A stretch of 64,000 nucleotides of DNA from Pseudomonadota bacterium (GTDB lineage: Bacteria > Pseudomonadota > Alphaproteobacteria > Rhodobacterales > Rhodobacteraceae): the NCBI GenBank assembly GCA_039026235.1, contig JBCCMQ010000008.1, forward strand, positions 62,771 to 126,770, in the 5' to 3' direction. Positions 1-64,000 of this stretch are shown here, one piece after another. The position numbers were made by a program, and so were the translations under genes. The notes under the pieces were generated by a model. That model saw nothing but the letters and a program-made list of their open reading frames with translations, ran no database searches and was not told where the DNA came from. Numbering within the stretch: position 1 is the first letter of the stretch; every line of letters begins with the position of its first letter.

Positions 1-624
1 ATCGGTATCGTCGCCGCCTACGCGATCCCGGAAGTGGTTGGCATGATCAATGGCTTCACCCTGGGCGTTCAAAAGACCAACCCCGATGTGACGGTCAAAG
101 TCGTCTGGCTGAATTCGTGGTTTGATCCGCCGAAGGCCCAGGATTCCGCGCGCGCGCTGATCGCCCAGCAGGCCGACGTGATATATTCGCTCTACCAGGA
201 CACGCCGTCGGTGGTGACCGTCGCCGAAGAGGAAGGTGTCTGGGTGATCAATACCTCGTCGGACATGAAGGAATATGCGCCGACATGGCTTCTTGCCTCG
301 CAGGTTGCCGACTGGTCCAACTACTTCATTGAAAGCGCGCAAGCCACGATTGACGGTACGTTCGAAGGCACACCCTACTGGGGCGGCATGGCCGATGGCG
401 CTGTCGATGTTAAAAGCTGGGCCGACGCGATTTCGGACGAAACCATGGCGATGATCGAAGAGGCGGCAACCGCGATGCGCGCGGGCGAGCTTCACCCGAT
501 CACCGGTCCCATTGTCGATCAGGAAGGAACCGAAATTCTGGCCGATGGCGTGGCGATCATGGATGCCGATCTTTTGGGGATCAACTGGCTGGTTTCGGGT
601 GTGGAGACGCGCCTGCCGAATTAA
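1..624 (+). CDS. BMP-family (basic membrane protein / nucleoside-binding type) ABC transporter substrate-binding protein, 5' end cut by window edge
   Basis: The frame is open from base 1 (IGIVAAYAIPEVVGM...) to TAA at 622-624. The VKVVWLNSWFDPPKA...ADVIYS pattern is typical of Bmp/PnrA-like binding proteins. The stop overlaps the next start (TAATG). Confidence 0.75.
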   Translation: MGIVAAYAIPEVVGMINGFTLGVQKTNPDVTVKVVWLNSWFDPPKAQDSARALIAQQADVIYSLYQDTPSVVTVAEEEGVWVINTSSDMKEYAPTWLLASQVADWSNYFIESAQATIDGTFEGTPYWGGMADGAVDVKSWADAISDETMAMIEEAATAMRAGELHPITGPIVDQEGTEILADGVAIMDADLLGINWLVSGVETRLPN

Positions 625-1931
625 TGTCGGCATTCCTTGCCCATCTGATCCACAGCCCGGAAAGGGGCCTGATCGAGCGCGTGGATGACGCGCTCGTTTT
701 AGTCTCGGCCGACGGAACCATCGAACGCGTCGTACCCGGCGGCTTTGACCCTGCCGCCAAGGACCTGCGTGGACAAGGCGTGCTGGTGCCCGGATTTGTG
801 GATCTACACATCCATGCACCTCAGTTTCCACAGTTGGGCGCCGCACTTGATGCGCCGCTGGAAGACTGGCTTTTTAAGTACACATTTCCGCTCGAGTCGC
901 GATTTGCGGACCTAAACTATGCGGCGGGGGTCTACCGCGCGCTGGTGGCGCGGCTTTTGTCGCTTGGTACCACAACGGCGGTCTATTTCGCGACAATCCA
1001 TCTGCCGGCCAGCCTTGAACTGGCCAGGATCTGCGTCGAACTGGGCCAGCGCGCGATTGTCGGACGCGTCGCCATGGACCTGGCCAGTGGCTGCCCGGAT
1101 TACTACCGTGATGCGGATGCCCAAGCATCCGTCGATGAAACCGCACGGTTCATCACAGCGGTCAGATCGCTGGACGGCAATGCGCTGGTTGAACCGGCGG
1201 TTACGCCCCGCTTCATCCCGGCCTGTAGCAATCATGCCCTGGAAGGTCTGGGCACGTTGGCGGCCGAAACCGGTGTACCGGTTCAAACGCATTGTTCCGA
1301 AAGCGACTGGGAGCATGCCCATGTGATCGAGCGGATGGGCATGACCGACACCGCCGCGCTGGACCAGTTCGGGCTTTTGACCGGACGTACAGTCCTGGCA
1401 CACTGTGGATTTGTCAGCGGCGGCGATCTTGATCTGATCAAGGACCGGGGCGCATGTATCGCCCACTGTCCCTTGTCCAATACGTTTTTCGCCAATGCGG
1501 TCCTTCCCCTGCGAATGGCGCTGGAAAAAGCGGTGCATGTCGGGCTTGGCACCGATATCTCCGGAGGGCCCAGCGCCTTTCTTCTGGATAATGCGCGCGC
1601 CGCAGTGGTTGCGTCCCGCATGCTGGAAGACGGAGTCGACCCGAACCTGCCGAGCGACCGGCGGGGTGCCGGCGCGGCCCGGATTGATTTTCGCGACGCA
1701 TTCTGGATGGCCACCCGGGGCGGCGCCTTGGCAATCGATTTACCCGTTGGCTGCTTCGCGCCGGGGCTGCAATTCGATGCGGTTCTTGTGGATCTGGCCG
1801 ACGACGCCGGCCCACCAGAAGATCATCTTCAGAAGATCGTCATGCGGGCGACAGCAGAAGACCTGCGGTCCACATGGGTGGCCGGCAGACTGGTCAGCTC
1901 GAAAACGGCTTTCCAAGTCCAAAATTCTTAA
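624..1931 (+). CDS. guaD: guanine deaminase (amidohydrolase superfamily)
   Basis: 435 aa with metal-ligand motifs PGFVDLHIHAPQ, HCSES and GLGTDISGG, arranged as in guanine deaminases. It is start-coupled to a nucleoside-type binding protein gene. Confidence 0.75.
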   Translation: MSAFLAHLIHSPERGLIERVDDALVLVSADGTIERVVPGGFDPAAKDLRGQGVLVPGFVDLHIHAPQFPQLGAALDAPLEDWLFKYTFPLESRFADLNYAAGVYRALVARLLSLGTTTAVYFATIHLPASLELARICVELGQRAIVGRVAMDLASGCPDYYRDADAQASVDETARFITAVRSLDGNALVEPAVTPRFIPACSNHALEGLGTLAAETGVPVQTHCSESDWEHAHVIERMGMTDTAALDQFGLLTGRTVLAHCGFVSGGDLDLIKDRGACIAHCPLSNTFFANAVLPLRMALEKAVHVGLGTDISGGPSAFLLDNARAAVVASRMLEDGVDPNLPSDRRGAGAARIDFRDAFWMATRGGALAIDLPVGCFAPGLQFDAVLVDLADDAGPPEDHLQKIVMRATAEDLRSTWVAGRLVSSKTAFQVQNS

Positions 1932-2949
1932 CCAGACCCCGCCGATAGGCGATCGACATGGCATCGGCCGGGATGTGCACTTCGTCGCGGATGTTCAGGG
2001 GCAGATCTTCGGGCCGCTGTTCTTCGACCAGGGGCTTGTCTTCGTTGTTGATCATCAGGCTTTCACCGATCAGGAATTCTTCGTCCGGCCTGCCTGTCGT
2101 ATCGGTTGCCACCTGGAAGATCCGCGTCTCATAGGCCGAGACCGGACAGACCGTGTCGGCAAAGAACTGTACATACCAGCTGTCATTCGGCTGGATAATG
2201 ATGACCGTCGAGAACGGATAGGTTAGCTGATAGGTGTAGACCACGCGCCGGCTGTCAGCCTCCACATCATCCGGGAACCGGTTGCCGCCTTCATCGTAAG
2301 CGATGTCAAAGGTCAGCCCGTAATCGGTTTCCTTAACCGAATAGAGTGGAAACCGGTCTTCTTCGTTGCCGCCAAAGGTTTCCTTGTGGACCCAGGGAAA
2401 ATGCGCGACGTCGTTGAAGTTCTCGACATGCCGGCTGGCCGCAGCGTGCCACGTGTCCGACGGCACGAAGACCTTCTTCAGCGCCGCGTCCTTGATGCCC
2501 GGCCAATCGGGCAGGGGCCAGATCGGGTCGTCGGCAAGGCAGGTCCACAAAATGCCATAGCGCTCTTCCGCACGCAGCGACTGAAGTTTGAGCCGTGGCG
2601 ACACCCGCGCAGACTGATCGGGGTTGGAAGGCACTTTTGTGCAGCTTCCCGCGCCGTCAAAATGCAGCCCGTGCATGGGACAGATCAGTTGATCCCCATC
2701 GATGCGACCGTTGCTTAGCCGGGTGCCGCGATGTGGACAGAGGTCCCGCGCAACAGACAGTCCGGCCGGTGTGCGCCAGATTACCAGATCCACGTCAAGC
2801 AGCCGTGCGGCGACCGGCTCTGCGGCGATCTCATGACAAAAGGCGACCGGGTGCCAGAACCGGGACAGGACGTGCCAGTCCGACGGCTCAAAACTCGAAT
2901 GCCTCGGCAGATCGTTCGGTACCTTCTCAGAGGAAAGAGGAAGAAACAT
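1894..2949 (-). CDS. Rieske [2Fe-2S] non-heme iron oxygenase, alpha-subunit/VanA-like
   Basis: 351 aa. Rieske motif CPHRGTRLSNG...CPMHGLHFD is near the N-terminus, followed by a catalytic-domain-like C-terminus (NFNDVAHFPWVH). Confidence 0.8.
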   Translation of the reverse strand: MFLPLSSEKVPNDLPRHSSFEPSDWHVLSRFWHPVAFCHEIAAEPVAARLLDVDLVIWRTPAGLSVARDLCPHRGTRLSNGRIDGDQLICPMHGLHFDGAGSCTKVPSNPDQSARVSPRLKLQSLRAEERYGILWTCLADDPIWPLPDWPGIKDAALKKVFVPSDTWHAAASRHVENFNDVAHFPWVHKETFGGNEEDRFPLYSVKETDYGLTFDIAYDEGGNRFPDDVEADSRRVVYTYQLTYPFSTVIIIQPNDSWYVQFFADTVCPVSAYETRIFQVATDTTGRPDEEFLIGESLMINNEDKPLVEEQRPEDLPLNIRDEVHIPADAMSIAYRRGLVKNFGLGKPFSS

Positions 2950-3042
2950 GATTTAAGCTAATATGTTGGCAACGCCGCCCGCAACCGGCGGCTGCCCTCA
3001 ACTGCCCGCCCGGGTTCCCTGAACGCACCAGCGCACATTGCT

Positions 3043-3843
3043 TCAGCTTTGCGGCTCCATGTCGCTGACAATTTCGTTCCGGTTTGAAAAAATCGCTTCG
3101 GTCAAGCGCCGCGAGGCGCTTTGCAGGATCCCGCGCTGCGCAATCGCATCCGGAATGGAAATGCGCTGGGTTGGCCCGTGAAAGGCCAGCGCCGCGACGA
3201 ATTTACCGTCCCAGTCGGTAACCGGAACGGCAATGGCGATCATCCCGTCCAGAAACTCTTCTTCATCCAGCGAATACCCTCTCTTGCCGATTGCTGAGAG
3301 TTCATCAAGCAACGCCAGCGGTTCGGTGTGGGTCGCTGAGGTCAGAGGTGCCATGTTAAGCGCGGCGACAAAGCGGCCACGCACTGCGGACGACAGGCTG
3401 GCCATGAAGCATTTTCCGCTGGCCGTGCAGTGAAACGGAACATGGGTGCCAATTGGCAGCTGAATGCGAAAGGCCCAATCGGTTTCAACCCGATCAAGAT
3501 AGCTCATGCCGTCATCTTCGGGCACAACGAAATTGACGGTTTCACCCACCTCTTCGGCCACCTGCGAAAGGATCTGCCGGCGGGCTATGTGGATGCGAGA
3601 GTTGTTCAGAAGCGCGGCGCCCAGGTCCCGCAGGCGTCTTGCCGTGTGGTAGCGTTTAGAGCGCCCCTGCCGGGAAATGAACCCTTGTTTTTCAAGGGTG
3701 GTGCAAAGACGCTGCACCGTCTGCTTGGGCAGTCCGAGGGTATGGTTGATCTCGGTCGCCGTCATCGGATGGGCGCTTTTGCCGAGTACTTCCAAGATCA
3801 TCAGCGTTCTCAGGTTTGTCGGAATGCGATCTTGGTTTTCCAT
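3043..3843 (-). CDS. IclR-family transcriptional regulator
   Basis: 266 aa with an N-terminal wHTH (LMILEVLGKSAHPMTATEINHTLGLPKQTVQRLCTTLEKQGFI) and a C-terminal IclR effector domain. It is divergent from the GMC oxidoreductase/TRAP genes. Confidence 0.85.
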   Translation of the reverse strand: MENQDRIPTNLRTLMILEVLGKSAHPMTATEINHTLGLPKQTVQRLCTTLEKQGFISRQGRSKRYHTARRLRDLGAALLNNSRIHIARRQILSQVAEEVGETVNFVVPEDDGMSYLDRVETDWAFRIQLPIGTHVPFHCTASGKCFMASLSSAVRGRFVAALNMAPLTSATHTEPLALLDELSAIGKRGYSLDEEEFLDGMIAIAVPVTDWDGKFVAALAFHGPTQRISIPDAIAQRGILQSASRRLTEAIFSNRNEIVSDMEPQS

Positions 3844-3953
3844 GGATCAGACGTGGCACGGGAATTGGGAGTTGTTTTGAGATCGAATTACTGTAGCTTG
3901 GTTTTTATGCAAAAATCGAGACCAAAAGTCTCATTTTTTAGCATTGGGGAGAT

Positions 3954-5555
3954 ATGGAATTTGATTTCGTCATCGTCGGGGCCGGGTCGGCGGGCTGTGT
4001 GCTCGCCAACCGACTGTCTGCGAACGGACGACATTCGGTCGCACTTTTGGAAGCGGGGCCGCCCGATACCAATCCATGGATCCACATCCCGGTGGGATAT
4101 TTCCGCACCATGGGAAACCCGAAATCCGACTGGCGTTACAGGACCGAAGCCGATGATGGCATTGCCGGTCGTTCGATTGCGTGGCCACGCGGGCGCGTGC
4201 TTGGCGGATCAAGCTCGATCAACGGTCTTCTCTACGTGCGTGGGCAGCCGCAAGACTTTGACGGTTGGGCACAGATGGGCTGCACAGGCTGGGGCTGGGA
4301 TGATGTGCTTCCGTTTTTCAGGCGCTCTGAGACCTGGAAGGGTCCGAACGGAACCGATTTGCGCGGCACCGATGGTCCGTTGTCGGTGCAGACCACGCGG
4401 CTGAACCGAGAAATTGTCGATCACTGGGTGAGTGCCGCCGTGGCGGCAGGATACCGGCGCACGGAAGATTACAACGACTATGATCAGGAAGGGGTTGGCT
4501 ACTTTCAGCTTACCATGACCGGCGGCAGGCGCTGTTCATCGTCGGTCGCCTATCTGAAGCCTGCACGCACGCGCAAGAACCTGAAGATCCTGACCGACAC
4601 GCAGACCGAGAAGGTGATCCTGAAGGAACGCAGGGCAATCGGTGTCCGGACGCGCAGCAACGGCAAATCCGAAGATATCCACGCCCGGCGCGAGGTCATT
4701 CTGTGCGCGGGCGCCATCGGCTCGCCCCAGATCCTGATGCTGTCGGGGGTCGGCGACCCGGAAGATATCCGGCCGCACGGGATCGAAATGGCCGCCAACA
4801 TCCCCGGCGTGGGCAAGAACCTGCAAGATCACCTGCAGGCCAGACCGGTCTTTAAAACGGACCTGAGCACCATCAACGTCGAGACGGACAATCTGTGGAA
4901 GCAGATGATGATCGCGGCCCAGTACGCGCTGACCCAAACAGGTCCCATGACCATGGCGGCTAGCCTCGGCACGGCGTTCCTGAAAACCGAACCACACCTT
5001 GAGACGCCGGACATCCAGTTCCACATCCAACCCTTCAGCGCCGACAGCCCGGGGGAAGGCACGCATCCGTTTTCGGCATTCACGGCTTCGGTCTTGCAGC
5101 TGCGCCCGGAAAGCGCCGGCCATCTGACACTGAAGTCGGCCAATATGGACGACCATCCGTCGATTCATCCAAATTATCTGGCCACAGACACCGACCGGCG
5201 CACCTTGGTCAAAGGCATTCAGGTCGCCCGGCGTATCGCAGAACACGAACCGCTGAAGTCCCACATCTCTGAGGAATTCGCCCCGGGGCAGGACGTGGGC
5301 TCAGACGATGAAGAGGCGATCCTCGACTGGGCCCGAAAGACGTCAGTGACGATCTATCACCCCACGGGCACCTGCAAGATGGGAATCGATCCCATGGCCG
5401 TTGTCGACCCGCGCCTGCGGGTGATCGGCATCGAAGGTCTTCGGGTGGCGGACGCCTCGATCATGCCGCGCATCACCAGCGGAAACACAAATGCCCCAGC
5501 GATCATGATCGGAGAAAAGGCCGGTGACATGATCCTTGAGGACGCGCAACAATGA
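3954..5555 (+). CDS. GMC-family FAD oxidoreductase (choline/alcohol dehydrogenase-like)
   Basis: 533 aa with an N-terminal FAD fold (FDFVIVGAGSAGCVLANRLS), the GGSSSINGLLYVRG motif and a C-terminal GMC signature (HPTGTCKMG...GNTNAP). Confidence 0.85.
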   Translation: MEFDFVIVGAGSAGCVLANRLSANGRHSVALLEAGPPDTNPWIHIPVGYFRTMGNPKSDWRYRTEADDGIAGRSIAWPRGRVLGGSSSINGLLYVRGQPQDFDGWAQMGCTGWGWDDVLPFFRRSETWKGPNGTDLRGTDGPLSVQTTRLNREIVDHWVSAAVAAGYRRTEDYNDYDQEGVGYFQLTMTGGRRCSSSVAYLKPARTRKNLKILTDTQTEKVILKERRAIGVRTRSNGKSEDIHARREVILCAGAIGSPQILMLSGVGDPEDIRPHGIEMAANIPGVGKNLQDHLQARPVFKTDLSTINVETDNLWKQMMIAAQYALTQTGPMTMAASLGTAFLKTEPHLETPDIQFHIQPFSADSPGEGTHPFSAFTASVLQLRPESAGHLTLKSANMDDHPSIHPNYLATDTDRRTLVKGIQVARRIAEHEPLKSHISEEFAPGQDVGSDDEEAILDWARKTSVTIYHPTGTCKMGIDPMAVVDPRLRVIGIEGLRVADASIMPRITSGNTNAPAIMIGEKAGDMILEDAQQ

Positions 5556-5696
5556 CACGGAATTTGGGCAGCAAAGGGCATTTCGGCAAAGAACCGAAGC
5601 CCTGGGCAAAGGAGTAACTGGAAACGCCGGGCGCAGCGCCTTCGTCTCCCGGCTCAACGATCGAACAAGAAGGCTACGAACACAGGGAGGAGAACC

Positions 5697-6791
5697 ATGT
5701 TCAAACTAAAGACCCTTGCGACTGGCGCAGCGGCGCTGTCGCTCATGGCCTCGGCTGCCGTTGCCGAGACAGTCATCCGCGTCCAGTCGGTGATCCCGGC
5801 GCAGGCGGACGAAGTCACCATGCTGAACGAGTTTGCCACGGACGTCGCAGAACTGACCAACGGCGAGGTCAGGATCGAGGTTCTGCCCGCAGGTGCCGTG
5901 GTTGGCGTTCGCGAAACACTGGACGCCGTGGACAGCGGCCTGATCGAAGGTGGCTTTGCCTGGACACACTATTGGTCGGGCAAGCATCCGGCCGCTATGC
6001 TGTTCGGTTCACCCGTTGCCGGCGCCGGTGTCGGCATCGACAACATCGCCTTCCTCAGCTGGTTCCAATACGGCGGCGGAAAAGAGCTTTACGACCAGCT
6101 TTGGGACGAAATGGGCGTCAACGTGAAGGGATTCATGTTGCAGCCGGTTGGGCCCGAAGCGCTGGGCTGGTTCTCAGAGCCGATCACATCGATGGAGGAT
6201 TTCCGCAAGTACCGCTTCCGGACGCCTCCGGGCATCCCCGGCCAGACCTATAAGGATATCGGCGTGGCGTCGGTGGCCATGGGTGGCGGCGACATCTTGC
6301 CAGCGCTCGAAAAAGGCACGATCGATGCGGCGGAATGGTGCTGTCCAAAGCCGGATTCGGTCTTTGGCTTCCAGAAGGTGCTGAAGCACTACTATCTGCA
6401 GGGCCTCCACCAGGTGGTGGTGAATGCCGATCTCTACATAAACGGCGACGTCTATGACAGCCTGACGCCACTGCAGCAGAAGGCGCTGGAAGTTGCGGCC
6501 AACGCGTCGCTGTCCAAGGCCATGTCCTATCGGATCTACGAAAACGGCAAGGCCCTGAAGGATTTGACCGAAAACCACGGCGTCATCCTGCATGACACGC
6601 CCGAAGACTACTTCACGCAGTACATGGAAGCGGCCAAGGCCGCGCTGGAAACCAACGCTGCCGAGAACGAGTTTTTCGCGGAAGTGTGGCAGAGCCAGAA
6701 GGACTTTGCAGAGATCGCAGTTCCTTTCTGGGCCGGTGCCCAGACCTCAAACGCGAACTTGGGCAAGGCCTTCGCGGACAGCCTGAAGTAA
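5697..6791 (+). CDS. TRAP transporter substrate-binding protein (DctP-like, COG4663 type)
   Basis: 364 aa with a signal peptide (AAALSLMASAAVA). Its length and sequence are DctP-like, and it lies directly upstream of a TRAP membrane component. Confidence 0.85.
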   Translation: MFKLKTLATGAAALSLMASAAVAETVIRVQSVIPAQADEVTMLNEFATDVAELTNGEVRIEVLPAGAVVGVRETLDAVDSGLIEGGFAWTHYWSGKHPAAMLFGSPVAGAGVGIDNIAFLSWFQYGGGKELYDQLWDEMGVNVKGFMLQPVGPEALGWFSEPITSMEDFRKYRFRTPPGIPGQTYKDIGVASVAMGGGDILPALEKGTIDAAEWCCPKPDSVFGFQKVLKHYYLQGLHQVVVNADLYINGDVYDSLTPLQQKALEVAANASLSKAMSYRIYENGKALKDLTENHGVILHDTPEDYFTQYMEAAKAALETNAAENEFFAEVWQSQKDFAEIAVPFWAGAQTSNANLGKAFADSLK

Positions 6792-6868
6792 AACGCAGCT
6801 GAAAGAATGGAAGGCGCGGCGCCTGCCGGGCCTTCCCACCAAACACGCGGCCAACGGGGACAAGTGGC

Positions 6869-9181
6869 ATGGCCAACGAGGTGGCAGCCGAAGAGCTGGA
6901 CATCACCGATGAACTGATCGCGGAAAGACGGTCCGGCGCGCCGGGGGAAACACCTCCGGACATGACGCCATGGATGCGCCCGATTGTTTCATTCATCGAC
7001 CGGCTGAACCTTTGGGCCGGTCGCATCATCTGTCTTCTGACCGTCCCTTTGGTCCTTGTGATCGTCTATGAGGTCTTTTCGCGCAATATGTTCGCGATCC
7101 TGACCCAGAACGGCCTGAACGATGTGGCCATTGCCTGGGGATTTGGACCAACCCTTTGGGTGTATGATGTCAGTCGGATGCTGGCGGGCGTGTTGTTCAT
7201 GGCGGCGGCCGGCTATGCGCTGATGCGCGGCGTCCATATCCGTGCAGACTTTCTTTACCGAAGCTGGTCGGTCAAAACGCAGGCCACCGTAGACGCCACG
7301 CTTTATCTGGCGCTTTACCTGCCTGCGATGCTGTTCTTCACATGGGTGTCGGCCGAATACTGGCTGAAGGCCTTTGTGTCGGGTGAGCAAGCATCGGACT
7401 CGACCTGGGCGCCAATCCTGTGGCCCGCGCGTCTGGCCATGCCGGTGGGCGCGGCGCTTTTGTTCCTGCAGGGCTTTCCGGAACTCTTTCGCGCGCTTTA
7501 CGACATGGGCGAGGCGCGGGCGCGAAAATTCATCCGCTTTCTGCCCGTTTACCTGGTCCTTCTTGCACTCGTTACCGCGGGCGTCTTTTTTCCCGATCTG
7601 GTGCCGTTGGGCGATCTTTGGGAAGGCGCCTTTGGCGACGGTCCCGGGATCGATAAACCGACCATCGGCTTGATTATGCTTGGCGTGATGCTTTTTGCGA
7701 TCTTCATCGGCTTCCCGATCTCCTTCACGCTGATCTTCCTGGGTTTCGTCTTTGGGACCTGGGGCGCCAATTTCAAACTGGCCACCTTTCTGATGACGCT
7801 GCAAACCAACTCGGTGATGCTGTCCGATCAGCTGGTTGCCGTGCCGCTCTTCATCTTCATGGGCATCGTGATGGAACAGGCCGGGCTGATGGAGCGTCTG
7901 TTTCAGGCCGTCCAAATGATGATGAGCCGGACGCGGGGCGCGCTTTTCATCGCCGTGCTGTTTGTGTCGACCATTTTCGCTGCCGCCACTGGCATCGTCG
8001 GCGCGTCGGTTACAATCCTTGGGATCATGGCTGCCCGCACCATGAACAAGTCGGGCTACAACGTGCGCCTGGCGGCGGGAACGATAACCGCAGGTGGCAC
8101 CCTTGGCATCCTGATCCCGCCTTCGATCATGCTGATTGTCATGGGCCCTGTGCTGGAGGTTCCGGTCACGGACCTCTTCCGCGCAGCAATCATTCCCGGC
8201 GTGATGCTCGCCGGGCTGTACCTGCTTTATTCATTGGGTCGCTGCTGGCTCGATCCGACCATGGGACCGATCCTGCCACCGGAAGAGCAGCCGGTGACCT
8301 CACGCTACTACCTCTTGGAGGTGGTGCTTGTGATGGCCTCGCTGGTCTTTCTGATCTGGTTGATCACACGTGGGCTGACAGTTGGCTTCGGATTTCCCAT
8401 GGGTGCTCTGGTCGTGCCGCTGGTCTGGGTCGCGATCATGTACGCGGTCTATCTTTGGCTCGACAAGGCGCGACCCGGCGAATTCTACTTCTCTCCGCTC
8501 TGGTACGAATTTTTCATGGGTCTGGTGCCGCCCACGGTTCTGATCGCTTTTGCACTCGGGTCTATTCTGGCCGGCTGGGCAACGCCGGCCGAGGCCTCTG
8601 CCTGCGGCGCCTTCGGGGCGGTGCTCTTGTCGCTCCTTTACCGGAAGTTCACCTTCCCGGGTCTTTACGACGCGCTTATCAAGACCCTTGAGATCACGGT
8701 TTTGATCATGTTCCTTGTGGCCGCCTCGAACTTCTTCGGCGCGGTTTTCTCGAACCTCGGAACACCCAAAATGCTGACCGAGCTGCTGCTCAGTCTCGAT
8801 ATGTCGCCAGTCTTTGTCCTGCTCTTGATCATGGCGTTGATTTTCCTGCTGGGCTGGCCACTGGAGTGGGTGCCGATTGTCCTGATCATCGTCCCGATCC
8901 TGATCCCGACGGTCACTTCGCTGGATCTTGGGTTCGAGAATACCCAAAATCTGCTGATCTGGTTTGCTATCCTTGTGGCGGTGAACTTGCAGACGGCATG
9001 GCTCAGTCCGCCCGTGGCGCTTTCGGCCTATTTCCTGAAGGGCGTCGTGCCGGAATGGGATCTCAAAGACATCTATCTGGGCATGATGCAGTTCATGGTC
9101 ATCCAGTTGATTGGTCTGATCCTGATCTTTGCCTTTCCCCAGATCGCGCTTTGGCTGCCGACACAGGTGTTTGGGCAGTAG
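6869..9181 (+). CDS. TRAP transporter fused small/large permease (DctQ-DctM fusion)
   Basis: 770 aa and very hydrophobic. An N-terminal region of about 200 aa (DctQ-like) is fused to a DctM-like 12-TM domain. It follows the TRAP binding protein. Confidence 0.85.
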   Translation: MANEVAAEELDITDELIAERRSGAPGETPPDMTPWMRPIVSFIDRLNLWAGRIICLLTVPLVLVIVYEVFSRNMFAILTQNGLNDVAIAWGFGPTLWVYDVSRMLAGVLFMAAAGYALMRGVHIRADFLYRSWSVKTQATVDATLYLALYLPAMLFFTWVSAEYWLKAFVSGEQASDSTWAPILWPARLAMPVGAALLFLQGFPELFRALYDMGEARARKFIRFLPVYLVLLALVTAGVFFPDLVPLGDLWEGAFGDGPGIDKPTIGLIMLGVMLFAIFIGFPISFTLIFLGFVFGTWGANFKLATFLMTLQTNSVMLSDQLVAVPLFIFMGIVMEQAGLMERLFQAVQMMMSRTRGALFIAVLFVSTIFAAATGIVGASVTILGIMAARTMNKSGYNVRLAAGTITAGGTLGILIPPSIMLIVMGPVLEVPVTDLFRAAIIPGVMLAGLYLLYSLGRCWLDPTMGPILPPEEQPVTSRYYLLEVVLVMASLVFLIWLITRGLTVGFGFPMGALVVPLVWVAIMYAVYLWLDKARPGEFYFSPLWYEFFMGLVPPTVLIAFALGSILAGWATPAEASACGAFGAVLLSLLYRKFTFPGLYDALIKTLEITVLIMFLVAASNFFGAVFSNLGTPKMLTELLLSLDMSPVFVLLLIMALIFLLGWPLEWVPIVLIIVPILIPTVTSLDLGFENTQNLLIWFAILVAVNLQTAWLSPPVALSAYFLKGVVPEWDLKDIYLGMMQFMVIQLIGLILIFAFPQIALWLPTQVFGQ

Positions 9182-9184
9182 GGT

Positions 9185-10228
9185 ATGGCCGGATCCCGTT
9201 CCACGCTTTCCTACCTGAAATGGCCGCTGATCGTGACCTTCGTGGGGTTGGTGCTGTCGGCCTGGCTGGGCATGTCGACGGAAGGCACCATGCAGGGGCT
9301 CTTTTCGTTTCTGCTGATCGGGCTGGTTCTCGCCGCGCTTGAGATTTCGCTGTCCTTCGACAACGCGATCGTAAACGCCAACAAGCTGCACGAGATGACA
9401 CCGGTCTGGCAAAGACGCTTTCTGACCTGGGGCATCCTGATCGCGGTTTTTGGCATGCGGATCGTTTTTCCGCTGGCAATCGTCGCGGTCTTCGCCTGGA
9501 TCAACCCGTTCGAGGCGGTGCGGCTGGCCCTGGCCGAGCCCGATGAATACTCGGCCATCATCGAAGAAGCGCACGGGTCGATAGCGGCCTTTGGCGGAAC
9601 CTTTCTGATGATGGTGGCGCTCAAGTTCTTTGTCGACGAAGACAAGTCGATTGATTGGATCGTCGGTCTTGAGCGCAGGCTGCGGATGTGCGGCTCGATC
9701 CGCGGTTTCGAGATCGCGTTCGTGCTCGTCATCGTGGTGGTCGTGTCCCAAGCCCTGAATGAGAGCTTTCAGGGGTCTTTTCTGTTCTCGGCCATCATGG
9801 GGCTGCTGGTCTTCACGGTGGTCGACGGTGTGGGAAACATGCTCGATCAGTCGTCAGACACGGCCGTGCAGGTTGGCGCGCGGGGCGGGTTAGGTGCCTT
9901 TCTCTACCTTGAGGTGCTTGATGCGAGCTTTTCCTTTGACGGCGTGATCGGTGCATTCGCCCTGACCACGAACATCGTGCTGATCGCCATCGGCCTTGGC
10001 ATCGGCGCCATGTACGTGCGGTCCATGACAATCATGCTGGTAGAAAAGGGAACCCTGCAGAACTTCCGGTATCTGGAACACGGCGCATTCTATTCGATCT
10101 TTGCTTTATCTCTGATCATGTTCATGCAGTCGCTGACCCATGTCCCTGAAACGCTGACGGGTTTTATTGGGGTTGCCTTTATCGGCTACGCCTTGCTCTC
10201 TTCCATTAAGTACAACTCAGCACCTTAG
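9185..10228 (+). CDS. DUF475 (TerC-related) integral membrane protein
   Basis: 347 aa polytopic membrane protein with the ALEISLSFDNAIVNA motif characteristic of the DUF475/TerC-like family. It starts 4 nt after the TRAP permease stop. Confidence 0.65.
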   Translation: MAGSRSTLSYLKWPLIVTFVGLVLSAWLGMSTEGTMQGLFSFLLIGLVLAALEISLSFDNAIVNANKLHEMTPVWQRRFLTWGILIAVFGMRIVFPLAIVAVFAWINPFEAVRLALAEPDEYSAIIEEAHGSIAAFGGTFLMMVALKFFVDEDKSIDWIVGLERRLRMCGSIRGFEIAFVLVIVVVVSQALNESFQGSFLFSAIMGLLVFTVVDGVGNMLDQSSDTAVQVGARGGLGAFLYLEVLDASFSFDGVIGAFALTTNIVLIAIGLGIGAMYVRSMTIMLVEKGTLQNFRYLEHGAFYSIFALSLIMFMQSLTHVPETLTGFIGVAFIGYALLSSIKYNSAP

Positions 10229-10252
10229 TCGGAATACAGGGATCCCCGCGCA

Positions 10253-11560
10253 ATGCCTCGGACCTATCTCAAAAAAGCGATCCTCACATCCAAGTCGGAT
10301 GCCTCGCAGGTGCAGGAAACCGTCAAGGGCATCCTGTCCGATATTGAGGCCGGCGGCGATGCGGCCGCCTTGGAATACGCGAAAAAGTTCGACACCTACG
10401 AAGGCAACATCCTACTGACGCCGGACGAAATCGAGGCGGCATCGGCGCTTGTACCCGACAAGCTGAAGGCAGACATCGACTTTGCCCATGCCAATGTACG
10501 CCGCTTTGCCGAGGCGCAGAAGAAGACCGTGCCGGATGTCGAGGTTGAAATCATCCCGGGCGTCGTGGCGGGTCAGAAGGCGATCCCGGTCAGAGCGGCG
10601 GGTTGCTATGTGCCGGCAGGGCGATACAGCCACGTGGCCAGTGCGATCATGACCGTAACAACGGCCAAGGTGGCGGGCTGCAGCCATATCACGGCATGCT
10701 CACCGCCCCGGCCCGAAGGTTTTTTGACGCCCGCCATTGTCTATGCGGCCAAGGTTTGCGGTGCCGACACGATCATGGCCATGGGCGGGGTCCAGGGCGT
10801 CGCAGCCATGGCCTATGGTCTCTTCGGTCTGCCCAAGGCCAACATCCTGGTCGGGCCGGGCAATCAGTTTGTGGCCGAAGCGAAACGCCAGCTCTACGGC
10901 CGGGTGGGCATCGATATCATTGCCGGACCCACGGACAGCCTGATCCTGGCCGACGAAACCGCCGATGCCCATCTGGTCGCGACCGATTTGGTCAGCCAGG
11001 CCGAGCATGGTTATAACTCGCCCGTATGGCTGGTCACCGATCACCGCCCTCTTGGGGAAGACGTGCTGGCCCGGGTGCCCGACCTGATCGACGATCTGCC
11101 AGAGCTGAACCGTGAGAATGCCGCCGCTGCCTGGCGCGACTATGCCGAGATCATCGTCTGCGATGACCGCGAGGAAATGGCCCTGTGTTCGGACGACTAT
11201 GCGCCCGAGCACCTGACCGTCCAGGCACGTGATCTGGATTGGTGGCTTGGCAGGCTCAGTTGCTATGGGTCGCTGTTTCTGGGTGAGGAATCGACCGTGG
11301 CCTATGGCGACAAAGCGACCGGCACGAACCATGTTCTGCCCACATCCGGTGCGGCGAGCTACACTGGTGGGCTGAGCGTCCACAAGTACATGAAGATCGT
11401 GACCTGGCAGCGGGCCACGCGCGACGGTTCCAAGCCGATTGCCCTGGCGACGGCCCGGATTTCGCGGCTGGAAGGCATGGAAGCGCATGCGCGCGCCGCC
11501 GATGCACGGCTGGCCAAATATTTCCCCGGTGAGAACTTTGATCTGTCCGTTGGCAATTAG
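10253..11560 (+). CDS. histidinol dehydrogenase-family NAD oxidoreductase (paralog; possibly sulfopropanediol 3-dehydrogenase HpsN-like)
   Basis: 435 aa with HisD-family motifs (SQAEHG, GDKATGTNHVLPTSG). Its place in a TRAP/decarboxylase catabolic cluster, rather than a his operon, argues for a catabolic paralog. The family call is confident; the HpsN assignment is an inference. Confidence 0.8.
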   Translation: MPRTYLKKAILTSKSDASQVQETVKGILSDIEAGGDAAALEYAKKFDTYEGNILLTPDEIEAASALVPDKLKADIDFAHANVRRFAEAQKKTVPDVEVEIIPGVVAGQKAIPVRAAGCYVPAGRYSHVASAIMTVTTAKVAGCSHITACSPPRPEGFLTPAIVYAAKVCGADTIMAMGGVQGVAAMAYGLFGLPKANILVGPGNQFVAEAKRQLYGRVGIDIIAGPTDSLILADETADAHLVATDLVSQAEHGYNSPVWLVTDHRPLGEDVLARVPDLIDDLPELNRENAAAAWRDYAEIIVCDDREEMALCSDDYAPEHLTVQARDLDWWLGRLSCYGSLFLGEESTVAYGDKATGTNHVLPTSGAASYTGGLSVHKYMKIVTWQRATRDGSKPIALATARISRLEGMEAHARAADARLAKYFPGENFDLSVGN

Positions 11561-11644
11561 ACAACGGCATCCGCCGGCGAACGTCCGACGCGTTGAGCCG
11601 GGAGGCTGGGTCAGAACACGCGTCGCGGCGGAAGGCACGTACCG

Positions 11645-12625
11645 ATGAAAGCACTGGTCTACGGAGGCAGCGAAAGGCTCGACATTCAAACTGTGCCGGA
11701 CCCGCAACCGCAGGACGGCGAACAACTGATCCGCATCGAAGCCGTGGGCATCTGCGGCTCGGACATGCATGCCTACCTTGGGCACGACGAAAGGCGCCCG
11801 CCGCCGCTGATCCTGGGGCATGAAGCGGCCGGCGTGATTGTCGGGGGCGCCCGCGATGGTGACCGGGTCACGATCAATCCGCTGGTGACCTGTTGCGCAT
11901 GCGCCGCCTGTGCCAGCGGTCGGGAAAACCTGTGCCCGGACAGGCAGATTATCTCGATGCCGCCCCGCGAAGGGGCATTTGCACAGTTCGTTTGCATGCC
12001 CGAACGCAACATTGTCGGTATCCCCGACGACACATCGCTGCGTGTGGCAGCCCTGGCGGAACCCTTGGCTGTCGCGTGGCACGCTGTGCGCCGAGCGAAG
12101 GGTGCGTTGCACGAAAGCGCAGCCCGGCACGCTCTGATCCTGGGCGGTGGTGCCATCGGGCTGGCGGTGGCGCTTTGCCTGCAGGCGATGGGCTGGCAGG
12201 ACATCATGATCGCCGAACCCAACGACGCGCGCCGGAACACGCTTGAGGAACGTTGCCATCAACAGGTCTGTTCCGACCCGACGGGCCCCTATTCGTTGGT
12301 GATCGACGCCGTGGGCTACAAGGCAACCCGGGAAACGGCATCCCGTCTTGTCGAACCCGGCGGCGTTGTCATCCACGTTGGTCTGGGCGATGCGAACGGC
12401 GGCATCGATATCCGTCGGATGACACTGCAAGAGATCACGTTTATCGGAACCTACGCTTACACCGCGCAGGATTTCCGCGATACTGCACAGGCCATTTTTG
12501 ATGGCCGCCTGGGTCCCTTGGACTGGTATGAGCCGCGCCCGCTTGACGATGGGGCCACGGCCTTTGCCGATCTGCTGTCAAAACGCGTGGCTGCCCCAAA
12601 GATCATTCTGGAGCCCTGGGCCTGA
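11645..12625 (+). CDS. zinc-dependent medium-chain alcohol dehydrogenase
   Basis: 326 aa with the catalytic zinc motif GICGSDMHAYLGHDE...GHEAAG, the structural Cys cluster CCACAACASGRENLC and a Rossmann motif LGGGAIGLA. Confidence 0.8.
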   Translation: MKALVYGGSERLDIQTVPDPQPQDGEQLIRIEAVGICGSDMHAYLGHDERRPPPLILGHEAAGVIVGGARDGDRVTINPLVTCCACAACASGRENLCPDRQIISMPPREGAFAQFVCMPERNIVGIPDDTSLRVAALAEPLAVAWHAVRRAKGALHESAARHALILGGGAIGLAVALCLQAMGWQDIMIAEPNDARRNTLEERCHQQVCSDPTGPYSLVIDAVGYKATRETASRLVEPGGVVIHVGLGDANGGIDIRRMTLQEITFIGTYAYTAQDFRDTAQAIFDGRLGPLDWYEPRPLDDGATAFADLLSKRVAAPKIILEPWA

Positions 12626-12649
12626 GAGAAAAGAGAGCTGGAGGATAGG

Positions 12650-13060
12650 ATGTACACGAAAATAGTCGTTCCAATGGCACTCGATCACGGTCTTTCACCG
12701 GTGACGCTTGCGGTGGCGGAAAAACTCCTCAGCGACGATGGCCAGATCATTGCCCTTCATGTCTATGACCTGCCGGAAAGCGCCGCCAAGGCGGTGCTCG
12801 ACAAGTCCATGCTGGAAGAAGGCTTTGCGCGCGCGCACAGTCTTCTGCACGAAAAGACCGCGGGCTACAGCAATGTCAGCGCAAGGATCGTCCGGGGCCA
12901 CACCTATCGTTCGATTGTGGACGAGGCCGCGAAAGAGGATGCAGACTGCATCGTCATGGGATCCCACCGTCCGGGGCTAAGCGACTATCTGCTGGGATCG
13001 ACATCAGCCCGGGTCGTCCGCCACGCGCCCTGCGCGGTGCACGTCTGCCGGGGGACATGA
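12650..13060 (+). CDS. universal stress protein (UspA family)
   Basis: 136 aa with the C-terminal Usp ATP-binding motif IVMGSHRPGLSDYLLGSTSARVVRHAPCAV. Confidence 0.8.
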   Translation: MYTKIVVPMALDHGLSPVTLAVAEKLLSDDGQIIALHVYDLPESAAKAVLDKSMLEEGFARAHSLLHEKTAGYSNVSARIVRGHTYRSIVDEAAKEDADCIVMGSHRPGLSDYLLGSTSARVVRHAPCAVHVCRGT

Positions 13061-13106
13061 TGCAAGCCCGGAACAGCGCAGAAAATCAAAAAAGGGCCGC
13101 CAAGAC

Positions 13107-13613
13107 ATGAACATCGACAAAAAGGTCGCCGATGATCTGATTGCCAATGACATCAGCTTTGTGACGACCGTGCCATGCAAACAGCTTGCCGGTGTGATCG
13201 CCGAGATCGATGAGCGCGATGATATCTACCACATCCCGTCGAACAAAGAAGACGAAGGCATGGGGCTATGCGCCGGCGCTTTCATGGGGGGCAAACGCCC
13301 GGCCATCATTATGCAGAACACGGCGTTGGGTGTGACGATCAACACTCTGGCGACGCTCATCCAGTACTACCGGATGCCGCTTCCGATGATCATCTCATAC
13401 CGTGGCGAATTGCGAGAGCCGATTGCCTGCCAGGTCGAAATGGCAGTTCATACAAAGGCGCTTCTCGCTCAGCTAAATATCCCGACCTACCACTTTCACC
13501 GGCAATCGGATGTCGAAGAGCTGGATATGATCCTGAAATACACATTCATGTGCCGCAAACCGGTGGCCGTTCTGACCGATGCCAATTTCTGGGGAGGCTA
13601 TGGCGACCAATGA
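13107..13613 (+). CDS. comD: ThDP-dependent sulfopyruvate (or phosphonopyruvate) decarboxylase, alpha subunit
   Basis: 168 aa N-terminal (PYR) ThDP domain, with SNKEDEGMGLCAGAFMGG and a catalytic Glu context. It overlaps the beta-subunit start (ATGA at 13610-13613). Confidence 0.7.
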   Translation: MNIDKKVADDLIANDISFVTTVPCKQLAGVIAEIDERDDIYHIPSNKEDEGMGLCAGAFMGGKRPAIIMQNTALGVTINTLATLIQYYRMPLPMIISYRGELREPIACQVEMAVHTKALLAQLNIPTYHFHRQSDVEELDMILKYTFMCRKPVAVLTDANFWGGYGDQ

Positions 13614-14164
13614 TCCGCTCGGAAGTTCTGAAAGAAATCGCCCCGATCCTTCGAGACCAGCTGGTGGTCTGCAACATTGGCATTCCCAGCCAGGAACTGC
13701 ATGCGATCGACGACCAGCCAACCAATTTCTACATGCTCGGCACCATGGGTCTGGCATCGTCCATCGGTCTGGGTCTGGCGCTGGCCCAACCCAAGCCTGT
13801 GATCGCCATCGACGGCGATGGATCGGTCCTGACGAACCTTGGGACGTTGCCGACCATCGCCAACAATGTGGCGGACAACTACATCCTCTTGATTGTCGAC
13901 AACGGTTCTTATGGTTCGACCGGCGACCAGCCCACCTATACCGGCAAGAAAACCTCTCTGGCCGGAATGGCACAGGCGGCCGGATGTGAACATGTCGTCG
14001 AATGCAGGGCTGAAGATACCGGGCCGGTTCTTCAGGCAGCGCTCGATGCCGGGCAGATGACCATCATCATCTGCAAGTGTGAAAGCGGCAATGCGAAGAT
14101 GCCGGTGATCGAGATGGATCCGGTGACCATACGCGACCGGTTTATGGGCGCCGTCAAAGCCTAG
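13610..14164 (+). CDS. comE: ThDP-dependent sulfopyruvate (or phosphonopyruvate) decarboxylase, beta subunit
   Basis: An internal ATG at 13610 in ORF 13268-14164 gives a 184-aa protein, MIRSEVLKE.... The ThDP-binding motif is IDGDGSVLTNLGTL...IVDNGSYGSTG. The longer ORF extension overlaps comD in another frame and is not credible. Confidence 0.7.
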   Translation: MIRSEVLKEIAPILRDQLVVCNIGIPSQELHAIDDQPTNFYMLGTMGLASSIGLGLALAQPKPVIAIDGDGSVLTNLGTLPTIANNVADNYILLIVDNGSYGSTGDQPTYTGKKTSLAGMAQAAGCEHVVECRAEDTGPVLQAALDAGQMTIIICKCESGNAKMPVIEMDPVTIRDRFMGAVKA

Positions 14165-14275
14165 CGGCCAGCGACGAACCAACTGGCGGCGGGATTTTGC
14201 CAATACCTTACAGTCGGCGGCCCGTGCGCGCGCGTCGTCACATTTTCGCCCCAAAAGAATCCGAATTTCCCAAAG

Positions 14276-15085
14276 GTGGGGACCGTAAAGGAAGCGCCGG
14301 TGCGAAGCTCTGTTCTCATTCCCTCAGTCGGTGCAGGCGTGGCTTTTGTCGCCGCCACCGACGCCCTTTTGGGCGTGGGGGCGGTCGATCTGCTTTTGGA
14401 GCTTTGCCTGTCGGACCCGGAATCCGACGCCAAAATGCCCGAATTGCCCATGAAACACGGTACCGGCAGTGTGCCCTATCTTGCGACGGGCGCCGCTCTG
14501 TCATCGGCCGCCCTGTTCTCGATGTGGCGCCAGGACGTCGAACCCGTCACCTGTCAGACCGCCCCGCCGCAAGAGGCCGAATTCGGCCTTTTGTCGGCCC
14601 TGGCGATCCTGGCGAACCTAAGCCCGAAATACGGTCCAGAAGACATCGTGGATTCCTACACGCGCTGGACCGGTCAACCACTGGATCTTGAACAGGCAAC
14701 GGCGTCTTATGACCTGTTTTCACCGGACACGCTTGAAGACGACATCGACCTTTTCGGTGGCGTCGTCGATTTAGCCGAACGCGCCCGGATCATCTGCGCC
14801 GCGCTGGACTTTCCACGCTACAGCGATGATCCGGCCAAGATGTTCAGGGTGATCGACGCCATCGCGAACGCCATGAACATGGGTCTCGCTGAGATCGCTC
14901 AGCTTTGGGCACTGAACCGCCCCGACGCCGATCACAACCACACCGTGCCACGCAGGCGCCCGTCGGATCTGGCGCCCTTTCTTCTGGTTCTGACGCTTGT
15001 TGTCGGCACCTGGCGCGCCCAATTGCAGCGTTGGCTTGACGAATTGCGCATAAGTACGCCGAAATTCTGGAGAACCTCGCAATGA
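14276..15085 (+). CDS. hypothetical protein (start uncertain), coupled to SCO1 gene
   Basis: 269-aa ORF with no motif I recognise. Its stop overlaps the SCO start (ATGA at 15082-15085), which suggests co-translation. Internal Met codons (MPELPMKHG) are alternative starts. Confidence 0.35.
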   Translation: MGTVKEAPVRSSVLIPSVGAGVAFVAATDALLGVGAVDLLLELCLSDPESDAKMPELPMKHGTGSVPYLATGAALSSAALFSMWRQDVEPVTCQTAPPQEAEFGLLSALAILANLSPKYGPEDIVDSYTRWTGQPLDLEQATASYDLFSPDTLEDDIDLFGGVVDLAERARIICAALDFPRYSDDPAKMFRVIDAIANAMNMGLAEIAQLWALNRPDADHNHTVPRRRPSDLAPFLLVLTLVVGTWRAQLQRWLDELRISTPKFWRTSQ

Positions 15086-15696
15086 ACCGGAAGATACTTT
15101 TGGCCGGCGCCGTTCTCTTTGCCGGAACCGCGGGTGCCCTTGCATTGTCCTATGTCGCTTCGCCGCGCGATCCCTTCGCCAGTTGCCGCGACAACAACAT
15201 GGTCGACTATGCCGAGATTGGTGGCCCTTTCACGCTGACCGACGAGACCGGAGCGACCGTCCGCGACAGCGATATCGTGGATCGGCCGACCCTTCTTTAC
15301 ATCGGCTACACCTTTTGTCCGGACGTGTGCCCGCTGGACAATATGCGCAACGCTGACGCGCTTTACCTGTTGGCCGAACGCGGTGTCGATGCGCGGGCGG
15401 TTTTTGTCTCGGTCGACCCCGCGCGCGACACGCCCGAGGTGCTGGCTGATTTTACCGACTTCTTCCATCCCGAAATGATCGGACTAACTGGAGAGCAAGA
15501 CAGCATTGCCAGAATGGCCGACGCCTATCACGCCGTGTACGAGTTTCGTGAAAGTGACGATGAATACTATCTGATCGATCATTCGACCTATACCTATGTG
15601 ATCCTGCCCGGGCACGGTGTCGTAGAACTGGTGGCGCGTGATGACGCGGCCGAAGATGTTGCGGCCCTTACCCAGTGTCTGGCGGATCGCGCCTGA
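15082..15696 (+). CDS. SCO1/SenC-family copper chaperone (thioredoxin fold)
   Basis: 204 aa with a signal/anchor sequence and the copper-binding CPDVCP motif plus the downstream DHS motif (LIDHSTYTYV). Confidence 0.85.
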   Translation: MNRKILLAGAVLFAGTAGALALSYVASPRDPFASCRDNNMVDYAEIGGPFTLTDETGATVRDSDIVDRPTLLYIGYTFCPDVCPLDNMRNADALYLLAERGVDARAVFVSVDPARDTPEVLADFTDFFHPEMIGLTGEQDSIARMADAYHAVYEFRESDDEYYLIDHSTYTYVILPGHGVVELVARDDAAEDVAALTQCLADRA

Positions 15697-15726
15697 CCTG
15701 TGACCGAGACTTCAAAGGAAGAAGCC

Positions 15727-16164
15727 ATGAAATTTTCCGGCATTGCCACCTCAATCGCGCTGGTTCTTGGAACGTGTTCCGCGGCCTTTGCCCAGGACAT
15801 CACTATCGAAGATCCTTTTGCCCGGGCGTCTTCGCCGGCTGCCAAAAGCGGAGCAGCCTTCATGGTGATTGCCAATGCGGGCGATGAAGACGACCGTTTG
15901 ATCGCCGCCGAAAGCGATGTGGCAGCGCGGGTCGAGCTGCATACCCACATGCAGGACGCAAATGGCGTGATGCGGATGATCGAAGTCGAAGACGGTATGG
16001 CCGTTCCAGCCGGTGGCAGCCACGCGCTTGAGCGTGGTGGAGATCACGTCATGTTCATGGGTCTCACAGGTCCGTTCGTACAAGGCGAGACGGTTTCCGT
16101 CACACTGATATTTGAGAAAGCCGGCCCGATCTCAGTCGACATTCCCATCGACCTGAACCGCTGA
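15727..16164 (+). CDS. periplasmic copper chaperone PCu(A)C (DUF461)
   Basis: ATG at 15727 is preceded by AAGGAAG. It has a signal peptide, then the H(M)X10MX21HXM-type motif region (ELHTHMQDANGVMRMIEV...GGDHVMFMGL). It follows SCO1, which is the canonical pairing. Confidence 0.8.
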   Translation: MKFSGIATSIALVLGTCSAAFAQDITIEDPFARASSPAAKSGAAFMVIANAGDEDDRLIAAESDVAARVELHTHMQDANGVMRMIEVEDGMAVPAGGSHALERGGDHVMFMGLTGPFVQGETVSVTLIFEKAGPISVDIPIDLNR

Positions 16165-16351
16165 TCCAGCGCATTCTCATCCGTAGCTTAAATCGGGTTG
16201 GGCGGCTGTTTGCGCAAAGTACGATCACGTAGTCGCAAAGCGTGTCGATCGAAGAGCCCCCGTCCGCAACTAGCCAAAATACGAAAATGGCGGTAGTCTG
16301 ACAGTATATTTGAAGTGCACATCCTATGAGTTCTGTCTTGAGGGTATAGAT

Positions 16352-17032
16352 ATGATCAGACTTTCAGCGCTCGTTTCCCTGGCGATTTTTCTGGCGACAA
16401 CGGCCGTTGCATCAACGATCCCGCCCAGCTTATGCGAAAGGGATTTCTGTTTCGACGACCGCATTTTCACAATCGGTGAGTTCGGTGGCAGAACTTATGT
16501 GCACGTCGATTATGAGTTTGGAGACGAGGCCACTTTCTTCGAGGCGGCGACGGCGGCGGAGTCTATGTCCGTTGGTTCAGCCCCCGGAGACCTTGTCGAC
16601 ATACTGTCTTCGAACGATCAGGCCGAAGTCGAAAACGTGGTCAGTGCCTTCGGCTTGTCGAGCGACATCTGGATCGGCCTGTTCGATGCCGACGGGATGC
16701 CAATCTGGCAATGGACAACTGGCGCCGCCAGTTTTTATTCTAACTGGGCCTTTAGCGAACCGGACCTGACGAGCAACATATGCGCGGTCATAGACCCCGA
16801 TCTCGGTGGGGAATGGGAATCAGAGAGCTGTACCAACACCAACAATTATCTGGTTGAGTTTGACGCTGACATCATGCTGGGCACGACTGTGGACCTGGGA
16901 CTGGGCTTTGAGATCGAGTTCACCAGAGACGGCTGGACACCGGTTGTGCATCCTATCCCGCTTCCCGGGGCGGCATTTCTGATGATTGCCGGGTTTGCAT
17001 CCTTGGCTGCGGTCAGGAGAGCCAAGCGCTAA
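16352..17032 (+). CDS. secreted C-type lectin-like domain protein with VPLPA-CTERM sorting signal
   Basis: ATG at 16352 gives a signal peptide (MIRLSALVSLAIFLATTAVAS). The CTLD-like core is WIGLFDADG..WQWTTG...YSNWAFSEPD...CAVI...WESESC. The C-terminus, IPLPGAAFLMIAGFASLAAVRRAKR, matches the VPLPA-CTERM pattern (motif, TM helix, basic tail). Confidence 0.6.
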   Translation: MIRLSALVSLAIFLATTAVASTIPPSLCERDFCFDDRIFTIGEFGGRTYVHVDYEFGDEATFFEAATAAESMSVGSAPGDLVDILSSNDQAEVENVVSAFGLSSDIWIGLFDADGMPIWQWTTGAASFYSNWAFSEPDLTSNICAVIDPDLGGEWESESCTNTNNYLVEFDADIMLGTTVDLGLGFEIEFTRDGWTPVVHPIPLPGAAFLMIAGFASLAAVRRAKR

Positions 17033-17131
17033 ACCTCGCCGGCCGACTTCGTAAGAGCCTGCGCCTTGCGAGGCAAAGATGTCGATTGCGACGACTGAAG
17101 CCTACAAAGTGGTGTCACCACCACTAGGTCA

Positions 17132-18709
17132 ATGCGCATGCAGTCGCGTAGACATCCATCCACTTCAGCCGTCCAGCTCGTTTGGTTCAAGCGGGACCTG
17201 CGCGTTCAGGACCATCGTGTACTGGCACGGGCCGCGAAAGAAGGCGACGTCCTTCCGATTTACGTTGTCGAACCGGACCTCTGGAAACAGTCCGATATGT
17301 CCGGACGGCAGTGGGCATTCGTGCGCGAGTGCCTTGTCGACCTAAGGGACCAACTGGGCGCCTTGGGACAGCCACTGGTGGTGCGGCGTGGAGACGTGAC
17401 CGACGTATTCGACGAACTCAACCGCGCATTTGGTGTTGCTGCTTTGTGGTCGCACGAAGAGACAGGCAATGACTGGACCTACAGACGCGACAAGCGCGTT
17501 GCCGATTGGTGCCGCGACAAGGGTATCGCGTGGCATGAGATCCAACAGAACGGAACCCAGCGTCGCCTGAAGAACCGGGATGGTTGGGCAAAGGCTTGGG
17601 ACGCATATATGGCGGAGCCCCAGACCGAACCGCCCCTACTACGGCCACTGTCTGATATTGCAGCCAATGACATCCCAACTTCACGTGATCTCGGCCTTGC
17701 CGAAGATTATTGCCCCGGACGTCAGGCGGGCGGGCGGGACGCGGGGCTAGAGCGTCTGGAGTCTTTTCTCCTAGAACGCGGCCGGAACTATCGGTCAGAC
17801 ATGTCGAGCCCGCTTGCCGGTGCGACCTCTTGTTCGCGTATTTCACCGTATCTGGCGTGGGGGTCGCTCTCGATGAGAGAGGTCGCGCAAAGGAGCTGGG
17901 CAAGGCAGCGCACGCTCAAACAAATGCCCAAGGCAAGCAGTCGCACTTGGCGCGGTTCACTGACGTCATTTTCCGGGCGGCTTCATTGGCATTGTCATTT
18001 CATCCAGAAGCTCGAAGACGAACCGCGGCTAGAGCGCGAGGATCTGCATCCCGCCTATGCCGGTTTGCGCCCGCTTGAACCGGATGCCGAACGGCTGGCC
18101 GCCTGGGCAAAGGGCGAGACCGGTTTGCCCTTTGTCGATGCTTGCATGCGTTCGCTCGCGGCGACGGGTTGGTTGAATTTTCGCATGCGGGCAATGGTCA
18201 CGGCTACGGCGAGCTATCATCTTTGGCTCGATTGGCGCAAACCGGGCGAACACCTGGCGCGGCAGTTTACCGACTATGAACCGGGTATCCACTGGCCCCA
18301 GGTTCAGATGCAATCGGGCACGACGGGCATTAACACGGTCCGTATCTATAATCCCGTCAAGCAAGGATATGATCAGGATCCCGACGGGCAGTTTGTGCGC
18401 CGCTGGGTCCCAGAACTCGACGGCATTGACCCCGAGCACTTGCAAGAGCCTTGGAAGGCCGCGAACGCCAGCGAGATCATGGGAAAGATCTATCCGTTCC
18501 CAATCGTTGATCACCTGGCCGCCGCGAAAGAAGCGCGCCAAAAAATCTGGGCTGTCAGACGTGGCAGTGAGTTTCGCAGCCAGGCAAAAGCCATTCAGCA
18601 AAAGCACGGGAGCCGGAAAAGCGGCATTCCCACGCGCGGCCGGAGCCCCTCGAAAAAACCAAACGGTGATCAGCTCAGTCTTGCGCTTGGTCCGGCGGGC
18701 ACACCGTGA
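17132..18709 (+). CDS. cryptochrome/photolyase-family FAD protein
   Basis: 525 aa with an N-terminal alpha/beta domain (LVWFKRDLRVQDHRVLARA) and an FAD-binding domain (SRISPYLAWGSLSMREV, RLHWHCHFIQKLEDEP, WLNFRMRAMV). The subclass cannot be assigned from sequence alone. Confidence 0.8.
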   Translation: MRMQSRRHPSTSAVQLVWFKRDLRVQDHRVLARAAKEGDVLPIYVVEPDLWKQSDMSGRQWAFVRECLVDLRDQLGALGQPLVVRRGDVTDVFDELNRAFGVAALWSHEETGNDWTYRRDKRVADWCRDKGIAWHEIQQNGTQRRLKNRDGWAKAWDAYMAEPQTEPPLLRPLSDIAANDIPTSRDLGLAEDYCPGRQAGGRDAGLERLESFLLERGRNYRSDMSSPLAGATSCSRISPYLAWGSLSMREVAQRSWARQRTLKQMPKASSRTWRGSLTSFSGRLHWHCHFIQKLEDEPRLEREDLHPAYAGLRPLEPDAERLAAWAKGETGLPFVDACMRSLAATGWLNFRMRAMVTATASYHLWLDWRKPGEHLARQFTDYEPGIHWPQVQMQSGTTGINTVRIYNPVKQGYDQDPDGQFVRRWVPELDGIDPEHLQEPWKAANASEIMGKIYPFPIVDHLAAAKEARQKIWAVRRGSEFRSQAKAIQQKHGSRKSGIPTRGRSPSKKPNGDQLSLALGPAGTP

Positions 18710-18861
18710 AAACGAAGCGAAAAGCCGATCTGCCGACCAAGACATGTGCGGCCTGCGCGCGCCCGTTTTCGTGGCGCAGAAAGTGGGCGAAGGTCTGGGA
18801 TGAAGTGCGCTACTGCTCTGAAAGGTGCAGGCGCTCTGCCAAGTCGGGGGACCGCGCTTGA
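18706..18861 (+). CDS. DUF2256 zinc-ribbon small protein (51 aa; absent from the ORF track because it is under 60 aa)
   Basis: A GTG at 18706 overlaps the photolyase stop (GTGA). The translation is VKTKRKADLPTKTCAACARPFSWRKKWAKVWDEVRYCSERCRRSAKSGDRA, with CxxC...CxxxC spacing and the RKKW..WDEV.YCS.RC pattern of DUF2256. That family is commonly linked to photolyase genes. Confidence 0.7.
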   Translation: MKTKRKADLPTKTCAACARPFSWRRKWAKVWDEVRYCSERCRRSAKSGDRA

Positions 18862-20111
18862 CCCAGCTCAACCTGTTTGGTGACCGTTCGCTGGCATCCG
18901 TCACATGGACGGGCGAAAGGGCGGCGGCGGTCGACCGATTGAAAACCTTCCTGCCCCGGGCCGGTCGGGACTATGCCGCCCGCCGCAACTATGATTTGGG
19001 TCGCGCAGACCGCTCGAATGTCTCTTGCCTCTCGCCCTGGATCCGCCACCGGCTACTTTTGGAAGAAGACGTGCTGCGTGCCACACTCGATCGGCATGCG
19101 CCGTCCAGTGCAGACAAGTTCGTTCAAGAGGTCTTCTGGCGGGCCTACTTTAAAGGATGGCTGCAACATCGCCCAAGTGTCTGGTTCAGCTACCGGGCTG
19201 AGATCGACCGACTTATCGAGACCCTAGAGCGTTCGCCTGAAATGAATGCTCTCTACAAAACGGCAGTCCAAGGAACCACAGGCATTGACTGCTTTGATGC
19301 CTGGGCGAAAGAGCTTGTTGAAACGGGCTATCTCCACAACCACACCCGCATGTGGTTCGCGAGCATCTGGATATTTACCCTTCGCCTTCCCTGGCAGCTT
19401 GGCGCTGATTTTTTCTACCGAAACCTGCTCGACGGGGATCCGGCATCGAACACATTGTCCTGGCGCTGGGTGGGCGGGCTGCACACGAAAGGCAAAACCT
19501 ACCTCGCCCGCAAATCGAACATCGAAAAGTACACCGAAGGTAGATTTTCCCCCATCGGGTTGGCCGGTTCGGCGCCCGCCCTTGTCGAAGACGAACACCA
19601 CGCCCTCCAGCCTAAGCCTTCCGGAATGCCTTTAGTCAGTGCCAAGCCCTTCGCACTGATCCTCACCGAAGAGGACTGCAACGCAGAAAGCCTGCCTTTG
19701 CCCGGGAAGCCCAAGGGTATCTGTAGTCTCGGCGCAACGGCGGCCCGCTCATCATTGGAGGTCGGTGCACAGGCCCAAAAATTTACCGCTGAGGCGATGG
19801 CGGACGGCCTTGATCGCGCGCGGGACCACTTTCAGTGCGACGGCCAGCAAATCGAAACCAAAGACTGGGGACCTTTCCTCGTGGACTGGGCGCAGGAACT
19901 GGGTGTCGACACAATTCTCACCGCCCAAGCGCCCATCGGACCGACACGAGAGCACATCGACGGGGCCCGCACCGCCCTGAAGAGTGCAGGAATTACCCTT
20001 GCCGAGATCGGACGCCCCTATGATGAAGCCTGTTGGACCTATGCCACCAAGGGTTTCTTCGGGCTCAAGGCCAAAATCCCGCATCTTGTAGAAAAGCTAG
20101 ACCTTGGCTGA
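18858..20111 (+). CDS. photolyase-related FAD-binding domain protein (atypical domain order)
   Basis: Photolyase FAD-domain motifs lie in the N-terminal half (FVQEVFWRAYFKGW, TGYLHNHTRMWFASIWIFTLRLPWQLGADFF...DGDPASNTLSWRWVGG). The start is uncertain: the ORF opens at 18825, and a TTG at 18858 overlaps the DUF2256 stop (cTTGA). Confidence 0.7.
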   Translation: MTQLNLFGDRSLASVTWTGERAAAVDRLKTFLPRAGRDYAARRNYDLGRADRSNVSCLSPWIRHRLLLEEDVLRATLDRHAPSSADKFVQEVFWRAYFKGWLQHRPSVWFSYRAEIDRLIETLERSPEMNALYKTAVQGTTGIDCFDAWAKELVETGYLHNHTRMWFASIWIFTLRLPWQLGADFFYRNLLDGDPASNTLSWRWVGGLHTKGKTYLARKSNIEKYTEGRFSPIGLAGSAPALVEDEHHALQPKPSGMPLVSAKPFALILTEEDCNAESLPLPGKPKGICSLGATAARSSLEVGAQAQKFTAEAMADGLDRARDHFQCDGQQIETKDWGPFLVDWAQELGVDTILTAQAPIGPTREHIDGARTALKSAGITLAEIGRPYDEACWTYATKGFFGLKAKIPHLVEKLDLG

Positions 20112-20260
20112 GTTGGCACCCAGGGTTTTTGCACGCGACCCTTCCCCGGCCAGAGCGTGTGCAACCCGGTCGCCCGGGTCATCGCACATCGACCTTTGGG
20201 CCGGGCACAGTAAACAGGGGAAAACGGCAAAGCGTGGTCAGGCAGTTAAGTTGCAGGAAC

Positions 20261-20306
20261 TGGTGCCGCTGAAGGGACTCGAACCCCCGACCCCATCATT
20301 ACGAAT
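20261..20306. repeat. distal att repeat: 46-bp perfect copy of the 3' half of tRNA-Thr (not a functional tRNA)
   Basis: tggtgccgctgaagggactcgaacccccgaccccatcattacgaat is identical to 31144-31189. Identity ends exactly at 20260/20307. The 5' half of the tRNA is absent here. Confidence 0.9.
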
Positions 20307-20465
20307 TAAATTTCTAGAGTTGTAGACGGTCGCAGTGCGTAGTGAAACACTGTGTTTCCTGATTGAAGTGGCTGTTTTTATTGAAATATTGCACGTGTCT
20401 AGTAGCTATCAATCGCACACAAGCGCGGTAGAAAAAACACCCAAACAACACCCAAGGATAGCAAC

Positions 20466-21671
20466 TTGCCCAAGATTTCCATGACGATGAAGAAGATCGA
20501 AAGCCTGCCTGTCCCGAAGACTGGCCGGGTCGATTACACAGACGCGGACAACCGTGGGCTTACCCTTCGTGTCAATCACAACGGCACAAAAACATGGTCG
20601 TTGCTGTACCGTGTGGTGGGCGAGAAGCTAAACGCGAAAGGCGACCCAATACGCGGCGATCAACGGCGAATTACACTGGGTTCCTACGATTTATTGGGCT
20701 TAGCTGATGCGCGTGAAAAGGCTCGTGACATCATGAAAATCGCCAATAGTGGTACCGACCCAAAAGAAAGTGCCCGCAGTGCGGCGCTGAGGCGGATCGA
20801 CGGGACGGTCGAAAAGGTTGCAGAGGAGATGTGCGATCTGTCGATGGTAAAGTCGATAGAACAGATGCGCCGTTACTTTCGGCTGCATATCAACCCAAGG
20901 TTTGGGCGACGACCGATGCAAGACATTACCCTTGCTGAAATCAATGAGCATTTGGATCAGTATGTTCGGGACGGGCAAGCACCGACTGCGCGAAGCATTT
21001 CAGCATACCTTCATAAGCTGTGGAAGTTCGCCCACCAGCGTGGCCGGGTCGATGTCAACATAATGCTGAGCCTTGATCGTGATGACATTGCATATGAACC
21101 ACGCTCAAGGATCTTGTCTGATGAAGAACTTAAGATCGTTTGGGCAGCGACACAGAGCATGACACCCCCTTATGGCCAACTTGCTCAGTTACTAATGCTG
21201 ACTGGTCTTCGAAAAAATGAAGTGTCGCAGGCCCGGTGGGACGAGGTTGATGAAACCCGCCGTGGAATAGTCGTCCCTGAAAATCGTGCCAAGAATGGTG
21301 AAACTTTGTTGGCACCTTTCTCTGATAAGGCGTGGGACATTCTTCAGTCGATGCGCGATCGTGGTGGGCCATACATCTTTTCGACGACAGGCGGTGAAAA
21401 GCCAGTATCACCCGGTGGAAGGCACTTTCCAAAGATGCTTCGCTCCGCTTGCGGCAACGACATGGAACACTTCACCCCGCATGATCTGCGCCGGACATTG
21501 CGCACAAACTTGGCTGGGCTCGGTGTGGATGAAATCGTTTCTGAAAGGGTTATAGGTCACAAGCTGCAAGGCGTCGCCGCGGTCTACAATCGCTATCACT
21601 ACACCGAAGAACGGCGTGATGCTCTCAATCGTTATGCCCAGCACTTGGAGGGTTTGATTGATGAGCAGTAA
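20466..21671 (+). CDS. int: tyrosine integrase, P4-type (DUF4102 arm-binding N-terminus)
   Basis: 401 aa. The N-terminus, DADNRGLTLRVNHNGTKTWSLLYRV, is typical of P4-like integrases. Catalytic motifs are LTGLRKNEV (R), HDLRRTLRT (HxxR) and VIGHKLQGVAAVYNRYHY (H...Y). The track start is a TTG; ATGs at 20481 and 20487 are alternatives. Confidence 0.9.
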   Translation: MPKISMTMKKIESLPVPKTGRVDYTDADNRGLTLRVNHNGTKTWSLLYRVVGEKLNAKGDPIRGDQRRITLGSYDLLGLADAREKARDIMKIANSGTDPKESARSAALRRIDGTVEKVAEEMCDLSMVKSIEQMRRYFRLHINPRFGRRPMQDITLAEINEHLDQYVRDGQAPTARSISAYLHKLWKFAHQRGRVDVNIMLSLDRDDIAYEPRSRILSDEELKIVWAATQSMTPPYGQLAQLLMLTGLRKNEVSQARWDEVDETRRGIVVPENRAKNGETLLAPFSDKAWDILQSMRDRGGPYIFSTTGGEKPVSPGGRHFPKMLRSACGNDMEHFTPHDLRRTLRTNLAGLGVDEIVSERVIGHKLQGVAAVYNRYHYTEERRDALNRYAQHLEGLIDEQ

Positions 21672-22380
21672 AGCAATAGCCGAAAAGGTTGGCTCGCCAG
21701 TGACTGTCGAAGAAGTGGAGGCGCTTATGCGCTTTGCCGGGATATTGTTCGATCAAGTTCAGAGCGACGCCAAAAAGCTGACTTCAGGGTCTGAACGTAC
21801 ACCCTACGACTACACGGAATACGGTAAGTACCGCGAAGATGATCTACCGCTATTTTCCCCTCAGCCGGGCAAACGCGGGCCAAAGGAGAAACCTGTTCGT
21901 ATGTTCTTGCGGCACTTCTTTCCAATCATCGAATACATGATGTCCAGCACTCATGAGCGGATCGAAGATCGAGTGGCTGTCAAAAAGGCGAACTGGTGGG
22001 TCGAAGGCGGAAAACGTGTCCATGATGGCGGAACAAAAGTGGCAGAAGAAGATCAGTTCGACGCACTCAACCAACTTGGAAAATTAGCTTTCCTTATCAC
22101 TAAGGAATTCTACCCAAACGTTTCCATTGGCGGAAAAACAGATCGCTCCAAGAACCGCGACGGCGACTTTCACGCAGTTCTGCACCCTAAAGGGCTACCG
22201 TATCAACTTACCCCAAGAGAAGTTCAGCGGCTCAAGGAAATGCGTACAGTTCAGACCTTCCTAGAGGATTTGATAGCCGAACGCGGTTTGGTTGGATGCG
22301 AAGAATACTTAATGCGTGACCCGGTCCGGTGGGAAGCTGAAGTTGCTGAATTGAGGAAGCAAATACGATCCGAAAAGTGA
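21658..22380 (+). CDS. hypothetical protein (island orphan)
   Basis: 240-aa ORF that overlaps the end of int by 14 nt. Its codon usage is consistent with the island. I recognise no motif. Confidence 0.5.
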   Translation: MMSSKAIAEKVGSPVTVEEVEALMRFAGILFDQVQSDAKKLTSGSERTPYDYTEYGKYREDDLPLFSPQPGKRGPKEKPVRMFLRHFFPIIEYMMSSTHERIEDRVAVKKANWWVEGGKRVHDGGTKVAEEDQFDALNQLGKLAFLITKEFYPNVSIGGKTDRSKNRDGDFHAVLHPKGLPYQLTPREVQRLKEMRTVQTFLEDLIAERGLVGCEEYLMRDPVRWEAEVAELRKQIRSEK

Positions 22381-22453
22381 ATTAATACTACCGCGATTAT
22401 GAGCGGCTGACAGGCGTAGGTTTGTGCAGACAACAGCACAAGGAACCTGACCA

Positions 22454-22681
22454 ATGTCGTACCATCTGATAACAAAAGAAGAAGTCCTGAAGCGGACTTC
22501 AATCAACCCCCATTCACTGCGTGGCATGTGGGAACGTAACCTATTTCCCAAACCGGTGAAGCTTAGCGCAAAGTGCATCCGCTTTGTTGAAAGCGAAGTC
22601 CAAAACTGGCTTGACGCAAAGATGATCGCAGCGGGAAAGACGATCCCCGATCAACCAACGTTGTGTGACGACAAATTGTAA
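22454..22681 (+). CDS. alpA: AlpA-family phage regulatory protein / excisionase-like HTH
   Basis: 75 aa. LITKEEVLKRTSINPHSLRGMWERNLFPKPVKLSAKCIRFVESEVQNWL matches the AlpA pattern (...FPKPvkl....W.esEv..Wl). Confidence 0.75.
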   Translation: MSYHLITKEEVLKRTSINPHSLRGMWERNLFPKPVKLSAKCIRFVESEVQNWLDAKMIAAGKTIPDQPTLCDDKL

Positions 22682-22743
22682 TGGGACCGGCGTGGCCCGC
22701 CAGATACTGAGGCAAAACGCGCCCGGTCCTCCTAATCGGAGGA

Positions 22744-25341
22744 TTGCACTTGAAAGATAATTTGAAAGTGTCCCCAGTCGCGTTCGTTTCGCGCCTGCAC
22801 GAAGGATACAACCGATCCGGGATTGTGGCGTTTCCGCCGGGTGCAAAGAAGCCTGTGGCCCGGAACTTCAACCTGTTCCACGGCGATGGGCAAATCAGAG
22901 CTGGTGGATTTGTTCAGGTTCATTCTGAAGGGAACCTGTATTTCCAGTTGAACCCGGCCATGGACAACATTTCGTCACAGGCCAAGCAAAGCCGGGCCAC
23001 GACGAAAGATGTCATCGCGTTCCATGTGGACATAGACCCTGACCCGTTACCGGCCCACCACAAGGTCAAAGACCCTGTGGAATGGACCAAGATGGAACAA
23101 GAGCGCATTCATGGGCTGTTGACCTACAATCTGCCCAAGGGTGCCCCGGAACCGTCGATCATCATCTTTTCAGGTGGTGGCTTTCAAGCGATCTGGCTTC
23201 TAAGGGAACCGATCAGGATCAACGGTGACATCGGTGTGGCTGAAGACGCCGCCTTATACAACGTGAAGCTGGAATGGCTGTTTGGGGCCGACAACACCCA
23301 CAACATTGACCGCTTGCTTCGACTTCCGGGAACGATGAACCGACCCCATCCGGCCAAGCGAAAGAAAGGCCGGACGGACGAAATGGCGCGACTGATCAAG
23401 TGTGACTTTGATCTGCGCTATGACCTGTCTGAATTCCAGAAGGGTAAGAAGTCCTTCGCCATGTCGGAAGACATGTCCAAGATCGACATCAGTGAAGTCC
23501 GGCACCCGGACGCCGCTGAAGTCGAAGGGCTGTTGAAGGCATGGAACGAAGGCAAGCCCAAAGACATCCAGCGCGACCCGGCCACCTTCATGGCGATGCT
23601 GGGCGAAGGTCGGGGGATCAAACCGAAGGAAAAGGACGACAGCCGTTCCGCTTGGTGGTTCGACGCCGCTTGTCACCTTCAACGGATCGGTCTGGATAGC
23701 GGTGGCATCGTGGGCATCATGTCCAACCCTGACCTGAAGATCAGCGAAAGCATGTATCACAACGCGGATGGTGTGGTCATCCCGAACCCCATCGGGACCA
23801 CGATCCGACAAGTGAAGCGCGCGATCCACCGGGTCGATCACGACGACGAATTGAAGGATCAGGAACGCGAAGAAACGAACGGAAGCTGGCTGGAATACAT
23901 GAACGACCGCTATTGTGTCGTTAAGTCCGAAGGCGGGAAGACCCGTGTCTTCAGTTGGGGCTTGTCCGATTTGGTGGACCCCGCGACCCTTGAAGACGGC
24001 GAGGAAGTGAAGTTCCAACAGCCCACCCTTCAGACGTTCGGGGACATCCAGCAAGCCTATGTGAACCAGAAGGTCATGGTTCTGAAGATGACCCGTGATG
24101 GCCCAAAGGAAGTCCCGGTGGGCTTGGGTCACTGGTGGCTGGAACACCCAGAACGCCGAACCTACCAATCCCTGAAATTCGCGCCCCATGTTGACGAACA
24201 GGTTATCCAGATCGGTGGCAATGAATACCTGAACCTGTGGAACGGATTTGGGGTTGATGCTGCCCAAGGAAGCTGGAAGCGCATGCAAGATCACATCCTT
24301 CACCAAGCGGCCAAGGGCAACAAAGAACACTATGACTACATCATCAGGTGGCTGGCCTTCGCAGTCCAGTTCCCAGAAAAACAGGCCGAAGTTGCGCTGA
24401 CGTTTCGGGGAAGCAAGGGCACAGGAAAGGGTGTCATTGGGCGCGCGATGTGCAAGCTGTTTGGGAATGCTGGACTTCAGGTCAGTTCATCATCGCACCT
24501 GACCGGCAAGTTTAACGCCCACCTTCGTGGGAAGGTCATCCTGTTCGCTGATGAAGCCGTGGCCCCGGATGATCGCCACAGCGAAGCCGCCCTGAAGCGG
24601 AACATCACCGAAGACACCTTGACCATTGAAATGAAGGGATATGACCCGATCCCCGGCCCGAACATGCTTCACATCATCATCGCGGGCAACGATGACATGG
24701 TGATCCGTGCGACCGCAGACGAACGGCGATACGCGGTCTTCGAAATCAACGAAAAGAAGGACCAGAACTACTACAAAGCCCTGTATCAGGAAATGAACCA
24801 CGGCGGTTATGAAGCCATGTTGTACGACCTTCAGCGCGTGGACCTGACTGGCTGGCACCCTCGCCAGAACATCCCGAACACGGACGCTCTTCAAGCGCAG
24901 AAACTACATGGGCTGAAGCCGACCGAACGCTGGCTGTTTGAAATCCTTCAGTCTGGTGAACTTGCCGGGACTTCAGCAGTCAAACAAGCGCACAGTTTGC
25001 GGAAAACCGTGATGTCCAACGCCCAACCAGCACGGGATAGCAATGGGCGTCTGGTCGGCGGTATGGTCCCCGGACTTTATGACACCATGCGGAAGGCCGT
25101 CCCCGGCTTGCGCGATCAAGACAATCAGGTCTTTGCGTCTTTCCTGAAGGAATGGGGATGTACGAACCACCGCGACACAGGGACCGGGAAGCCTTCCTAT
25201 TGGTTGTTCCCCACCCTGAAAGAAATGCGTGGGCTGTTTGAAGCCAAGTTCGGCCATATCGACTGGGGCACAATCACCGACTGGGACGGCGCTCATCACG
25301 AAACAGCACGACCCGGCGAACAGAAGGAAGCAGCGGTTTGA
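22744..25341 (+). CDS. AEP primase-polymerase fused to SF3 (D5/P4-like) helicase
   Basis: The N-terminus carries AEP motifs: FHVDIDPD (DxD), FSGGGFQAIWLL and LLRLPGTMN. The C-terminus carries SF3 NTPase motifs: Walker A FRGSKGTGKGV and Walker B VILFADEA. A TTG at 22750, 7 nt after GGAGGA, is a likely true start. Confidence 0.8.
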   Translation: MHLKDNLKVSPVAFVSRLHEGYNRSGIVAFPPGAKKPVARNFNLFHGDGQIRAGGFVQVHSEGNLYFQLNPAMDNISSQAKQSRATTKDVIAFHVDIDPDPLPAHHKVKDPVEWTKMEQERIHGLLTYNLPKGAPEPSIIIFSGGGFQAIWLLREPIRINGDIGVAEDAALYNVKLEWLFGADNTHNIDRLLRLPGTMNRPHPAKRKKGRTDEMARLIKCDFDLRYDLSEFQKGKKSFAMSEDMSKIDISEVRHPDAAEVEGLLKAWNEGKPKDIQRDPATFMAMLGEGRGIKPKEKDDSRSAWWFDAACHLQRIGLDSGGIVGIMSNPDLKISESMYHNADGVVIPNPIGTTIRQVKRAIHRVDHDDELKDQEREETNGSWLEYMNDRYCVVKSEGGKTRVFSWGLSDLVDPATLEDGEEVKFQQPTLQTFGDIQQAYVNQKVMVLKMTRDGPKEVPVGLGHWWLEHPERRTYQSLKFAPHVDEQVIQIGGNEYLNLWNGFGVDAAQGSWKRMQDHILHQAAKGNKEHYDYIIRWLAFAVQFPEKQAEVALTFRGSKGTGKGVIGRAMCKLFGNAGLQVSSSSHLTGKFNAHLRGKVILFADEAVAPDDRHSEAALKRNITEDTLTIEMKGYDPIPGPNMLHIIIAGNDDMVIRATADERRYAVFEINEKKDQNYYKALYQEMNHGGYEAMLYDLQRVDLTGWHPRQNIPNTDALQAQKLHGLKPTERWLFEILQSGELAGTSAVKQAHSLRKTVMSNAQPARDSNGRLVGGMVPGLYDTMRKAVPGLRDQDNQVFASFLKEWGCTNHRDTGTGKPSYWLFPTLKEMRGLFEAKFGHIDWGTITDWDGAHHETARPGEQKEAAV

Positions 25342-25394
25342 TTTCGGTCCAGTTGGCCGCTTTTGGGCGATAAGTCCCAATACGGACTGCGGTG

Positions 25395-25691
25395 AACAGG
25401 GGTTTCTTGATTTGGACAGGGAACCTTTGTCCATTTTTATCATATTAAAACAATATGTTAGTAGTTATTTCTGCCCATGGACAGGGGGATCGGGGGGGTC
25501 CGCATATCAGCACATCAGGTGGGAACCGAAACTCCTGAGTTTTTGTGGTGTCTCTGAAGCCCAAGCTTCCGGCTTCTATACACCCCTGTATCCTATGTAT
25601 CCCCTGCTCATAAGGAGATAAGAATCTGAAAATAATAGATAATAGCCGGACAGTGGTCGGGACAGGGGTTGGGCTTTAGGACAGGGGTCGG
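25395..25691. repeat. putative replication origin: GGACAG(G/T)GG iterons flanking AT-rich tracts
   Basis: Direct copies lie at 25414, 25479, 25648, 25660 and 25679, with a near copy (AACAGGGG) at 25395. AT-rich stretches lie at about 25431-25473 and 25612-25647. The region is immediately downstream of the primase-helicase gene. Confidence 0.55.
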
Positions 25692-25974
25692 AGGTTTTTT
25701 GTGCTTGGATGCACGCACACAGGGCAACAAGGACGAAATATGCATGAGCGCACGAAAGCAGCGATCCCCACTGCCTCACCGATCTAAAAACGGCACTATT
25801 GAACCATTCCGAGGCCACTTAATGCTCAATGATAGGTTTTGGAAACGTAAGTGGCTGTTTTGAAGTTATTTTCGTTCTTCCGGGGCGCTGCTTGGGTGTT
25901 TTGAGGGAGTTTTTTCACCCAGCACAATTAATACTACCGGGAATTCCAAACGGCAGAACCAGTAGTTTCTGCCC

Positions 25975-26487
25975 ATGTATGAAACGCATCTTATCCAACT
26001 CGCGTATCGCGACCAAGATCAGCCCGGTGAGCCATGGATGGTCACCGATGCTGGCCGTGATTTGGTCCGCAAGGATCGGTCGAATGGTGTCGCACAGGCA
26101 GTGATCGCGGGTCGCTTGGGGATGTCCAGTCGGACCTTCCGTGATGTCCTTGATCGTTGTGAAGCTACCCGTGCGGCGTATGACGAAGGCACTGGGCTGA
26201 TGGAAACCGAACTGGTGTCCTTGCTCATGCAACACGCCCGCGACGGAGATCGCACATCCATCATCTTTGCGCTGAAGGCGCTAGCCGGAAAGCGGGAAGT
26301 TGGTCCGTCACCAGACGCGCCAGCAACGGCCAACCAGCCGTCGATCAATATCACGATCCCACCGGCGTTGTCGTCCGCTGACCTACGGGCGCTGACAGAC
26401 AGCATGCGCACCGTGTCGCCAGATGATGCAGCACCGGATGCGTCCACGGACGACAGGCCTACTAAGCGAAAGAAGGTGATCCGATGA
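25975..26487 (+). CDS. putative small terminase / HTH DNA-binding protein
   Basis: 170 aa with an HTH-like segment (VAQAVIAGRLGMSSRTFRDVL), a SIIFALKALAGKRE segment resembling TerS motifs, and a basic tail. It is the first gene of an overlapping operon that ends with TerL. The assignment is by position and weak similarity only. Confidence 0.45.
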   Translation: MYETHLIQLAYRDQDQPGEPWMVTDAGRDLVRKDRSNGVAQAVIAGRLGMSSRTFRDVLDRCEATRAAYDEGTGLMETELVSLLMQHARDGDRTSIIFALKALAGKREVGPSPDAPATANQPSINITIPPALSSADLRALTDSMRTVSPDDAAPDASTDDRPTKRKKVIR

Positions 26488-26735
26488 ATGACCGCCCCCC
26501 AACCCACCCTTGGGATATGGACCTGATCGACGCCAAGGAATGGGTAGTCCGAACCTTGTTGGAGGCCGCGCGGTCGCCAGAACAGATCGAAGTCGCGGTT
26601 CAGCTTGGTGCGATGGTTCGTCTGGGTTGGATCGAACACATCATCCGCAAACAGAAGCTTGCGTTCATCCGTGCGCAAAAGAAGGCCCATCGGGCCAAGG
26701 CGCTCGCACAAAAGGCAAGGAAGGACGACCGATGA
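26484..26735 (+). CDS. hypothetical small protein (packaging operon)
   Basis: 83 aa. It has 4-nt overlaps with both neighbours (26484-26487 and 26732-26735) and a basic C-terminus. Confidence 0.45.
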   Translation: MNDRPPTHPWDMDLIDAKEWVVRTLLEAARSPEQIEVAVQLGAMVRLGWIEHIIRKQKLAFIRAQKKAHRAKALAQKARKDDR

Positions 26736-27007
26736 CCTACAACCCCGCCCAGTGGGACTTATACGATCCCACGCCGCCCGCTGATCTAAACGATCCGGCG
26801 CAGTATTCCGTTGCTACCCAGATCGACCCCGAAACCGGCTTTCCGTTCGTCGAGACACCGGGCGACCTTGGGCATCAAGAATGGCGACCGATCATCGGTT
26901 ATCGCAACGCCGTGACGGGCGCGCAGCTATTCGGCGCTGTCCGTGTGGGCCGACCCGTCTTCACCAGCGGTAATAGTGCTGACGGCACCGCTACCCGCGC
27001 ACGATAG
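26732..27007 (+). CDS. hypothetical small protein (packaging operon)
   Basis: An internal ATG at 26732 (ATGA overlap with the preceding stop) gives 91 aa, MTYNPAQWDLYDP.... The upstream extension of ORF 26510-27007 overlaps the previous gene. Confidence 0.45.
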   Translation: MTYNPAQWDLYDPTPPADLNDPAQYSVATQIDPETGFPFVETPGDLGHQEWRPIIGYRNAVTGAQLFGAVRVGRPVFTSGNSADGTATRAR

Positions 27008-27020
27008 GAACCTCTGACAG

Positions 27021-28472
27021 ATGACCAACACCCTTTCCACGTCCGCCGAACCTGTCGTGATGTCCGCCCCAGCGGCGATGGAACACAATCCGAAGTCGTT
27101 CCTTGCTGACCAGTGGTTGCAGCAAGTGGACATCGTGCATCATGGCGGATCACGCGGTTCGGGAAAAACGACAGGCGCGATCTTGTCCTTGCTGCGCATC
27201 GTCTTGGAACAGGGTGCGACGGCGCGTGTGTTTGTGGGGCGCGAAAGCCATGCTGGTTGCATCCAGCTTGGCAACGAACTCTTTCTGATGCTCTGCCTTG
27301 CCTTTGGGCAAGGGAACGTGTCCCGAAACCAGAACGCTGGCACGATCAGCATCAAATTTCCTGAAGGCATCGCTAGTGTTGAAATCCGGCCCTTCAGCGA
27401 CACCAAGCAATACGCCTCAATTCAGGGCAAGACCTACACCGCCGCTCTTTTCGATGAAGCCGGGAACTATTCCAAGGCAGGTTGGGATTTGATGTGGCAG
27501 ATCATGTCGAACATGCGCGGCCCGGAAGGAATGCGTCTGCCGGTTCTGATCTTGTCCAACCCCTTCGGTGCCTCTCATGGGCGCATCCGCAAGACGTTCC
27601 TTTCGCATGGTTGGTTCCAGCCGTGGACGGACGACAGTGGGCTGACATACATCAACATCCAGTCCACGCTGTTCGACAACCCGCACATTGATCACAAGGC
27701 ATATGTCGCCCGCCTCAAGCGGTCTTGTGCCGGGAACCAGCCCAAAGAACGCGCATGGATTTACGGGGAGTATGGAAACAACCTGTCGTCCTTCTTCGGC
27801 AATCAGTATGACCCCAACGTCCACCTTCTTCCCGCTGATCTGATCGCCGCCGATCTGATGCAATATCGCCCCATCCTTGGGGGGTCTGGGGACTGGGGCA
27901 CCAGAAGCGCCTGTGCGGGCTTCATTGGCCTGAAACTGCGCAGCGACCTGATCATTGCCGACCGTCACTATCGCGCCGGGTCCATCTTCATCTTGGGCGA
28001 ATGCCACACCTTGGCCGACCGTGACATGGAAGACCTGTCCACCGGGACAGGCATCGCGCCGCAAGGTTGGGCCGAATTGATCAAAGACCTTGCCATCAAT
28101 CAGCAAGGCTTGAAGGCCGTGCCGCCGTTTGTGCAGGACAACGCCCGTGGCCTTGCGAACGACACGGTGACAACCCTAATGGCGCAGGCAGGTGTGCCTT
28201 GCCACGTCCCGTCGAAGGATCGGAAGGGCGGGTGGGCCTTGATCACCCAGCTTCTGGATAATGCCACGACCGGCGACGGTCCCGGCCTCTATATCCACCC
28301 GTCTTGTTCCTACCTGCTGGCGACCTTGCCCGACGCCCCTGCGAACCCAAACGACCCATCGGACCTTGATCCGAAGTGGGACGCAGATCACGCGGTCGAT
28401 GCTCTTTCATACCTCTGCACTTTTCTGACCCAACGCCGTGTCAGGCGCGGTCGAATTCGCGGCGATTACTGA
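27021..28472 (+). CDS. terL: phage terminase large subunit (TerL)
   Basis: 483 aa with Walker A GGSRGSGKT, Walker B TAALFDEAG, and a C-terminal RNaseH-like nuclease with acidic residues (GGSGDWG ... DADHAVDALSYL). Confidence 0.8.
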   Translation: MTNTLSTSAEPVVMSAPAAMEHNPKSFLADQWLQQVDIVHHGGSRGSGKTTGAILSLLRIVLEQGATARVFVGRESHAGCIQLGNELFLMLCLAFGQGNVSRNQNAGTISIKFPEGIASVEIRPFSDTKQYASIQGKTYTAALFDEAGNYSKAGWDLMWQIMSNMRGPEGMRLPVLILSNPFGASHGRIRKTFLSHGWFQPWTDDSGLTYINIQSTLFDNPHIDHKAYVARLKRSCAGNQPKERAWIYGEYGNNLSSFFGNQYDPNVHLLPADLIAADLMQYRPILGGSGDWGTRSACAGFIGLKLRSDLIIADRHYRAGSIFILGECHTLADRDMEDLSTGTGIAPQGWAELIKDLAINQQGLKAVPPFVQDNARGLANDTVTTLMAQAGVPCHVPSKDRKGGWALITQLLDNATTGDGPGLYIHPSCSYLLATLPDAPANPNDPSDLDPKWDADHAVDALSYLCTFLTQRRVRRGRIRGDY

Positions 28473-28501
28473 TCGTCACCCCAACCTTGAAAGGAAAGCA
28501 A

Positions 28502-29380
28502 ATGACAACTGAACTTGAACAAACCGCAACTGAACCTGAACAGATGACAGCCCCGCCGCCGAAGGCCCCCATCGACACCGCCGCGCGGAAAAAACGGGTT
28601 GCGGCCTTGCCCCCAGCGTCCCGCTACCCATTGGGCGCACAGGGTCAAATCTTCGTGCCGATGGCTGAAAGCATTCAGGCCGCTGGACCGCGCGCTGAAG
28701 CCATGTTGCGGGACATCCTGTCCACGCTGGAAAGTGCCCAGAAGGTGATGGACACCTGTGCTGACGCTGAAGACGCTGTGATCAGTTCCGAAAACCAGCT
28801 TCGCCAAGGTGCGAACGCTGACATCGGTCGGTTGGCCATGGTTGATGGGCGCGTGTCATCCATTCCCGGTCGCTATGACGAACTGGCGCGGGCCATGGGA
28901 CCGGCCATCGACAAAGAAATCACCAACTTGGACGCGCGGATCAAGCGCCACAACGATCACATGCTGGCCATGTTGGCCGAAATGGATGCGGCGCTGGTCT
29001 GCAATTGGACCGAAGGCGACAAGAACCTGAAGGCACAGGTCCGGGAACACATGCTGACCCTGACCAAACCCCAACGGAAGGCGTTCATGTCCAAGGCGGC
29101 GACTGAAGGCGATCTGGTGGCGATCCACACGATCCTGACATCCCCGACCTACCTGATGGGCATCGCGGAAACGGACATTGGCGACTTCCGAGAAACCGCC
29201 CGAAAGTTCATCAAACCGGAAAGCTGGAAAGCCTTCGAAGGGGGCAAGAAAGCCGAAAAGGCCATGGGACTGGCGAAGAAGTCGCTGGTCGAAAAGAAGG
29301 CCCGTGTCGAACGCTACCGGCTGGAAGACCAGAAACAAGCCACGGACGCCCTGAACGCCATCAGGACGCTACCGACATGA
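28502..29380 (+). CDS. hypothetical alpha-helical protein downstream of TerL
   Basis: ATG at 28502 is preceded by AAAGGAAAG. The 292-aa protein is charged and probably coiled-coil, with no motif I recognise. A scaffold or size-redirection role is speculation. Confidence 0.55.
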   Translation: MTTELEQTATEPEQMTAPPPKAPIDTAARKKRVAALPPASRYPLGAQGQIFVPMAESIQAAGPRAEAMLRDILSTLESAQKVMDTCADAEDAVISSENQLRQGANADIGRLAMVDGRVSSIPGRYDELARAMGPAIDKEITNLDARIKRHNDHMLAMLAEMDAALVCNWTEGDKNLKAQVREHMLTLTKPQRKAFMSKAATEGDLVAIHTILTSPTYLMGIAETDIGDFRETARKFIKPESWKAFEGGKKAEKAMGLAKKSLVEKKARVERYRLEDQKQATDALNAIRTLPT

Positions 29381-29479
29381 CAGGATGGCTTCGCTTAAAG
29401 GTTGTCTTCAATCTCACCCTGTTTGGGTAGAAGCCTCAACCGGTTAAGGCTTACCAGTTTAATGGCACTCATCAACTTC

Positions 29480-30094
29480 CTATGGCGCCCGCGTAGCCAA
29501 AAAGACAACGGCTAGTTCACGCCCATAGTGCCAACCGAACCTGTGCGTTCGACGCAGCGATATGAAGGTGGCGAAGGCCAAGAGTGAAACCGCGATCCAG
29601 TCACTTGTTGAGACCGCGCATACGACGGTCAAAATGATTAACGAGGCCGACAAGCCTCGCATCATCCCATAAATCCCGTTGAATTTGTCGATCCGGTTGG
29701 AATGTCCCGACGCCGCGACCCGCGCATAGACCTCGCGCATCGCAGCACGCGCTTCTGTCCTTGATACTGTTTCGCCTATGACGCCGTCCTCACGCAGAAT
29801 TCCAACGAAACGCGCATGCTGCTCACTCGTCAAAGACTCGCCATCCAATACCCGCTTGCTCGGCAATCCACCAAAGGGCCACCAAAGTAGTGTTTCGACG
29901 GTGTTCCCAACACCCTGTACAAGCTGCCCCAGAGCATACGATATTACCACAAACAGACCCAGTTCACCGAACGTGAAGCCGTCGGGGCCGAGGTATGCTT
30001 GAAGTTCCGGAAGCAACCACATTGCCCCGAAGGCCAAAACCGAGCCGGGGACGATGATCCCCGCGTATTCGTAGAACTCAAACGAAACGTTCAC
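29480..30094 (-). CDS. 4-TM membrane protein, partner of the MBL-fold hydrolase (unknown function)
   Basis: A GTG start at 30094 overlaps the upstream stop (GTGA). The 204-aa protein has hydrophobic helices YAGIIVPGSVLAFGAMWLL, LGLFVVISYALGQLVQGV, LSASLIILTVVCAVS and WIAVSLLAFATFISL around a soluble loop of about 90 aa. Confidence 0.6.
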   Translation of the reverse strand: MNVSFEFYEYAGIIVPGSVLAFGAMWLLPELQAYLGPDGFTFGELGLFVVISYALGQLVQGVGNTVETLLWWPFGGLPSKRVLDGESLTSEQHARFVGILREDGVIGETVSRTEARAAMREVYARVAASGHSNRIDKFNGIYGMMRGLSASLIILTVVCAVSTSDWIAVSLLAFATFISLRRTHRFGWHYGRELAVVFLATRAP

Positions 30095-30930
30095 GCAGCG
30101 ATGTTCAGCAGCACCGAGCCGCCTCCCATTTGGTTCAAGTGGAAACGCATTGTGCCATCGCTTCGCGTCGTGAGAACCTTACGCTGCTGTCCATTGTACT
30201 GAAAGCCTTTGGAATGACGTCGGTACAGATCGGTCGTCTCTTGGGTTTGAAAGACTTTTCCCTCATCAGAAATGATGACAGCTTGGATGTTTGGGCAGAG
30301 AGCCATTAGTTCTTCACAGTAGCCGTTTGCCCTACCGTGATGGGAAGCAACGAAGAGATTTACATCGAACAATTCAGCTATGAACGACGGGTCCCGCATT
30401 AGGGCTTTCCAACCCGGCCGTTCTAGGTCGCCGGGGAACAGGACCTTATGCGGCCCACACTTCACAAAGATGGCCAGGCTTAGATTGTTGGTGTCTGTAA
30501 AGCCAAACCTTGGGCTGAATTGGTTCCAATACACGGTGAAGGAAGTATCGCCGAAATCGTATGCTTGTACGCCAAGCGGTGGGCCGCCAGTAAATGTGTT
30601 CAGCATAGCGTTGTGCAAAAGTGCTATGCCATGACCCATACCGTGCTCTGATTTCATGGATGCTAGTTCACGAGGACCGACAGTTGCGTTGGTGGCTAAG
30701 ACATCCACATCCACGTTTCGCATTAGGTTACCAAATCCGGAAACATGGTCTTCGTCGAAGTTCGTGACATACAGCTTATCCACCACACTTATCCCCATAG
30801 CGGAAAGAGCGGTTCCGGGGTACCAACGGTTATGGGCATGGTGGCCGCAGTCGATTAGAACTTGTCGTCCATTGCTTGTCGAGATCAGTGCGCAAGCACC
30901 GTGGTCAACGTCGAATACATTAAGAAGCAT
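30091..30930 (-). CDS. standalone metallo-beta-lactamase-fold hydrolase, ComEC/Rec2 C-terminal-domain type
   Basis: ATG at 30930 lies 6 nt after GGAGG; the track start at 30942 is an upstream GTG. Motifs are DHGACALI..LIDCGH, NFDEDHVSG, FPGDLE and ASHHGRANG, in the order and spacing of the ComEC-like MBL domain. Confidence 0.75.
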   Translation of the reverse strand: MLLNVFDVDHGACALISTSNGRQVLIDCGHHAHNRWYPGTALSAMGISVVDKLYVTNFDEDHVSGFGNLMRNVDVDVLATNATVGPRELASMKSEHGMGHGIALLHNAMLNTFTGGPPLGVQAYDFGDTSFTVYWNQFSPRFGFTDTNNLSLAIFVKCGPHKVLFPGDLERPGWKALMRDPSFIAELFDVNLFVASHHGRANGYCEELMALCPNIQAVIISDEGKVFQTQETTDLYRRHSKGFQYNGQQRKVLTTRSDGTMRFHLNQMGGGSVLLNIAA

Positions 30931-31143
30931 GGCAGCCTCCACTACAGTTTGCGTTTACCTCCCCGACAGCCACAAAATATCGCAGATTCGCGCATGAGTC
31001 GAGTCCGCGTCGTTCTTTATTTGTTCCAAGGCATTAATCGCGCTCGCAATCTAAGCGTCTGGCGTTTCTTTCCAAAAAAACACCCAGCACAACACCCCGC
31101 AGGCTCAGCAGGAACCCAAGTTTTGTGTAAGTGCTTGAGAAGA

Positions 31144-31189
31144 TTGGTGCCGCTGAAGGGACTCGAACCCCCGACCCCATCATTACGAA
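31144..31189. repeat. proximal att repeat (3' 46 nt of tRNA-Thr)
   Basis: Identical to 20261-20306. It spans from the CCA end through the anticodon loop. Confidence 0.9.
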
Positions 31190-31219
31190 TGACGTGCTCT
31201 ACCAGCTGAGCTACAGCGG
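31144..31219 (-). tRNA. tRNA-Thr (anticodon CGU)
   Basis: The reverse complement is GCCGCTGTAGCTCAGCTGGTAGAGCACGTCATTCGTAATGATGGGGTCGGGGGTTCGAGTCCCTTCAGCGGCACCA. It folds as a cloverleaf: 7-bp acceptor GCCGCTG/CAGCGGC, D stem GCTC/GAGC, anticodon loop TTCGTAA, T loop TTCGAGT and an encoded CCA. Confidence 0.95.
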
Positions 31220-31321
31220 CCTTCGGGCCGACCGGCGGCCTGACGAAGTATTGCGCGCCGCTTCTACCGATTTGGGCCCCAAGGTCAACCGCGATCCGTC
31301 GGCTGAGAGCTTTAGCGGCGG

Positions 31322-32863
31322 TCAGTGGGCGGCGGGTCTTGCGGCCTCGGACGAAGGTTCGTCCTGTTTCACATCCACCCCGTTCACGGTGGTGTCGGAT
31401 CTCTGGGTGTCCACCGGCGCCTCTTCGATTTCGACCGGTTCGGCGTCTGGCACGTCCGGCTCCTCTGGGGCATCTTCGGCGGGCTCATCCTGGCCCACCA
31501 GAAGGGGCAGCATGTCATTTGCCCCGGCCACCACAGATTCCTGGTTCGGCGGAATGCGCCACGTCAGGGTATCGAAGCTGCCGCAGTGGTCGCAGAACGG
31601 CTTCCAGACCTCTTGGACCGCCAGGCAGTTGTCGCAGACCCATTGGTAGCCACGTGGCGCGGTGACCGCCCGCGCCAGCCAGCCGCGCACGACCGCATCC
31701 GGGGCGCCGGCGCCCCGCTCGATCGCGGCCATGATCGCGAGCGACCGCGTGGTGGGCTGGGTTTCGGCCAGGTCCCCCAGTGCTTTGCGCGCGGCGGGAA
31801 AATCCTCGGCTGCGATGTTCAATTCGGCCATCACCATGCGCGTTTCCGGATGCGTGGCCTGCATCCGGGTAAAGGTGGCAAAGCGCCTGACCCGCGCCGA
31901 AGGTGATTCCTTCGGCTCGACCTCGGCGAAGGCGGCGGCGATATCCGGATGTGGATTGGCGTCCCACGCCTTTTTCAGGATGCGCGCGGCAAGTTTCGGA
32001 CGATCCTGATCGATATAGGACCGCGCCGCCAGCGCCGCAGCGGGAACCAAATCGGGCGACAGGCGGTTGGCTTCGATGGCCCTTTCGCGGGCTTCGACCG
32101 GGCTGCCTTCGGCCAAGAGCTCTGAGGCCTCGGACAGCGCCAGAACCGCGTCACGGCGGCGGTGAATATCGCGCGGCAACTCGCCATGTTTCAATTTAGC
32201 GCCCAGCGTTTTCCGCGCCGCCGCCCAGTCGCCGTGCGTCCCTTGCAGTTTGAGAAGAGTGTCGCTGGTCTCGGTGTGTCGAGGTTTAAGGGCAAAGGCC
32301 CTTTCCGCCAATTTCAGGGCGGTATCCTCGTCGCACTCGACAAGCTTTTGCTTCATGATGCCGCGAATGCCGACAAAGCGGGTGCGGTCGTCGGTCAGCA
32401 GTCTCTTATAGGCCTCCTGGGCTTTCTTGGTGTCGCCGGCCATCTCAGCGGCCTGGGCGGAAAGCAGGTTGGTCAATTCCGGTCGAGCGAGGTTTTTCTC
32501 AGCTTTGGCCGCCTTGGCCATGGCCAGACGCCCTTCGCCGGACGCCAGTGCCATCATGCCATCTGCCAGGGCCTCAAATCCGCGGCGTTCGCGGTTGCGG
32601 TTCCAATACCGCGAGATGGCCGTTTCATCCCCGTTTATGACGGCGAGCGTGGCGAAAAGTAGCCCGAGAAGGCGCAACGCCAACCAGACGAGGACCAGTG
32701 CGGCGACTGCAAGCAAGGCCGCCTGCAACGGTCCGAAGGTAATCTCGACCCCAGCGGCGATCAGGCGGATTTCACCGTCGGCTTCAAGAAGCAGACCTGC
32801 GCCATAGGCAAAGGCCGCCGTCAGGGTGACGAACAGGAGAATTTTGATCAGCGACCACAACAT
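31322..32863 (-). CDS. HemY-like TPR membrane protein (heme biosynthesis-associated)
   Basis: 513 aa with two N-terminal TM helices, TPR-like repeats and a C-terminal zinc-ribbon-like segment (WVCDNCLAVQEVWKPFCDHCGSF). It sits next to hemD, as in other alphaproteobacteria. Confidence 0.8.
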   Translation of the reverse strand: MLWSLIKILLFVTLTAAFAYGAGLLLEADGEIRLIAAGVEITFGPLQAALLAVAALVLVWLALRLLGLLFATLAVINGDETAISRYWNRNRERRGFEALADGMMALASGEGRLAMAKAAKAEKNLARPELTNLLSAQAAEMAGDTKKAQEAYKRLLTDDRTRFVGIRGIMKQKLVECDEDTALKLAERAFALKPRHTETSDTLLKLQGTHGDWAAARKTLGAKLKHGELPRDIHRRRDAVLALSEASELLAEGSPVEARERAIEANRLSPDLVPAAALAARSYIDQDRPKLAARILKKAWDANPHPDIAAAFAEVEPKESPSARVRRFATFTRMQATHPETRMVMAELNIAAEDFPAARKALGDLAETQPTTRSLAIMAAIERGAGAPDAVVRGWLARAVTAPRGYQWVCDNCLAVQEVWKPFCDHCGSFDTLTWRIPPNQESVVAGANDMLPLLVGQDEPAEDAPEEPDVPDAEPVEIEEAPVDTQRSDTTVNGVDVKQDEPSSEAARPAAH

Positions 32864-32873
32864 TCGGCTACCC

Positions 32874-34298
32874 TCAATTTGTCTCTGCGCCGCTTAGACT
32901 GGGCAGAGCCCTGGTCGCGGCCTCGCGCGCGGTCGCATCGTCGATCCAGGGCGCCATGGCGGCGCGCCCATCCTCGGACAGGGCGTTGAGTTCTTCCAAC
33001 GCTCCGGCCAGATCTCCGGACTTCATCGCGGCCTCGGCACGCGACAGCACGGCATCCGGGCTGTCGCCTTCGCGCGGTGCGACGGATCGCACCGACAATT
33101 GGGCCTTCAGAAAGGACGCCGCGCGTTCCACCGCACCCTCGCCCGGATCGGCACGTACCGCCGCCGCAAGGGCCGCACGAGCACCTGCCGCATAGCCGGA
33201 TTCCAGCGCGGCGAGACTGACCACTCCGGTGTCAGAGATTGCTGCCAGCTCTTGCGGTGCGTCGAGACCCGTCGCGTCCGACCAATCGTCCAGAGCATCG
33301 GAAAACGGTTCTCCGGTTAGAAGGGCGGCGGCAATCTGGGTCTGGGCAGCGGCGGCCCGTTCGGCCGAGGTGTTCCGGTCTAGTCCCTGTAGCCGCGCAA
33401 CTTCAGCTTCCAGCGCTTCGATCTGGCTTTCCAGATCTGCTGACCGTGCGAGTTCCGCGGAAAGCTGATCGCGCAGTGCGCCAAGGGCGTTCTCATCCAC
33501 GATCACTTCGGGCGTGGCCTGCTCCAGTTCACCCATGCGGCTGTCGAGTGTCTCAAGCCGCGCGGTCAATTCACCCAGCGATCCACCGAGCGTCTCTTCG
33601 ATCTGACCGACTGCACCGCTGAGCGGTCCAGCAATGTCCGGCATGGCCGGCGCGGAGGTCCCTTCAAGCGCGGAAACTTTAGCGTCGAGCGCCTCGATCG
33701 CCGACTCAAGCGCGCTTGTATCGATTTCGGGTGCGGCCGGCGGTTCCGCTTCCGGTTGCGATGTCAGGACATAATTTGCGGCAGCAAATCCAATCAGACC
33801 GGCGACGAAGCCGCCCAAAAGGAACCCGAAAAAGCCCATGCCGCCGCTGCCCTGCGCTGGTTTCGCAGCCGTTTCTTCGGCCGCAGAGATTGCCGCAGGA
33901 GCTGGTTCGGGTGATGCCGTCTCGGCGTCCGTGGTCTCGGGTTGGGCCGCTTCCGCGTTCAGGATTTCAGCGTCTTCCACACCTTCGTCGCCGCCTGTAT
34001 CTTCGCCTTCCTCGATGCCTCTGTCGGCTTCAGCTTCATCCGCCGCATCCGGCACTTGGCCCGCGCCCGCATCGGTGGTCGAGGATGTGATCTCTGCGAT
34101 TGGATCCGATTCCTCTTCTGCGGAGGCCTCGACCGGCTTTTCACCGTCTTCTTCCGGTACTTCAGCCTGCGCGTCCCCGGCGCCCTTATCCGATGTATCG
34201 GCGCTGTCGGATTCGGTAACTATCTCTTTTTCCTGTTCTTCTTCGGGGTCCTTCGCGCTTGTCGAAGGCTTGGATGCTTTAGAAGATTTTCTCGCCAC
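32874..34298 (-). CDS. mitofilin/Mic60-like (alphaMic60, COG4223) membrane protein
   Basis: 474 aa with an acidic low-complexity N-terminus, one TM helix (MGFFGFLLGGFVAGLIGFAAANYVL), a coiled-coil region and a C-terminal mitofilin-like domain. It lies between hemD and the hemY-like gene, which is the published alphaMic60 synteny. Confidence 0.65.
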   Translation of the reverse strand: MARKSSKASKPSTSAKDPEEEQEKEIVTESDSADTSDKGAGDAQAEVPEEDGEKPVEASAEEESDPIAEITSSTTDAGAGQVPDAADEAEADRGIEEGEDTGGDEGVEDAEILNAEAAQPETTDAETASPEPAPAAISAAEETAAKPAQGSGGMGFFGFLLGGFVAGLIGFAAANYVLTSQPEAEPPAAPEIDTSALESAIEALDAKVSALEGTSAPAMPDIAGPLSGAVGQIEETLGGSLGELTARLETLDSRMGELEQATPEVIVDENALGALRDQLSAELARSADLESQIEALEAEVARLQGLDRNTSAERAAAAQTQIAAALLTGEPFSDALDDWSDATGLDAPQELAAISDTGVVSLAALESGYAAGARAALAAAVRADPGEGAVERAASFLKAQLSVRSVAPREGDSPDAVLSRAEAAMKSGDLAGALEELNALSEDGRAAMAPWIDDATAREAATRALPSLSGAETN

Positions 34299-34378
34299 GC
34301 GCCTATCCCCTTCTGGTGACGCGCCAAAAGAGGGCCACGTCTACCCAGAGAGAACCATAGCCCGCGTGCGGTGGCGCC

Positions 34379-35122
34379 TCAAGAAGAGTCCGTTTCGCTG
34401 AGCGTCTCAGCCATTAATTCGAGCATCGCCTCGGCGTTTGGTCGGGCGGCAATCTCAATGGTTTGGCCATAGGCTTCTGCAACGGCGGCGCTGAGTGCCA
34501 GGACGCGCAGCGCGGCCGGGGGGTTGGGGCCCACCGCCGTCTGAAACAATCCGGCTGTTCTCGGAGAGAAAAGCGGCACCAGACACGGACGCCCCGATCC
34601 GAGCAATTCACGCGCCGCACCGGACAAGCCCAACGGTCGCTGGTGGTAGATTTCCCGTGACGCCGTGGCGACGCCTTGGGCGGACAGCGTTGCGGCGATA
34701 TCGCCGCGGGTATGCCGGCCATGGAGATGAAGAAGCGGGCCGGTCGGGCGTGCCTTTGCGATCAAGCGTATCAGGCCGTCGGCGTCCGCATCGGCGCTGA
34801 TGGCGCTGAAACCCGCTTTCTCGGCATCCGCCGCCGTGCGCGCGCCCACGCAAAATGCGGTTCCCGTCAGCTCTGGATAAAACTCTCTGACCACAGCTAC
34901 GGCAGAGCGGGATGTGAAGATGATCCCGCCTCTGTGGGGCGGCAAGGTTCCGGGCCGCAACGGCGTTACACGCAAAAGCGGCGCCACCAGACAATGCACC
35001 CGGTCCCCAAAAGCAGCATGGCAGCTTTCCGCGAACTCATCCGCCATGGGCCGGGGGCGTGTGATTAAAATCGGAACGGGCAAGGCACGCACCGGGGCTG
35101 CGGGATTGTCTGCATAGCGCAT
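34379..35122 (-). CDS. hemD: uroporphyrinogen-III synthase
   Basis: HemD-like two-lobe sequence (ILITRPRP..., VGARTAADA...). I chose ATG at 35122 because the track start (GTG at 35221) would overlap the divergent tsaD by 56 nt. Confidence 0.7.
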
Positions 35123-35165
35123 TGGTGTTAGCTGCCGGGCGTTTTCTCTGCAACGGGGCGGTTGC

Positions 35166-36257
35166 ATGCCAGGCGACGCTGAACTGACCATTCTGGGCAT
35201 CGAAAGCAGCTGCGACGACACGGCCGCCGCCGTTGTGCGCCGGCATGGCGACGGGCGGCCCGAGATCCTGTCGTCGATTGTCGCAGGTCAGGAAGAACTG
35301 CATCGGGCTTTCGGCGGTGTCGTCCCCGAAATTGCTGCCCGCGCCCATGCAGAAAAGCTCGACATCGCCGTCGCCGAGGCACTGACCGCGGCGGATTTGG
35401 AACTTGTCGATCTGGATGGAATTGCCGTCACGGCCGGGCCGGGCTTGATCGGTGGGATTGTCTCGGGCGTCATGACGGCCAAGGGGTTGGCCTCTGCCAC
35501 CGGCCTGCCATTGATCGGGGTCAACCACCTGGCCGGGCACGCCCTGACACCGCGCCTGACCGACCGCCTTAGCTACCCCTATCTGGTTCTTTTGGTGTCG
35601 GGCGGGCATTGCCAGTTTCTTCGCGTCAACGACTTCGACAGCTTCCGGCGCCTGGGTGGCACCATTGATGATGCGCCGGGTGAGGCATTCGACAAGGTGG
35701 CCAAACTCCTTGGTTTGAAAGATGCGACCGGACCTGCCGTCGAAGCCGCTGCCAAATCTGGCGACCGGTCGCGTTTTCAACTGCCCCGCCCGCTTCTCGA
35801 TCGACCGGGTTGCGACATGTCCTTCTCTGGCTTGAAAACGGCGGTCTTGCGCAGCCGCGATCGGCTGATCGATGAACAAGACGGTCTCTGGCCGCAGGAT
35901 CAGGCCGATCTGTCCGCCGGGTTCCAGGCGGCTGTTGCCGATGTTCTGGCCGAAAAAACACGGCGCGCCATCGCAGCGGCGCCCGGGGTCACGGCGTTTT
36001 CGGTGGTGGGCGGCGTCGCCGCCAACCTGTCAATCCGCGCTGCCTTGTCCGGAATCGCCTCGGTTACAGGCCTTGCGTTTCACGCGCCGCCAATCGCACT
36101 TTGCACGGACAATGGGGCCATGATCGCCTGGGCCGGGCTCGAACAACTGGCAGGCGGACAAACCGATGACATGTCGCTTGCCGCACGTCCAAGATGGCCG
36201 CTTGACACTGCGCAAGCGCCAATGTTGGGGTCTGGAAAAAAGGGGCCCAAGGCCTGA
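35166..36257 (+). CDS. tsaD: tRNA N6-adenosine threonylcarbamoyltransferase
   Basis: 363 aa with [26 protein letters not shown] and SGGHCQ motifs typical of TsaD/Gcp/Kae1. Confidence 0.9.
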
Positions 36258-36270
36258 TCGAGAAAGGACC

Positions 36271-36702
36271 GTGCAATTGGCATATTGGTTGTTTAAATCC
36301 GAACCCTCCGTCTGGAGCTGGGATCACCAGATGGCCAAGGGCGACGTCGGTGAGGAATGGGACGGCGTGCGCAACTACCAGGCGCGCAATTTCATGCGCC
36401 AGATGAAGCTCGGTGATCTCGGTTTCTTCTATCACTCCCAAACCGAGAAAGCTGTGGTTGGGATCGTCCGTGTGTCGGCGGAAATCCATCCCGACAGCAC
36501 CACCGATGACGACAGGTGGGAATGCGTCGATATTGCTGCGGTCAGTCCTATGCCTGTTCCGGTGACGTTGGGCATGATCAAGGGCGAGCCAAAGCTTGCC
36601 GAGATGGTTCTTGTGAAGAACTCGCGGCTGTCGGTGCAGCCGGTCACGGCGGACGAATGGAAGCTGGTTTGCGCCATAGGGGGACTGGACAAGGCACCCT
36701 GA
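36271..36702 (+). CDS. EVE (PUA-like) domain protein
   Basis: A GTG at 36271 follows GAGAAAGGA. The 143-aa protein reads YWLFKSEPSVWSWD...WDGVRNYQARNFMRQMKLGDLGFFYHS..., the canonical EVE/thymocyte nuclear protein 1-like sequence. Confidence 0.75.
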   Translation: MQLAYWLFKSEPSVWSWDHQMAKGDVGEEWDGVRNYQARNFMRQMKLGDLGFFYHSQTEKAVVGIVRVSAEIHPDSTTDDDRWECVDIAAVSPMPVPVTLGMIKGEPKLAEMVLVKNSRLSVQPVTADEWKLVCAIGGLDKAP

Positions 36703-36762
36703 CGTTTGGCGGCAAGTCAAAACGCGGCACCGCGTTGCCGTTTGCATTCTCAAGCTGCTAAG

Positions 36763-36793
36763 AAAAAAGGGTTCCGGCGTCCCGGAACCCTTT
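36763..36793. terminator. GC-rich hairpin flanked by A6 and T3 (intrinsic terminator, stronger when read on the minus strand)
   Basis: AAAAAA GGGTTCCGG cgtc CCGGAACCC TTT. A 9-bp perfect stem is followed by T6 on the minus strand, and only T3 on the plus strand after the EVE gene. Confidence 0.5.
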
Positions 36794-36966
36794 GTCACCC
36801 CAAGTACCCCTCGTCGGCACCCGTGTTCCAAATTTAGTCCGGACCGTCCTGATCCACATGAAACAACTACCACAGGCCGACCGAAAGGCGCAAAGAGAAT
36901 GCCCGGTCAATTTTAGGAAACTCCGACACGGTCGTCCTGGGCCGGAGCGAGGTAGCGGCAGCGTTT

Positions 36967-37422
36967 GTGGTAGTGGAAAGTGGCAAGCGGGCGGATCGCC
37001 CGGAGTTGGCGCGGGCAGAGGCAGTGTTGCTTATTGCCACGCTGGATCGTCTCGCCCGCAAAGTGGCTTTCATCGTGAACCTTCCGGAAAGCGGGGTCGA
37101 GGTCACGGCGGCGGATATGCCTGAGGCAAACCGCTTTGTGCTGCACATCATCGCCGCAGTCGCGGACCAAGAGGGCCGCGCAATCTCAGAGCGCACCAAG
37201 GCCGCGCTGGCAGCGGCGAAGGCACGCGGGGTCAAACTGGGCTGGTCTATCCCTGAGCGGGCTTCTGAACAGCGTCAGGCGGCACGCAAGGGCGCAGCGG
37301 TAAACAAGGCGCGGGCGCTGGCCCATGGTGAGAACGTGTTGCCGATGGTCGAGCAGATCAGGGCAACGGCCCCTGTGATCCGCGCCTTTCGGCCCACACG
37401 GAAGCGCTGCAATTCCATGTAA
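36967..37422 (+). pseudogene. serine recombinase (resolvase/invertase) remnant, lacking the catalytic N-terminus and the C-terminal HTH
   Basis: The ORF reads VESGKRADRPELA...ATLDRLARKVAFIVNL.ESGVEVTAADMPEANRFVLHIIAAVADQEGRAISERTKAALAAAKARGVKLG. This is the middle of a resolvase. The YxRVS active-site region is not encoded upstream in frame, and the C-terminus diverges after about 37380. Confidence 0.65.
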
Positions 37423-37728
37423 GCGGCCTTCCGTCCCTCAATGTCCTTGCCCCACGGCCGATCGGAACGCCAGTGACGCGCCACCCTGTTTTCTCAGGCA
37501 CGATGGTTAAAGTGAAATCTGACAGGTTGTTCCGCCTCAACGGCTGTGCGCAGTCTGTTGGGCCGTCCGGGCGCTGATCGTCACCACCGTTGTCATCAGC
37601 GCCTCAATCGAGCGCACAAGCCTGCCATTGCGATCGCGGGTTTCCCGCAGGTCTGTCAGAGGGATTTCGAAACGCCGGTTCTCTAAGACCAGATCAGGCC
37701 CGTAGCCCCAACCGGGCGGGCCGCCGCG

Positions 37729-38517
37729 CTATTTGGGGTAGATCAAGGTAAGGACCACACGCGCACCAAATCCTTCCGGGCCGCCCGGAGGGCTTTCCGC
37801 CCAATACCGGACACCACCCGCCAAGCTAAGCGTCTGGGTTCCCACCGTGAAGACTTTGGAGATGACCGCATTGATCGGGATGGACCATTCGCTGGCCTCC
37901 CAGTCATAGGTGGATTCCGAGTTGATCGTGTAGGTCACAGCCGTCGGCGTGGTGTAGGCCAGAAACGGCTGAAGGAAGGTTGAATTGACGTCATCGCGGT
38001 CGTCGTCGCCTGCGAATGACCAAATGTGATTGGCCAGCCCGCCATAGGTCCATGGTCCGGTCTGCTGCAGCACGACGGCTGTCGGTCCGACGCCCCATTT
38101 CCCGGCGCCCAGCGCATCTTCGGTCGCGGTGGGCAGTAGGAAGACGGGGCCGATGCCCCAGGTGGTGCCACCACGCGATGCGGCCGGCGAAAAGAAGGCG
38201 CTTTGCACGATGTCGCCGATCCCTTCATTCGAGGTGCCCAGGGGAATGTCGTCAGTCACCACCAGGGGCAGGATCGTGCGCGAAATGAGGTTCCAATCGT
38301 CGTTCAGCCGAAACGGTATGACCGGCTGAATGTTCAGGAGGGTCCGGTCGCCGTCATCATCTTCGCCGAAATTCTGGTCAAAGTTCAGTTGCAGCGGCAC
38401 GCTGACGAGATCTGCCACCGGATTGGAAAGCTGCTGGGCCAGTTCAGAAGCATCCTGTGCGAACGCTGCACCTGGAATGGCCAGAAGAGCGCAGAGACAA
38501 GTCAAACGTCGCATCAT
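37729..38517 (-). CDS. outer-membrane beta-barrel protein (MetA-pathway/transporter-like family)
   Basis: ATG at 38517 follows AGGAG. It has a signal peptide (MMRRLTCLCALLAIPGAAFA), the QQLSNPVADLVSVPLQLNFD...NIQPVIPF motif, and alternating beta-strand character that ends in an aromatic-rich C-terminus. Confidence 0.6.
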   Translation of the reverse strand: MMRRLTCLCALLAIPGAAFAQDASELAQQLSNPVADLVSVPLQLNFDQNFGEDDDGDRTLLNIQPVIPFRLNDDWNLISRTILPLVVTDDIPLGTSNEGIGDIVQSAFFSPAASRGGTTWGIGPVFLLPTATEDALGAGKWGVGPTAVVLQQTGPWTYGGLANHIWSFAGDDDRDDVNSTFLQPFLAYTTPTAVTYTINSESTYDWEASEWSIPINAVISKVFTVGTQTLSLAGGVRYWAESPPGGPEGFGARVVLTLIYPK

Positions 38518-38696
38518 CGGACTCCTAGTTGGCGCGTACTCACAACGTGCCACAAATTAATCCGTTTGCGAATGGCCCTCAGTGGCGCACCGCCGATGCA
38601 TCCGTCGTGCTTTGTCTCTGACGGGAACTCCACCACATCCGCCTAGTCCCTTCGCGTGATTTGGATCGAACCGACGCCGCAGAGGACCCGGCTTGT

Positions 38697-39677
38697 CTAA
38701 GGCGTTTGGTGCGCTGTCAGCCAGTCCTCTAGCTGTGCCAGCGTCAGGCTGCCGGTCCCGACCCCTTGACGCAACAGCTCCGACGCAAGCCGCGTCAGCG
38801 CCGCGTTCAAAGGGGCGGGAACACCGTGCAGCCGGGCCAAAAGCGCGATCTCACCGTTGAGGTAGGGTGTCTCAAGCGTGTCAGCGCCGCGTATCAGGCT
38901 TTGACTGGTCGATCCGCCGCCACGTGGCACACCGTCAACCGGGCCGGGTTTCATCAGTTTCTGACGCCGCGCATCGCCTGCACCGACGTCCTGCCAGTCC
39001 AGATCGGCGGCCGTTAGAACCGCCACGCCTTCGGCACGCACCCTTTCGCGCAGATCGCCGGCGTCCGCACCGCGACCCAGGGCGGCTTCGATGATATTGC
39101 CTAGATTAATCAGAAGTTTGCCGCGCTTTGACACCATAACATCGTCCGACAGGTATGCTGCGATGTTGGATTGGTTCAGGACCTCGGCAAAAGCCCGATC
39201 CGCATGGTTCGAACCGCCTGTATAGAGACCGATATCGAAAATCCCGAAGCAGGGCGCCACAAAACATGTCACTTCGCCCGGCTGCAGATACAGACCCGGC
39301 ATCATGACGGTCACACCGTGGGTATTGGCAAAGCGGCGCAGGGCGCGGCGTTCGTTCGCTATCCCGTTTTGCAGACAGAACACATCTGTGTCGGAAGGCG
39401 CAACGCGCGACAGCTCTTCAAGCGCGGCCTCGGTGTGCTGCGACTTCATCGCCAGACAGACGATGTCGCCGGCGCGGAATTCCACTTCGGCAGGCGAACC
39501 CACGCAGGCGAAAGGCACCGTAAAGGTGCCTCCCGGAGCGCGTAAAGTCAGGCCTTTCGTCTGGAGGGCGTCCAGCTGCGCACCCCGAGCAATTCCGATT
39601 ACATCCTGGCCCGACCGAGCCAGTGCAGCCCCTACGATGCCGCCGATTGCGCCGACACCGTAGATGACCACACGCAT
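38697..39677 (-). CDS. 2-dehydropantoate 2-reductase family (ketopantoate reductase-like) oxidoreductase
   Basis: 326 aa with an N-terminal Rossmann motif (MRVVIYGVGAIGGIVGAALARSG) and an ApbA/PanE-like C-terminal domain. Confidence 0.75.
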   Translation of the reverse strand: MRVVIYGVGAIGGIVGAALARSGQDVIGIARGAQLDALQTKGLTLRAPGGTFTVPFACVGSPAEVEFRAGDIVCLAMKSQHTEAALEELSRVAPSDTDVFCLQNGIANERRALRRFANTHGVTVMMPGLYLQPGEVTCFVAPCFGIFDIGLYTGGSNHADRAFAEVLNQSNIAAYLSDDVMVSKRGKLLINLGNIIEAALGRGADAGDLRERVRAEGVAVLTAADLDWQDVGAGDARRQKLMKPGPVDGVPRGGGSTSQSLIRGADTLETPYLNGEIALLARLHGVPAPLNAALTRLASELLRQGVGTGSLTLAQLEDWLTAHQTP

Positions 39678-39680
39678 TAG

Positions 39681-41075
39681 TCAGTACCGGTAGTGTGACG
39701 GCTTGAACGGCCCTTCAGGGGCGACACCGATGTAATCCGCCTGGTCGCTGCGCAGTTCCGTCAGCTTCACGCCGATGCGCTGCAGATGCAGGCGCGCGAC
39801 CTTTTCATCCAGGTGCTTGGGCAGGATATAGACATCGTTGTCGTAATCGTCGCCCTTCGTCCAAAGCTCGATCTGCGCCAACACCTGGTTGGTAAAGGAT
39901 GCCGACATCACGAAGGATGGGTGGCCGGTTGCATTGCCCAGGTTCAACAGGCGCCCTTCGCTCAAAAGTATGATCCGGTTGCCGTTCGGCATCTCGATCA
40001 TATCGACCTGTTCCTTGATGTTGGTCCACTTGTGGTTCTTCAGGTTCGCGACCTGAATTTCATTGTCGAAGTGGCCGATGTTGCCAACGATGGCCATGTC
40101 CTTCATTGCACGCATGTGCTCGATGCGTATGACGTCCCGATTTCCGGTCGTGGTGATGAAAATATCCGCCATGCCGATGACGTCTTCCAGCGTGGTGACC
40201 TGAAATCCATCCATCGCCGCCTGAAGCGCGCAAATCGGATCGACTTCGGTCACGATGACCCGTGCACCGGCGCCCGAGAGCGAGGCGGCAGAGCCCTTGC
40301 CCACATCGCCGTAGCCGCAGACAACGGCGACCTTGCCGGCCATCATCGTGTCGGTCGCCCGACGGATGCCGTCGACCAGCGATTCCTTGCAGCCGTATTT
40401 GTTGTCGAATTTGGACTTGGTGACGCTGTCGTTGACGTTGATGGCCGGGAAGGGCAACAGGCCTTTCTTGACCAGTTCGTACAGGCGGTGGACGCCCGTG
40501 GTCGTCTCTTCACTCACCCCTTTTATAGCGTCCCGCTGCTTGGTGAACCAGCCGGGGCTTTCTGCCAACCGCTTGCGGATCTGCGCGAAAAGAGCTTCTT
40601 CCTCTTCCGACTGCGGAACAGCGATCAGGTCGTCTTCTCCGGCTTCGACCCGGGCACCCATCAGAATGTAAAGCGTCGCATCGCCCCCATCATCTAGGAT
40701 CATGTTGGCGGTGCCTTCGTCGAAATGGAAAATCCGGTCGGCATAATCCCAGTATTCCGGCAGTGTCTCACCCTTGATGGCAAAAACCGGCGTTCCGGTT
40801 TCGGCGATCGCGGCGGCGGCGTGGTCCTGGGTCGAAAAGATATTGCAGGACGCCCAACGTACATCTGCGCCCAGCGCCGTCAGCGTTTCAATCAGAACCG
40901 CGGTCTGCACGGTCATGTGAAGCGATCCGGCGATCCGGGCACCGGTCAGGGGTTTGGTTTCGCCAAACTCTTCCCGCAGCGCCATGAGGCCCGGCATTTC
41001 AGTTTCTGCAATGTCGAGTTCCTTGCGACCGAAAGCGGCCAAAGAAATGTCTTTGACAATAAAGTCCTTTGCCAC
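39681..41075 (-). CDS. ahcY: adenosylhomocysteinase
   Basis: Highly conserved SAHH sequence ([48 protein letters not shown]). I chose the GTG at 41075, preceded by AGGAG; the track start at 41120 adds an implausible N-terminal extension. Confidence 0.95.
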
Positions 41076-41191
41076 GGTTCTGCTCCTGAATCTGCGCGTG
41101 TCCAGCCGGTCGTCTATCACCGGCCCGTCAACGGGGCAACGGCCTCTGGGGCCGCAAGTTCCGTGGCGTTTAAATTAATGGCGCGGGAAAG

Positions 41192-41491
41192 CTATCCGGG
41201 GATGCCCATCAGTTTTTCCGACGGTAATCCATCGCGCCAATTGGTGCCGCTGGCCATCACACAGCTCGTTCCGTCAGAACTGGTACGCAGGATTGTCCAT
41301 GTGCCTTTGCTGTCATTGGTCCAGATTTCATAGACGCTGGCCTGGTTTTGAAGCCCGCCGCCCGTAAATGCCTCGCCCCATTTTGCGGTAAGACGTTTTG
41401 TGACTTCCGATCGTTCTGCGCAATAGGACTGAGCGGATGCTGCCGCGGCGGTAAAAGCGATTGCCGCGGCTGTATACCCTATGAGTCTCAT
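41192..41491 (-). CDS. small secreted hypothetical protein
   Basis: ATG at 41491 follows GGAAAGGA. The 99-aa protein has a signal peptide (MRLIGYTAAAIAFTAAAASA). The upstream part of ORF 41192-41680 is not credible. Confidence 0.5.
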   Translation of the reverse strand: MRLIGYTAAAIAFTAAAASAQSYCAERSEVTKRLTAKWGEAFTGGGLQNQASVYEIWTNDSKGTWTILRTSSDGTSCVMASGTNWRDGLPSEKLMGIPG

Positions 41492-41692
41492 GGTTATCCT
41501 TTCCGCGACGGTACCGCCGCAAGAAGAGTGCCTGTTGAACCTCCCAAAGTCGTCTTTGTATGATGTCAATGTAGCGGCTGCCTGCTTCATCGGCCTTAAC
41601 AGACGCAACATTGTGACGTGGTGTGACAGTGTACAGTGAATTGCGGCTATTTTTTGTGCACTTGCGCACACTTTTTGCAATGGAAGTGAAAC

Positions 41693-42295
41693 ATGGCGCG
41701 ATCACGCCAATCTAGAGCCTGGCAAAGGATGCTCTCGGGGCGGCGCCTGGATCTGCTCGATCCGACACCGGTGGACATCGAGATTGAGGATATCGCGCAC
41801 GGCCTCGCCTTTGTGGCGCGCTGGAACGGCCAGACGGCTGGCGACTTTCCCTATTCGGTGGCCGAGCATTCCCTTCTGGTGGAGGAAATTTTTGGCCGCT
41901 TCGATCCCGAGGCGGCGGCACGGTGGCGGCTTGCTGCGCTTCTGCACGACGCGCCCGAGTATGTCATCGGCGACATGATTTCTCCTGTAAAGTCCGCCAT
42001 CGGCGCGCAATACGGTGTGTTGGACACGAAACTGGCGGCGGCGATTCACCTTCGGTTCGGCCTGCCCGCCGAGGTTCCGAAGCCCATCAAACGGCTGATC
42101 AAAAGGGCAGACAAACTCTCCGCCTGGCTCGAAGCGACAAAGCTCGCCGGCTTTTCAGAGGCCGAGGCCACGCGCTACTTCGGCCGCCCGGAAACGGAAT
42201 TGGTCGCGGGGCTTGAAATCGTCATCCGACCGCCCATCGCGGTGCGCGACGCCTACCTGGCCCGCCACAAGGCGCTTCTGGACGATTGCAGTTGA
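41693..42295 (+). CDS. HD-domain phosphohydrolase (YfbR-like)
   Basis: 200 aa with HD metal motifs (VAEHSLLV ... LLHDAPEYVIGDMISPVK). Confidence 0.7.
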   Translation: MARSRQSRAWQRMLSGRRLDLLDPTPVDIEIEDIAHGLAFVARWNGQTAGDFPYSVAEHSLLVEEIFGRFDPEAAARWRLAALLHDAPEYVIGDMISPVKSAIGAQYGVLDTKLAAAIHLRFGLPAEVPKPIKRLIKRADKLSAWLEATKLAGFSEAEATRYFGRPETELVAGLEIVIRPPIAVRDAYLARHKALLDDCS

Positions 42296-42771
42296 TCTTT
42301 CGGAGCGCACTTTCAGATGACGCCGAAGGCATGGCAGACCTGCTTAACCAGATCATTCTGGCGGGCGGGACCACGGCGATCGAAGATGTGGTTTCGCCGG
42401 ATGAACTGCGGCAATGGATGGCGCGTTCCCAAGGCCGCAGTGCCTGGCACGTTGCCGCCCGGAACGGGCAGATCATGGGGTTTCAGTGGATCGAGCCGAA
42501 CCCCGTTCTGCCGCCAGAGGCGGTGGACATCGCCAGTTTCGTACGTATGGGCGCGACCGGCCTTGGCATCGGCCGCGGGCTTTTCATCGCAACCCAAAAT
42601 GCGGCGAAAGGCCTTGGTTACGGCTGGATAAATGCCTCGATACGGTCCGACAATGTCAGCGGCCTGGCCTATTATTCGGCGATGGGCTTTCAGGATTGGA
42701 AATCCGACCCAACCGTCACCCTAAGCGACGGCACCGTTACCGGGAAAACCTACAAGCGTTTTGAGCTTTAG
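42286..42771 (+). CDS. GNAT-family N-acetyltransferase
   Basis: 161 aa with an acetyl-CoA-binding motif region (GLGIGRGLFIATQNAAKGLGY). It has a non-ATG start (TTG at 42286 or 42292; ATG at 42331 is an alternative). Confidence 0.7.
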   Translation: MQLIFRSALSDDAEGMADLLNQIILAGGTTAIEDVVSPDELRQWMARSQGRSAWHVAARNGQIMGFQWIEPNPVLPPEAVDIASFVRMGATGLGIGRGLFIATQNAAKGLGYGWINASIRSDNVSGLAYYSAMGFQDWKSDPTVTLSDGTVTGKTYKRFEL

Positions 42772-43322
42772 CGCGGGCTGCGTTTGGCGAGGATACGCTG
42801 CAGCGTGCGGCGGTGCATATTCAGACGTCGCGCGGTTTCAGAGACATTGCGGTCGCAAAGCTCATAAACCCTTTGAATGTGTTCCCAGCGCACGCGATCT
42901 GCCGACATCGGGTTTTCTGGCGGCGGGGGCAATTCGTCCCCTGTCGCCAAAAGCGCCGCCGTGATGTCATTGGCGTCCGCGGGTTTCGAAAGATAATCGG
43001 TTGCGCCCGCCTTTACCGCCGCGACGGCCGTCGCAATAGCACCGTAGCCGGTCAGAACGACAACCCGGCAATCGGGACGTTTTTCGCGCAGCACTTCAAC
43101 CACGTCGAGCCCGTTGCCGTCTTCCAGCCGTAGATCGACAACCGCATAAGCCGGCGGCCTTGCGGTGGCGATGGCCTTGCCGGCCACCACGGTCTCGGCG
43201 GTCTCGGGCAAGAAGCCACGCTTTTCCATGGCGCGCGCGAGACGACGCACAAATGGCTCGTCATCGTCCACGAGGAGAAGCGTCGAGTCCTCTCCCATCG
43301 CCCCCATCGCTCGCTCAACCAT
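42768..43322 (-). CDS. regA: redox response regulator RegA/PrrA/ActR
   Basis: 184 aa with a receiver domain (LLLVDDDEPF...VVDLRLEDG) and the highly conserved Fis-type HTH tail NVSETARRLNMHRRTLQRILAKRSPR. Confidence 0.9.
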   Translation of the reverse strand: MVERAMGAMGEDSTLLLVDDDEPFVRRLARAMEKRGFLPETAETVVAGKAIATARPPAYAVVDLRLEDGNGLDVVEVLREKRPDCRVVVLTGYGAIATAVAAVKAGATDYLSKPADANDITAALLATGDELPPPPENPMSADRVRWEHIQRVYELCDRNVSETARRLNMHRRTLQRILAKRSPR

Positions 43323-43380
43323 TGTTCGTGCCTCTTAATCAGTTACTTGGCCGACGAGATAGGTCGCAGACGCAACCGGG

Positions 43381-44007
43381 TCAAACCCGGGCGGCCGCAG
43401 TAACAAGACAGGCCGTGCGTTCGGCCATTTCCTCGGGCGACATTTCACGGCGAAAGAAATCCACAAAGCCGATTTTCGGCAGCACCAGATAGGTAAATGT
43501 TGAATGATCGACGAGGTAGAATTCGTCGCCGTCGGCCTTCTGGGCCCGGTAATAGGTCTTGTAGGCGCGGCTGGCTTCGGCCACCTGTTCGGGCGAGCCG
43601 GTCAGCCCGATCATCCGGTCATGCATGTTGGCCGCAAAGGCCCCCACGATGTCCGGCGTATCGCGTTCCGGGTCGATGGAAATGAACACCGGCGTGACGT
43701 CATGGCCCATGTCGCTCAGAACATCGGACGCCACCGCGTTCCGGGCCACATCCATGGGGCAGACGTCCGGGCAGTAGGTATAGCCGAAATACAGTAGGGA
43801 CGGCCGGGTAATAACGTCAGTGTCGGTGACAAGCTCGCCGTTTTCGTTGACCAGGGTGAAAGGCCCGCCGATATCGCCGCCCACAGCGCCGGTTTGACAG
43901 GCTGCAAAAATGTCTGCGGGCGCGCGGGTTGTCAGCCAGTATGTTCCGCCCAGGCTTGCCGCCACAACGGCGCCAGCCCCAAGTGCAAAATCCCGTCGTT
44001 TGACCAT
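43381..44007 (-). CDS. senC: SCO1/SenC/PrrC copper chaperone
   Basis: ATG at 44007 gives MVKRRDFALGAGAVV.... It has the CPDVCP motif and DHSTFTYLV. It lies between regA and the divergent regB, as in Rhodobacter. Confidence 0.85.
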   Translation of the reverse strand: MVKRRDFALGAGAVVAASLGGTYWLTTRAPADIFAACQTGAVGGDIGGPFTLVNENGELVTDTDVITRPSLLYFGYTYCPDVCPMDVARNAVASDVLSDMGHDVTPVFISIDPERDTPDIVGAFAANMHDRMIGLTGSPEQVAEASRAYKTYYRAQKADGDEFYLVDHSTFTYLVLPKIGFVDFFRREMSPEEMAERTACLVTAAARV

Positions 44008-44081
44008 CGTAAGCCCCGTAATTGACGCCGCCTGCTGTTCATCTAACAATCCCCGTACAAAGTACAACGCGGTGAAATGAC

Positions 44082-45476
44082 GTGACACCGGCCACACATC
44101 AGCTTTTCCTGCGCTCCGGACGGAGCGAATGGGTCCGCCTGCGGACGCTGACCGTGCTGCGTTGGATCGCAATCGTCGGTCAACTGGTCGCGGTCAGTGT
44201 CGCCAGCCGGGCGTTCGGCCTGCAATTCAACGTGGGTCTTTGCTATCTGATCATCGGCACGGCGGTGCTCGCCAACATTCTCGCTATATTTTTCTATCCT
44301 GAGAACAAGCGCTTAACAGAAAGCGAAGTGTTGATGTTCCTTCTGTTCGATGTCGGGCAGCTTGGGATCCTTTTGTACCTGACCGGCGGCCTGCACAATC
44401 CGTTTGCCATTCTTATCCTCGCCCCGGTGACCATTGCCGCGACCGCGCTGCACCTGCGATCAATTCTAACTCTTGGCGTCATCACAATTGTGTTGATTAC
44501 CGTTGTGGCGGTCGTTCACCTGCCGCTGCGGTCGGCAGATGACATCGTGCTGCGCGTGCCAACGCTGTTTGTGTTCGGCTTCTGGCTGGCGATCGTCATC
44601 GGTGTCGCCTTTCAGGCCGTCTACACCCAGCGCGTATCGGAAGAGATGCACACCATGTCGGACGCGCTTCTGGCCACTCAGATGGCTCTGGCACGGGAAC
44701 AGAAGCTGACCGATCTTGGCGGCGTGGTGGCTGCGGCCGCCCATGAATTAGGAACACCGCTGGCCACGATCAAATTGGTCAGCTCTGAGCTTTCTGAGGA
44801 TCTTTCCGAAGATCACCTGCGCGAAGACGCGCGCCTGATCAGCGACCAGGCCGATCGATGCCGCGATATCCTTAGGTCCATGGGGCGGGCCGGAAAGGAC
44901 GATATGCAGGTGCGTTCGGCGCCGTTGCTGACGGTGATCGAAGAAGCGGCCGAGCCCCATGCCAATCGCGGCAAGGCATTGGTGTTCGAACGGCGGCCCG
45001 CCGAGACAATCGAGCTGAAGGAACCAATCGTCTACCGAAAGCCCGAGGTCATTCACGGGCTGCGCAACCTTATCCAGAACGCAGTCGATTTTGCTGACGA
45101 AAGCGTCTGGATCACCGCGAAATGGAGTGAGGATGATATCCTCGTGCGTATTGCCGACGACGGTGCTGGATTTCCAAGCCATGTCCTCGGTCGGATCGGC
45201 GATCCCTTTGTGCGCCGTCGGCGCGGCGATGTGTCATCCGGTATGCGGCCCGAATACGAAGGCATGGGCCTGGGGCTGTTCATCGCGAAAACGCTGCTGG
45301 AACGCAGCGGCGCGGAATTGACCTTTGTCAACGGCGCAGACCCTTTTCTGGAACCGGGCGAGCATCCCGAGCGCAAGGGCGCGGTCGTCGAGGTCATCTG
45401 GCCGATCGAACGGCTGGCCCGACCGGTCAAAGAAACCGAACAGGGTCTGGGTCAAAACGTCCCGCTCGAAGCCTGA
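44082..45476 (+). CDS. regB: redox sensor histidine kinase RegB/PrrB/ActS
   Basis: 464 aa with six TM helices, the H-box AAAHELGTPLATI and HATPase motifs (LRNLIQNAVDF, DDGAGF, GMGLGLFI). The start codon is GTG. Confidence 0.85.
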   Translation: MTPATHQLFLRSGRSEWVRLRTLTVLRWIAIVGQLVAVSVASRAFGLQFNVGLCYLIIGTAVLANILAIFFYPENKRLTESEVLMFLLFDVGQLGILLYLTGGLHNPFAILILAPVTIAATALHLRSILTLGVITIVLITVVAVVHLPLRSADDIVLRVPTLFVFGFWLAIVIGVAFQAVYTQRVSEEMHTMSDALLATQMALAREQKLTDLGGVVAAAAHELGTPLATIKLVSSELSEDLSEDHLREDARLISDQADRCRDILRSMGRAGKDDMQVRSAPLLTVIEEAAEPHANRGKALVFERRPAETIELKEPIVYRKPEVIHGLRNLIQNAVDFADESVWITAKWSEDDILVRIADDGAGFPSHVLGRIGDPFVRRRRGDVSSGMRPEYEGMGLGLFIAKTLLERSGAELTFVNGADPFLEPGEHPERKGAVVEVIWPIERLARPVKETEQGLGQNVPLEA

Positions 45477-45527
45477 GTGTCACGTCACAAAGCAATTCGT
45501 CCTTCATTAACCCGCGGTTAACTAAGA

Positions 45528-47171
45528 TTGCCGAAGTCTTGTCCGTCTTTGATCGGCAAGGCGGCAATGGATTTTGACACAACGGCCGTTATCGGCCTTA
45601 TCCTGGTAAGCTTCTGTGTGGCGACGGCAGCATTGATTGCAGCCGCGCATTTCTCGGAACGTCAGACGATCTCACAGCCCGCGGCGTTCGATCCGACCGA
45701 AACCGAAGCGGCGGTGTTTATCTTTGACGGCACGCTTCTTGTGGATGCGACTGACCGGGCGCGCAAGACGCTGAAACATGCGGGCGGGCGCGGATCGCCC
45801 TGGCAAAGACTTATATCGCATTTATCCCCGCAGTTCCCGGGTATTGAGACGCGGCTGGATTCCCTGCCGCGCGGCGAAGCGCTGGACGAATGGTCTGACG
45901 AAAAGGCGCGGGAAAGGGCCCGTTTGCTGGCCGAATGGCGCAACGGGCTGCTGCATTTGACGTTGCTCGACGCCGATCAGCCCGAGACAGCTGTGCGTGT
46001 TGATGCCCAGCGCTTTTATGATCTTGAGGCAGAGGCGGCCCTTCTAGAGGCCACTACCGATAAGGCGCCCTATCTGCACTGGAAGACAGACGAAGCAGGT
46101 CAGGTGATCTGGGCAAATCGTGCGTATTTGGTCACGGCCGAGCGGGTGCAAGGTGCCGAGGCGACCCAGAAATGGCCCCTTCCGCGTCTGTTCAACAGGC
46201 TTCAGATGATCACGCCCGAAGACGACCAAGGCGAACGCCGGATCTCGCTGATCGCTGAAGACGATGGAACGGAAGAAACCCTGTGGTTCGACACCGCGAG
46301 CCATCCCATGGGCACCGAAACGCTGCATTTTGCCATTGCGGCGGATGCCGCCGTGCGGGCCGAGGGCGCCCTGCGCGAATTCATTCAGACGCTGGCCAAG
46401 ACCTTTGCCCATCTTCCCATCGGGCTCGCCATATTCGACCGCTCGCGCCAGCTGGTGCTCTTCAACCCATCGCTCACGGATCTTTCCCGGCTTCCGGTTG
46501 CCTTTCTCAGCCGCCGACCGACGCTCAACGCCTTTCTGGACGAACTGCGGGAACGGCGGGTGATGCCTGAACCGAAGGACTACAAATCCTGGCGCCAGAA
46601 AATTCTTGAGCTGGAAGCCGAGGCCGTCAACGGAACCTATGAAGAAGACTGGTCACTGCCGTCGGGCCAGACCTACCGCGTAAGCGGCAGACCGCATCCA
46701 GAGGGCGCAATCGCCTTTCTTTTCGAAGATATCACCGCAGAAGTGTCTCTAACACGACGCTTTCGGGCCGATCTGGAACTCGGACAGGCCGTGCTCGATG
46801 CCCAGGAAGAGGCGCTCGCGGTGTTCTCGCCCAGCGGCATTCTGACCATGTCGAATGCGGCCTACGCCGATATCTGGGGCGTGGACCCTTCGACCACGCT
46901 GGGCAATATCGGGATAACCGATGCCATGCGCAGATGGCTCGACCTATCGGAACCCACGCCGGTTTGGGGGGACGCGCGGGATTTTATTTCGTCCGACGAA
47001 ACCCGTGCGGCCTGGACGGCCGAGGTCAAACTGAAGGCGGGCGGGCGTTTGAGATGCCGTTTCGTACCCATCAGTGGAGGTGCCACCCTGATTGGATTTT
47101 CCCGGGAAGATCCGGAACCCACGCGCAAACGGCGGTTGAATCTGTCAGAAGCGGGCGAGAGCACCGGCTAG
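45528..47171 (+). CDS. membrane-anchored PAS-repeat protein without recognisable output domain
   Basis: 547 aa with one N-terminal TM helix (AVIGLILVSFCVATAALIAAA) and repeated PAS-like segments (LPIGLAIFDRSRQLVLFNP..., EALAVFSPSGILTMSNAAYADIWG). There is no H-box or HATPase motif. ATG at 45567 is an alternative start. Confidence 0.65.
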   Translation: MPKSCPSLIGKAAMDFDTTAVIGLILVSFCVATAALIAAAHFSERQTISQPAAFDPTETEAAVFIFDGTLLVDATDRARKTLKHAGGRGSPWQRLISHLSPQFPGIETRLDSLPRGEALDEWSDEKARERARLLAEWRNGLLHLTLLDADQPETAVRVDAQRFYDLEAEAALLEATTDKAPYLHWKTDEAGQVIWANRAYLVTAERVQGAEATQKWPLPRLFNRLQMITPEDDQGERRISLIAEDDGTEETLWFDTASHPMGTETLHFAIAADAAVRAEGALREFIQTLAKTFAHLPIGLAIFDRSRQLVLFNPSLTDLSRLPVAFLSRRPTLNAFLDELRERRVMPEPKDYKSWRQKILELEAEAVNGTYEEDWSLPSGQTYRVSGRPHPEGAIAFLFEDITAEVSLTRRFRADLELGQAVLDAQEEALAVFSPSGILTMSNAAYADIWGVDPSTTLGNIGITDAMRRWLDLSEPTPVWGDARDFISSDETRAAWTAEVKLKAGGRLRCRFVPISGGATLIGFSREDPEPTRKRRLNLSEAGESTG

Positions 47172-47186
47172 CGTCTTGAAGCGGGG

Positions 47187-47702
47187 GTGGCGACAGGCCA
47201 CAAACCACGCATGACGCGCTGGCCCCCTTTGACCCTGACAAGCCCTGCCGAGACAGAGGAATTGGCCGGGCAATTTGCGCCGCTTTTAACGCGGGGTGAT
47301 CTGCTATTGCTGTCAGGCCCGGTTGGCGCCGGAAAAAGCCATTTCGCGCGGGCGCTTATCCAAACCCGCATGCGCGCCGTCGGCATGTTCGAGGACGTCC
47401 CGTCGCCCAGCTACACGCTCGTTCAGGTCTATGAAGTTGGCGGACTGGATATCTGGCATGCCGATCTTTATCGCCTCAGCGATGCCAGCGAGGTTCATGA
47501 ACTGGGTTTAACAGCCGCTTTCGAGACGGCGCTTTGCCTCATCGAATGGCCGGAACGGGCCGTGCTCGAATGGCCGGACACCGCCTTGAGGCTCACCTTC
47601 GATCCGGGTCCGGCGGATACGGCCCGCCAGCTTGCCTTCAGCAGTATCCGGCCTGAAGCGCCGGAGCGCTTTCTGCCCATCCTAGGGCGTGCCGATGGAT
47701 AA
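47187..47702 (+). CDS. tsaE: tRNA threonylcarbamoyladenosine biosynthesis ATPase TsaE
   Basis: 171 aa with the P-loop LLSGPVGAGKSHFARALI and the HADLYRL motif. Confidence 0.85.
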   Translation: MATGHKPRMTRWPPLTLTSPAETEELAGQFAPLLTRGDLLLLSGPVGAGKSHFARALIQTRMRAVGMFEDVPSPSYTLVQVYEVGGLDIWHADLYRLSDASEVHELGLTAAFETALCLIEWPERAVLEWPDTALRLTFDPGPADTARQLAFSSIRPEAPERFLPILGRADG

Positions 47703-48693
47703 GCGCATGACGCATATTCAGCGCTTCTTGGCGGACGCGGGATGGACTGCGGTAAAGATGACGCCCTTGGCCGGAGATGCGTCCCGACGGCGCTATTTCC
47801 GCGTCAGTGACGGGGGGCGGATCGCGGTTCTGATGGATGCGCCGCCCGAGACAGGGGAAGACACCGCGCGGTTTGTGCGCGTGGCGAAATATCTGACCGA
47901 TGCTGGCTTTAGCGCACCCGCCATTTTGTCCCATGACAGAGACGCCGGGCTGTTGCTTTTGGAAGACTTGGGCGACGCGCTTTTCGCACGCCAGATCACC
48001 AATACGCCCGAAGACGAAGAACCGCTTTACTTCGCTGCTGTCGACTTTCTGGTCGAGCTGCACCTTGCCGAGCCTGCCGCGTGGCTAAAGCCCATGACCG
48101 CGCGCTTCATGGCGGAACAGGCGCTTGAGACACTGGAATGGTTCCGCGATCCCGAGTTTTCCGGTGACAGTGTCTTCGGCGAGGATGACCGCCGGCTTCT
48201 GGAAGTCGCTTTTGCGGATGCCGCAGCGGATACGCCGGTTATGGTCTTGCGCGATTTTCACGCCGAGAACCTGGTCTGGTTGCCAGAGCGTTCGGGCGTG
48301 GGCCGCGTCGGTCTACTTGACTTTCAGGACGCGCTGGCCGGGCACCCGGCCTATGATCTTCTGTCGCTTCTGGAAGACGCGCGGCGCGATGTGGCGGATG
48401 ATCTGCGGCGTAGGTGCATCGATCGGTATCTCGCGGCATCCGGTCAGGACGCGCCAGCATTTCGGCAGGCGATGGCCGCGGTCGGCGCCCAGCGCCACCT
48501 GCGCATTCTGGGCATTTTCGCCCGCTTGGCGCGCACCCAGGGCAAGTCGGACTATCTGACCATGGTGCCCCGCGTCTGGGCCCATCTGCAGCGCGCGCTC
48601 TCCGCATCAAATCTGACCGATTTGCGCACTTGGGTTGAGGTGCACCTGCCGGACCCCGACAGCGCGTATCTGAAGCGGCTGGAGCGGCCATGA
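47689..48693 (+). CDS. amgK: aminoglycoside phosphotransferase-fold kinase (N-acetylmuramate/GlcNAc kinase AmgK-like)
   Basis: 334 aa with APH-fold catalytic motifs (VLRDFHAENLVWL, LLDFQDA). It sits in the tsaE-amgK-murU synteny typical of alphaproteobacteria. Confidence 0.7.
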   Translation: MPMDKRMTHIQRFLADAGWTAVKMTPLAGDASRRRYFRVSDGGRIAVLMDAPPETGEDTARFVRVAKYLTDAGFSAPAILSHDRDAGLLLLEDLGDALFARQITNTPEDEEPLYFAAVDFLVELHLAEPAAWLKPMTARFMAEQALETLEWFRDPEFSGDSVFGEDDRRLLEVAFADAAADTPVMVLRDFHAENLVWLPERSGVGRVGLLDFQDALAGHPAYDLLSLLEDARRDVADDLRRRCIDRYLAASGQDAPAFRQAMAAVGAQRHLRILGIFARLARTQGKSDYLTMVPRVWAHLQRALSASNLTDLRTWVEVHLPDPDSAYLKRLERP

Positions 48694-49391
48694 GCGCCTT
48701 GCCCTCTGCCGCCATGGTCTTTGCCGCGGGCTTTGGCACGCGGATGGGGCCGCTGACCAAGGATAGACCGAAACCCCTTATTCCGGTGGCGGGAAAGCCG
48801 CTTTTGGATCATGCGCTTGACCAGGTGCGTGGGGCCGGGATCAGCCGCGCGGCAGTCAATGCGCACTACAAGGCGGACCAGATTGCCGCACATCTTCAAG
48901 GAACGGACATCGCGTTGTCTCTGGAGGCGCCAGAGATCCTCGACACCGGCGGCGGGCTGGTCCAGGCGCTGGGTCTTTTGTCCCCCGAACCCGGCGCCCC
49001 GGTTTTCGCGATCAACAGCGATTCTGTCTGGCAAGGGCCAAACCCCCTGTCGGCCCTGAGGAATGCCTGGCAGCCGTCGCTTATGGACGCCTTGCTGCTG
49101 GTGGTTCCGCCATCACAGGCGGTCGGCCGAACCACGCCGGGGGATTTTCATCTGGACGCCGACGGCCGCCTGCACCGCAAAGGTGATTTCGTCTACACCG
49201 GCGCGCAAATCCTGAAGACATCAGCCATTGCGAACCCGCCTGGGCGGGTGTTTTCGCTGAACTGGGCGTGGGACCAGATCGCGGACACCGGGCGCCTTTA
49301 CGGTTTGGTCTGGCCCGGTCAATGGTGCGATGTCGGGCATCCGGGCGGGCTTAACTTGGCCGAAGGCATGATGACGGGACACACCAGGTGA
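48690..49391 (+). CDS. murU: nucleotidyltransferase (MurNAc-1-P uridylyltransferase MurU-like)
   Basis: 233 aa with the N-terminal NTP-transferase motif MVFAAGFGTRMGPLTKDRPKPLIPVAGKPLL. It has 4-nt overlaps with both neighbours. Confidence 0.7.
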   Translation: MSALPSAAMVFAAGFGTRMGPLTKDRPKPLIPVAGKPLLDHALDQVRGAGISRAAVNAHYKADQIAAHLQGTDIALSLEAPEILDTGGGLVQALGLLSPEPGAPVFAINSDSVWQGPNPLSALRNAWQPSLMDALLLVVPPSQAVGRTTPGDFHLDADGRLHRKGDFVYTGAQILKTSAIANPPGRVFSLNWAWDQIADTGRLYGLVWPGQWCDVGHPGGLNLAEGMMTGHTR

Positions 49392-52309
49392 CCGGGCCGC
49401 GCATCTTTTCCCTGCCCTGCGGCGTCGATTTTGCGCAAGAACTCGTTGCCGGCCTCAGGGCCCGCTTCGGTCAGCCGCCCGAGGCGATGGCCCGCGTTCA
49501 GATATTCGTCAATACCGCCCGTATGCGCAGCGCGGTCGAGACGGCTTTCATAGCCAAAGGTCCGGGATTCCTGCCGCGCATCCAGCTTGTCACGGATATT
49601 GGCGCCGACCTTGTTGCCCACGATCTTCCTCCGGCGGTGCCGGACCTGCAGCGCAGGCTCGAACTGACCCGCCTTGTGGGCAAACTGATCGAGAAAGAGC
49701 CCGATCTGGCGCCCCGTACAGCGCTGTTTTCGCTGTCTGACAGTCTTGCGGCGCTGCTGGGCGAAATGGCGGGAGAAGGGGTAGATCCGAAACTACTGGC
49801 TGACCTGGACATCGCGGATGTATCGGGCCACTGGCAGCGCAGCCTGCAGTTTCTGCAGATCGCCAGCACATTCGCCGACGCGCCGGACAAAGAGGCCCGT
49901 CAACGCCTTGCGGTTGATCGCATGGTCGCCGCATGGGACGCCCATCCGCCCGATCATCCGGTCATCGTGGCCGGATCGACAGGCAGTCGGGGACCGACGT
50001 TAAAGCTGATGACGGCCGTCGCGGGATTGCCCCAGGGGGCTTTGGTTCTGCCTGGCTTTGATGCCACGATGCCAGAACGGATCTGGAAGTCGCTGCCCAA
50101 AAGCGCCGCACCGGATGACCACCCGCAGTTTCGCTTTGCGGTTCTGCTGGATCGTCTTGGCCTTACGGCGAATGACGTCGCGCCCTGGTCTGCCGTGGCG
50201 CCGCCATCGGCGGCACGAAATCGGCTGGTGTCCCTGGCGCTCAGACCCGCGCCCGTGACCGACGAATGGCTGCGTGACGGCGCCGCGCTTTATCCGGAGC
50301 TAGAGGAAGCCACAGCTGGTTTAAGCCTGCTTGAGGCCGATGATGAACGCCTTGAGGCCGCCGCCATCGCCGTTCGATTGCGTCAGGCAGCTGAAGACGG
50401 ACAGACGGCCGCGCTGATTACGCCCGACCGTGTTCTGGTACGGCGTGTAACGGCCGCTCTTGACCGTTGGGGCATCCGGCCAGACGTCAGCGCCGGGCGG
50501 CCGCTTCACCTCAGTGCGCCGGGCCGGTTTTTGCGCCAGATCTCTGCTGTCATGGGCCGGGCGCCCACGCTCGACGCGCTGCTTGCGCTGCTCAAACACC
50601 CGATCACACATTCCGACGCGGGGCGCGGCGATCACCTGCGCCATACCCGGGATCTGGAGCTTTTCCTTAGGGATCGCGGTCTTCCCTTTGCCACAGAGGA
50701 GGCGCTCGACCACTGGTCGGCTAAGGAGGACAGGTCCGTCTGGGCCCCATGGCTTTCGGATCTGCTCCACCGGCTCGCGCGAATTCGTTCTGGTCCGATG
50801 GATGATCTTGTGCGTGTTCATCTGGATCTTGCCGATCGGCTCGCGCGGGGCACGGTGGGCAGCGGGTCGGGAGAGCTATGGCTTGAGGATGCCGGCGCGC
50901 TGGCCCTTGCCAGCATGTCGGCGCTGCAGAGTTATGCGCCCGAGGCCAGCGCCATGGCACCGGCCGACTACACTGCGCTGGTTGGTGCGGTGTTGGCGGG
51001 CGAAAACGTTCGCGCAGCCGTTGGAGTTCACCCCACCATCATGATCTGGGGCACGCTTGAGGCGCGCCTTAACGCGGCCGAGGTTACAATTCTGGCTGGT
51101 CTAAACGAAGGCGTCTGGCCCGAGATGCCCGCGCCAGATCCCTGGCTGAGCCGCGGCATGCGCCGTGCCCTTGGTCTGCCGGCACCGGAACGGCTGGTCG
51201 GTCTCGCCGCGCATGATTTTCAACAGGCGATCGGCACGCCAGAAGTGCTCTTGTGCCGGTCGGTACGATCGGCCGATGCCGAAACGGTGCCGTCACGCTG
51301 GATCAATCGCCTGACCAACCTGCTTGGCGGGCTCGGGGATGCGGGCCCCGAAGCTCTGAAAAGCATGCAAAGCCGGGGCCGACACTGGATCGATATCGCA
51401 CGAGGTGATGAGGCGCGCATACCGCGCGTCGCACCGGAACCGCGCCCGTCACCGGTTCCACCGACCGACGCGCAGCCCCGCCGCCTGCGCGCCACGGCCA
51501 TCAAGACCCTGAAACGGGATCCCTATGCGATCTACGCGTCCGAAGTTCTTCGTTTGCGTCCGCTGGGTCCGTTGAACCCCGATGCGACCTATGCGCTGCG
51601 GGGGACGGTGCTGCACCGCGTAATGGAGACATTTGTCAGGCAGACGGGCGGAGACGCTGGCGCAATGATGCGCACGCGCCTCTTGGCGGTTGCCGATCAG
51701 GTGCTGGGCGCCGACGTCCCCTGGCCCCTGGCACAACGCCTTTGGCAGGCGCGCATCGCCGCTTCTGCGGACTGGATCATCCAGGTTGCGCACAAGCTGG
51801 GACACGCGGGCACGCCCCTGGCGCTTGAGGCGCGGGGCAGCCTAACCATCCAGCCAGCGGGCCTGATAATCCGAGGCATTGCCGACCGGATCGACCGCCT
51901 GCCGGGCGGCCAGCTTGCGGTCTACGACTACAAGACCGGCCATGTGCCAACCGCCAAGGAACAGCGCATCTTCGACAAACAATTGGCGCTGATGGCGCTG
52001 ATGGCGGAAGCGGGCGGTTTTCTTGACGCTCAGGGTCAGCCGCTGACGGCAGCCCCCGTGGCATCCGCCGCGTTCATCGGCCTTGGAACGGCACAGATTA
52101 TGCGCGCCGGCGAGGTGTCAAAGACCGATCTGGCCGAGGTTCTAGAGGATCTGACCGCCCTTGTTTCCGCCTACCTACAGGGCGATGCGGGCTATACCGC
52201 GCGCGCCCTGATGCAGAAGCAAGATGATGCGGGCGACTACGATCACTTGTCGCGTTTCGGCGAATGGTCAGCATCCAGCGCCCCAACCCGCCAAGAGGTC
52301 GGGCGCTAG
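49388..52309 (+). CDS. addB: double-strand break repair protein AddB (alphaproteobacterial type)
   Basis: 973 aa, directly upstream of addA, with a C-terminal PD-(D/E)xK nuclease region (IADRIDRL...AVYDYKTG). Confidence 0.85.
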   Translation: MTGPRIFSLPCGVDFAQELVAGLRARFGQPPEAMARVQIFVNTARMRSAVETAFIAKGPGFLPRIQLVTDIGADLVAHDLPPAVPDLQRRLELTRLVGKLIEKEPDLAPRTALFSLSDSLAALLGEMAGEGVDPKLLADLDIADVSGHWQRSLQFLQIASTFADAPDKEARQRLAVDRMVAAWDAHPPDHPVIVAGSTGSRGPTLKLMTAVAGLPQGALVLPGFDATMPERIWKSLPKSAAPDDHPQFRFAVLLDRLGLTANDVAPWSAVAPPSAARNRLVSLALRPAPVTDEWLRDGAALYPELEEATAGLSLLEADDERLEAAAIAVRLRQAAEDGQTAALITPDRVLVRRVTAALDRWGIRPDVSAGRPLHLSAPGRFLRQISAVMGRAPTLDALLALLKHPITHSDAGRGDHLRHTRDLELFLRDRGLPFATEEALDHWSAKEDRSVWAPWLSDLLHRLARIRSGPMDDLVRVHLDLADRLARGTVGSGSGELWLEDAGALALASMSALQSYAPEASAMAPADYTALVGAVLAGENVRAAVGVHPTIMIWGTLEARLNAAEVTILAGLNEGVWPEMPAPDPWLSRGMRRALGLPAPERLVGLAAHDFQQAIGTPEVLLCRSVRSADAETVPSRWINRLTNLLGGLGDAGPEALKSMQSRGRHWIDIARGDEARIPRVAPEPRPSPVPPTDAQPRRLRATAIKTLKRDPYAIYASEVLRLRPLGPLNPDATYALRGTVLHRVMETFVRQTGGDAGAMMRTRLLAVADQVLGADVPWPLAQRLWQARIAASADWIIQVAHKLGHAGTPLALEARGSLTIQPAGLIIRGIADRIDRLPGGQLAVYDYKTGHVPTAKEQRIFDKQLALMALMAEAGGFLDAQGQPLTAAPVASAAFIGLGTAQIMRAGEVSKTDLAEVLEDLTALVSAYLQGDAGYTARALMQKQDDAGDYDHLSRFGEWSASSAPTRQEVGR

Positions 52310-52310
52310 C

Positions 52311-55300
52311 ATGGATGACGCAACCGGCCGCCAGATAACTGCCGCCGCGCCGGACCGGTCCAGTTGGGTTTCGGCCAACGCGGGGTCGGGAAAGACCCGG
52401 GTGCTGACGGACCGGGTTGCGCGGCTCTTGTTCCACGGGGTACCGCCGGAACGGATCCTGTGTCTGACCTACACCCGTGCCGCAGCCGGAGAGATGCAGA
52501 ACCGGTTGTTTCGCCGTCTTGGCGGCTGGGTGATGAAATCGGACGAAGCACTGGCGGCAGAGCTGCGCGACATGGGTGAAACCGGTCCGCTGGGGCCGGA
52601 CCGGCTTGGTCAGGCGCGACAGGTCTTTGCACGGGCAATCGAAACCCCGGGCGGTCTGAAAATTCAGACAATCCATGCGTTCTGCGGCGCTCTTTTGCGA
52701 CGGTTTCCGCTCGAAGCGGGAATTTCGCCAGGCTTTTCGGAAATTGACGAACGCACGGCCCACCGGCTGCAGGACGAGGTCCTGCAATCCATGGCTGAAG
52801 GGCAAACAAGACCCCTGATCGACACCCTTGCTCAATCGCTTGCGGGTGGCGACCCTATCGCGCTTGTTCGGGAACTTCTGCGCTACCGGCAAGAGGCTTC
52901 CAAACCCCGCAGTCTGCCTGAGATCTTTCAGGAATTTGGCCTGCCCAATGATGCGGACGAAGGCCTGGCTCTCCGAACCCTGTCCTTTTCGGACGCTGAT
53001 GAGGCGGCGCTGGGCGCGCTAATGCCGGTTCTTGCAGAGGCCGGCGGGCAGGACACGAAGGTTCTCGAAACTCTGGGCGGTCTGTCCGGTCGACCCAGCT
53101 CAGACGCGGACCTTAAGATCCTTGAGAGCGCCTTTCTGACCGGCAAAACCGCCAAGGAGCCATTTTCGCCTAAGACAGGTAAGGTCCCGAAGAAAGCGTT
53201 TCAGCCTGCGTTAGGGTCACATTTGGCTCAGATCGATGACCTCATGGCGCGGGTCGCGGCCGCCCGCCGGGTACGGACCGCATGGGCCGCCGCCAGGAAC
53301 ACCATGGCGCTTCACCAGTTCGCGGAGCCCTTTCTACGGCTCTATGCCCAGGCAAAGGCGGCCCGTGGATGGATCGATTTCGATGACCTGATCCAGAAGA
53401 CGGCGACGCTTTTGACCAACCCGGCCGTGGCCGACTGGGTGCTTTTTCGTCTCGACGGCGGCATCGACCATATTCTGGTCGACGAAGCGCAGGACACCAG
53501 CCCCGCCCAATGGACGGTCATTGAACTTCTGGCGCGCGAATTCACGACAGGTCAGGGCGCCCGCACATCCGTGCCGCGCACTATCTTCGTGGTAGGGGAC
53601 CAGAAACAGTCGATCTATTCCTTTCAGGGCGCCGCGCCCGACGCTTTTGCCCGCATGCGCGTGGATTTTCGGGATCGTTTGACGCAAATCGACCAACCGT
53701 TTCAGTCGGTTGAGCTCAGCCACAGCTTCCGGTCGTCGCCTGCCATTCTGGAATTTGTGGATGCCACCCTGCAGCCCCACGCAGGTGATGGGCTTGGCGG
53801 TCATTTCCACCATCTGGCGTTTCACCGGGACGTGGCCGGCAGGGTCGATATCTGGCCGCTGATCGATCAATCCGAGCCATCGGAAGAGCCGCCTTTCCGC
53901 CAGCCGGTGGATCAGGTCGGGCAGGACCATCCGGCCGTAACGCTGGCCGCGGATCTGGCGCGCCAGATCAAGGATCTCGTCACCGGCGGAGCGACAATCC
54001 CGACTGAGTCCGGGGCCCGCCGCAGATTGCGGTACGGCGATTTTCTGATTCTTGTTCAGCGCCGGTCCGGCGTTCTGTTCCGCGAGCTGATCCGGCGCCT
54101 GAAGTCCGAAGGCTTGCCCATAGCCGGGGCGGACAAGCTGGCCGTGGGCCAAGAGCTGGCGGTCAAGGATCTGATTGCGCTTCTGTCGTTTCTGGCAACG
54201 CCCGAAGACGATCTGTCCCTTGCGGCAAGCCTGCGGTCACCGCTTTTTGGCTGGAGCGAAGATGATCTTTTCCGCCTGGCCCAGCCGCGTGAACAGCACC
54301 AATTCCTCTGGAACCGATTGCGGGCGGTCGCCCAAGAAGATGACACGACGCTGGCGGTTCTGGACGACATGCGCCGCCAAACGGACTTTCTGCGGCCCTA
54401 TGATCTGCTAGAGCGCATTCTTCTGCGCCACGGGGGACGAAACCGGCTGTTGGCGCGACTGGGACCAGAGGCGGAAGAGGGGATAAACGCGCTTCTCAAC
54501 CTGGCATTGGAATATGAGGCCGCCGATGTCCCCAGCCTGACCGGATTTCTGGGATGGATCGGCACCGAGGAGATCACCGTTTCCCGGACGATCGATGAAC
54601 AAAGCGATGAGATACGGATCATGACAGTGCATGGTGCCAAGGGGCGCGAGGCGCCGGTCGTCATCCTGCCCGACACCCAACAGCGCCGTGCGGGCGGCGA
54701 TCCGGCGCTTCTGGTGGGCGACGGATCTGTGCTCTGGTCGGTGCCCAATGCCGACGACCCTGAGACCATCGCCCACGCCCGGGATCGGGCGCGGCAGATC
54801 CGCGAAGAAGAACGAATGCGACTGCTTTACGTGGCCATGACGCGGGCGGAACGTTGGTTGATCGTATGCGGTGCCGGCAAGGCAAGCGACGATTGCTGGC
54901 ATTCGATTATGCAGGGCGGGGCGCAAACGCTTGGTGCGGGGACCTTGACGACGCCAACAGGCGAAGGTCTTCGGTGGCAATCGGGCGATTGGGATGGGGG
55001 TGCGCTGGCTGACGCGCCAGACGGTCCTTTTGTTCCGGTGGTCCCACCAGTCTGGATTGACCATCCGGCACCGCCACCGGAAGAAAGGCAGCGCTATCTC
55101 AGCCCGTCGGATCTTGGCGGATCGAAAGCTCTGCCGGGAGAGGCGGGCCTTGACGAAGAAGCGGCCCTGAAACGTGGCAGCGCCATTCACACCCTTCTTG
55201 AGCACCTTCCGGGAACGGACCCGGCCGACGCGCTGACGCTTTCACGCCACCTGCTGCCGGAAATCCCCGGGCCGGAACTGGAGGCCTTGCTCAATGAAGT

Positions 55301-55664
55301 CACCGCTCTTTTGGAAAAGCCGACCTTCCAGGACATCCTGGGTGCATCGAGCCTGGCCGAGGTTCCCGTCACAGGGACTATCGAGGGCTTTGCGGCACCC
55401 TTCAGGGGCGTTGTCGACCGGCTGCTGGTGAACGATGGCCGCATTCTGGCGGTCGATTTCAAAACCAATGCCACGGTGCCGGGACGGCCCGAGGACGTGC
55501 CGGAAGGCCTGTTGAGACAGATGGGCGCCTATGCAGAGATTCTGATGCAAATCTATCCTGACCGGCCGGTTCAGACAGCCATTCTGTGGACCCGCCCGCC
55601 CCTTCTCATGGATCTCCCGCACGAGATCGTGAGGGATGCCTTGCAGCGTGCCGCAACACCTTGA
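52311..55664 (+). CDS. addA: double-strand break repair helicase AddA (UvrD/Rep SF1 helicase plus nuclease)
   Basis: ATG at 52311 lies 2 nt after the addB stop. It has Walker A SANAGSGKTRVL, UvrD motifs (ILVDEAQDTSPAQ, VGDQKQSIYSFQGA, TVHGAKGREAPVV) and a C-terminal nuclease (VDRLLV...AVDFKT). Confidence 0.9.
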   Translation: MDDATGRQITAAAPDRSSWVSANAGSGKTRVLTDRVARLLFHGVPPERILCLTYTRAAAGEMQNRLFRRLGGWVMKSDEALAAELRDMGETGPLGPDRLGQARQVFARAIETPGGLKIQTIHAFCGALLRRFPLEAGISPGFSEIDERTAHRLQDEVLQSMAEGQTRPLIDTLAQSLAGGDPIALVRELLRYRQEASKPRSLPEIFQEFGLPNDADEGLALRTLSFSDADEAALGALMPVLAEAGGQDTKVLETLGGLSGRPSSDADLKILESAFLTGKTAKEPFSPKTGKVPKKAFQPALGSHLAQIDDLMARVAAARRVRTAWAAARNTMALHQFAEPFLRLYAQAKAARGWIDFDDLIQKTATLLTNPAVADWVLFRLDGGIDHILVDEAQDTSPAQWTVIELLAREFTTGQGARTSVPRTIFVVGDQKQSIYSFQGAAPDAFARMRVDFRDRLTQIDQPFQSVELSHSFRSSPAILEFVDATLQPHAGDGLGGHFHHLAFHRDVAGRVDIWPLIDQSEPSEEPPFRQPVDQVGQDHPAVTLAADLARQIKDLVTGGATIPTESGARRRLRYGDFLILVQRRSGVLFRELIRRLKSEGLPIAGADKLAVGQELAVKDLIALLSFLATPEDDLSLAASLRSPLFGWSEDDLFRLAQPREQHQFLWNRLRAVAQEDDTTLAVLDDMRRQTDFLRPYDLLERILLRHGGRNRLLARLGPEAEEGINALLNLALEYEAADVPSLTGFLGWIGTEEITVSRTIDEQSDEIRIMTVHGAKGREAPVVILPDTQQRRAGGDPALLVGDGSVLWSVPNADDPETIAHARDRARQIREEERMRLLYVAMTRAERWLIVCGAGKASDDCWHSIMQGGAQTLGAGTLTTPTGEGLRWQSGDWDGGALADAPDGPFVPVVPPVWIDHPAPPPEERQRYLSPSDLGGSKALPGEAGLDEEAALKRGSAIHTLLEHLPGTDPADALTLSRHLLPEIPGPELEALLNEVTALLEKPTFQDILGASSLAEVPVTGTIEGFAAPFRGVVDRLLVNDGRILAVDFKTNATVPGRPEDVPEGLLRQMGAYAEILMQIYPDRPVQTAILWTRPPLLMDLPHEIVRDALQRAATP

Positions 55665-55725
55665 CCCTCGCCGGGAGCGTGCCTAGCTTGTCAGTCCAAC
55701 CCTGGTTCCCCGAAGGAGAAAGACA

Positions 55726-56046
55726 ATGGCGACGGTTGCAGTCACCGACGATACGTTTGACGCCGAAGTGCGCCAATCGGACATTCCGGTGGTCGTGGAT
55801 TTCTGGGCAGAGTGGTGCGGCCCCTGCAAGCAGATCGGTCCGGCCCTTGAAGAAATTGCCACCGAGATGGCGGGTCAGGTCAAGATCGTCAAAGTCAACG
55901 TGGACGAGAACCCGAATTCCCCTGCCCAGATGGGTGTGCGCGGCATCCCGGCCCTGTTCATGTTCAAGGACGGACAGGTCGTGTCGAACAAGGTGGGCGC
56001 TGCTCCTAAAGCAAGCTTGCAGAGCTGGATCCAGGACGAGATCTGA
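55726..56046 (+). CDS. trxA: thioredoxin
   Basis: 106 aa with the WAEWCGPCK active site. Confidence 0.95.
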
Positions 56047-56070
56047 CGGCTGATCCGGGCCAAGTTGACG

Positions 56071-56095
56071 GGGCGCCCGATTGGGCGCCCTTTTT
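56071..56095 (+). terminator. rho-independent terminator after trxA
   Basis: GGGCGCCC gatt GGGCGCCC TTTTT. This is a perfect 8-bp GC stem followed by a T-run, 25 nt after the stop. Confidence 0.8.
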
Positions 56096-56195
56096 CGTTC
56101 CACCGTCAATGGTGCCCGGCGGGCCATTGCACAGGCGGTGCTTTGCAATTCTGCGCGCGATCGCCATATAGACGAAGCGCTAAGAAGGAGCGGCA

Positions 56196-56762
56196 ATGAC
56201 TGAACAGGCAAACGCCGGCGCGGGGCCCGGATGGCACGGAACAACCATCATCGGTGTGCGCAAGGGTGGAACCGTTGTGATCGCCGGGGATGGACAGGTC
56301 AGCCTGGGCCAGACCGTGATCAAGGGCAGCGCCCGCAAGGTGCGTCGTCTGTCGCCGGGCGGCCATGACGTGGTCGCGGGCTTCGCGGGCTCAACCGCCG
56401 ATGCGTTCACGCTTTTGGAACGGCTGGAGGCCAAGCTTGAGGCCACGCCCGGACAGCTTGCCCGGGCCTCGGTCGAACTGGCCAAGGACTGGCGCACCGA
56501 CAAGTATTTGCAAAAGCTTGAAGCGTTTCTGATCGTCAGCGATGGCAAGGACCTTTTCGTCATCACCGGTGCCGGAGATGTGCTGGAACCCGAACATGAC
56601 GTCACGGCCATAGGTTCAGGGGGAAACTATGCCCTGGCCGCCGGGCGCGCTCTGATGGACAGCGATCTTAGCGCTGAAGAGATCGCCCGCCGTGCCATGG
56701 CAATCGCCGCCGAAATCTGTGTCTATACCAACGGAAACCTGACAGTTGAATCCATCGGATAG
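56196..56762 (+). CDS. hslV: ATP-dependent protease subunit HslV
   Basis: 188 aa. The mature N-terminal Thr context is [11 protein letters not shown], with the conserved GDGQVSLG and GSGGNYA motifs. Confidence 0.95.
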
Positions 56763-56763
56763 T

Positions 56764-57840
56764 GTGAAAGAGCCGGTGATCGGGCCTGCGGATCTGAGGG
56801 CGGCCGTCGGTGCCGGGCTGCTGAGCGAGGCGCAGGCGGCCGGGCTTTCCAGCCTTGCCGCACGCCGCCGCGGCGCGCTGGAAAGCCTTTCATCCCATGA
56901 TGAACCGTTTGAGCTTTTCCGGGGCTTCAACGAAGTCTTTATCGTTGTGGGACTGATCATTCTGACAAGCGGCTGGACAGGACTGATCGGTGCCGCCGCG
57001 CTGGCGGGCGGATCCGGTGTGATCTCTACCCTTGTCAGTTTCGCCGCTGTGGGCGCTGTTTTGCTTTGGATCCTGTCGGAATACTTCGTGCGCCGCCGCC
57101 GAATGGTCGCTCCGGCCATCGCTTTGACGGTTCTTTGGGCCGGAAATGCCGCATCGGGCATCTTTGCACAGTTCTCGGATATCTGGATGGCGGTGCAGGC
57201 CAATTACGAAAGCCTGACGCTGCCGATGTTCCTGACCACGGGCGCGATCTTTCTGCATTGGCTCCGCTTCCGTGTGCCCTTTTCAATGGCGATGATTGCG
57301 CTGGGGCTTTTTCTGACCGCCCTGATCTATGCCGCAGACAGGGCCGGTTCACCCGACGATCTGTCAGAGCTGTTTCTCTTGTCGGCAGGCGGGCCGTTCG
57401 CCTGGATCACACTGGCCCTTGGGGCTTTGGTTTTTGTGGCCGCCATGTTCTTTGACATGTCGGACCCTCACCGGGTATCGCGGCGGTCGGCCAATGGCTT
57501 TTGGCTTCACATCGTGGCGGCACCGGCACTTGTGAACACGATCGCGCTGAGCCTTCTGACCCATGAAACCGCCGCTGCGAACCTTGCGCTGGGGGCTGTT
57601 CTGGCACTGATAGCCATCGTCGCCATCGTGATCGACCGGCGGTCTTTTCTGATCGCCGGTGCAGGATACTCGGTGGTTCTGGCCGCAACGCTGTCGGACG
57701 GATCGGGCGCTGCCACGGCAATCCTGACGCTCGGTGCCGCGCTTTTGCTGCTTGGTTCGTTCTGGGAACGCATCCGGTCTCGGATCCTTGGTGCAATTTC
57801 AGAACTTCTGCCGCTCGACCGGCTTCCACCCTCCGCTTGA
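56764..57840 (+). CDS. polytopic membrane protein inserted between hslV and hslU (unknown function)
   Basis: The ORF is open from the TTG at 56746. A GTG at 56764 lies 2 nt after the hslV stop. It has a soluble N-terminus of about 60 aa, then about 9-10 hydrophobic helices. It ends 10 nt before the hslU ATG. Confidence 0.55.
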
Positions 57841-57850
57841 AAGAACGGGC

Positions 57851-59161
57851 ATGACTGACCTGACACCCCGAGAAATCGTTTCGGAACTAGACCGGTTCAT
57901 CATCGGCCAAAGCAATGCAAAACGTGCCGTCGCTGTGGCGCTTCGGAACAGATGGCGCCGGAAACAGCTGGGCGACGACCTGCGCGACGAGGTCTATCCG
58001 AAGAACATCCTGATGATCGGCCCGACGGGTGTCGGTAAAACGGAAATAAGCCGGCGGTTGGCGAAACTGGCACGGGCCCCGTTTATCAAGGTCGAGGCCA
58101 CAAAGTTCACCGAAGTGGGTTATGTCGGTCGCGATGTTGAACAGATCGTGCGCGATCTGGTTGACGCGGCCATCGTACAAACCCGCGACTACATGCGCGA
58201 AGACGTCAAGGCCGCTGCCCATGCGGCGGCCGAAGACCGTGTGATTGATGCGATCGCCGGTGAAGGTTCGCGCGACGGGACCCGCGATATGTTCCGGCGT
58301 AAACTGAAAGCCGGGGAACTGGATGACACGGTCATCGAACTGGAGGTGGCCGACACATCCAACCCCTTCGCGGCCTTTGAGCTTCCGGGCCAGCCCGGCG
58401 CGTCCATGGGCAACGTGATGAACCTGGGGGACATCTTTGGCAAAGCCATGGGCGGGCGGACAGTGCGGCGAAAGCTGACGGTCGCCGAAAGCTATGAGCT
58501 CTTGATCGGCGAAGAGGCGGACAAGCTTCTTGATGATGAAAGCGTCAACAACGCCGCACTGGATGCGGTTCAGCAGAACGGAATCGTCTTTCTGGACGAA
58601 ATCGACAAGGTCTGTGCGCGGACCGACGCGCGGGGCGGCGATGTCAGCCGCGAAGGTGTCCAGCGCGATCTTCTGCCCCTGATCGAAGGCACGACAGTAT
58701 CGACCAAGCACGGGCCGGTGCGCACCGACCACATCCTTTTCATTGCATCGGGCGCCTTCCACTTTGCAAAGCCGTCCGATCTTTTGCCGGAACTTCAGGG
58801 CCGGTTGCCCATCCGGGTAGAGCTTCGCCCACTGACAGAGGATGATTTTGTGCGTATTCTGTCCGAGACGGACAATGCACTGACCCGCCAGTATTCGGCC
58901 CTGATGGGAACAGAGGACGTGACAGTCACCTTCACAGACGATGGCATCCGGTCGCTTGCGCATATTGCGGCCGAAGTGAACCAAAGCGTCGAAAACATCG
59001 GCGCAAGGCGGCTTTATACGGTCATCGAACGGGTGTTCGAAGATCTGAGCTTTTCGGCGCCGGACCGCGCGGGCGACACTGTTACAGTGGACAGCGCCTT
59101 TGTAGAGGAACACCTGGGTGAGCTCAGCCGGTCGACCGATGTCGGGCGGTATGTCCTTTAG
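57851..59161 (+). CDS. hslU: ATP-dependent protease ATPase subunit HslU
   Basis: ATG at 57851 gives [20 protein letters not shown].... It has Walker [13 protein letters not shown] and Walker [11 protein letters not shown]. The track ORF start at 57734 is an upstream extension. Confidence 0.95.
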
Positions 59162-60248
59162 GCTGCTTATTGCAGCGCTGGCCTTGTCGGGCTGCGTGGC
59201 ACGGGGCGAGCTGTCATTTTCAACCATCGACGCACCGGGCTCGGTTTACAGACAGGTCCATGTCGTGACCAGCCGGGCGCCTGTTGTGCCGGGTTTCTTT
59301 GGCATCGAGCGAGCGTTTGAGCCGACATTTGCCCGCTATGAAGTGTCTATTCCGGCCAACCACGTGGTGGGACAGGTGGATTTGCCCAGAAGCAGCGTCG
59401 ATGCGGACCCGCATCTGCACTTTGTAACCAAACAGTGGTCGGCCTATGGTAGCAGCAGCGCTTGGGAAACCGGTGTCCGGCAAGAGATGCTTGATTTGCC
59501 GCGTGGCCAGCGAGAGCTGGTCATTTTTGTGCACGGCTTCAACAACACATTTGCCGAAGGCCTCTACCGTGCTGCGCAATTGGCGGAAGACTATCGTCTG
59601 AGCGGTGTCATGGCCCATTTTTCCTGGCCCAGTGCCGCGAACCCGCTGACCTATGCCTATGACCGCGACAGCGTACTTTTTTCCCGGGACTCATTTCGGG
59701 AAATGCTCTACAGCGCCACCCGTGTCGGGGCCGAAAGGGTGCTTGTGGTCGCCCATTCGATGGGTTCGCTTCTGACGATGGAAGCGTTGAGCGCGATGTC
59801 GAAACAGCGCCCCGGTTGGGTGGCGCGCAACATCTCGGCAGTGGTCCTGATGTCGCCCGACATCGACCCGGACATCTTTCAGACCCAGGCCCGCGGAATC
59901 GGTGCATTTCCGGAAGAGTTCATTGTCTTCAGCTCTCAAAGGGATCGCGCATTGGCGCTATCCGCGCGGTTGACCGGGCAAAGCGAGCGGTTGGGAAACG
60001 TACAAGATATTGAAGGAATATCTGAATTTCCGATTACCTTTATCGACACGACGAACCTTTCAAAGGGCTCGGGTCATACCACGGCGCTCGACTCGCCCAC
60101 CCTGATTTCGCTTTTGGCGCAATCGCGCGAAGTGAATGCTTCCCTTGATGAAGCGCGGGCAAACCGCACCGGGCTGCTGCCCGGAACCGTCCTGACGGTT
60201 CAGAACGCGACCGAGATCATTCTGGCGCCGGGCGGGCGCGTCCGCTAG
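59151..60248 (+). CDS. alpha/beta hydrolase lipoprotein (DUF900 family)
   Basis: ATG at 59151 gives a lipobox signal ([15 protein letters not shown]). It has [11 protein letters not shown] and the nucleophile elbow AHSMGS. Confidence 0.65.
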
Positions 60249-60288
60249 GCAGGCCAAAGTTCCTGTCTAACGCGCGGCGGCCCGAAAC

Positions 60289-61512
60289 ATGGGTTTTCTG
60301 AATTTTGTCCAGGCCAACGCGCGTTTCCTCGCGGTGGGCGCGCTGCTGACGCTGTCGTCGAGTTATGGCCAGACGTTCTTCATTTCGATCTTCGCCGGTG
60401 AGATCCAGGGCACTTTTGGTTTGAGCCACGGTCAGTGGGGGACGCTTTATTCCGCCTCGACCGCACTGTCGGCGCTGGTGATGGTCTGGGCGGGCACGCT
60501 GACGGATGTCTTTCGCGTACGTACCCTGGCGCCGGTGGTCCTGATCGGTCTAGCGCTAAGCTGCATCAGCATGGCGCTGACGGCATCCACCCTGATGCTT
60601 GCACTCACGATCTTCGCGCTGCGCCTTCTCGGGCAAGGGATGAGCGCCCACACCGCCACCGTTGCAATGGCACGGTGGTTCGTGGCTAACCGTGGCCGGG
60701 CGCTATCTGTCACCGGCGCGGGATTTTCGGTGGGAGAGGCCTGTCTTCCAATCGTTTTTGTGGCGCTTCTGGCCGTCACGGACTGGCGCAACCTTTGGGT
60801 TCTGGCTGCGATACTTTGCCTTTTGGCGGTGGTTCCGATCACCCGGTTTCTGCGCCATGAACGCACCCCCCAGTCAATCGCCGCAGAAGTGGATGCGGCC
60901 GGCATGGAAGGTCGGCACTGGACGCGTACCGATGCGCTGCGCCACCCGCTGTTCTGGCTGACGGTACCCGCGCTTTTGGCGCTGCCCGCGTTTGGTACAG
61001 CGTTCTTTTTCCTTCAGGTGCATTTTGCAGAGATCAAGGGCTTCAGCCATGCGGCCCTGGTGTCGCTTTTCCCGGTTTATACCCTGACCGCAATCGGAGC
61101 GATGTTTGTCTCTGGCATCGCTGTTGATCGGTTTGGAACGCGAGGTCTTATTCCGTTTTTCCTGTTGCCGGATGTTTTGGGCTTTTTGGTTCTCGGCCAG
61201 GCGAACGGTATCCTGATGACGGCCTTCGGCCTGTTTCTTCTGGGTCTGACAAGCGGGTGCTATACGACGATCCCCAACGCGTTCTGGGCAGAGTTCTACG
61301 GCACGCGCCACCTGGGCGCGATTAAATCCATGGCTGCGGCTGTCATGGTCCTGGGTTCGGCCATTGGACCCGGCTTCTGCGGACTGCTGATTGACCGCGG
61401 CTACGACTTTGACGCGCAAACACCGATGATCAGCGCGATCTTCCTGTTCGCCTCGGCCATGATCGGGCTTGGCGCGTGGTTGTCCCGCCCATCAAGGCCG
61501 GTTGCGCTTTAG
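60289..61512 (+). CDS. MFS transporter
   Basis: 407 aa with 12 predicted TM helices and a typical MFS loop motif region (LTDVFRVR, LLGQGM). Confidence 0.8.
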   Translation: MGFLNFVQANARFLAVGALLTLSSSYGQTFFISIFAGEIQGTFGLSHGQWGTLYSASTALSALVMVWAGTLTDVFRVRTLAPVVLIGLALSCISMALTASTLMLALTIFALRLLGQGMSAHTATVAMARWFVANRGRALSVTGAGFSVGEACLPIVFVALLAVTDWRNLWVLAAILCLLAVVPITRFLRHERTPQSIAAEVDAAGMEGRHWTRTDALRHPLFWLTVPALLALPAFGTAFFFLQVHFAEIKGFSHAALVSLFPVYTLTAIGAMFVSGIAVDRFGTRGLIPFFLLPDVLGFLVLGQANGILMTAFGLFLLGLTSGCYTTIPNAFWAEFYGTRHLGAIKSMAAAVMVLGSAIGPGFCGLLIDRGYDFDAQTPMISAIFLFASAMIGLGAWLSRPSRPVAL

Positions 61513-62091
61513 ATAGACGTAATAGGCACCTTCTCCGCCGTGACTGCGGTGGGCGGCGCGCACCTCAAGGATCACTGCGGCAAGCGGCTGCCTGGTCAGC
61601 CATTCCGGTACCTGGTGGCGCAGAACACCCGGCCGGGATGGGATTGGCCCGTGGCTTTCAACCCGCTTGCCCTTTCCAGTGATGACCAGCACCAGCCGCA
61701 ATCCGGCGGCATGACTGCGCATGATAAAACCACTCAGTGCCGGTAGGGCGGACCCCGTGGTCATACCGTGAAGATCGATCCGGGCTTCGGGGCGCAGCTT
61801 ACCCTTGACCATACGGCCATAGGTTTTCTTGTCCATGACGTGACGCGCCGGGCTGTTGCTGGAAACCGTTGCCGGCAAAGCCACGGAAGACTGTGATTTC
61901 GATCGGCTTCCAATCCTAAACGGGGCAATCGATTTCAGCTCGGAACCCGGCGGTTCAACCCAGGCCGGTTTCGGATCCACCTTGGGGACCGTGACGCTTT
62001 TTGGCCGTGTTTTCAAAGGGTCGGTTGTGGCGGCGACCCGGTTCCACAATTCCGCTTCATCGGGGCTGAGATGTCGCGGCCGGCGGGCCAT
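61492..62091 (-). CDS. Smr/MutS2-C domain protein
   Basis: ATG at 62091 lies 4 nt after the mltA stop. The C-terminal Smr domain reads IDLHGMT...LVLVITGKG...GVLRHQVPEWL.... Confidence 0.75.
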   Translation of the reverse strand: MARRPRHLSPDEAELWNRVAATTDPLKTRPKSVTVPKVDPKPAWVEPPGSELKSIAPFRIGSRSKSQSSVALPATVSSNSPARHVMDKKTYGRMVKGKLRPEARIDLHGMTTGSALPALSGFIMRSHAAGLRLVLVITGKGKRVESHGPIPSRPGVLRHQVPEWLTRQPLAAVILEVRAAHRSHGGEGAYYVYLKRNRP

Positions 62092-62095
62092 TCGA

Positions 62096-63130
62096 TCAGC
62101 TTCCGCCCGTGATCTTAAGCGCGCGTTCGACCGGCAGCAGAACCACCACGCGGCCATTGTCACGGATGATACCGGCGCGGTCTCCCGCCTCGTCGCCCGA
62201 GCCGAAAAAGATGTCCGCCCGCTGCGCGCCTTTGATGGCTGATCCCGTGTCCTGGGCAACCATCAGGCGCCTAAGCGGCGTCTGCCCGGTTGTTTCGATC
62301 CAGACAGGCGCGCCAAGGGTTACGAAATCGGGGTCGACGGCGACCGTGCGCATGGCCGTGATCGACTGGCCCATGGCACCGATGGGGCCAAGATCGGCAT
62401 CAATCTCGACCTCGCGGAAGAAAATATAAGACGGGTTATGCTGAAGGTAGCGTCTTCCAGCATCGGGGTTTTGCCGGACCCAGGCTTTGATGTTGCCGGC
62501 AGAGACCCTGTTCGCCGGCAAGGCGCCCCGGCGTGCCATTTCCCGCCCAACCGAACGGTAGGGATGGCCATTCTTGGCGGCAAACCCAACCCGCATGAAG
62601 GTACCGTCGGTCAGGCGCAGGCGGCCCGACCCCTGCACATGCAGAAAAAAGCGATCGACGGGATCGTTCAGCCAGGCAATTTCCAGACCGCGGCCCCTTA
62701 GGATGCCCTGGTCTTCAAGCTGCCTGCGGGTGAACCACGCCTGCCCACGCGGCATTTCCGGGGGGACGCGATAAAGCGGATACTGGAAGTTACCGGACCG
62801 GGTACGCGCGGCCGGCAGTTCGGGTTCATAATAAGCCGTAAAAAGTGCCTCGTCGCCATCATCGATCAGAACCGGCCGAAAAAACAACTCAAAGAAAGCC
62901 CGCGCCTGTTGGTCGGTGCCCGCAAGGCCGCACAGCGTTTGCCAATCGGTCCCGTCGATCTGGCCGCATGTATTGCGAAACGTCTTCAGCGCCGCCGCGT
63001 GATCGTCGCCAGCCCAGCCTTTCAGATCACTAAAAGCCAGTAGCGTCGCCCGCCCGGCCGTACCTTCGGTTGAAAACGCCGAAGTCATGAACCCGGTCGC
63101 AAGAACGACAGCCGCAACGGTCCGGATCAT
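62096..63130 (-). CDS. mltA: murein transglycosylase A
   Basis: 344 aa with MltA-specific and 3D domains (FFLHVQGSGRLRL.DG, VAVDPDFVTLGAPVWI, AQDTGSAIKG..RADIFFG). Confidence 0.85.
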   Translation of the reverse strand: MIRTVAAVVLATGFMTSAFSTEGTAGRATLLAFSDLKGWAGDDHAAALKTFRNTCGQIDGTDWQTLCGLAGTDQQARAFFELFFRPVLIDDGDEALFTAYYEPELPAARTRSGNFQYPLYRVPPEMPRGQAWFTRRQLEDQGILRGRGLEIAWLNDPVDRFFLHVQGSGRLRLTDGTFMRVGFAAKNGHPYRSVGREMARRGALPANRVSAGNIKAWVRQNPDAGRRYLQHNPSYIFFREVEIDADLGPIGAMGQSITAMRTVAVDPDFVTLGAPVWIETTGQTPLRRLMVAQDTGSAIKGAQRADIFFGSGDEAGDRAGIIRDNGRVVVLLPVERALKITGGS

Positions 63131-63792
63131 TCTCCGGTGGCGGTCAACTGCCAGTTGGGGTTGTCCGACCCCATGTCACGCGCGAAGGTCCAGACGTCCC
63201 GCTGACGCTTGATTTCGTTGGCGTTGCCTTCGACAACTTCGCCCGCGGCGTCTTTCACGACCGACGTGAGTTCACCCACAAAGCGTATGGTCAGTTCGGC
63301 CTGGTTCGTATCGCGTTCGAAAACCGCATCCTGCAACGTCAGTTCGCGCACGCCGACGAAGTTCGCGTCGACTGTCAGACCCTGATCTTCGCGCGCGCCA
63401 ATCACATCCACGAATGTGTCAAACACATCCGGCGCCAGAAACGCCCGCACCTCGTCAAGATCGCCGTTTTCAAAGGCCATCAAGATCATCTCATAGGCGC
63501 TGCGCGCACCCTGAAGAAAATCTCCGACGTGGAAGGATGGGTCAATAAGTTTCATTGCGGCCAGAGCCTTGGCGGGATCGCTGCCATCTTCGACATGGTC
63601 GGTAATGTCGCGATCCGGTCCACCCTCAATCACTTCGAAATCCGGACGCGACCGGCGCCTTTCGTCGGCACCGGACTGAGGCGCGGGCGGGTTTTCAAAA
63701 CCTTCGCGTGTCCCAAGAACGTTGCGCAACTTCAGGATGAGGAACACGGCAATGCCGGCCAAAACCAGAAGTTGAATTACTGAAGAGCTCAT
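63127..63792 (-). CDS. Tim44-like domain membrane protein
   Basis: ATG at 63792 gives an N-terminal TM helix (MSSSVIQLLVLAGIAVFLIL), then a Tim44-like C-terminal domain (FLQGARSAYEMILMAFENGD...RDVWTFAR). The track extension to 63996 is not credible. Confidence 0.75.
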   Translation of the reverse strand: MSSSVIQLLVLAGIAVFLILKLRNVLGTREGFENPPAPQSGADERRRSRPDFEVIEGGPDRDITDHVEDGSDPAKALAAMKLIDPSFHVGDFLQGARSAYEMILMAFENGDLDEVRAFLAPDVFDTFVDVIGAREDQGLTVDANFVGVRELTLQDAVFERDTNQAELTIRFVGELTSVVKDAAGEVVEGNANEIKRQRDVWTFARDMGSDNPNWQLTATGE

Positions 63793-63907
63793 CACGGCCT
63801 CATTTCTCGGGGCATATGGTAACACATGCCAACGCCAATTATGTAAGTGACTGACATGGTCAAGTCCACAAGGGGGACAAGGCCTTTTAATTGCAAGAGT
63901 CCGTGAA

Positions 63908-64000
63908 ATGTGGCTGCTGATCGCCTTTATTGTCGTTCCTTTGATCGAAATTGCGCTGTTTATCCAAGTGGGCGGTGCAATCGGGCTGTGGCCCACGCTG
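63908..64000 (+). CDS. fxsA: FxsA-family membrane protein, 3' end cut by window edge
   Basis: ATG at 63908 translates to MWLLIAFIVVPLIEIALFIQVGGAIGLWPTL, the conserved FxsA N-terminus. Confidence 0.7.
   Translation, partial: MWLLIAFIVVPLIEIALFIQVGGAIGLWPTL

Follow-up and report, generated by a model that had tools for sequence, protein, structure and literature searches.

How an island that carries its own terminase and no virion genes might move between cells is the question raised by a 10.9-kb locus in the 64-kb stretch of DNA analysed here (the window; positions are those of the window, and features lie on the plus strand unless marked otherwise). In our judgement this locus is probably a helper-dependent phage satellite that provides its own terminase and takes its virion from another element. 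The lifestyle that this implies, namely excision, helper dependence and encapsidation, is one that we infer from the anatomy of the island and from comparative data.

The insertion site

The single tRNA of the window is tRNA-Thr(cgt), placed by ARAGORN at 31145-31220 on the minus strand, with which Rfam agrees (67 bits). The 3' 46 nt of this intact tRNA-Thr(CGU) (attR, 31145-31190) recur as a displaced copy at 20261-20306, also on the minus strand (attL). The two copies are perfect direct repeats with a spacing of 10884, they extend from the 3' CCA end of the tRNA into its anticodon loop, and an exact 46-nt repeat in 64 kb is far beyond chance. The initial annotation had described this repeat as a duplication of the 3' half of the tRNA, which ARAGORN, Rfam and a repeat search reproduced; its right-hand coordinates (31144-31189) were one base off, because the repeat search places that copy at 31145-31190. 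The GC content of the island (0.48-0.60) is lower than that of its flanks (0.59-0.68, 2 kb on each side), and host genes are found on both of these, photolyases to the left and HemY/TPR to the right.

Integration, replication and a duplicated box

The genes proposed earlier for integration and replication, i.e., a P4-type (DUF4102-type) integrase, AlpA and a putative primase-polymerase/SF3 helicase accompanied by an iteron region, are all borne out by profile matches or site counts. The tyrosine integrase (401 aa, 20466-21671) matches Arm-DNA-bind_3 (4.1e-16), Phage_int_M (6e-8) and Phage_integrase (5.4e-14) in Pfam, and phrog_1 (3e-55). It is followed, with a 14-nt overlap, by orf240 (21658-22380), and the two are a predicted co-transcribed pair. 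For this fast-evolving gene, a candidate regulator, searches of Pfam, PHROG, NCBIfam, PADLOC and PDB all came back empty; its position is filled by a gene in all elements, and these counterparts can hardly be aligned. The AlpA-family excisionase/transcription regulator (75 aa, 22454-22681) matches PF05930 (2.8e-7; 30.7 bits, cut-off 21) and phrog_66 (2e-6). The replication protein (865 aa, 22744-25341) contains a DUF5906/D5-type SF3 helicase (DUF5906, 3.6e-19; phrog_1156, 9e-44; PDB 6k9c 'Primase', 8e-14 over residues 532-686; TIGR01613 below its cut-off, 7e-12), preceded by a candidate RepB'/AEP-like primase domain that is suggested by a sub-threshold RepB_primase match (2e-3) and by the motifs HVDIDPD, SGGGFQ and RLPGT, recognized by eye.

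The replication gene is followed by an intrinsic-terminator-like hairpin (25413-25443), in which a nine-pair stem precedes TTTTTAT, and which is a plausible operon boundary and no more than that because the terminator scan as a whole was not enriched over shuffles. The putative replication origin between the two operons is an iteron cluster (25384-25691) of nine GGACAGGGGT-like sites with at most two mismatches. These GGACAGGGG-like iterons fall within 305 nt (25384-25688), where the density seen elsewhere in the window (55 sites in the other 63.7 kb) would predict about 0.3, and a tandem 12-mer lies inside the cluster (25648-25673). Other elements have their own iterons at the equivalent position, and the iteron type tracks the primase type.

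The two operons of the island, alpA-primase and terS-like to terL-orf292, are each preceded by one copy of the same element-specific box. Copy 1 (AATTAATACTACCGCGA, 22380-22396) begins at the stop codon of orf240, 57 nt upstream of alpA, and copy 2 (AATTAATACTACCGGGA, 25926-25942) precedes the terS-like gene by 32 nt. The two copies are identical at 16 of 17 nt. A box of 16-36 nt, specific to each element, precedes both genes in all eight distinct elements of the window type in which both regions are present. The box class goes with the int/orphan/alpA module and not with the primase or the terminase, and the similarity groups of orf240 run parallel to it.

The packaging operon and the protein encoded after TerL

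The packaging-type operon that had been claimed for this locus consists of five genes in one orientation (25975-29380), with 4-nt overlaps among the first three, and encodes a TerS-like protein, two small proteins, TerL and a 292-aa orphan. The TerS-like DNA-binding protein (170 aa, 25975-26487) is modelled by AF2 as an N-terminal HTH followed by a long helical hairpin (pLDDT 70.7, reaching 85-91 over residues 21-80). Its best PDB folds are those of the small terminase (gp1) of phage Sf6 (3hef/4dzj; probability 0.91/0.89, E 0.2-0.3), a non-significant resemblance that, together with gene position, weakly suggests a TerS-like identity. The gene opens the TerL operon in every relative, directly adjoins terL in four of them (L009, L020, L022 and L023), as it does in the true phage L032, and has a dN/dS of 0.17-0.22. 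Between it and terL lie two small conserved genes, orf83 (26484-26735), which overlaps its neighbours by 4 nt and has homologues in L001, L002, L006, L008, L014 and L016, and orf91 (26732-27007), directly upstream of terL. Copies of orf91 at the same position in relatives of the window type are 33-71% identical (tblastn, blastp; dN/dS 0.30), and profile searches gave no family match.

The large terminase subunit TerL (483 aa, 27021-28472), with an ATPase and an RNase-H-like nuclease domain, is bona fide, as the initial annotation had it. It matches phrog_2 (5.9e-17), phrog_979 (6e-14) and TIGR01547 (6.6e-7), with Pfam Terminase_6N under its cut-off (19.5 against 22 bits). Twelve sequences with identity down to 25% all keep the Walker A residues G43, R45, S47 and K49, the Walker B residues D145 and E146 and, in the putative nuclease site, D291 and D456-H457-D460, and a dN/dS of 0.06-0.16 indicates strong purifying selection. 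In a comparison with 50,697 phage genomes the identity of this TerL never exceeded 25%.

The last gene of the operon, orf292 (28502-29380), encodes a family-specific orphan modelled by AF2 as an all-helical bundle with one β-hairpin (pLDDT 82.2, pTM 0.71). No significant fold match was found in PDB or BFVD, the sole resemblances being non-significant ones to ClyA/AhlC-type helical bundles, and sequence searches, profiles included, gave no match in Pfam, PHROG or PDB. The family comprises 366 representatives of 50%-identity clusters (E<=1e-3) and its gene always comes after terL; the L009 counterpart is joined to it by hhalign (E 1e-4), and the scaffold protein of L032 is unrelated. Neither orf292 nor two distant relatives had a tblastn match in the phage collection.

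Cargo and the absence of virion genes

On the attR side, two minus-strand genes overlapping by 4 nt form a cargo slot. The first (204 aa, 29480-30094), apparently membrane-spanning from hydrophobic stretches judged by eye, has no family match. The second (30091-30942) encodes an MBL-fold hydrolase that matches the candidate defence component PDC-M48B over its full length (PADLOC PDLC04674, 2.6e-61), with weaker matches to LmuA, Avs1a and 6A-MBL. In relatives this position is taken by Fic genes, TIR genes or genes of unknown type, and defence-type genes in such a slot are also found in P4 and PICIs (PMC10085698, PMC13586616).

In agreement with the earlier reading, searches of PHROGs, Pfam and NCBIfam with the 11 island proteins gave no match to any family of capsid, portal, protease, tail or lysis type. 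Structural genes like those of phage L032 are likewise absent from the 64-kb window, and the search for a helper phage, including a prophage nearby, found none.

A recurring island family of constant length

Relatives of the TerL, TerS-like and post-TerL proteins occur at about 20 other loci, where, wherever sequence suffices, the same stand-alone order is repeated: int, orphan, AlpA or HTH, primase, terS-like, terL, post-TerL gene and cargo. TerL identity among the loci that share this architecture is 29-92%. The islands are edged by tRNA-derived repeats 10.2-11.0 kb apart and occupy at least eight different tRNA genes, for Thr (three anticodons), Arg (two), Ser, Gly and Lys. Their genes have dN/dS values of 0.06-0.38 overall, and no capsid- or portal-type gene was seen in any member examined. 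The closest taxonomically labelled relatives are Rhodobacteraceae/Paracoccaceae MAGs, and members further removed were found elsewhere, e.g., in activated sludge. Two scans of IMG/VR returned no relative. Contigs of about unit length have their ends inside att and are products of assembly breaks. The family is conserved and apparently undescribed.

The only true phage among the relatives, and the nearest to the islands, is the metagenomic outgroup L031/L032, in which L032 has the order terS-terL-portal-MuF-scaffold-MCP-adaptor-tail. This siphovirus head-packaging module shares with the islands homologous TerS and TerL in the same order, the TerLs being 24-53% identical, and differs from them in what follows terL, which in the islands is a gene of the orf292 family and cargo. 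The TerL of L030 is 53% identical to that of L032, yet in L030 no portal gene comes after it in the roughly 1.5 kb before the contig ends.

Total length is 10211-10985 bp in eight complete elements (CV 2.7%). The summed variance of the modules is 17-fold larger than the variance of total length (permutation p=0.002), and the packaging module and cargo are inversely related in length (r=-0.83), in a sample of 7-8 phylogenetically related elements. This offsetting of module lengths suggests a limit on total element length. The closest phage relatives, with their portal and MuF head module, look like headful packagers, and since headful filling of a full-size capsid with concatemers is possible, this mode would not by itself impose a limit on unit length.

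Proposed mechanism and alternative explanations

The satellite architecture initially annotated is supported, every structural claim having been reproduced and the relatives being stand-alone islands and not residents of complete prophages. In such a satellite, a factor with a specificity that travels with the int-orphan-alpA module, either AlpA itself or the orphan, may act on both boxes, so that excision/replication and packaging would be switched on jointly, probably upon helper phage infection or induction. Int and AlpA would excise the element, the primase/helicase would replicate it from the iterons, and the HTH-containing TerS-like protein would mark its DNA. The element's own TerL would then cut this DNA and pump it into helper-built procapsids via the helper portal, bypassing and competing with the helper terminase. 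That the helical post-TerL protein acts on the helper capsid or portal is a guess, in which capsid-size redirection is favoured because element length is held near the genome size of P4. The attR-side slot would hold interchangeable defence genes from which the host benefits.

It is unlikely that the island serves mainly in interference or defence, its TerS-like protein and TerL sabotaging phage packaging by occupying portals or cutting concatemers, and that it spreads rarely or via vesicles, transformation or generalized transduction. The defence-type cargo (PDC-M48B, TIR, Fic) and the lack of relatives in viral contig collections would fit such a role, and there is precedent for packaging genes of satellites that also act in interference (PMC10085698; PMC9618062). 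However, neither an iteron origin and primase of its own, co-regulated with the packaging operon through the box, nor a total length held constant by compensating modules is evidently needed for it, and intact att repeats at so many different tRNA sites imply frequent movement.

Loading of the element by its own terminase into the procapsids of a gene transfer agent (GTA) instead of those of a phage is quite improbable. GTAs, which supply heads and tails without packaging specificity, are common in the Rhodobacterales to which the closest labelled relatives belong, and the lack of a nearby helper prophage is in line with this idea; however, heads of the RcGTA type have room for about 4 kb, well short of 10.9 kb, the nearest TerL/TerS relatives with structural genes have an ordinary siphovirus-type head module (portal, MuF, scaffold, MCP), and activated sludge is among the sources of the more distant members.

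A prophage deletion remnant, in which integrase, replication and terminase genes were kept by chance, is effectively refuted. Phages are the usual carriers of TerS-TerL pairs, and L032 has a related head module, but the same order, with the orphan after TerL and a size of about 10.7 kb, recurs at many tRNAs with TerL identity down to about 30%, the genes are undamaged, with purifying selection acting on them and invariant catalytic residues, the att repeats are perfect, and no structural-gene fragments were detected with PHROG profiles or as L032-like genes in the window. An autonomous minimal virus with a capsid made of unrecognised proteins, e.g., the abundant and confidently folded orf292 or small ORFs, is scarcely credible, since orf292 is a helical bundle without an HK97, jelly-roll or other known capsid fold, the island has no portal-sized gene, and TerL-type motors are not known from systems other than those with portal-bearing HK97-fold capsids.

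Comparison with known satellites

The helper-dependent satellite favoured here resembles the P4-like satellites of Enterobacterales, with which it shares integration into a tRNA 3' end by an Arm-DNA-bind_3 integrase, AlpA, a primase fused to an SF3 helicase with the origin nearby, and a variable defence hotspot. The P4 genome measures 11.6 kb, and in P4, too, two late promoters are driven through the same activator site. P4 is not known to have terminase genes and relies on those of P2, whereas the island encodes its own TerS-like/TerL pair as well as an unrelated orphan of helical fold; profile searches found no psu, sid or delta homologue in it, and its hosts are MAGs of alphaproteobacterial type.

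The order int, AlpA regulator, pri-rep, packaging module and accessory genes is that of PICIs (SaPIs and the Gram-negative EcCICFT073 type), which are also similar in size, carry defence cargo and redirect packaging with a small-terminase-type protein. As defined by SatelliteFinder, PICIs have terS and a capsid-morphogenesis gene and otherwise lack phage genes for packaging or structure (PMC10085698), whereas TerL is always present in the island family and cpm, ppi and rpp homologues are undetectable. A TerL without capsid or portal genes is non-standard for both P4-like satellites and PICIs, as had been noted. The only SatelliteFinder family with terL in its core set is cfPICI, which shares terL, terS, int, alpA and pri-rep with the islands and also needs capsid, head-tail adaptor, connector and further head components, 9-11 of 11 core genes being asked for (PMC10085698). 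These head genes are absent from the island, and heads must therefore come from a helper.

VEIMEs, PICMIs and PICI-like tycheposons are likewise small marine tRNA islands with integrase, AlpA and primase and without a major capsid gene; going by their descriptions, they are set apart by terS or MCP in place of TerL. A subset of VEIMEs encodes terS and 'motor-like ATPases' (PMC9618062), and PICMIs are described with a reduced set of genes, none of them for capsid remodelling (PMC10803314). VEIMEs are packaged as concatemers of 8-17 copies in full-size heads, with units that are mostly shorter and range from less than 5 kb up to 16.8 kb, whereas the unit length of the island family is tightly conserved.

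Boundaries and gene content of the island

The island lies in a tRNA-Thr(CGT) gene, the sole tRNA found in the window by ARAGORN (31145-31220, minus strand; Rfam 67 bits), and is bounded by a perfect 46-nt direct repeat (20261-20306 and 31145-31190, 10,884 bp apart) that reproduces the 3' portion of the tRNA, starting at CCA and reaching into the anticodon loop. The repeat and its left copy are as the initial annotation had given them, while its right copy had been placed one base too low. GC content is 0.48-0.60 within the repeats versus 0.59-0.68 in the 2 kb on each side, and the flanks consist of host genes, the right one encoding a HemY/TPR protein. To the left, immediately beside attL, are two adjacent photolyase/cryptochrome-family genes (17132-20111); the product of one (525 aa) has DNA_photolyase and FAD_binding_7 domains, that of the other (428 aa) FAD_binding_7 alone.

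On the plus strand, the island encodes an integrase of 401 aa (Arm-DNA-bind_3 4e-16, Phage_integrase 5e-14), which by these domains and by the duplication of the tRNA 3' end fits the P4/CP4-57 type. It is followed by an orphan of 240 aa (orf240; 21658-22380) whose gene overlaps that of the integrase by 14 nt and which has no match in PDB, by AlpA (PF05930, 30.7 bits, above cut-off) and by a replication protein of 865 aa (22744-25341). The latter contains a DUF5906 SF3-helicase domain (4e-19), matches the primase of PDB entry 6k9c (8e-14) and, below threshold, RepB_primase, and presents AEP-like motifs spotted by eye; the primase C-terminal model of the P4 family, TIGR01613, is reached at 7e-12, below cut-off. 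A 634-nt gap separates the replication gene from a packaging operon of five co-oriented plus-strand genes, which encode a 170-aa HTH protein (25975-26487), proteins of 83 and 91 aa, the large terminase TerL of 483 aa (27021-28472) and a 292-aa orphan (orf292; 28502-29380). The cargo, on the minus strand, consists of a 204-aa protein, in which hydrophobic stretches seen by eye suggest membrane-spanning segments, and an MBL-fold protein. None of the 11 island proteins matched capsid, portal, protease, tail or lysis families in PHROG, Pfam or NCBIfam; the gene set originally read from the sequence (integrase, AlpA, primase/helicase, iterons, TerL operon and cargo, with no virion genes) is confirmed. 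No non-coding RNA apart from the tRNA emerged when Rfam was scanned and the ori region folded.

A family of tRNA-integrated islands

Relatives of three packaging proteins were recovered from a search of 5.8 billion proteins: 12 for TerL, eight for the post-TerL orphan and 15 for the HTH protein, this last number including the window's own protein, on a 167-kb contig of a marine 'Pseudomonadota' MAG. Where the sequence suffices, the loci that encode them, and those added by genome and metagenome scans, share a common order, i.e., integrase, a variable orphan, AlpA or HTH_17, primase/helicase, gap, packaging genes and cargo. The packaging stretch itself comprises the terS-like gene, zero to four small genes, terL and the post-TerL gene, after which the variable cargo begins. 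These islands occupy tRNA genes for Thr (CGT, GGT, TGT), Arg (CCG, CCT), Ser (GCT), Gly (GCC) and Lys (CTT), with att repeats of 29-85 nt at their ends. Related islands, which the initial annotation had proposed to seek at tRNA-Thr and in viromes, were therefore found both at tRNA-Thr and at other tRNAs, and IMG/VR yielded no relative by TerL sequence or by TerL alignment, which counts against the satellite model discussed below. Two islands, L008 and L012, duplicate the 5' half of a tRNA-Arg (L012:18-55 and 10568-10605; L008:3016-3044 and 13935-13963), whereas other members duplicate the 3' half; in these two, the intact tRNA is on the plus strand and follows the element downstream. The integrase clade thus seems to have changed the tRNA half that the element replaces. 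Unit-length contigs were considered as excised circles and rejected, since one of them (L011) has both its ends within att and terminal overlaps are absent from all contigs; such contigs are assembly breaks and not evidence of excision.

Modules are shuffled among elements, and the nearest relative of the window island differs by module. Its orf292 is nearest to that of L008 (58%) and its TerL to that of L006 (92%), which implies that recombination between family members has been frequent. The replication protein of the window (RepB-like/DUF5906) is unrelated, along most of its length, to the VapE-type primase of the elements with close TerL proteins (comparison with L006, L008, L010, L012 and L016). 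Directly past the tRNA-Arg of another island, L001, there is a tRNA-Ser(GGA) and, behind it, another integrase unlike the first (397 aa, Arm-DNA-bind_3), which has a 339-aa post-integrase gene of its own and small genes (L001:13863-17128). The arrangement resembles a further tRNA-integrated island built in a similar way and cut by the contig end. Two further loci (L033:5188-5775 and L034:1511-2224) hold only a 237-aa TerL fragment (query residues 126-330, 31% identity in the locus scan), and may be decayed copies of the family.

A conserved terminase without a head

The TerL assignment is based on matches to phrog_2 (5.9e-17, residues 34-476) and phrog_979 (6e-14); Pfam Terminase_6N (19.5 bits against 22) and TIGR01547 (29 against 105) stay below cut-off, and homologues of the protein bear PF03237 or PF04466. 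A profile search of PDB gave no match and PLSDB plasmids a single unrelated one, at 23% identity. The protein contains a Walker A motif GGSRGSGKT (G43-T50) and a Walker B motif FDEAG (D145, E146), of which G43, R45, S47, K49, D145 and E146 do not vary among 12 homologues, the most distant at 25% identity. The putative residues of a C-terminal RNase-H-like nuclease, D291 and D456-H457-D460, are also invariant among the homologues. Across the family, identity to the window TerL ranges from 92% down to 29%, and dN/dS lies at 0.06-0.16 in TerL, at 0.17-0.22 in the terS-like gene and at 0.08-0.38 in the post-TerL gene. Judged from these sequences, the invariant TerL residues and the low dN/dS exclude a decaying prophage. 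The satellite reading of the initial annotation is accordingly supported in that the island belongs to a conserved, stand-alone family and is not a remnant.

The 170-aa protein that heads the operon is probably the small terminase, TerS. It has no TerS match in Pfam or PHROG. Its AF2 model (pLDDT 70.7) shows a β-hairpin, an HTH of three helices and a long helical hairpin, with the small terminase of phage Sf6 (Sf6 gp1) as top PDB fold match (probability 0.9, E 0.2, not significant). A stronger argument than this fold match is the position of the gene at the head of the TerL operon, a linkage that is conserved and becomes direct adjacency to TerL in the deeper branches and in a phage. This phage, represented by L031/L032 from the metagenome scan, carries homologous TerS and TerL followed by a portal (phrog_145, 6e-97) and a MuF-type head morphogenesis protein and, further downstream, by a scaffold, a major head protein (phrog_283, 4e-78), an Ad1 adaptor and tail genes. 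Because the phage pair is part of a head module and the phage roots the TerL tree outside all islands, the packaging pair of the islands was captured from a siphovirus-type head module, the remaining head genes being absent. Most islands have an orphan gene in place after TerL. Among cultured phages, identity to the window TerL does not exceed 25%.

The closest island relative of the phage is L030, whose TerL is 53% identical to that of L032. It encodes a 752-aa protein at the primase position, which by tblastn does not match the island primases, then terS and terL; in the approximately 1.5 kb between terL and the contig end there are genes for proteins of 95 and 249 aa and none for a portal. 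L030 could represent a recent capture or a satellite-helper pairing. The same locus (L030:2251-8599) also contains a small serine recombinase/invertase (phrog_125, 8e-70) and no detectable tyrosine integrase.

The post-TerL protein

The protein encoded after TerL belongs to a large orphan family, with 366 representatives of 50%-identity clusters in an exhaustive search. An hhalign comparison ties orf292 to the gene at the same position in L009, the most divergent island (E 1e-4). Profile searches of PDB and Pfam/PHROG scans of family members were negative, and with orf292 or either of two distant members as query, tblastn gave no hit in 50,697 phage genomes. The AF2 model of orf292 (pLDDT 82, pTM 0.71) is a bundle of 40-50-residue helices with one β-hairpin, for which Foldseek returned no significant neighbour in PDB or BFVD. 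The nearest folds are α-pore-forming toxin bundles of the ClyA/AhlC/Smh type, without significance (probability up to 0.99, E 0.07-0.1, TM 0.35-0.46), and a pore-forming role was dropped because the hairpin is not hydrophobic. Kinship with the scaffold of the L032 phage or with the 249-aa protein of L030 was likewise rejected, hhalign being negative for both. Long-helix proteins of other satellites, e.g., Sid of P4 and TcaP of PLEs, are external scaffolds that shrink the capsids of the helper; by analogy, the likeness of orf292 to such proteins is only a lead as to what it may do.

A duplicated putative control box and a constant length

An element-specific box of 16-36 nt is present twice in all eight distinct window-type elements that have both regions concerned (the window, L001, L005, L006, L008, L010, L012 and L016). 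The first copy starts at the post-integrase orphan's stop codon or no further than about 20 nt away, 43-69 nt before alpA, and the second is situated 29-46 nt before the terS-like gene; in the window they lie at 22380-22396 and 25926-25942, with 16 of 17 nt identical. Box classes track the similarity groups of the int/orphan/alpA module and not those of primase, TerS or TerL, and three classes occur among four elements that share one primase (L006, L008, L010 and L012). Boxes were therefore rejected as primase iterons, because near-identical primases come with different boxes, and as pac sites, because box class is independent of TerS and TerL. Unlike the boxes, the iterons of the gap track primase type. 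In the window, this gap opens with a terminator-like hairpin right after the primase gene and contains nine GGACAGGGG-type repeats within 305 nt, where approximately 0.3 would be expected. A σ70 consensus scan showed no enrichment and did not match the boxes. The simplest reading is that the boxes are a shared promoter/operator, through which one regulator of the left module would switch on replication and packaging together. In P4, two late promoters are controlled in a similar way.

The eight complete elements measure 10,211, 10,323, 10,550, 10,564, 10,814, 10,884, 10,919 and 10,985 bp (CV 2.7%), close to the genome size of P4. Seven of them were divided into four modules (integrase, replication, packaging and cargo), whose variances add up to 17 times the variance of the total. 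When module lengths were shuffled among elements, 0.2% of trials reached the variance observed (3.7% when the most divergent element was left out), and packaging length is inversely correlated with cargo length (r=-0.83). Total length thus appears to be held constant by modules that compensate each other, a pattern that is suggestive and not proven given the small sample of related elements. A capsid-capacity limit would yield such a pattern.

The cargo that varies within this length occupies an exchangeable slot next to attR, which contains Fic in L001, TIR in L002 and L016, and unknown genes in L010 and L012. In the window (29480-30942, overlapping genes), the MBL protein corresponds over its full length to PDC-M48B, a candidate defence component of PADLOC (PDLC04674, 2.6e-61), and its 204-aa partner matches no PDC-M48A model, giving only Csx27 at 0.0065. 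This cargo may consequently be a variant two-gene system.

Proposed mechanism and alternatives

Anatomy, conservation, selection and size pattern are observed features of these elements, and a helper-dependent satellite is the best-supported model for them, favoured with moderate confidence. In this model, Int and AlpA would integrate and excise the element at the tRNA att site, and its own primase/helicase would replicate it from the iterons. The HTH TerS-like protein would then recognise the element DNA, which the element's own TerL would cut and translocate into procapsids of an L032-like, siphovirus-type helper. The post-TerL protein might act on the helper head or portal, and the exchangeable slot beside attR would supply defence genes. 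Induction, helper dependence, docking on the portal and the role of orf292 are the parts of this model that we infer. The absence of a helper phage from the window and of circular junctions from the contigs counts against it.

That the element is a defence island acting by interference only is unlikely. Parasitism of GTAs, to which together with phages gene transfer in marine Rhodobacterales-type bacteria is usually credited, is less likely still. A prophage remnant, i.e., an element that would have lost its head genes by decay, is very improbable in view of the invariant TerL residues, the low dN/dS and the same gene order across relatives. Least credible is an autonomous virus with unrecognised capsid proteins. 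The satellite model can be extended to a bolder claim, namely that the island is the first representative of a satellite class, widespread and so far undescribed, with a complete terminase (TerS plus TerL) and neither capsid nor portal nor tail genes. Its own motor would dock on a foreign portal, orf292 would remodel or adapt the head of the helper, compensating modules would keep the length at about 10.7 kb, and the duplicated box would form a one-switch circuit for replication and packaging. This claim is put forward tentatively, as somewhat less likely than not.

Significance and comparison with known satellites

The gene set of these elements is unusual in comprising a complete terminase without a head. 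Three features go beyond the initial annotation, namely a large orphan family tied to TerL, length compensation between modules and a duplicated box. To our knowledge, satellites either borrow the large terminase of the helper (P4, PICIs, PLEs and PICMIs) or bring a whole head along with TerL (cfPICIs); if the model is true, motor-only satellites would represent a third strategy. It would then have to be asked how a satellite TerL that shares no more than 25% identity with that of any sequenced phage recognises the portal of its helper. A large orphan family would gain a functional lead, and satellites with defence cargo would be extended to marine Rhodobacterales-type bacteria. As predictions, length compensation and the duplicated box are simple and testable, and they could aid the automatic detection of such elements.

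PICMIs reportedly carry a Fis-like gene and no terminase genes. The island has a five-gene TerL operon and no Fis-type Pfam match, and so differs from PICMIs as far as the available description goes, which gives them a reduced gene content without capsid-remodelling genes (PMC10803314). The accessible descriptions of VEIMEs (by definition obtained from virus particles as concatemeric repeats), tycheposons and PICMIs mention terS, MCP or neither and not TerL, unlike the island. TerL-carrying, capsid-less satellites were not found in the literature covered, which is incomplete, and an earlier description is possible.

Among the families defined for SatelliteFinder, the P4-like one shares with the island the integrase, AlpA and the α-type primase/helicase, and also requires sid, psu and delta, which no island protein matches in PHROG, Pfam or NCBIfam. 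PICIs have in common with it the integrase, a regulator (AlpA in the island; AlpA, MerR or Stl in the definition) and the primase-replicase, in PICI order. However, the PICI definition limits packaging and structural genes to terS and a capsid-morphogenesis gene (PMC10085698), whereas TerL is present in the island and all relatives and no capsid-morphogenesis homologue was detected. The initial view that the composition is standard for neither P4 nor PICI is thereby borne out. cfPICIs are the sole SatelliteFinder-covered family with terL in the core set, of which 9-11 of 11 components, including capsid, adaptor and connector, are needed (PMC10085698). The island shares terL and a probable terS with them, but capsid, head-tail adaptor, connector and other head parts are absent and it has at most five of the 11 components. 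Tools resting on these family definitions (PMC10085698) would probably miss such elements. In all, the island works like a satellite of the P4/PICI type and falls within none of the definitions compared.

Follow-up and report, generated by a model that had tools for sequence, protein, structure and literature searches.

A ComEC-type MBL-fold hydrolase and a four-helix membrane protein encoded as a two-gene cassette on a tRNA-Thr island: a probable variant of the candidate phage-defence system PDC-M48

Genomic setting of the two-gene cassette

The window, by which we mean the whole 64,000-nt stretch of Rhodobacteraceae DNA that was analysed, carries an island of about 10.9 kb that is enclosed by a perfect 46-nt direct repeat, one copy of which is the 3' part of a tRNA-Thr(cgt) gene (Table 1). 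The other island genes, for the integrase, a primase/DUF5906 helicase and a distant homologue of large terminases, all lie on the plus strand, so that the pair studied here, an MBL-fold hydrolase gene and a gene for a small membrane protein, is the sole minus-strand cargo of the island and sits beside attR. A first-pass annotation had placed it there, next to tRNA-Thr and in the opposite orientation, and both points are borne out. The island holds no Cas13b-sized open reading frame, and the membrane-protein gene has the MBL gene and island genes as its neighbours.

The local sequence had also been described as far richer in A+T than the chromosome. The counts given for two 60-nt segments are exact (29/60 and 47/60 G+C), but the contrast shrinks when entire genes are taken, with a G+C content of 51.4% for the MBL gene, 55.8% for its partner, 54.7% for the island and 59.3% and 61.6% for the two flanks. 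Both the G+C and the GC3 of the pair are below those of the replication and packaging genes of the island.

Table 1. Features of the island and of the two-gene cassette (positions in the window).
Feature	Position	Strand	Basis
attL, exact duplicate of the 3' 46 nt of tRNA-Thr, far island boundary	20261-20306		direct repeat
Tyrosine integrase of the island	20466-21671	+	Pfam Arm-DNA-bind_3, Phage_integrase, Phage_int_M
Inner-membrane partner gene, 204 aa, GTG start, class-1 Csx27-like family	29480-30094	-	ORF listing
GTGA junction: MBL stop TGA (30093-30091) overlapping partner start GTG (30094-30092)	30091-30094	-	sequence
ComEC-type MBL-fold hydrolase gene, 279 aa, PDC-M48B-like "MBL2" component	30091-30930	-	ORF listing
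Shine-Dalgarno-like GGAGG, 5 nt 5' of ATG 30930	30936-30940	-	sequence read directly
Intergenic region from tRNA-Thr/attR to the MBL start, 49% G+C, presumed promoter region of the operon	30931-31144	-	composition
attR, 3' 46 nt of tRNA-Thr	31145-31190		direct repeat
tRNA-Thr(cgt)	31145-31220	-	ARAGORN

Called mechanically, the MBL frame spans 30091-30942 on the minus strand and reaches back to a GTG at 30942. We place the start at the ATG behind the GGAGG motif, which agrees with the N-termini of MBL homologues and gives a protein identical (100%, 279 aa) to the one called by NCBI (P0001); the partner is likewise identical to an NCBI protein (P0121). The overlap of the two genes implies that they are translationally coupled, and a separate Shine-Dalgarno sequence for the partner was not found within about 25 nt of its GTG. 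Frames, start and overlap all reproduce as first annotated. The promoter of the operon presumably lies between the tRNA gene and the MBL start; a sigma-70 consensus scan of this interval returned no promoter-like site on the minus strand, and a scan for promoters and terminators yielded nothing above shuffled sequences.

The MBL-fold enzyme

The metallo-β-lactamase motifs quoted in the first-pass annotation are all present, among them H10-G-A-C13, D27xG29, N57-x-D59-E-D61-H62, P166-G-D168-x-E170 and S196-H-H-G-R200, and most are invariant across 45 MBL homologues, as are the individual residues D59, D61, H62, D168, H197 and H198. The assignment to the ComEC type is equally upheld by structure, as the AF2 model (pLDDT 92.2) finds its best Foldseek match in the β-lactamase-like domain of ComEC (9IC4; E 1.2e-14, TM 0.74/0.77), and a profile-to-PDB search also ranks ComEC first, with all five motifs aligned. 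In TIGR00361 the protein matches positions 443-633 of 663 (E 4.6e-7; 28 bits, where the cut-off is 190), and no match was found to the competence channel domain PF03772.

The window MBL shares with the ComEC domain the DVxxG, xxDxDH, NNxSL, GD(L/I)E and HHG motifs, and it likely carries out the same two-metal hydrolysis of phosphodiesters. The ComEC domain is a Mn2+-dependent endonuclease and 5'-exonuclease whose own affinity for DNA is very low, so that it requires a partner domain. Several differences set the two apart. The window MBL is a standalone, single-domain protein without a competence channel or OB fold, and it lacks a signal sequence, with the cytoplasm as its predicted location, whereas the MBL domain of ComEC is reported to be extracellular. 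In motif 1, an invariant His10/Cys13 replaces Gln/Asp, and in motif 2 (HxHxDH) the first histidine is an asparagine, so that the metal stoichiometry may differ.

Next after ComEC among the structural matches comes the pneumococcal phosphorylcholine esterase Pce/CbpE (E 1e-11; E 7e-5 by sequence profile), and the window MBL and several homologues also give weak matches to Apyc1, a cyclic-nucleotide phosphodiesterase; DNA is therefore a probable substrate, not a proven one. As a primary reading, an Apyc1-like anti-defence enzyme was rejected, the match reaching 13 bits where the cut-off is 50 and the protein being cellular island cargo. We also rejected the C-terminal "AA" of the MBL as a site of Cap2-type conjugation, since C-termini are unconserved across the family, the cap2_3-linked loci included.

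The membrane partner

The partner has two N-terminal and two C-terminal transmembrane helices around a cytoplasmic helical loop of about 73 residues, and ends in a basic C-terminal helix. This two-plus-two layout, already proposed from the sequence, is backed by hydropathy, by an all-helical AF2 model (pLDDT 87.6; helices 7-27, 42-74, 132-162 and 166-202) and by the distribution of lysine and arginine: the two short loops have none, the large loop has 10 and the C-terminal tail 5.

The family is unnamed and large, with about 5,000 representatives when clustered at 50% identity. The window protein has no match in Pfam, NCBIfam or PHROGs, and the 117 partner homologues listed by the protein search are all without a name and without a Pfam domain. 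A Foldseek search with the confident model returned nothing in the PDB (best E 1.3) or among viral models (best E 0.84), which gives no support to the fold of a pore, holin or transporter.

Conservation of the pair across loci

Both proteins have thousands of homologues, and they are conserved neighbours far beyond chance. A four-TM partner adjoins the MBL in 66 of 80 non-redundant loci, a homologue of the class-1 partner doing so in 46, and the commonest junction between the two genes is, as in the window, a 4-nt overlap (16 cases); the early view of the two as a coupled unit is upheld. Partner homologues immediately adjoin the MBL, in unrelated contexts, in Rhodovulum, Thioclava and Bradyrhizobium. 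Distances within the two families co-vary (Mantel r 0.54, a value reached by 0 of 2000 permutations), and the partner family is the faster-evolving of the two, with a mean distance of 0.77 against 0.56 for the MBL. The window belongs to a clade of nine loci in which the cassette takes a standalone two-gene form, MBL first, on mobile elements.

The distribution of the MBL family is patchy and single-copy, and the gene is missing from most genomes of any one clade. The cassette is found on islands, on plasmids and beside genes of restriction-modification (RM) or 6A-MBL systems; one copy lies beside an integrase (L005) and another in a prophage-like region (L001), and nearest neighbours across the loci include type I RM subunits, TIR and WYL proteins, integrases and HTH-S24 repressors. 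The view of the pair as mobile-element cargo with defence genes nearby is supported, but most nearest neighbours are unremarkable genes, and the Thioclava copy is surrounded by housekeeping-type, non-defence genes. Many loci with the pair have no satellite-like genes. A phage- or plasmid-borne origin was considered and rejected, with only 3 weak phage matches and 10 plasmid matches.

Relation to PDC-M48

Searched against the PADLOC models, the window MBL matches PDC-M48B (PDLC04674) at E 2.6e-61 and 205 bits, with residues 5-266 aligned to positions 1-256 of 270. The pair had been presented as undescribed, with no hit to a named system expected, and this full-length match contradicts both. PDC-M48 was nominated through guilt-by-embedding (Payne et al.) as the cassette FAM_01875>>FAM_00178, that is A>>B, in which A is a four-TM protein of about 164 aa and B an MBL. 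PDC systems are nominated for their embedding in BREX, DISARM or type I RM loci and are explicitly untested candidates. A literature search for PDC-M48 found no paper.

To judge from sequence, the pair is a variant of this catalogued candidate phage-defence cassette. Both consist of a small four-TM protein and an MBL, are often translationally coupled and stand as candidates. They differ in that the window partner is longer (204 against about 164 aa), with its extended cytoplasmic loop, in that the window and its clade run MBL then TM instead of A>>B, and in that the window copy is island cargo at attR, neither in nor beside a BREX, DISARM or type I RM locus, although type I RM or DUF499 genes do adjoin some relatives of the pair. 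Searches of the window partner against the PDC-M48A models gave no match at E<=1, whereas genuine PDC-M48A partners in sister loci score around 1e-60. A remote relationship is suggested by hhalign, in which the class-1 partner family aligns to PDC-M48A with 90% probability (E 1.6e-6) over 66 columns that cover the N-terminal TM hairpin alone; between class-3 and class-1 partners, the same approach gave no convincing tie (45%).

Relation to 6A-MBL operons

A second connection leads to 6A-MBL, which is cited as a validated anti-(jumbo)phage system. In 12 of the 80 loci the cap2_3 gene of this system is found no more than 8 kb from the pair, and 10 loci carry its MBL enzyme, both scoring above the NCBIfam cut-offs in L022 and L066 (390-399 bits for the enzyme). 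In about seven loci the pair forms the co-directional distal half of a four-gene array, [6A-MBL enzyme][E2-E1-JAB cap2_3][4TM][this MBL]. Relatives of the MBL (about 35-45% identity), with class-1 or class-3 partners, follow the enzyme and cap2_3 directly in L022, L030, L057, L065, L066, L076, L085 and Polaromonas pPNAP01, where the four genes are PNAP_RS21660-21645. The association of an MBL with an E2-E1-JAB protein was noted as early as 2006 (Iyer, Burroughs and Aravind, 2006, row 6a), and with relatives of the pair inside 6A-MBL operons the label "undescribed" fails on this count too.

The window MBL is nevertheless distinct from the 6A-MBL enzyme, an MBL of about 346 aa with which it shares the N-terminal MBL motifs: it scores 21.4 bits against the enzyme model NF058524, for which the cut-off is 220, and in L022 and L066 the enzyme is a separate gene. 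No window ORF matches the cap2_3 model (NF058523), the enzyme is absent as well, and the TM+MBL2 pair has no NCBIfam model. As the validated system appears to be defined by two genes other than the pair, and both are absent from the window, a defence role for the pair is argued here through guilt by association.

Relation to Csx27 and Kiwa

The window partner matches the Csx27 profile weakly and partially (E 0.0065). The link is firmer among its relatives, as 7 of 10 class-1 proteins match the PADLOC Csx27 profile (E 7e-5 to 8e-8), 5 of them over most of the model and with matches spanning about 180 of its 206 positions, and an iterated HMM joins these relatives to the window partner (E 1e-40 to 1e-84). 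The partner, being of a family with members that match the Csx27 profile and with a remote relationship to PDC-M48A, was consequently no more undescribed than the MBL. Both families comprise proteins of about 200 aa with four TM helices. The Csx27 family is reported to be linked to competence-type, ubiquitin-type and WYL genes, and E2-E1-JAB and WYL neighbours are seen among our loci. In 2019, Csx27-family proteins had reportedly been linked to competence-type and ubiquitin-type genes. Csx27 is a type VI-B1 accessory, and the window pair is without Cas13b or a CRISPR context; likewise, the down-regulation of Cas13b interference reported for Csx27 has no counterpart here.

Kiwa is a two-gene system in which KwaA is a four-TM membrane protein and KwaB a cytosolic, DNA-directed effector that is not an MBL. 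By architecture it may be a functional analogue, as it too combines a small multi-pass membrane protein with a cytoplasmic effector; one PDC-M48A protein matches KwaA weakly (E 0.0047), which does not amount to meaningful homology.

Proposed function and alternatives

A defence role for the pair is a reasonable hypothesis. The reading we favour, with a probability of roughly 0.55, is that of a membrane-localised nuclease defence module, a standalone and order-inverted variant of the TM+MBL cassette on a satellite-like tRNA-Thr island. The MBL would belong to the ComEC branch of the superfamily and act in the cytoplasm as a binuclear-metal phosphodiesterase; most probably it would be a DNase that depends on Mn2+ or Zn2+. 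Its partner would be an inner-membrane protein with both termini in the cytoplasm, whose large basic loop and C-terminal helix likely offer a docking or regulatory surface for the MBL, so that the nuclease would be held or gated at the membrane. We infer that the two form a complex and that an infection-linked cue, such as DNA entry or a perturbation of the membrane, would release cutting of DNA and thereby protect host and island from phages or other invading DNA. The earlier proposal of a membrane-tethered nuclease that destroys incoming DNA is a possible form of this; its description as a "defensive inversion" of ComEC holds as an analogy alone, given that the ComEC domain is extracellular and the window MBL is signal-less and predicted to be cytoplasmic.

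The roles could be distributed differently, with the membrane protein as an abortive-infection effector that forms a pore and depolarises the cell, and the MBL as a sensor or regulator that binds or cleaves a nucleic acid or nucleotide signal derived from the phage. The relatedness of the partner to Csx27 fits this, as Csx28, the other membrane accessory of type VI-B, is a depolarising membrane pore, and so do the weak resemblance of a PDC-M48A partner to KwaA, the Kiwa membrane component, the weak Apyc1 matches of the MBL and its homologues and the faster evolution of the partner, as expected of a phage-facing component. We nonetheless consider it unlikely: the partner model resembles no solved pore or channel, the MBL retains a full catalytic site and is nearest to a DNase, and Csx27 is reported to dampen interference, not to kill cells. 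Quite unlikely, too, is a device for DNA uptake and degradation, a proposal attributed to Makarova et al. (2019), in which a Csx27-like ssDNA channel would work with an MBL that degrades one strand, possibly under ubiquitin-like regulation. Csx27-family genes are reported to occur in predicted operons alongside components of natural transformation, and their products to have been predicted as ssDNA channels; the closest solved structure of the MBL is the strand-degrading nuclease of ComEC, and the E2-E1-JAB association is confirmed among our loci. The lack of a signal peptide, ComEC channel and OB domains, however, puts the MBL on the cytoplasmic side, opposite the extracellular nuclease of ComEC, the partner shows no sign of a channel in its want of any structural neighbour, and the patchy spread over islands, plasmids and RM or 6A-MBL surroundings is the pattern of defence cargo, not of a competence regulon.

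The membrane-localised nuclease must also be weighed against a phosphoesterase acting at the membrane on substrates other than nucleic acids (for instance phospholipid or phosphorylcholine-type head groups, or small-molecule phosphodiesters), with the TM protein as anchor and a role in envelope remodelling or metabolism. The rank of Pce/CbpE among the matches, the obligatory membrane partner and the non-defence surroundings of the Thioclava copy speak for it; the ComEC nuclease domain itself, however, has Pce as its nearest structural relative, so that resemblance to Pce does not discriminate, and linkage to 6A-MBL, RM and integrase genes, carriage on mobile elements and a patchy, single-copy family missing in most genomes of any clade fit housekeeping envelope chemistry poorly, which leaves this reading very unlikely. 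Least probable of all, and by our estimate highly unlikely, is a function in the life cycle of the island itself, for example in blocking the DNA of a helper phage or in preparing DNA for packaging, in place of general host defence. The pair does lie beside a terminase homologue and a primase-helicase in an integrase-bounded element, but the same pair occurs in the many loci without satellite-like genes, and its opposite strand and its lower G+C and GC3 relative to the replication and packaging genes are typical of exchangeable cargo.

An extension of the favoured nuclease reading, which we advance only tentatively and hold to be doubtful, would see the pair both as an autonomous, membrane-gated nuclease defence responsive to the entry of phage DNA or to a disturbed envelope and as an exchangeable effector module of 6A-MBL (cf. 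effector swaps in CBASS), with the Csx27-like partner as a common sensor or anchor through which type VI-B CRISPR, too, is connected to the membrane. Should the cassette defend, a function would be gained for a membrane family of about 5,000 representatives, for PDC-M48 and for the still enigmatic Csx27, and the pair would be the likely effector half of the four-gene 6A-MBL operons, linking bacterial ubiquitin-like signalling to a membrane-bound nuclease. The present finding is a well-supported annotation and a link in classification, not a new kind of system, and the standalone two-gene form in the window is the simplest version of the module for testing.

The cassette and its island

The window carries a translationally coupled pair of genes, encoding a 279-aa MBL and a 204-aa four-TM membrane protein, a type of cassette that is found on mobile elements and is recurrently joined to 6A-MBL, cited as an anti-phage system, and to other defence genes. 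Both ORFs of the mechanical list, the GGAGG 5 nt ahead of the ATG at 30930, and the overlap of the MBL stop (TGA) with the GTG start of the partner were reproduced as the first-pass annotation had described them. The products are 100% identical to AAF667_13090 and AAF667_13085, which NCBI calls one after the other in a Pseudomonadota MAG, and homologue N-termini back both starts. As to the AT-richness claimed for the locus, the local counts of 29/60 and 47/60 G+C are exact, but averaged across each full gene G+C falls moderately (51.4% for the MBL and 55.8% for the partner, against 59–62% in the flanks).

A perfect 46-nt repeat, present in the 3′ part of tRNA-Thr and in a second copy, sets the limits of the island, in which the integrase, helicase and terminase homologue all lie on the strand opposite to the pair, in agreement with the reported arrangement. 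In gene content the island resembles a phage satellite, with no capsid or tail genes recognised in the element. Two tandem photolyase/cryptochrome-family genes (FAD_binding_7, with or without DNA_photolyase) lie directly left of attL. A GTG-started ORF for a 334-aa protein, without a match in Pfam or PADLOC, overlaps the terminase-like gene by about 100 nt; it more plausibly starts at an internal ATG (peptide MTTELEQ...).

Features of the island and of related loci (window coordinates unless a locus is named)
Feature	Coordinates	Strand	Remark
Photolyase/cryptochrome-family genes	17132-20111		
Integrative element	20261-31190		about 10.9 kb, at tRNA-Thr, bounded by perfect 46-nt att repeats
Second repeat copy	20261-20306		perfect copy of the tRNA-Thr 3′ 46 nt
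Integrase	20466-21671	+	
Primase/DUF5906 VapE-like helicase	22744-25341	+	
Distant large-terminase homologue	27021-28472	+	23-25% identity to phage TerL
334-aa protein ORF	28376-29380		
Partner ORF	29480..30094	-	
GTGA junction	30094-30091	-	
MBL ORF	30091..30942	-	
GGAGG	30940-30936	-	read in sequence
tRNA-Thr(cgt)	31145-31220	-	3′ 46 nt form one repeat copy
Four-gene 6A-MBL operon, L022	3754-8831		
Four-gene 6A-MBL operon, L066	4491-9568		
Four-gene 6A-MBL operon, L086	2515-7550		Polaromonas pPNAP01
Repressor, L001	5225-5902		Rhodovulum imhoffii
Double-MBL variant, L016, L024, L038	~3480-8810 each		Hyphomicrobium, Ferrovum, Acidithiobacillus

Conservation of the pair

A partner homologue follows the MBL gene in Rhodovulum (70% identity), Thioclava (63%) and Bradyrhizobium (33%), in three unrelated contexts. 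When adjacent genes were classed by iterated HMMs in 80 non-redundant genomic loci of MBL relatives, a four-TM partner was found within 300 bp of the MBL in 66, bearing out the expectation that the two genes are conserved as neighbours; it lies 1–4.5 kb away in 7 further loci and is missing from the last 7, including one where the contig ends. Class 1, the family of the window's partner, accounts for 46 loci (30 upstream, 14 downstream and 2 convergent), and classes 2 and 3 for 10 each, the commonest junction being a 4-nt overlap. Distances between MBLs and between class-1 partners co-vary (Mantel r 0.54, reached in 0 of 2000 permutations), and the two genes are co-inherited as a conserved cassette. 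All 9 loci of the window's clade are ordered MBL then partner. Among the nearest neighbours are also type I RM S and M subunits, integrases, HTH-S24 repressors, and TIR, WYL and Fic proteins. Phage genomes and plasmids rarely carry the cassette (3 weak matches and 10 matches, respectively).

The MBL enzyme and its membrane partner

Pfam returned only a sub-threshold Lactamase_B match for the MBL, while the NCBIfam models of ComEC_Rec2 (in its C-terminal part), Avs1a and the 6A-MBL enzyme match it weakly. Against the PDB, a profile of 45 homologues ranks ComEC β-lactamase-like domains first (E 7e-7), in an alignment covering every motif (DVxxG, xxDxDH, NNxSL, GD(L/I)E, HHG). The confident AF2 model (pLDDT 92.2, pTM 0.91) is closest to 9IC4, the Moorella glycerini ComEC nuclease domain (E 1.2e-14, TM 0.74/0.77), followed by pneumococcal Pce and then by RNase J, INTS11 and CPSF73, so that the ComEC-type assignment made at first sight held in both searches. 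Judged by its motifs, this is a ComEC-type MBL with an intact catalytic site, and it is probably an active enzyme, since the catalytic-motif residues are among those invariant in the family (H10, C13, D27, N57, D59, D61, H62, D168, E170, H197, H198). 9IC4 is a Mn2+-dependent endonuclease and 5′-exonuclease, which alone has very weak affinity for DNA and needs a neighbouring OB fold. Whereas the ComEC domain is described as lying outside the cell, the window MBL should be cytoplasmic, as it has no signal peptide and opens with the first β-strand of the fold.

The partner has no match in Pfam, NCBIfam or PHROGs, and structure searches of the PDB and of viral models found no neighbour for its confident, all-helical AF2 model (pLDDT 87.6). 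K and R are absent from both short loops and number 10 in the 73-residue loop and 5 in the C-tail, which indicates an inner-membrane protein whose large loop and basic tail are cytoplasmic, with a predicted N-in/C-in topology. An exhaustive profile search collected 5,160 family representatives at 50% identity, of which 2,700 have E<=1e-10, and among the matches listed in an annotated protein search all 117 homologues are without a name or Pfam domain. The family core, R-x-D-x-F-N-x-x-Y-G-x-x-R, lies just ahead of TM3, with Y142 and R146 invariant.

Relation to PDC-M48, Csx27 and 6A-MBL

The pair had been taken for an undescribed one that would hit no named system, which does not hold: the MBL is a full-length match to PADLOC PDC-M48B (E 2.6e-61). 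PDC systems are phage defence candidates nominated for their embedding in BREX, DISARM or type I RM loci, and PDC-M48 is the cassette FAM_01875>>FAM_00178, with 63 RefSeq instances. Class-2 partners are bona fide PDC-M48A proteins (E about 1e-60); the window partner does not match that model, and class 1 and M48A have an N-terminal TM hairpin in common (hhalign 90%). Csx27 is a four-TM accessory protein of type VI-B1 CRISPR systems that dampens Cas13b. Class-1 proteins match its PADLOC model with E 1e-5 to 8e-8, in five cases along most of the model, and M48A matches it weakly. Genes of the Csx27 family reportedly also neighbour multidomain ubiquitin-system proteins and WYL-HTH proteins.

In many loci, the pair is preceded by a gene of about 750 aa, a Prok-E2_A, ThiF and Prok-JAB fusion that meets the NCBIfam equivalog "anti-phage 6A-MBL system cap2_3" (631–681 bits, cut-off 320), itself preceded by a gene of about 400 aa that meets "6A-MBL system MBL-fold protein" (390–399 bits, cut-off 220). 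These matches define an operon of 6A-MBL enzyme, cap2_3, four-TM protein and window-type MBL; L066 and Polaromonas pPNAP01 have the last two swapped, with a class-3 TM protein. Such four-gene operons suggest that a TM and second-MBL module, for which NCBIfam has no model, is part of many natural 6A-MBL loci. Of the 80 loci, 12 have cap2_3 and 10 the enzyme. The association of an MBL with an E2-E1-JAB protein was set out in 2006 (Iyer et al., row 6a). 6A-MBL is cited as an anti-phage and anti-jumbo-phage system of P. aeruginosa. The Corbett laboratory places "MBL pathways" together with type II CBASS and Pycsar among the Cap2-type conjugation systems. A frequent ending of the 6A-MBL enzymes is ...RAG or ...AHG (L022, L025, L035, L057, L065, L066), after which a few extra residues follow in some loci, such as L070. 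These ends recall the substrates with C-terminal Gly on which Cap2-type E1/E2 enzymes act, and JAB cleavage may expose them; the window-type second MBL has no such conservation.

The window cassette departs from PDC-M48 in its A component and gene order and from 6A-MBL in lacking both defining genes, and no cap2_3 gene was detected in the available sequence around its clade's 9 loci. It is therefore best filed as a standalone, order-inverted variant of a known candidate type, with a Csx27-like partner. It connects PDC-M48, Csx27 and 6A-MBL, and it offers a minimal two-gene test case.

Proposed function

We consider defence the function of the cassette with a probability of about 0.55. At the membrane, MBL and partner would assemble into a complex that protects against phage or other incoming DNA, and there the partner may localise or gate the MBL as a DNase; we hold these mechanistic details with less confidence than defence itself.

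Foremost among the other readings, though unlikely, is that the four-TM partner is itself a pore-type effector under MBL control. According to papers citing Makarova et al. (2019), ssDNA channels are predicted for the Csx27 family, whose genes share predicted operons with components of natural transformation; a role in DNA uptake and degradation, as put forward for that family, comes next and is likewise unlikely. That the MBL is a phosphoesterase acting at the membrane on something other than nucleic acid appears improbable. Service to the island's own life cycle we regard as very improbable.

Variant architectures

In L001, an HTH_3 and Peptidase_S24 (CI/LexA-like) repressor, weakly matching PADLOC capH (E 2.4e-6), lies directly upstream of the pair in the same direction. 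Such repressors make up 3 of 127 nearest neighbours, and DNA damage may thus control the cassette in some hosts. A conserved double-MBL variant is ordered DUF499 protein (950 aa), class-3 TM protein (222 aa), second ComEC-like MBL (318 aa; TIGR00361, E 4e-11) and window-type MBL. In the 550-aa metagenomic protein P0301, an N-terminal JAB/JAMM domain (ETGGLLIGS, WHSHL...SPTD) is joined to a Csx27-like partner domain (residues 358–541). This is either a merged gene call or a true fusion, in which case it would tie ubiquitin-like machinery directly to the membrane protein.
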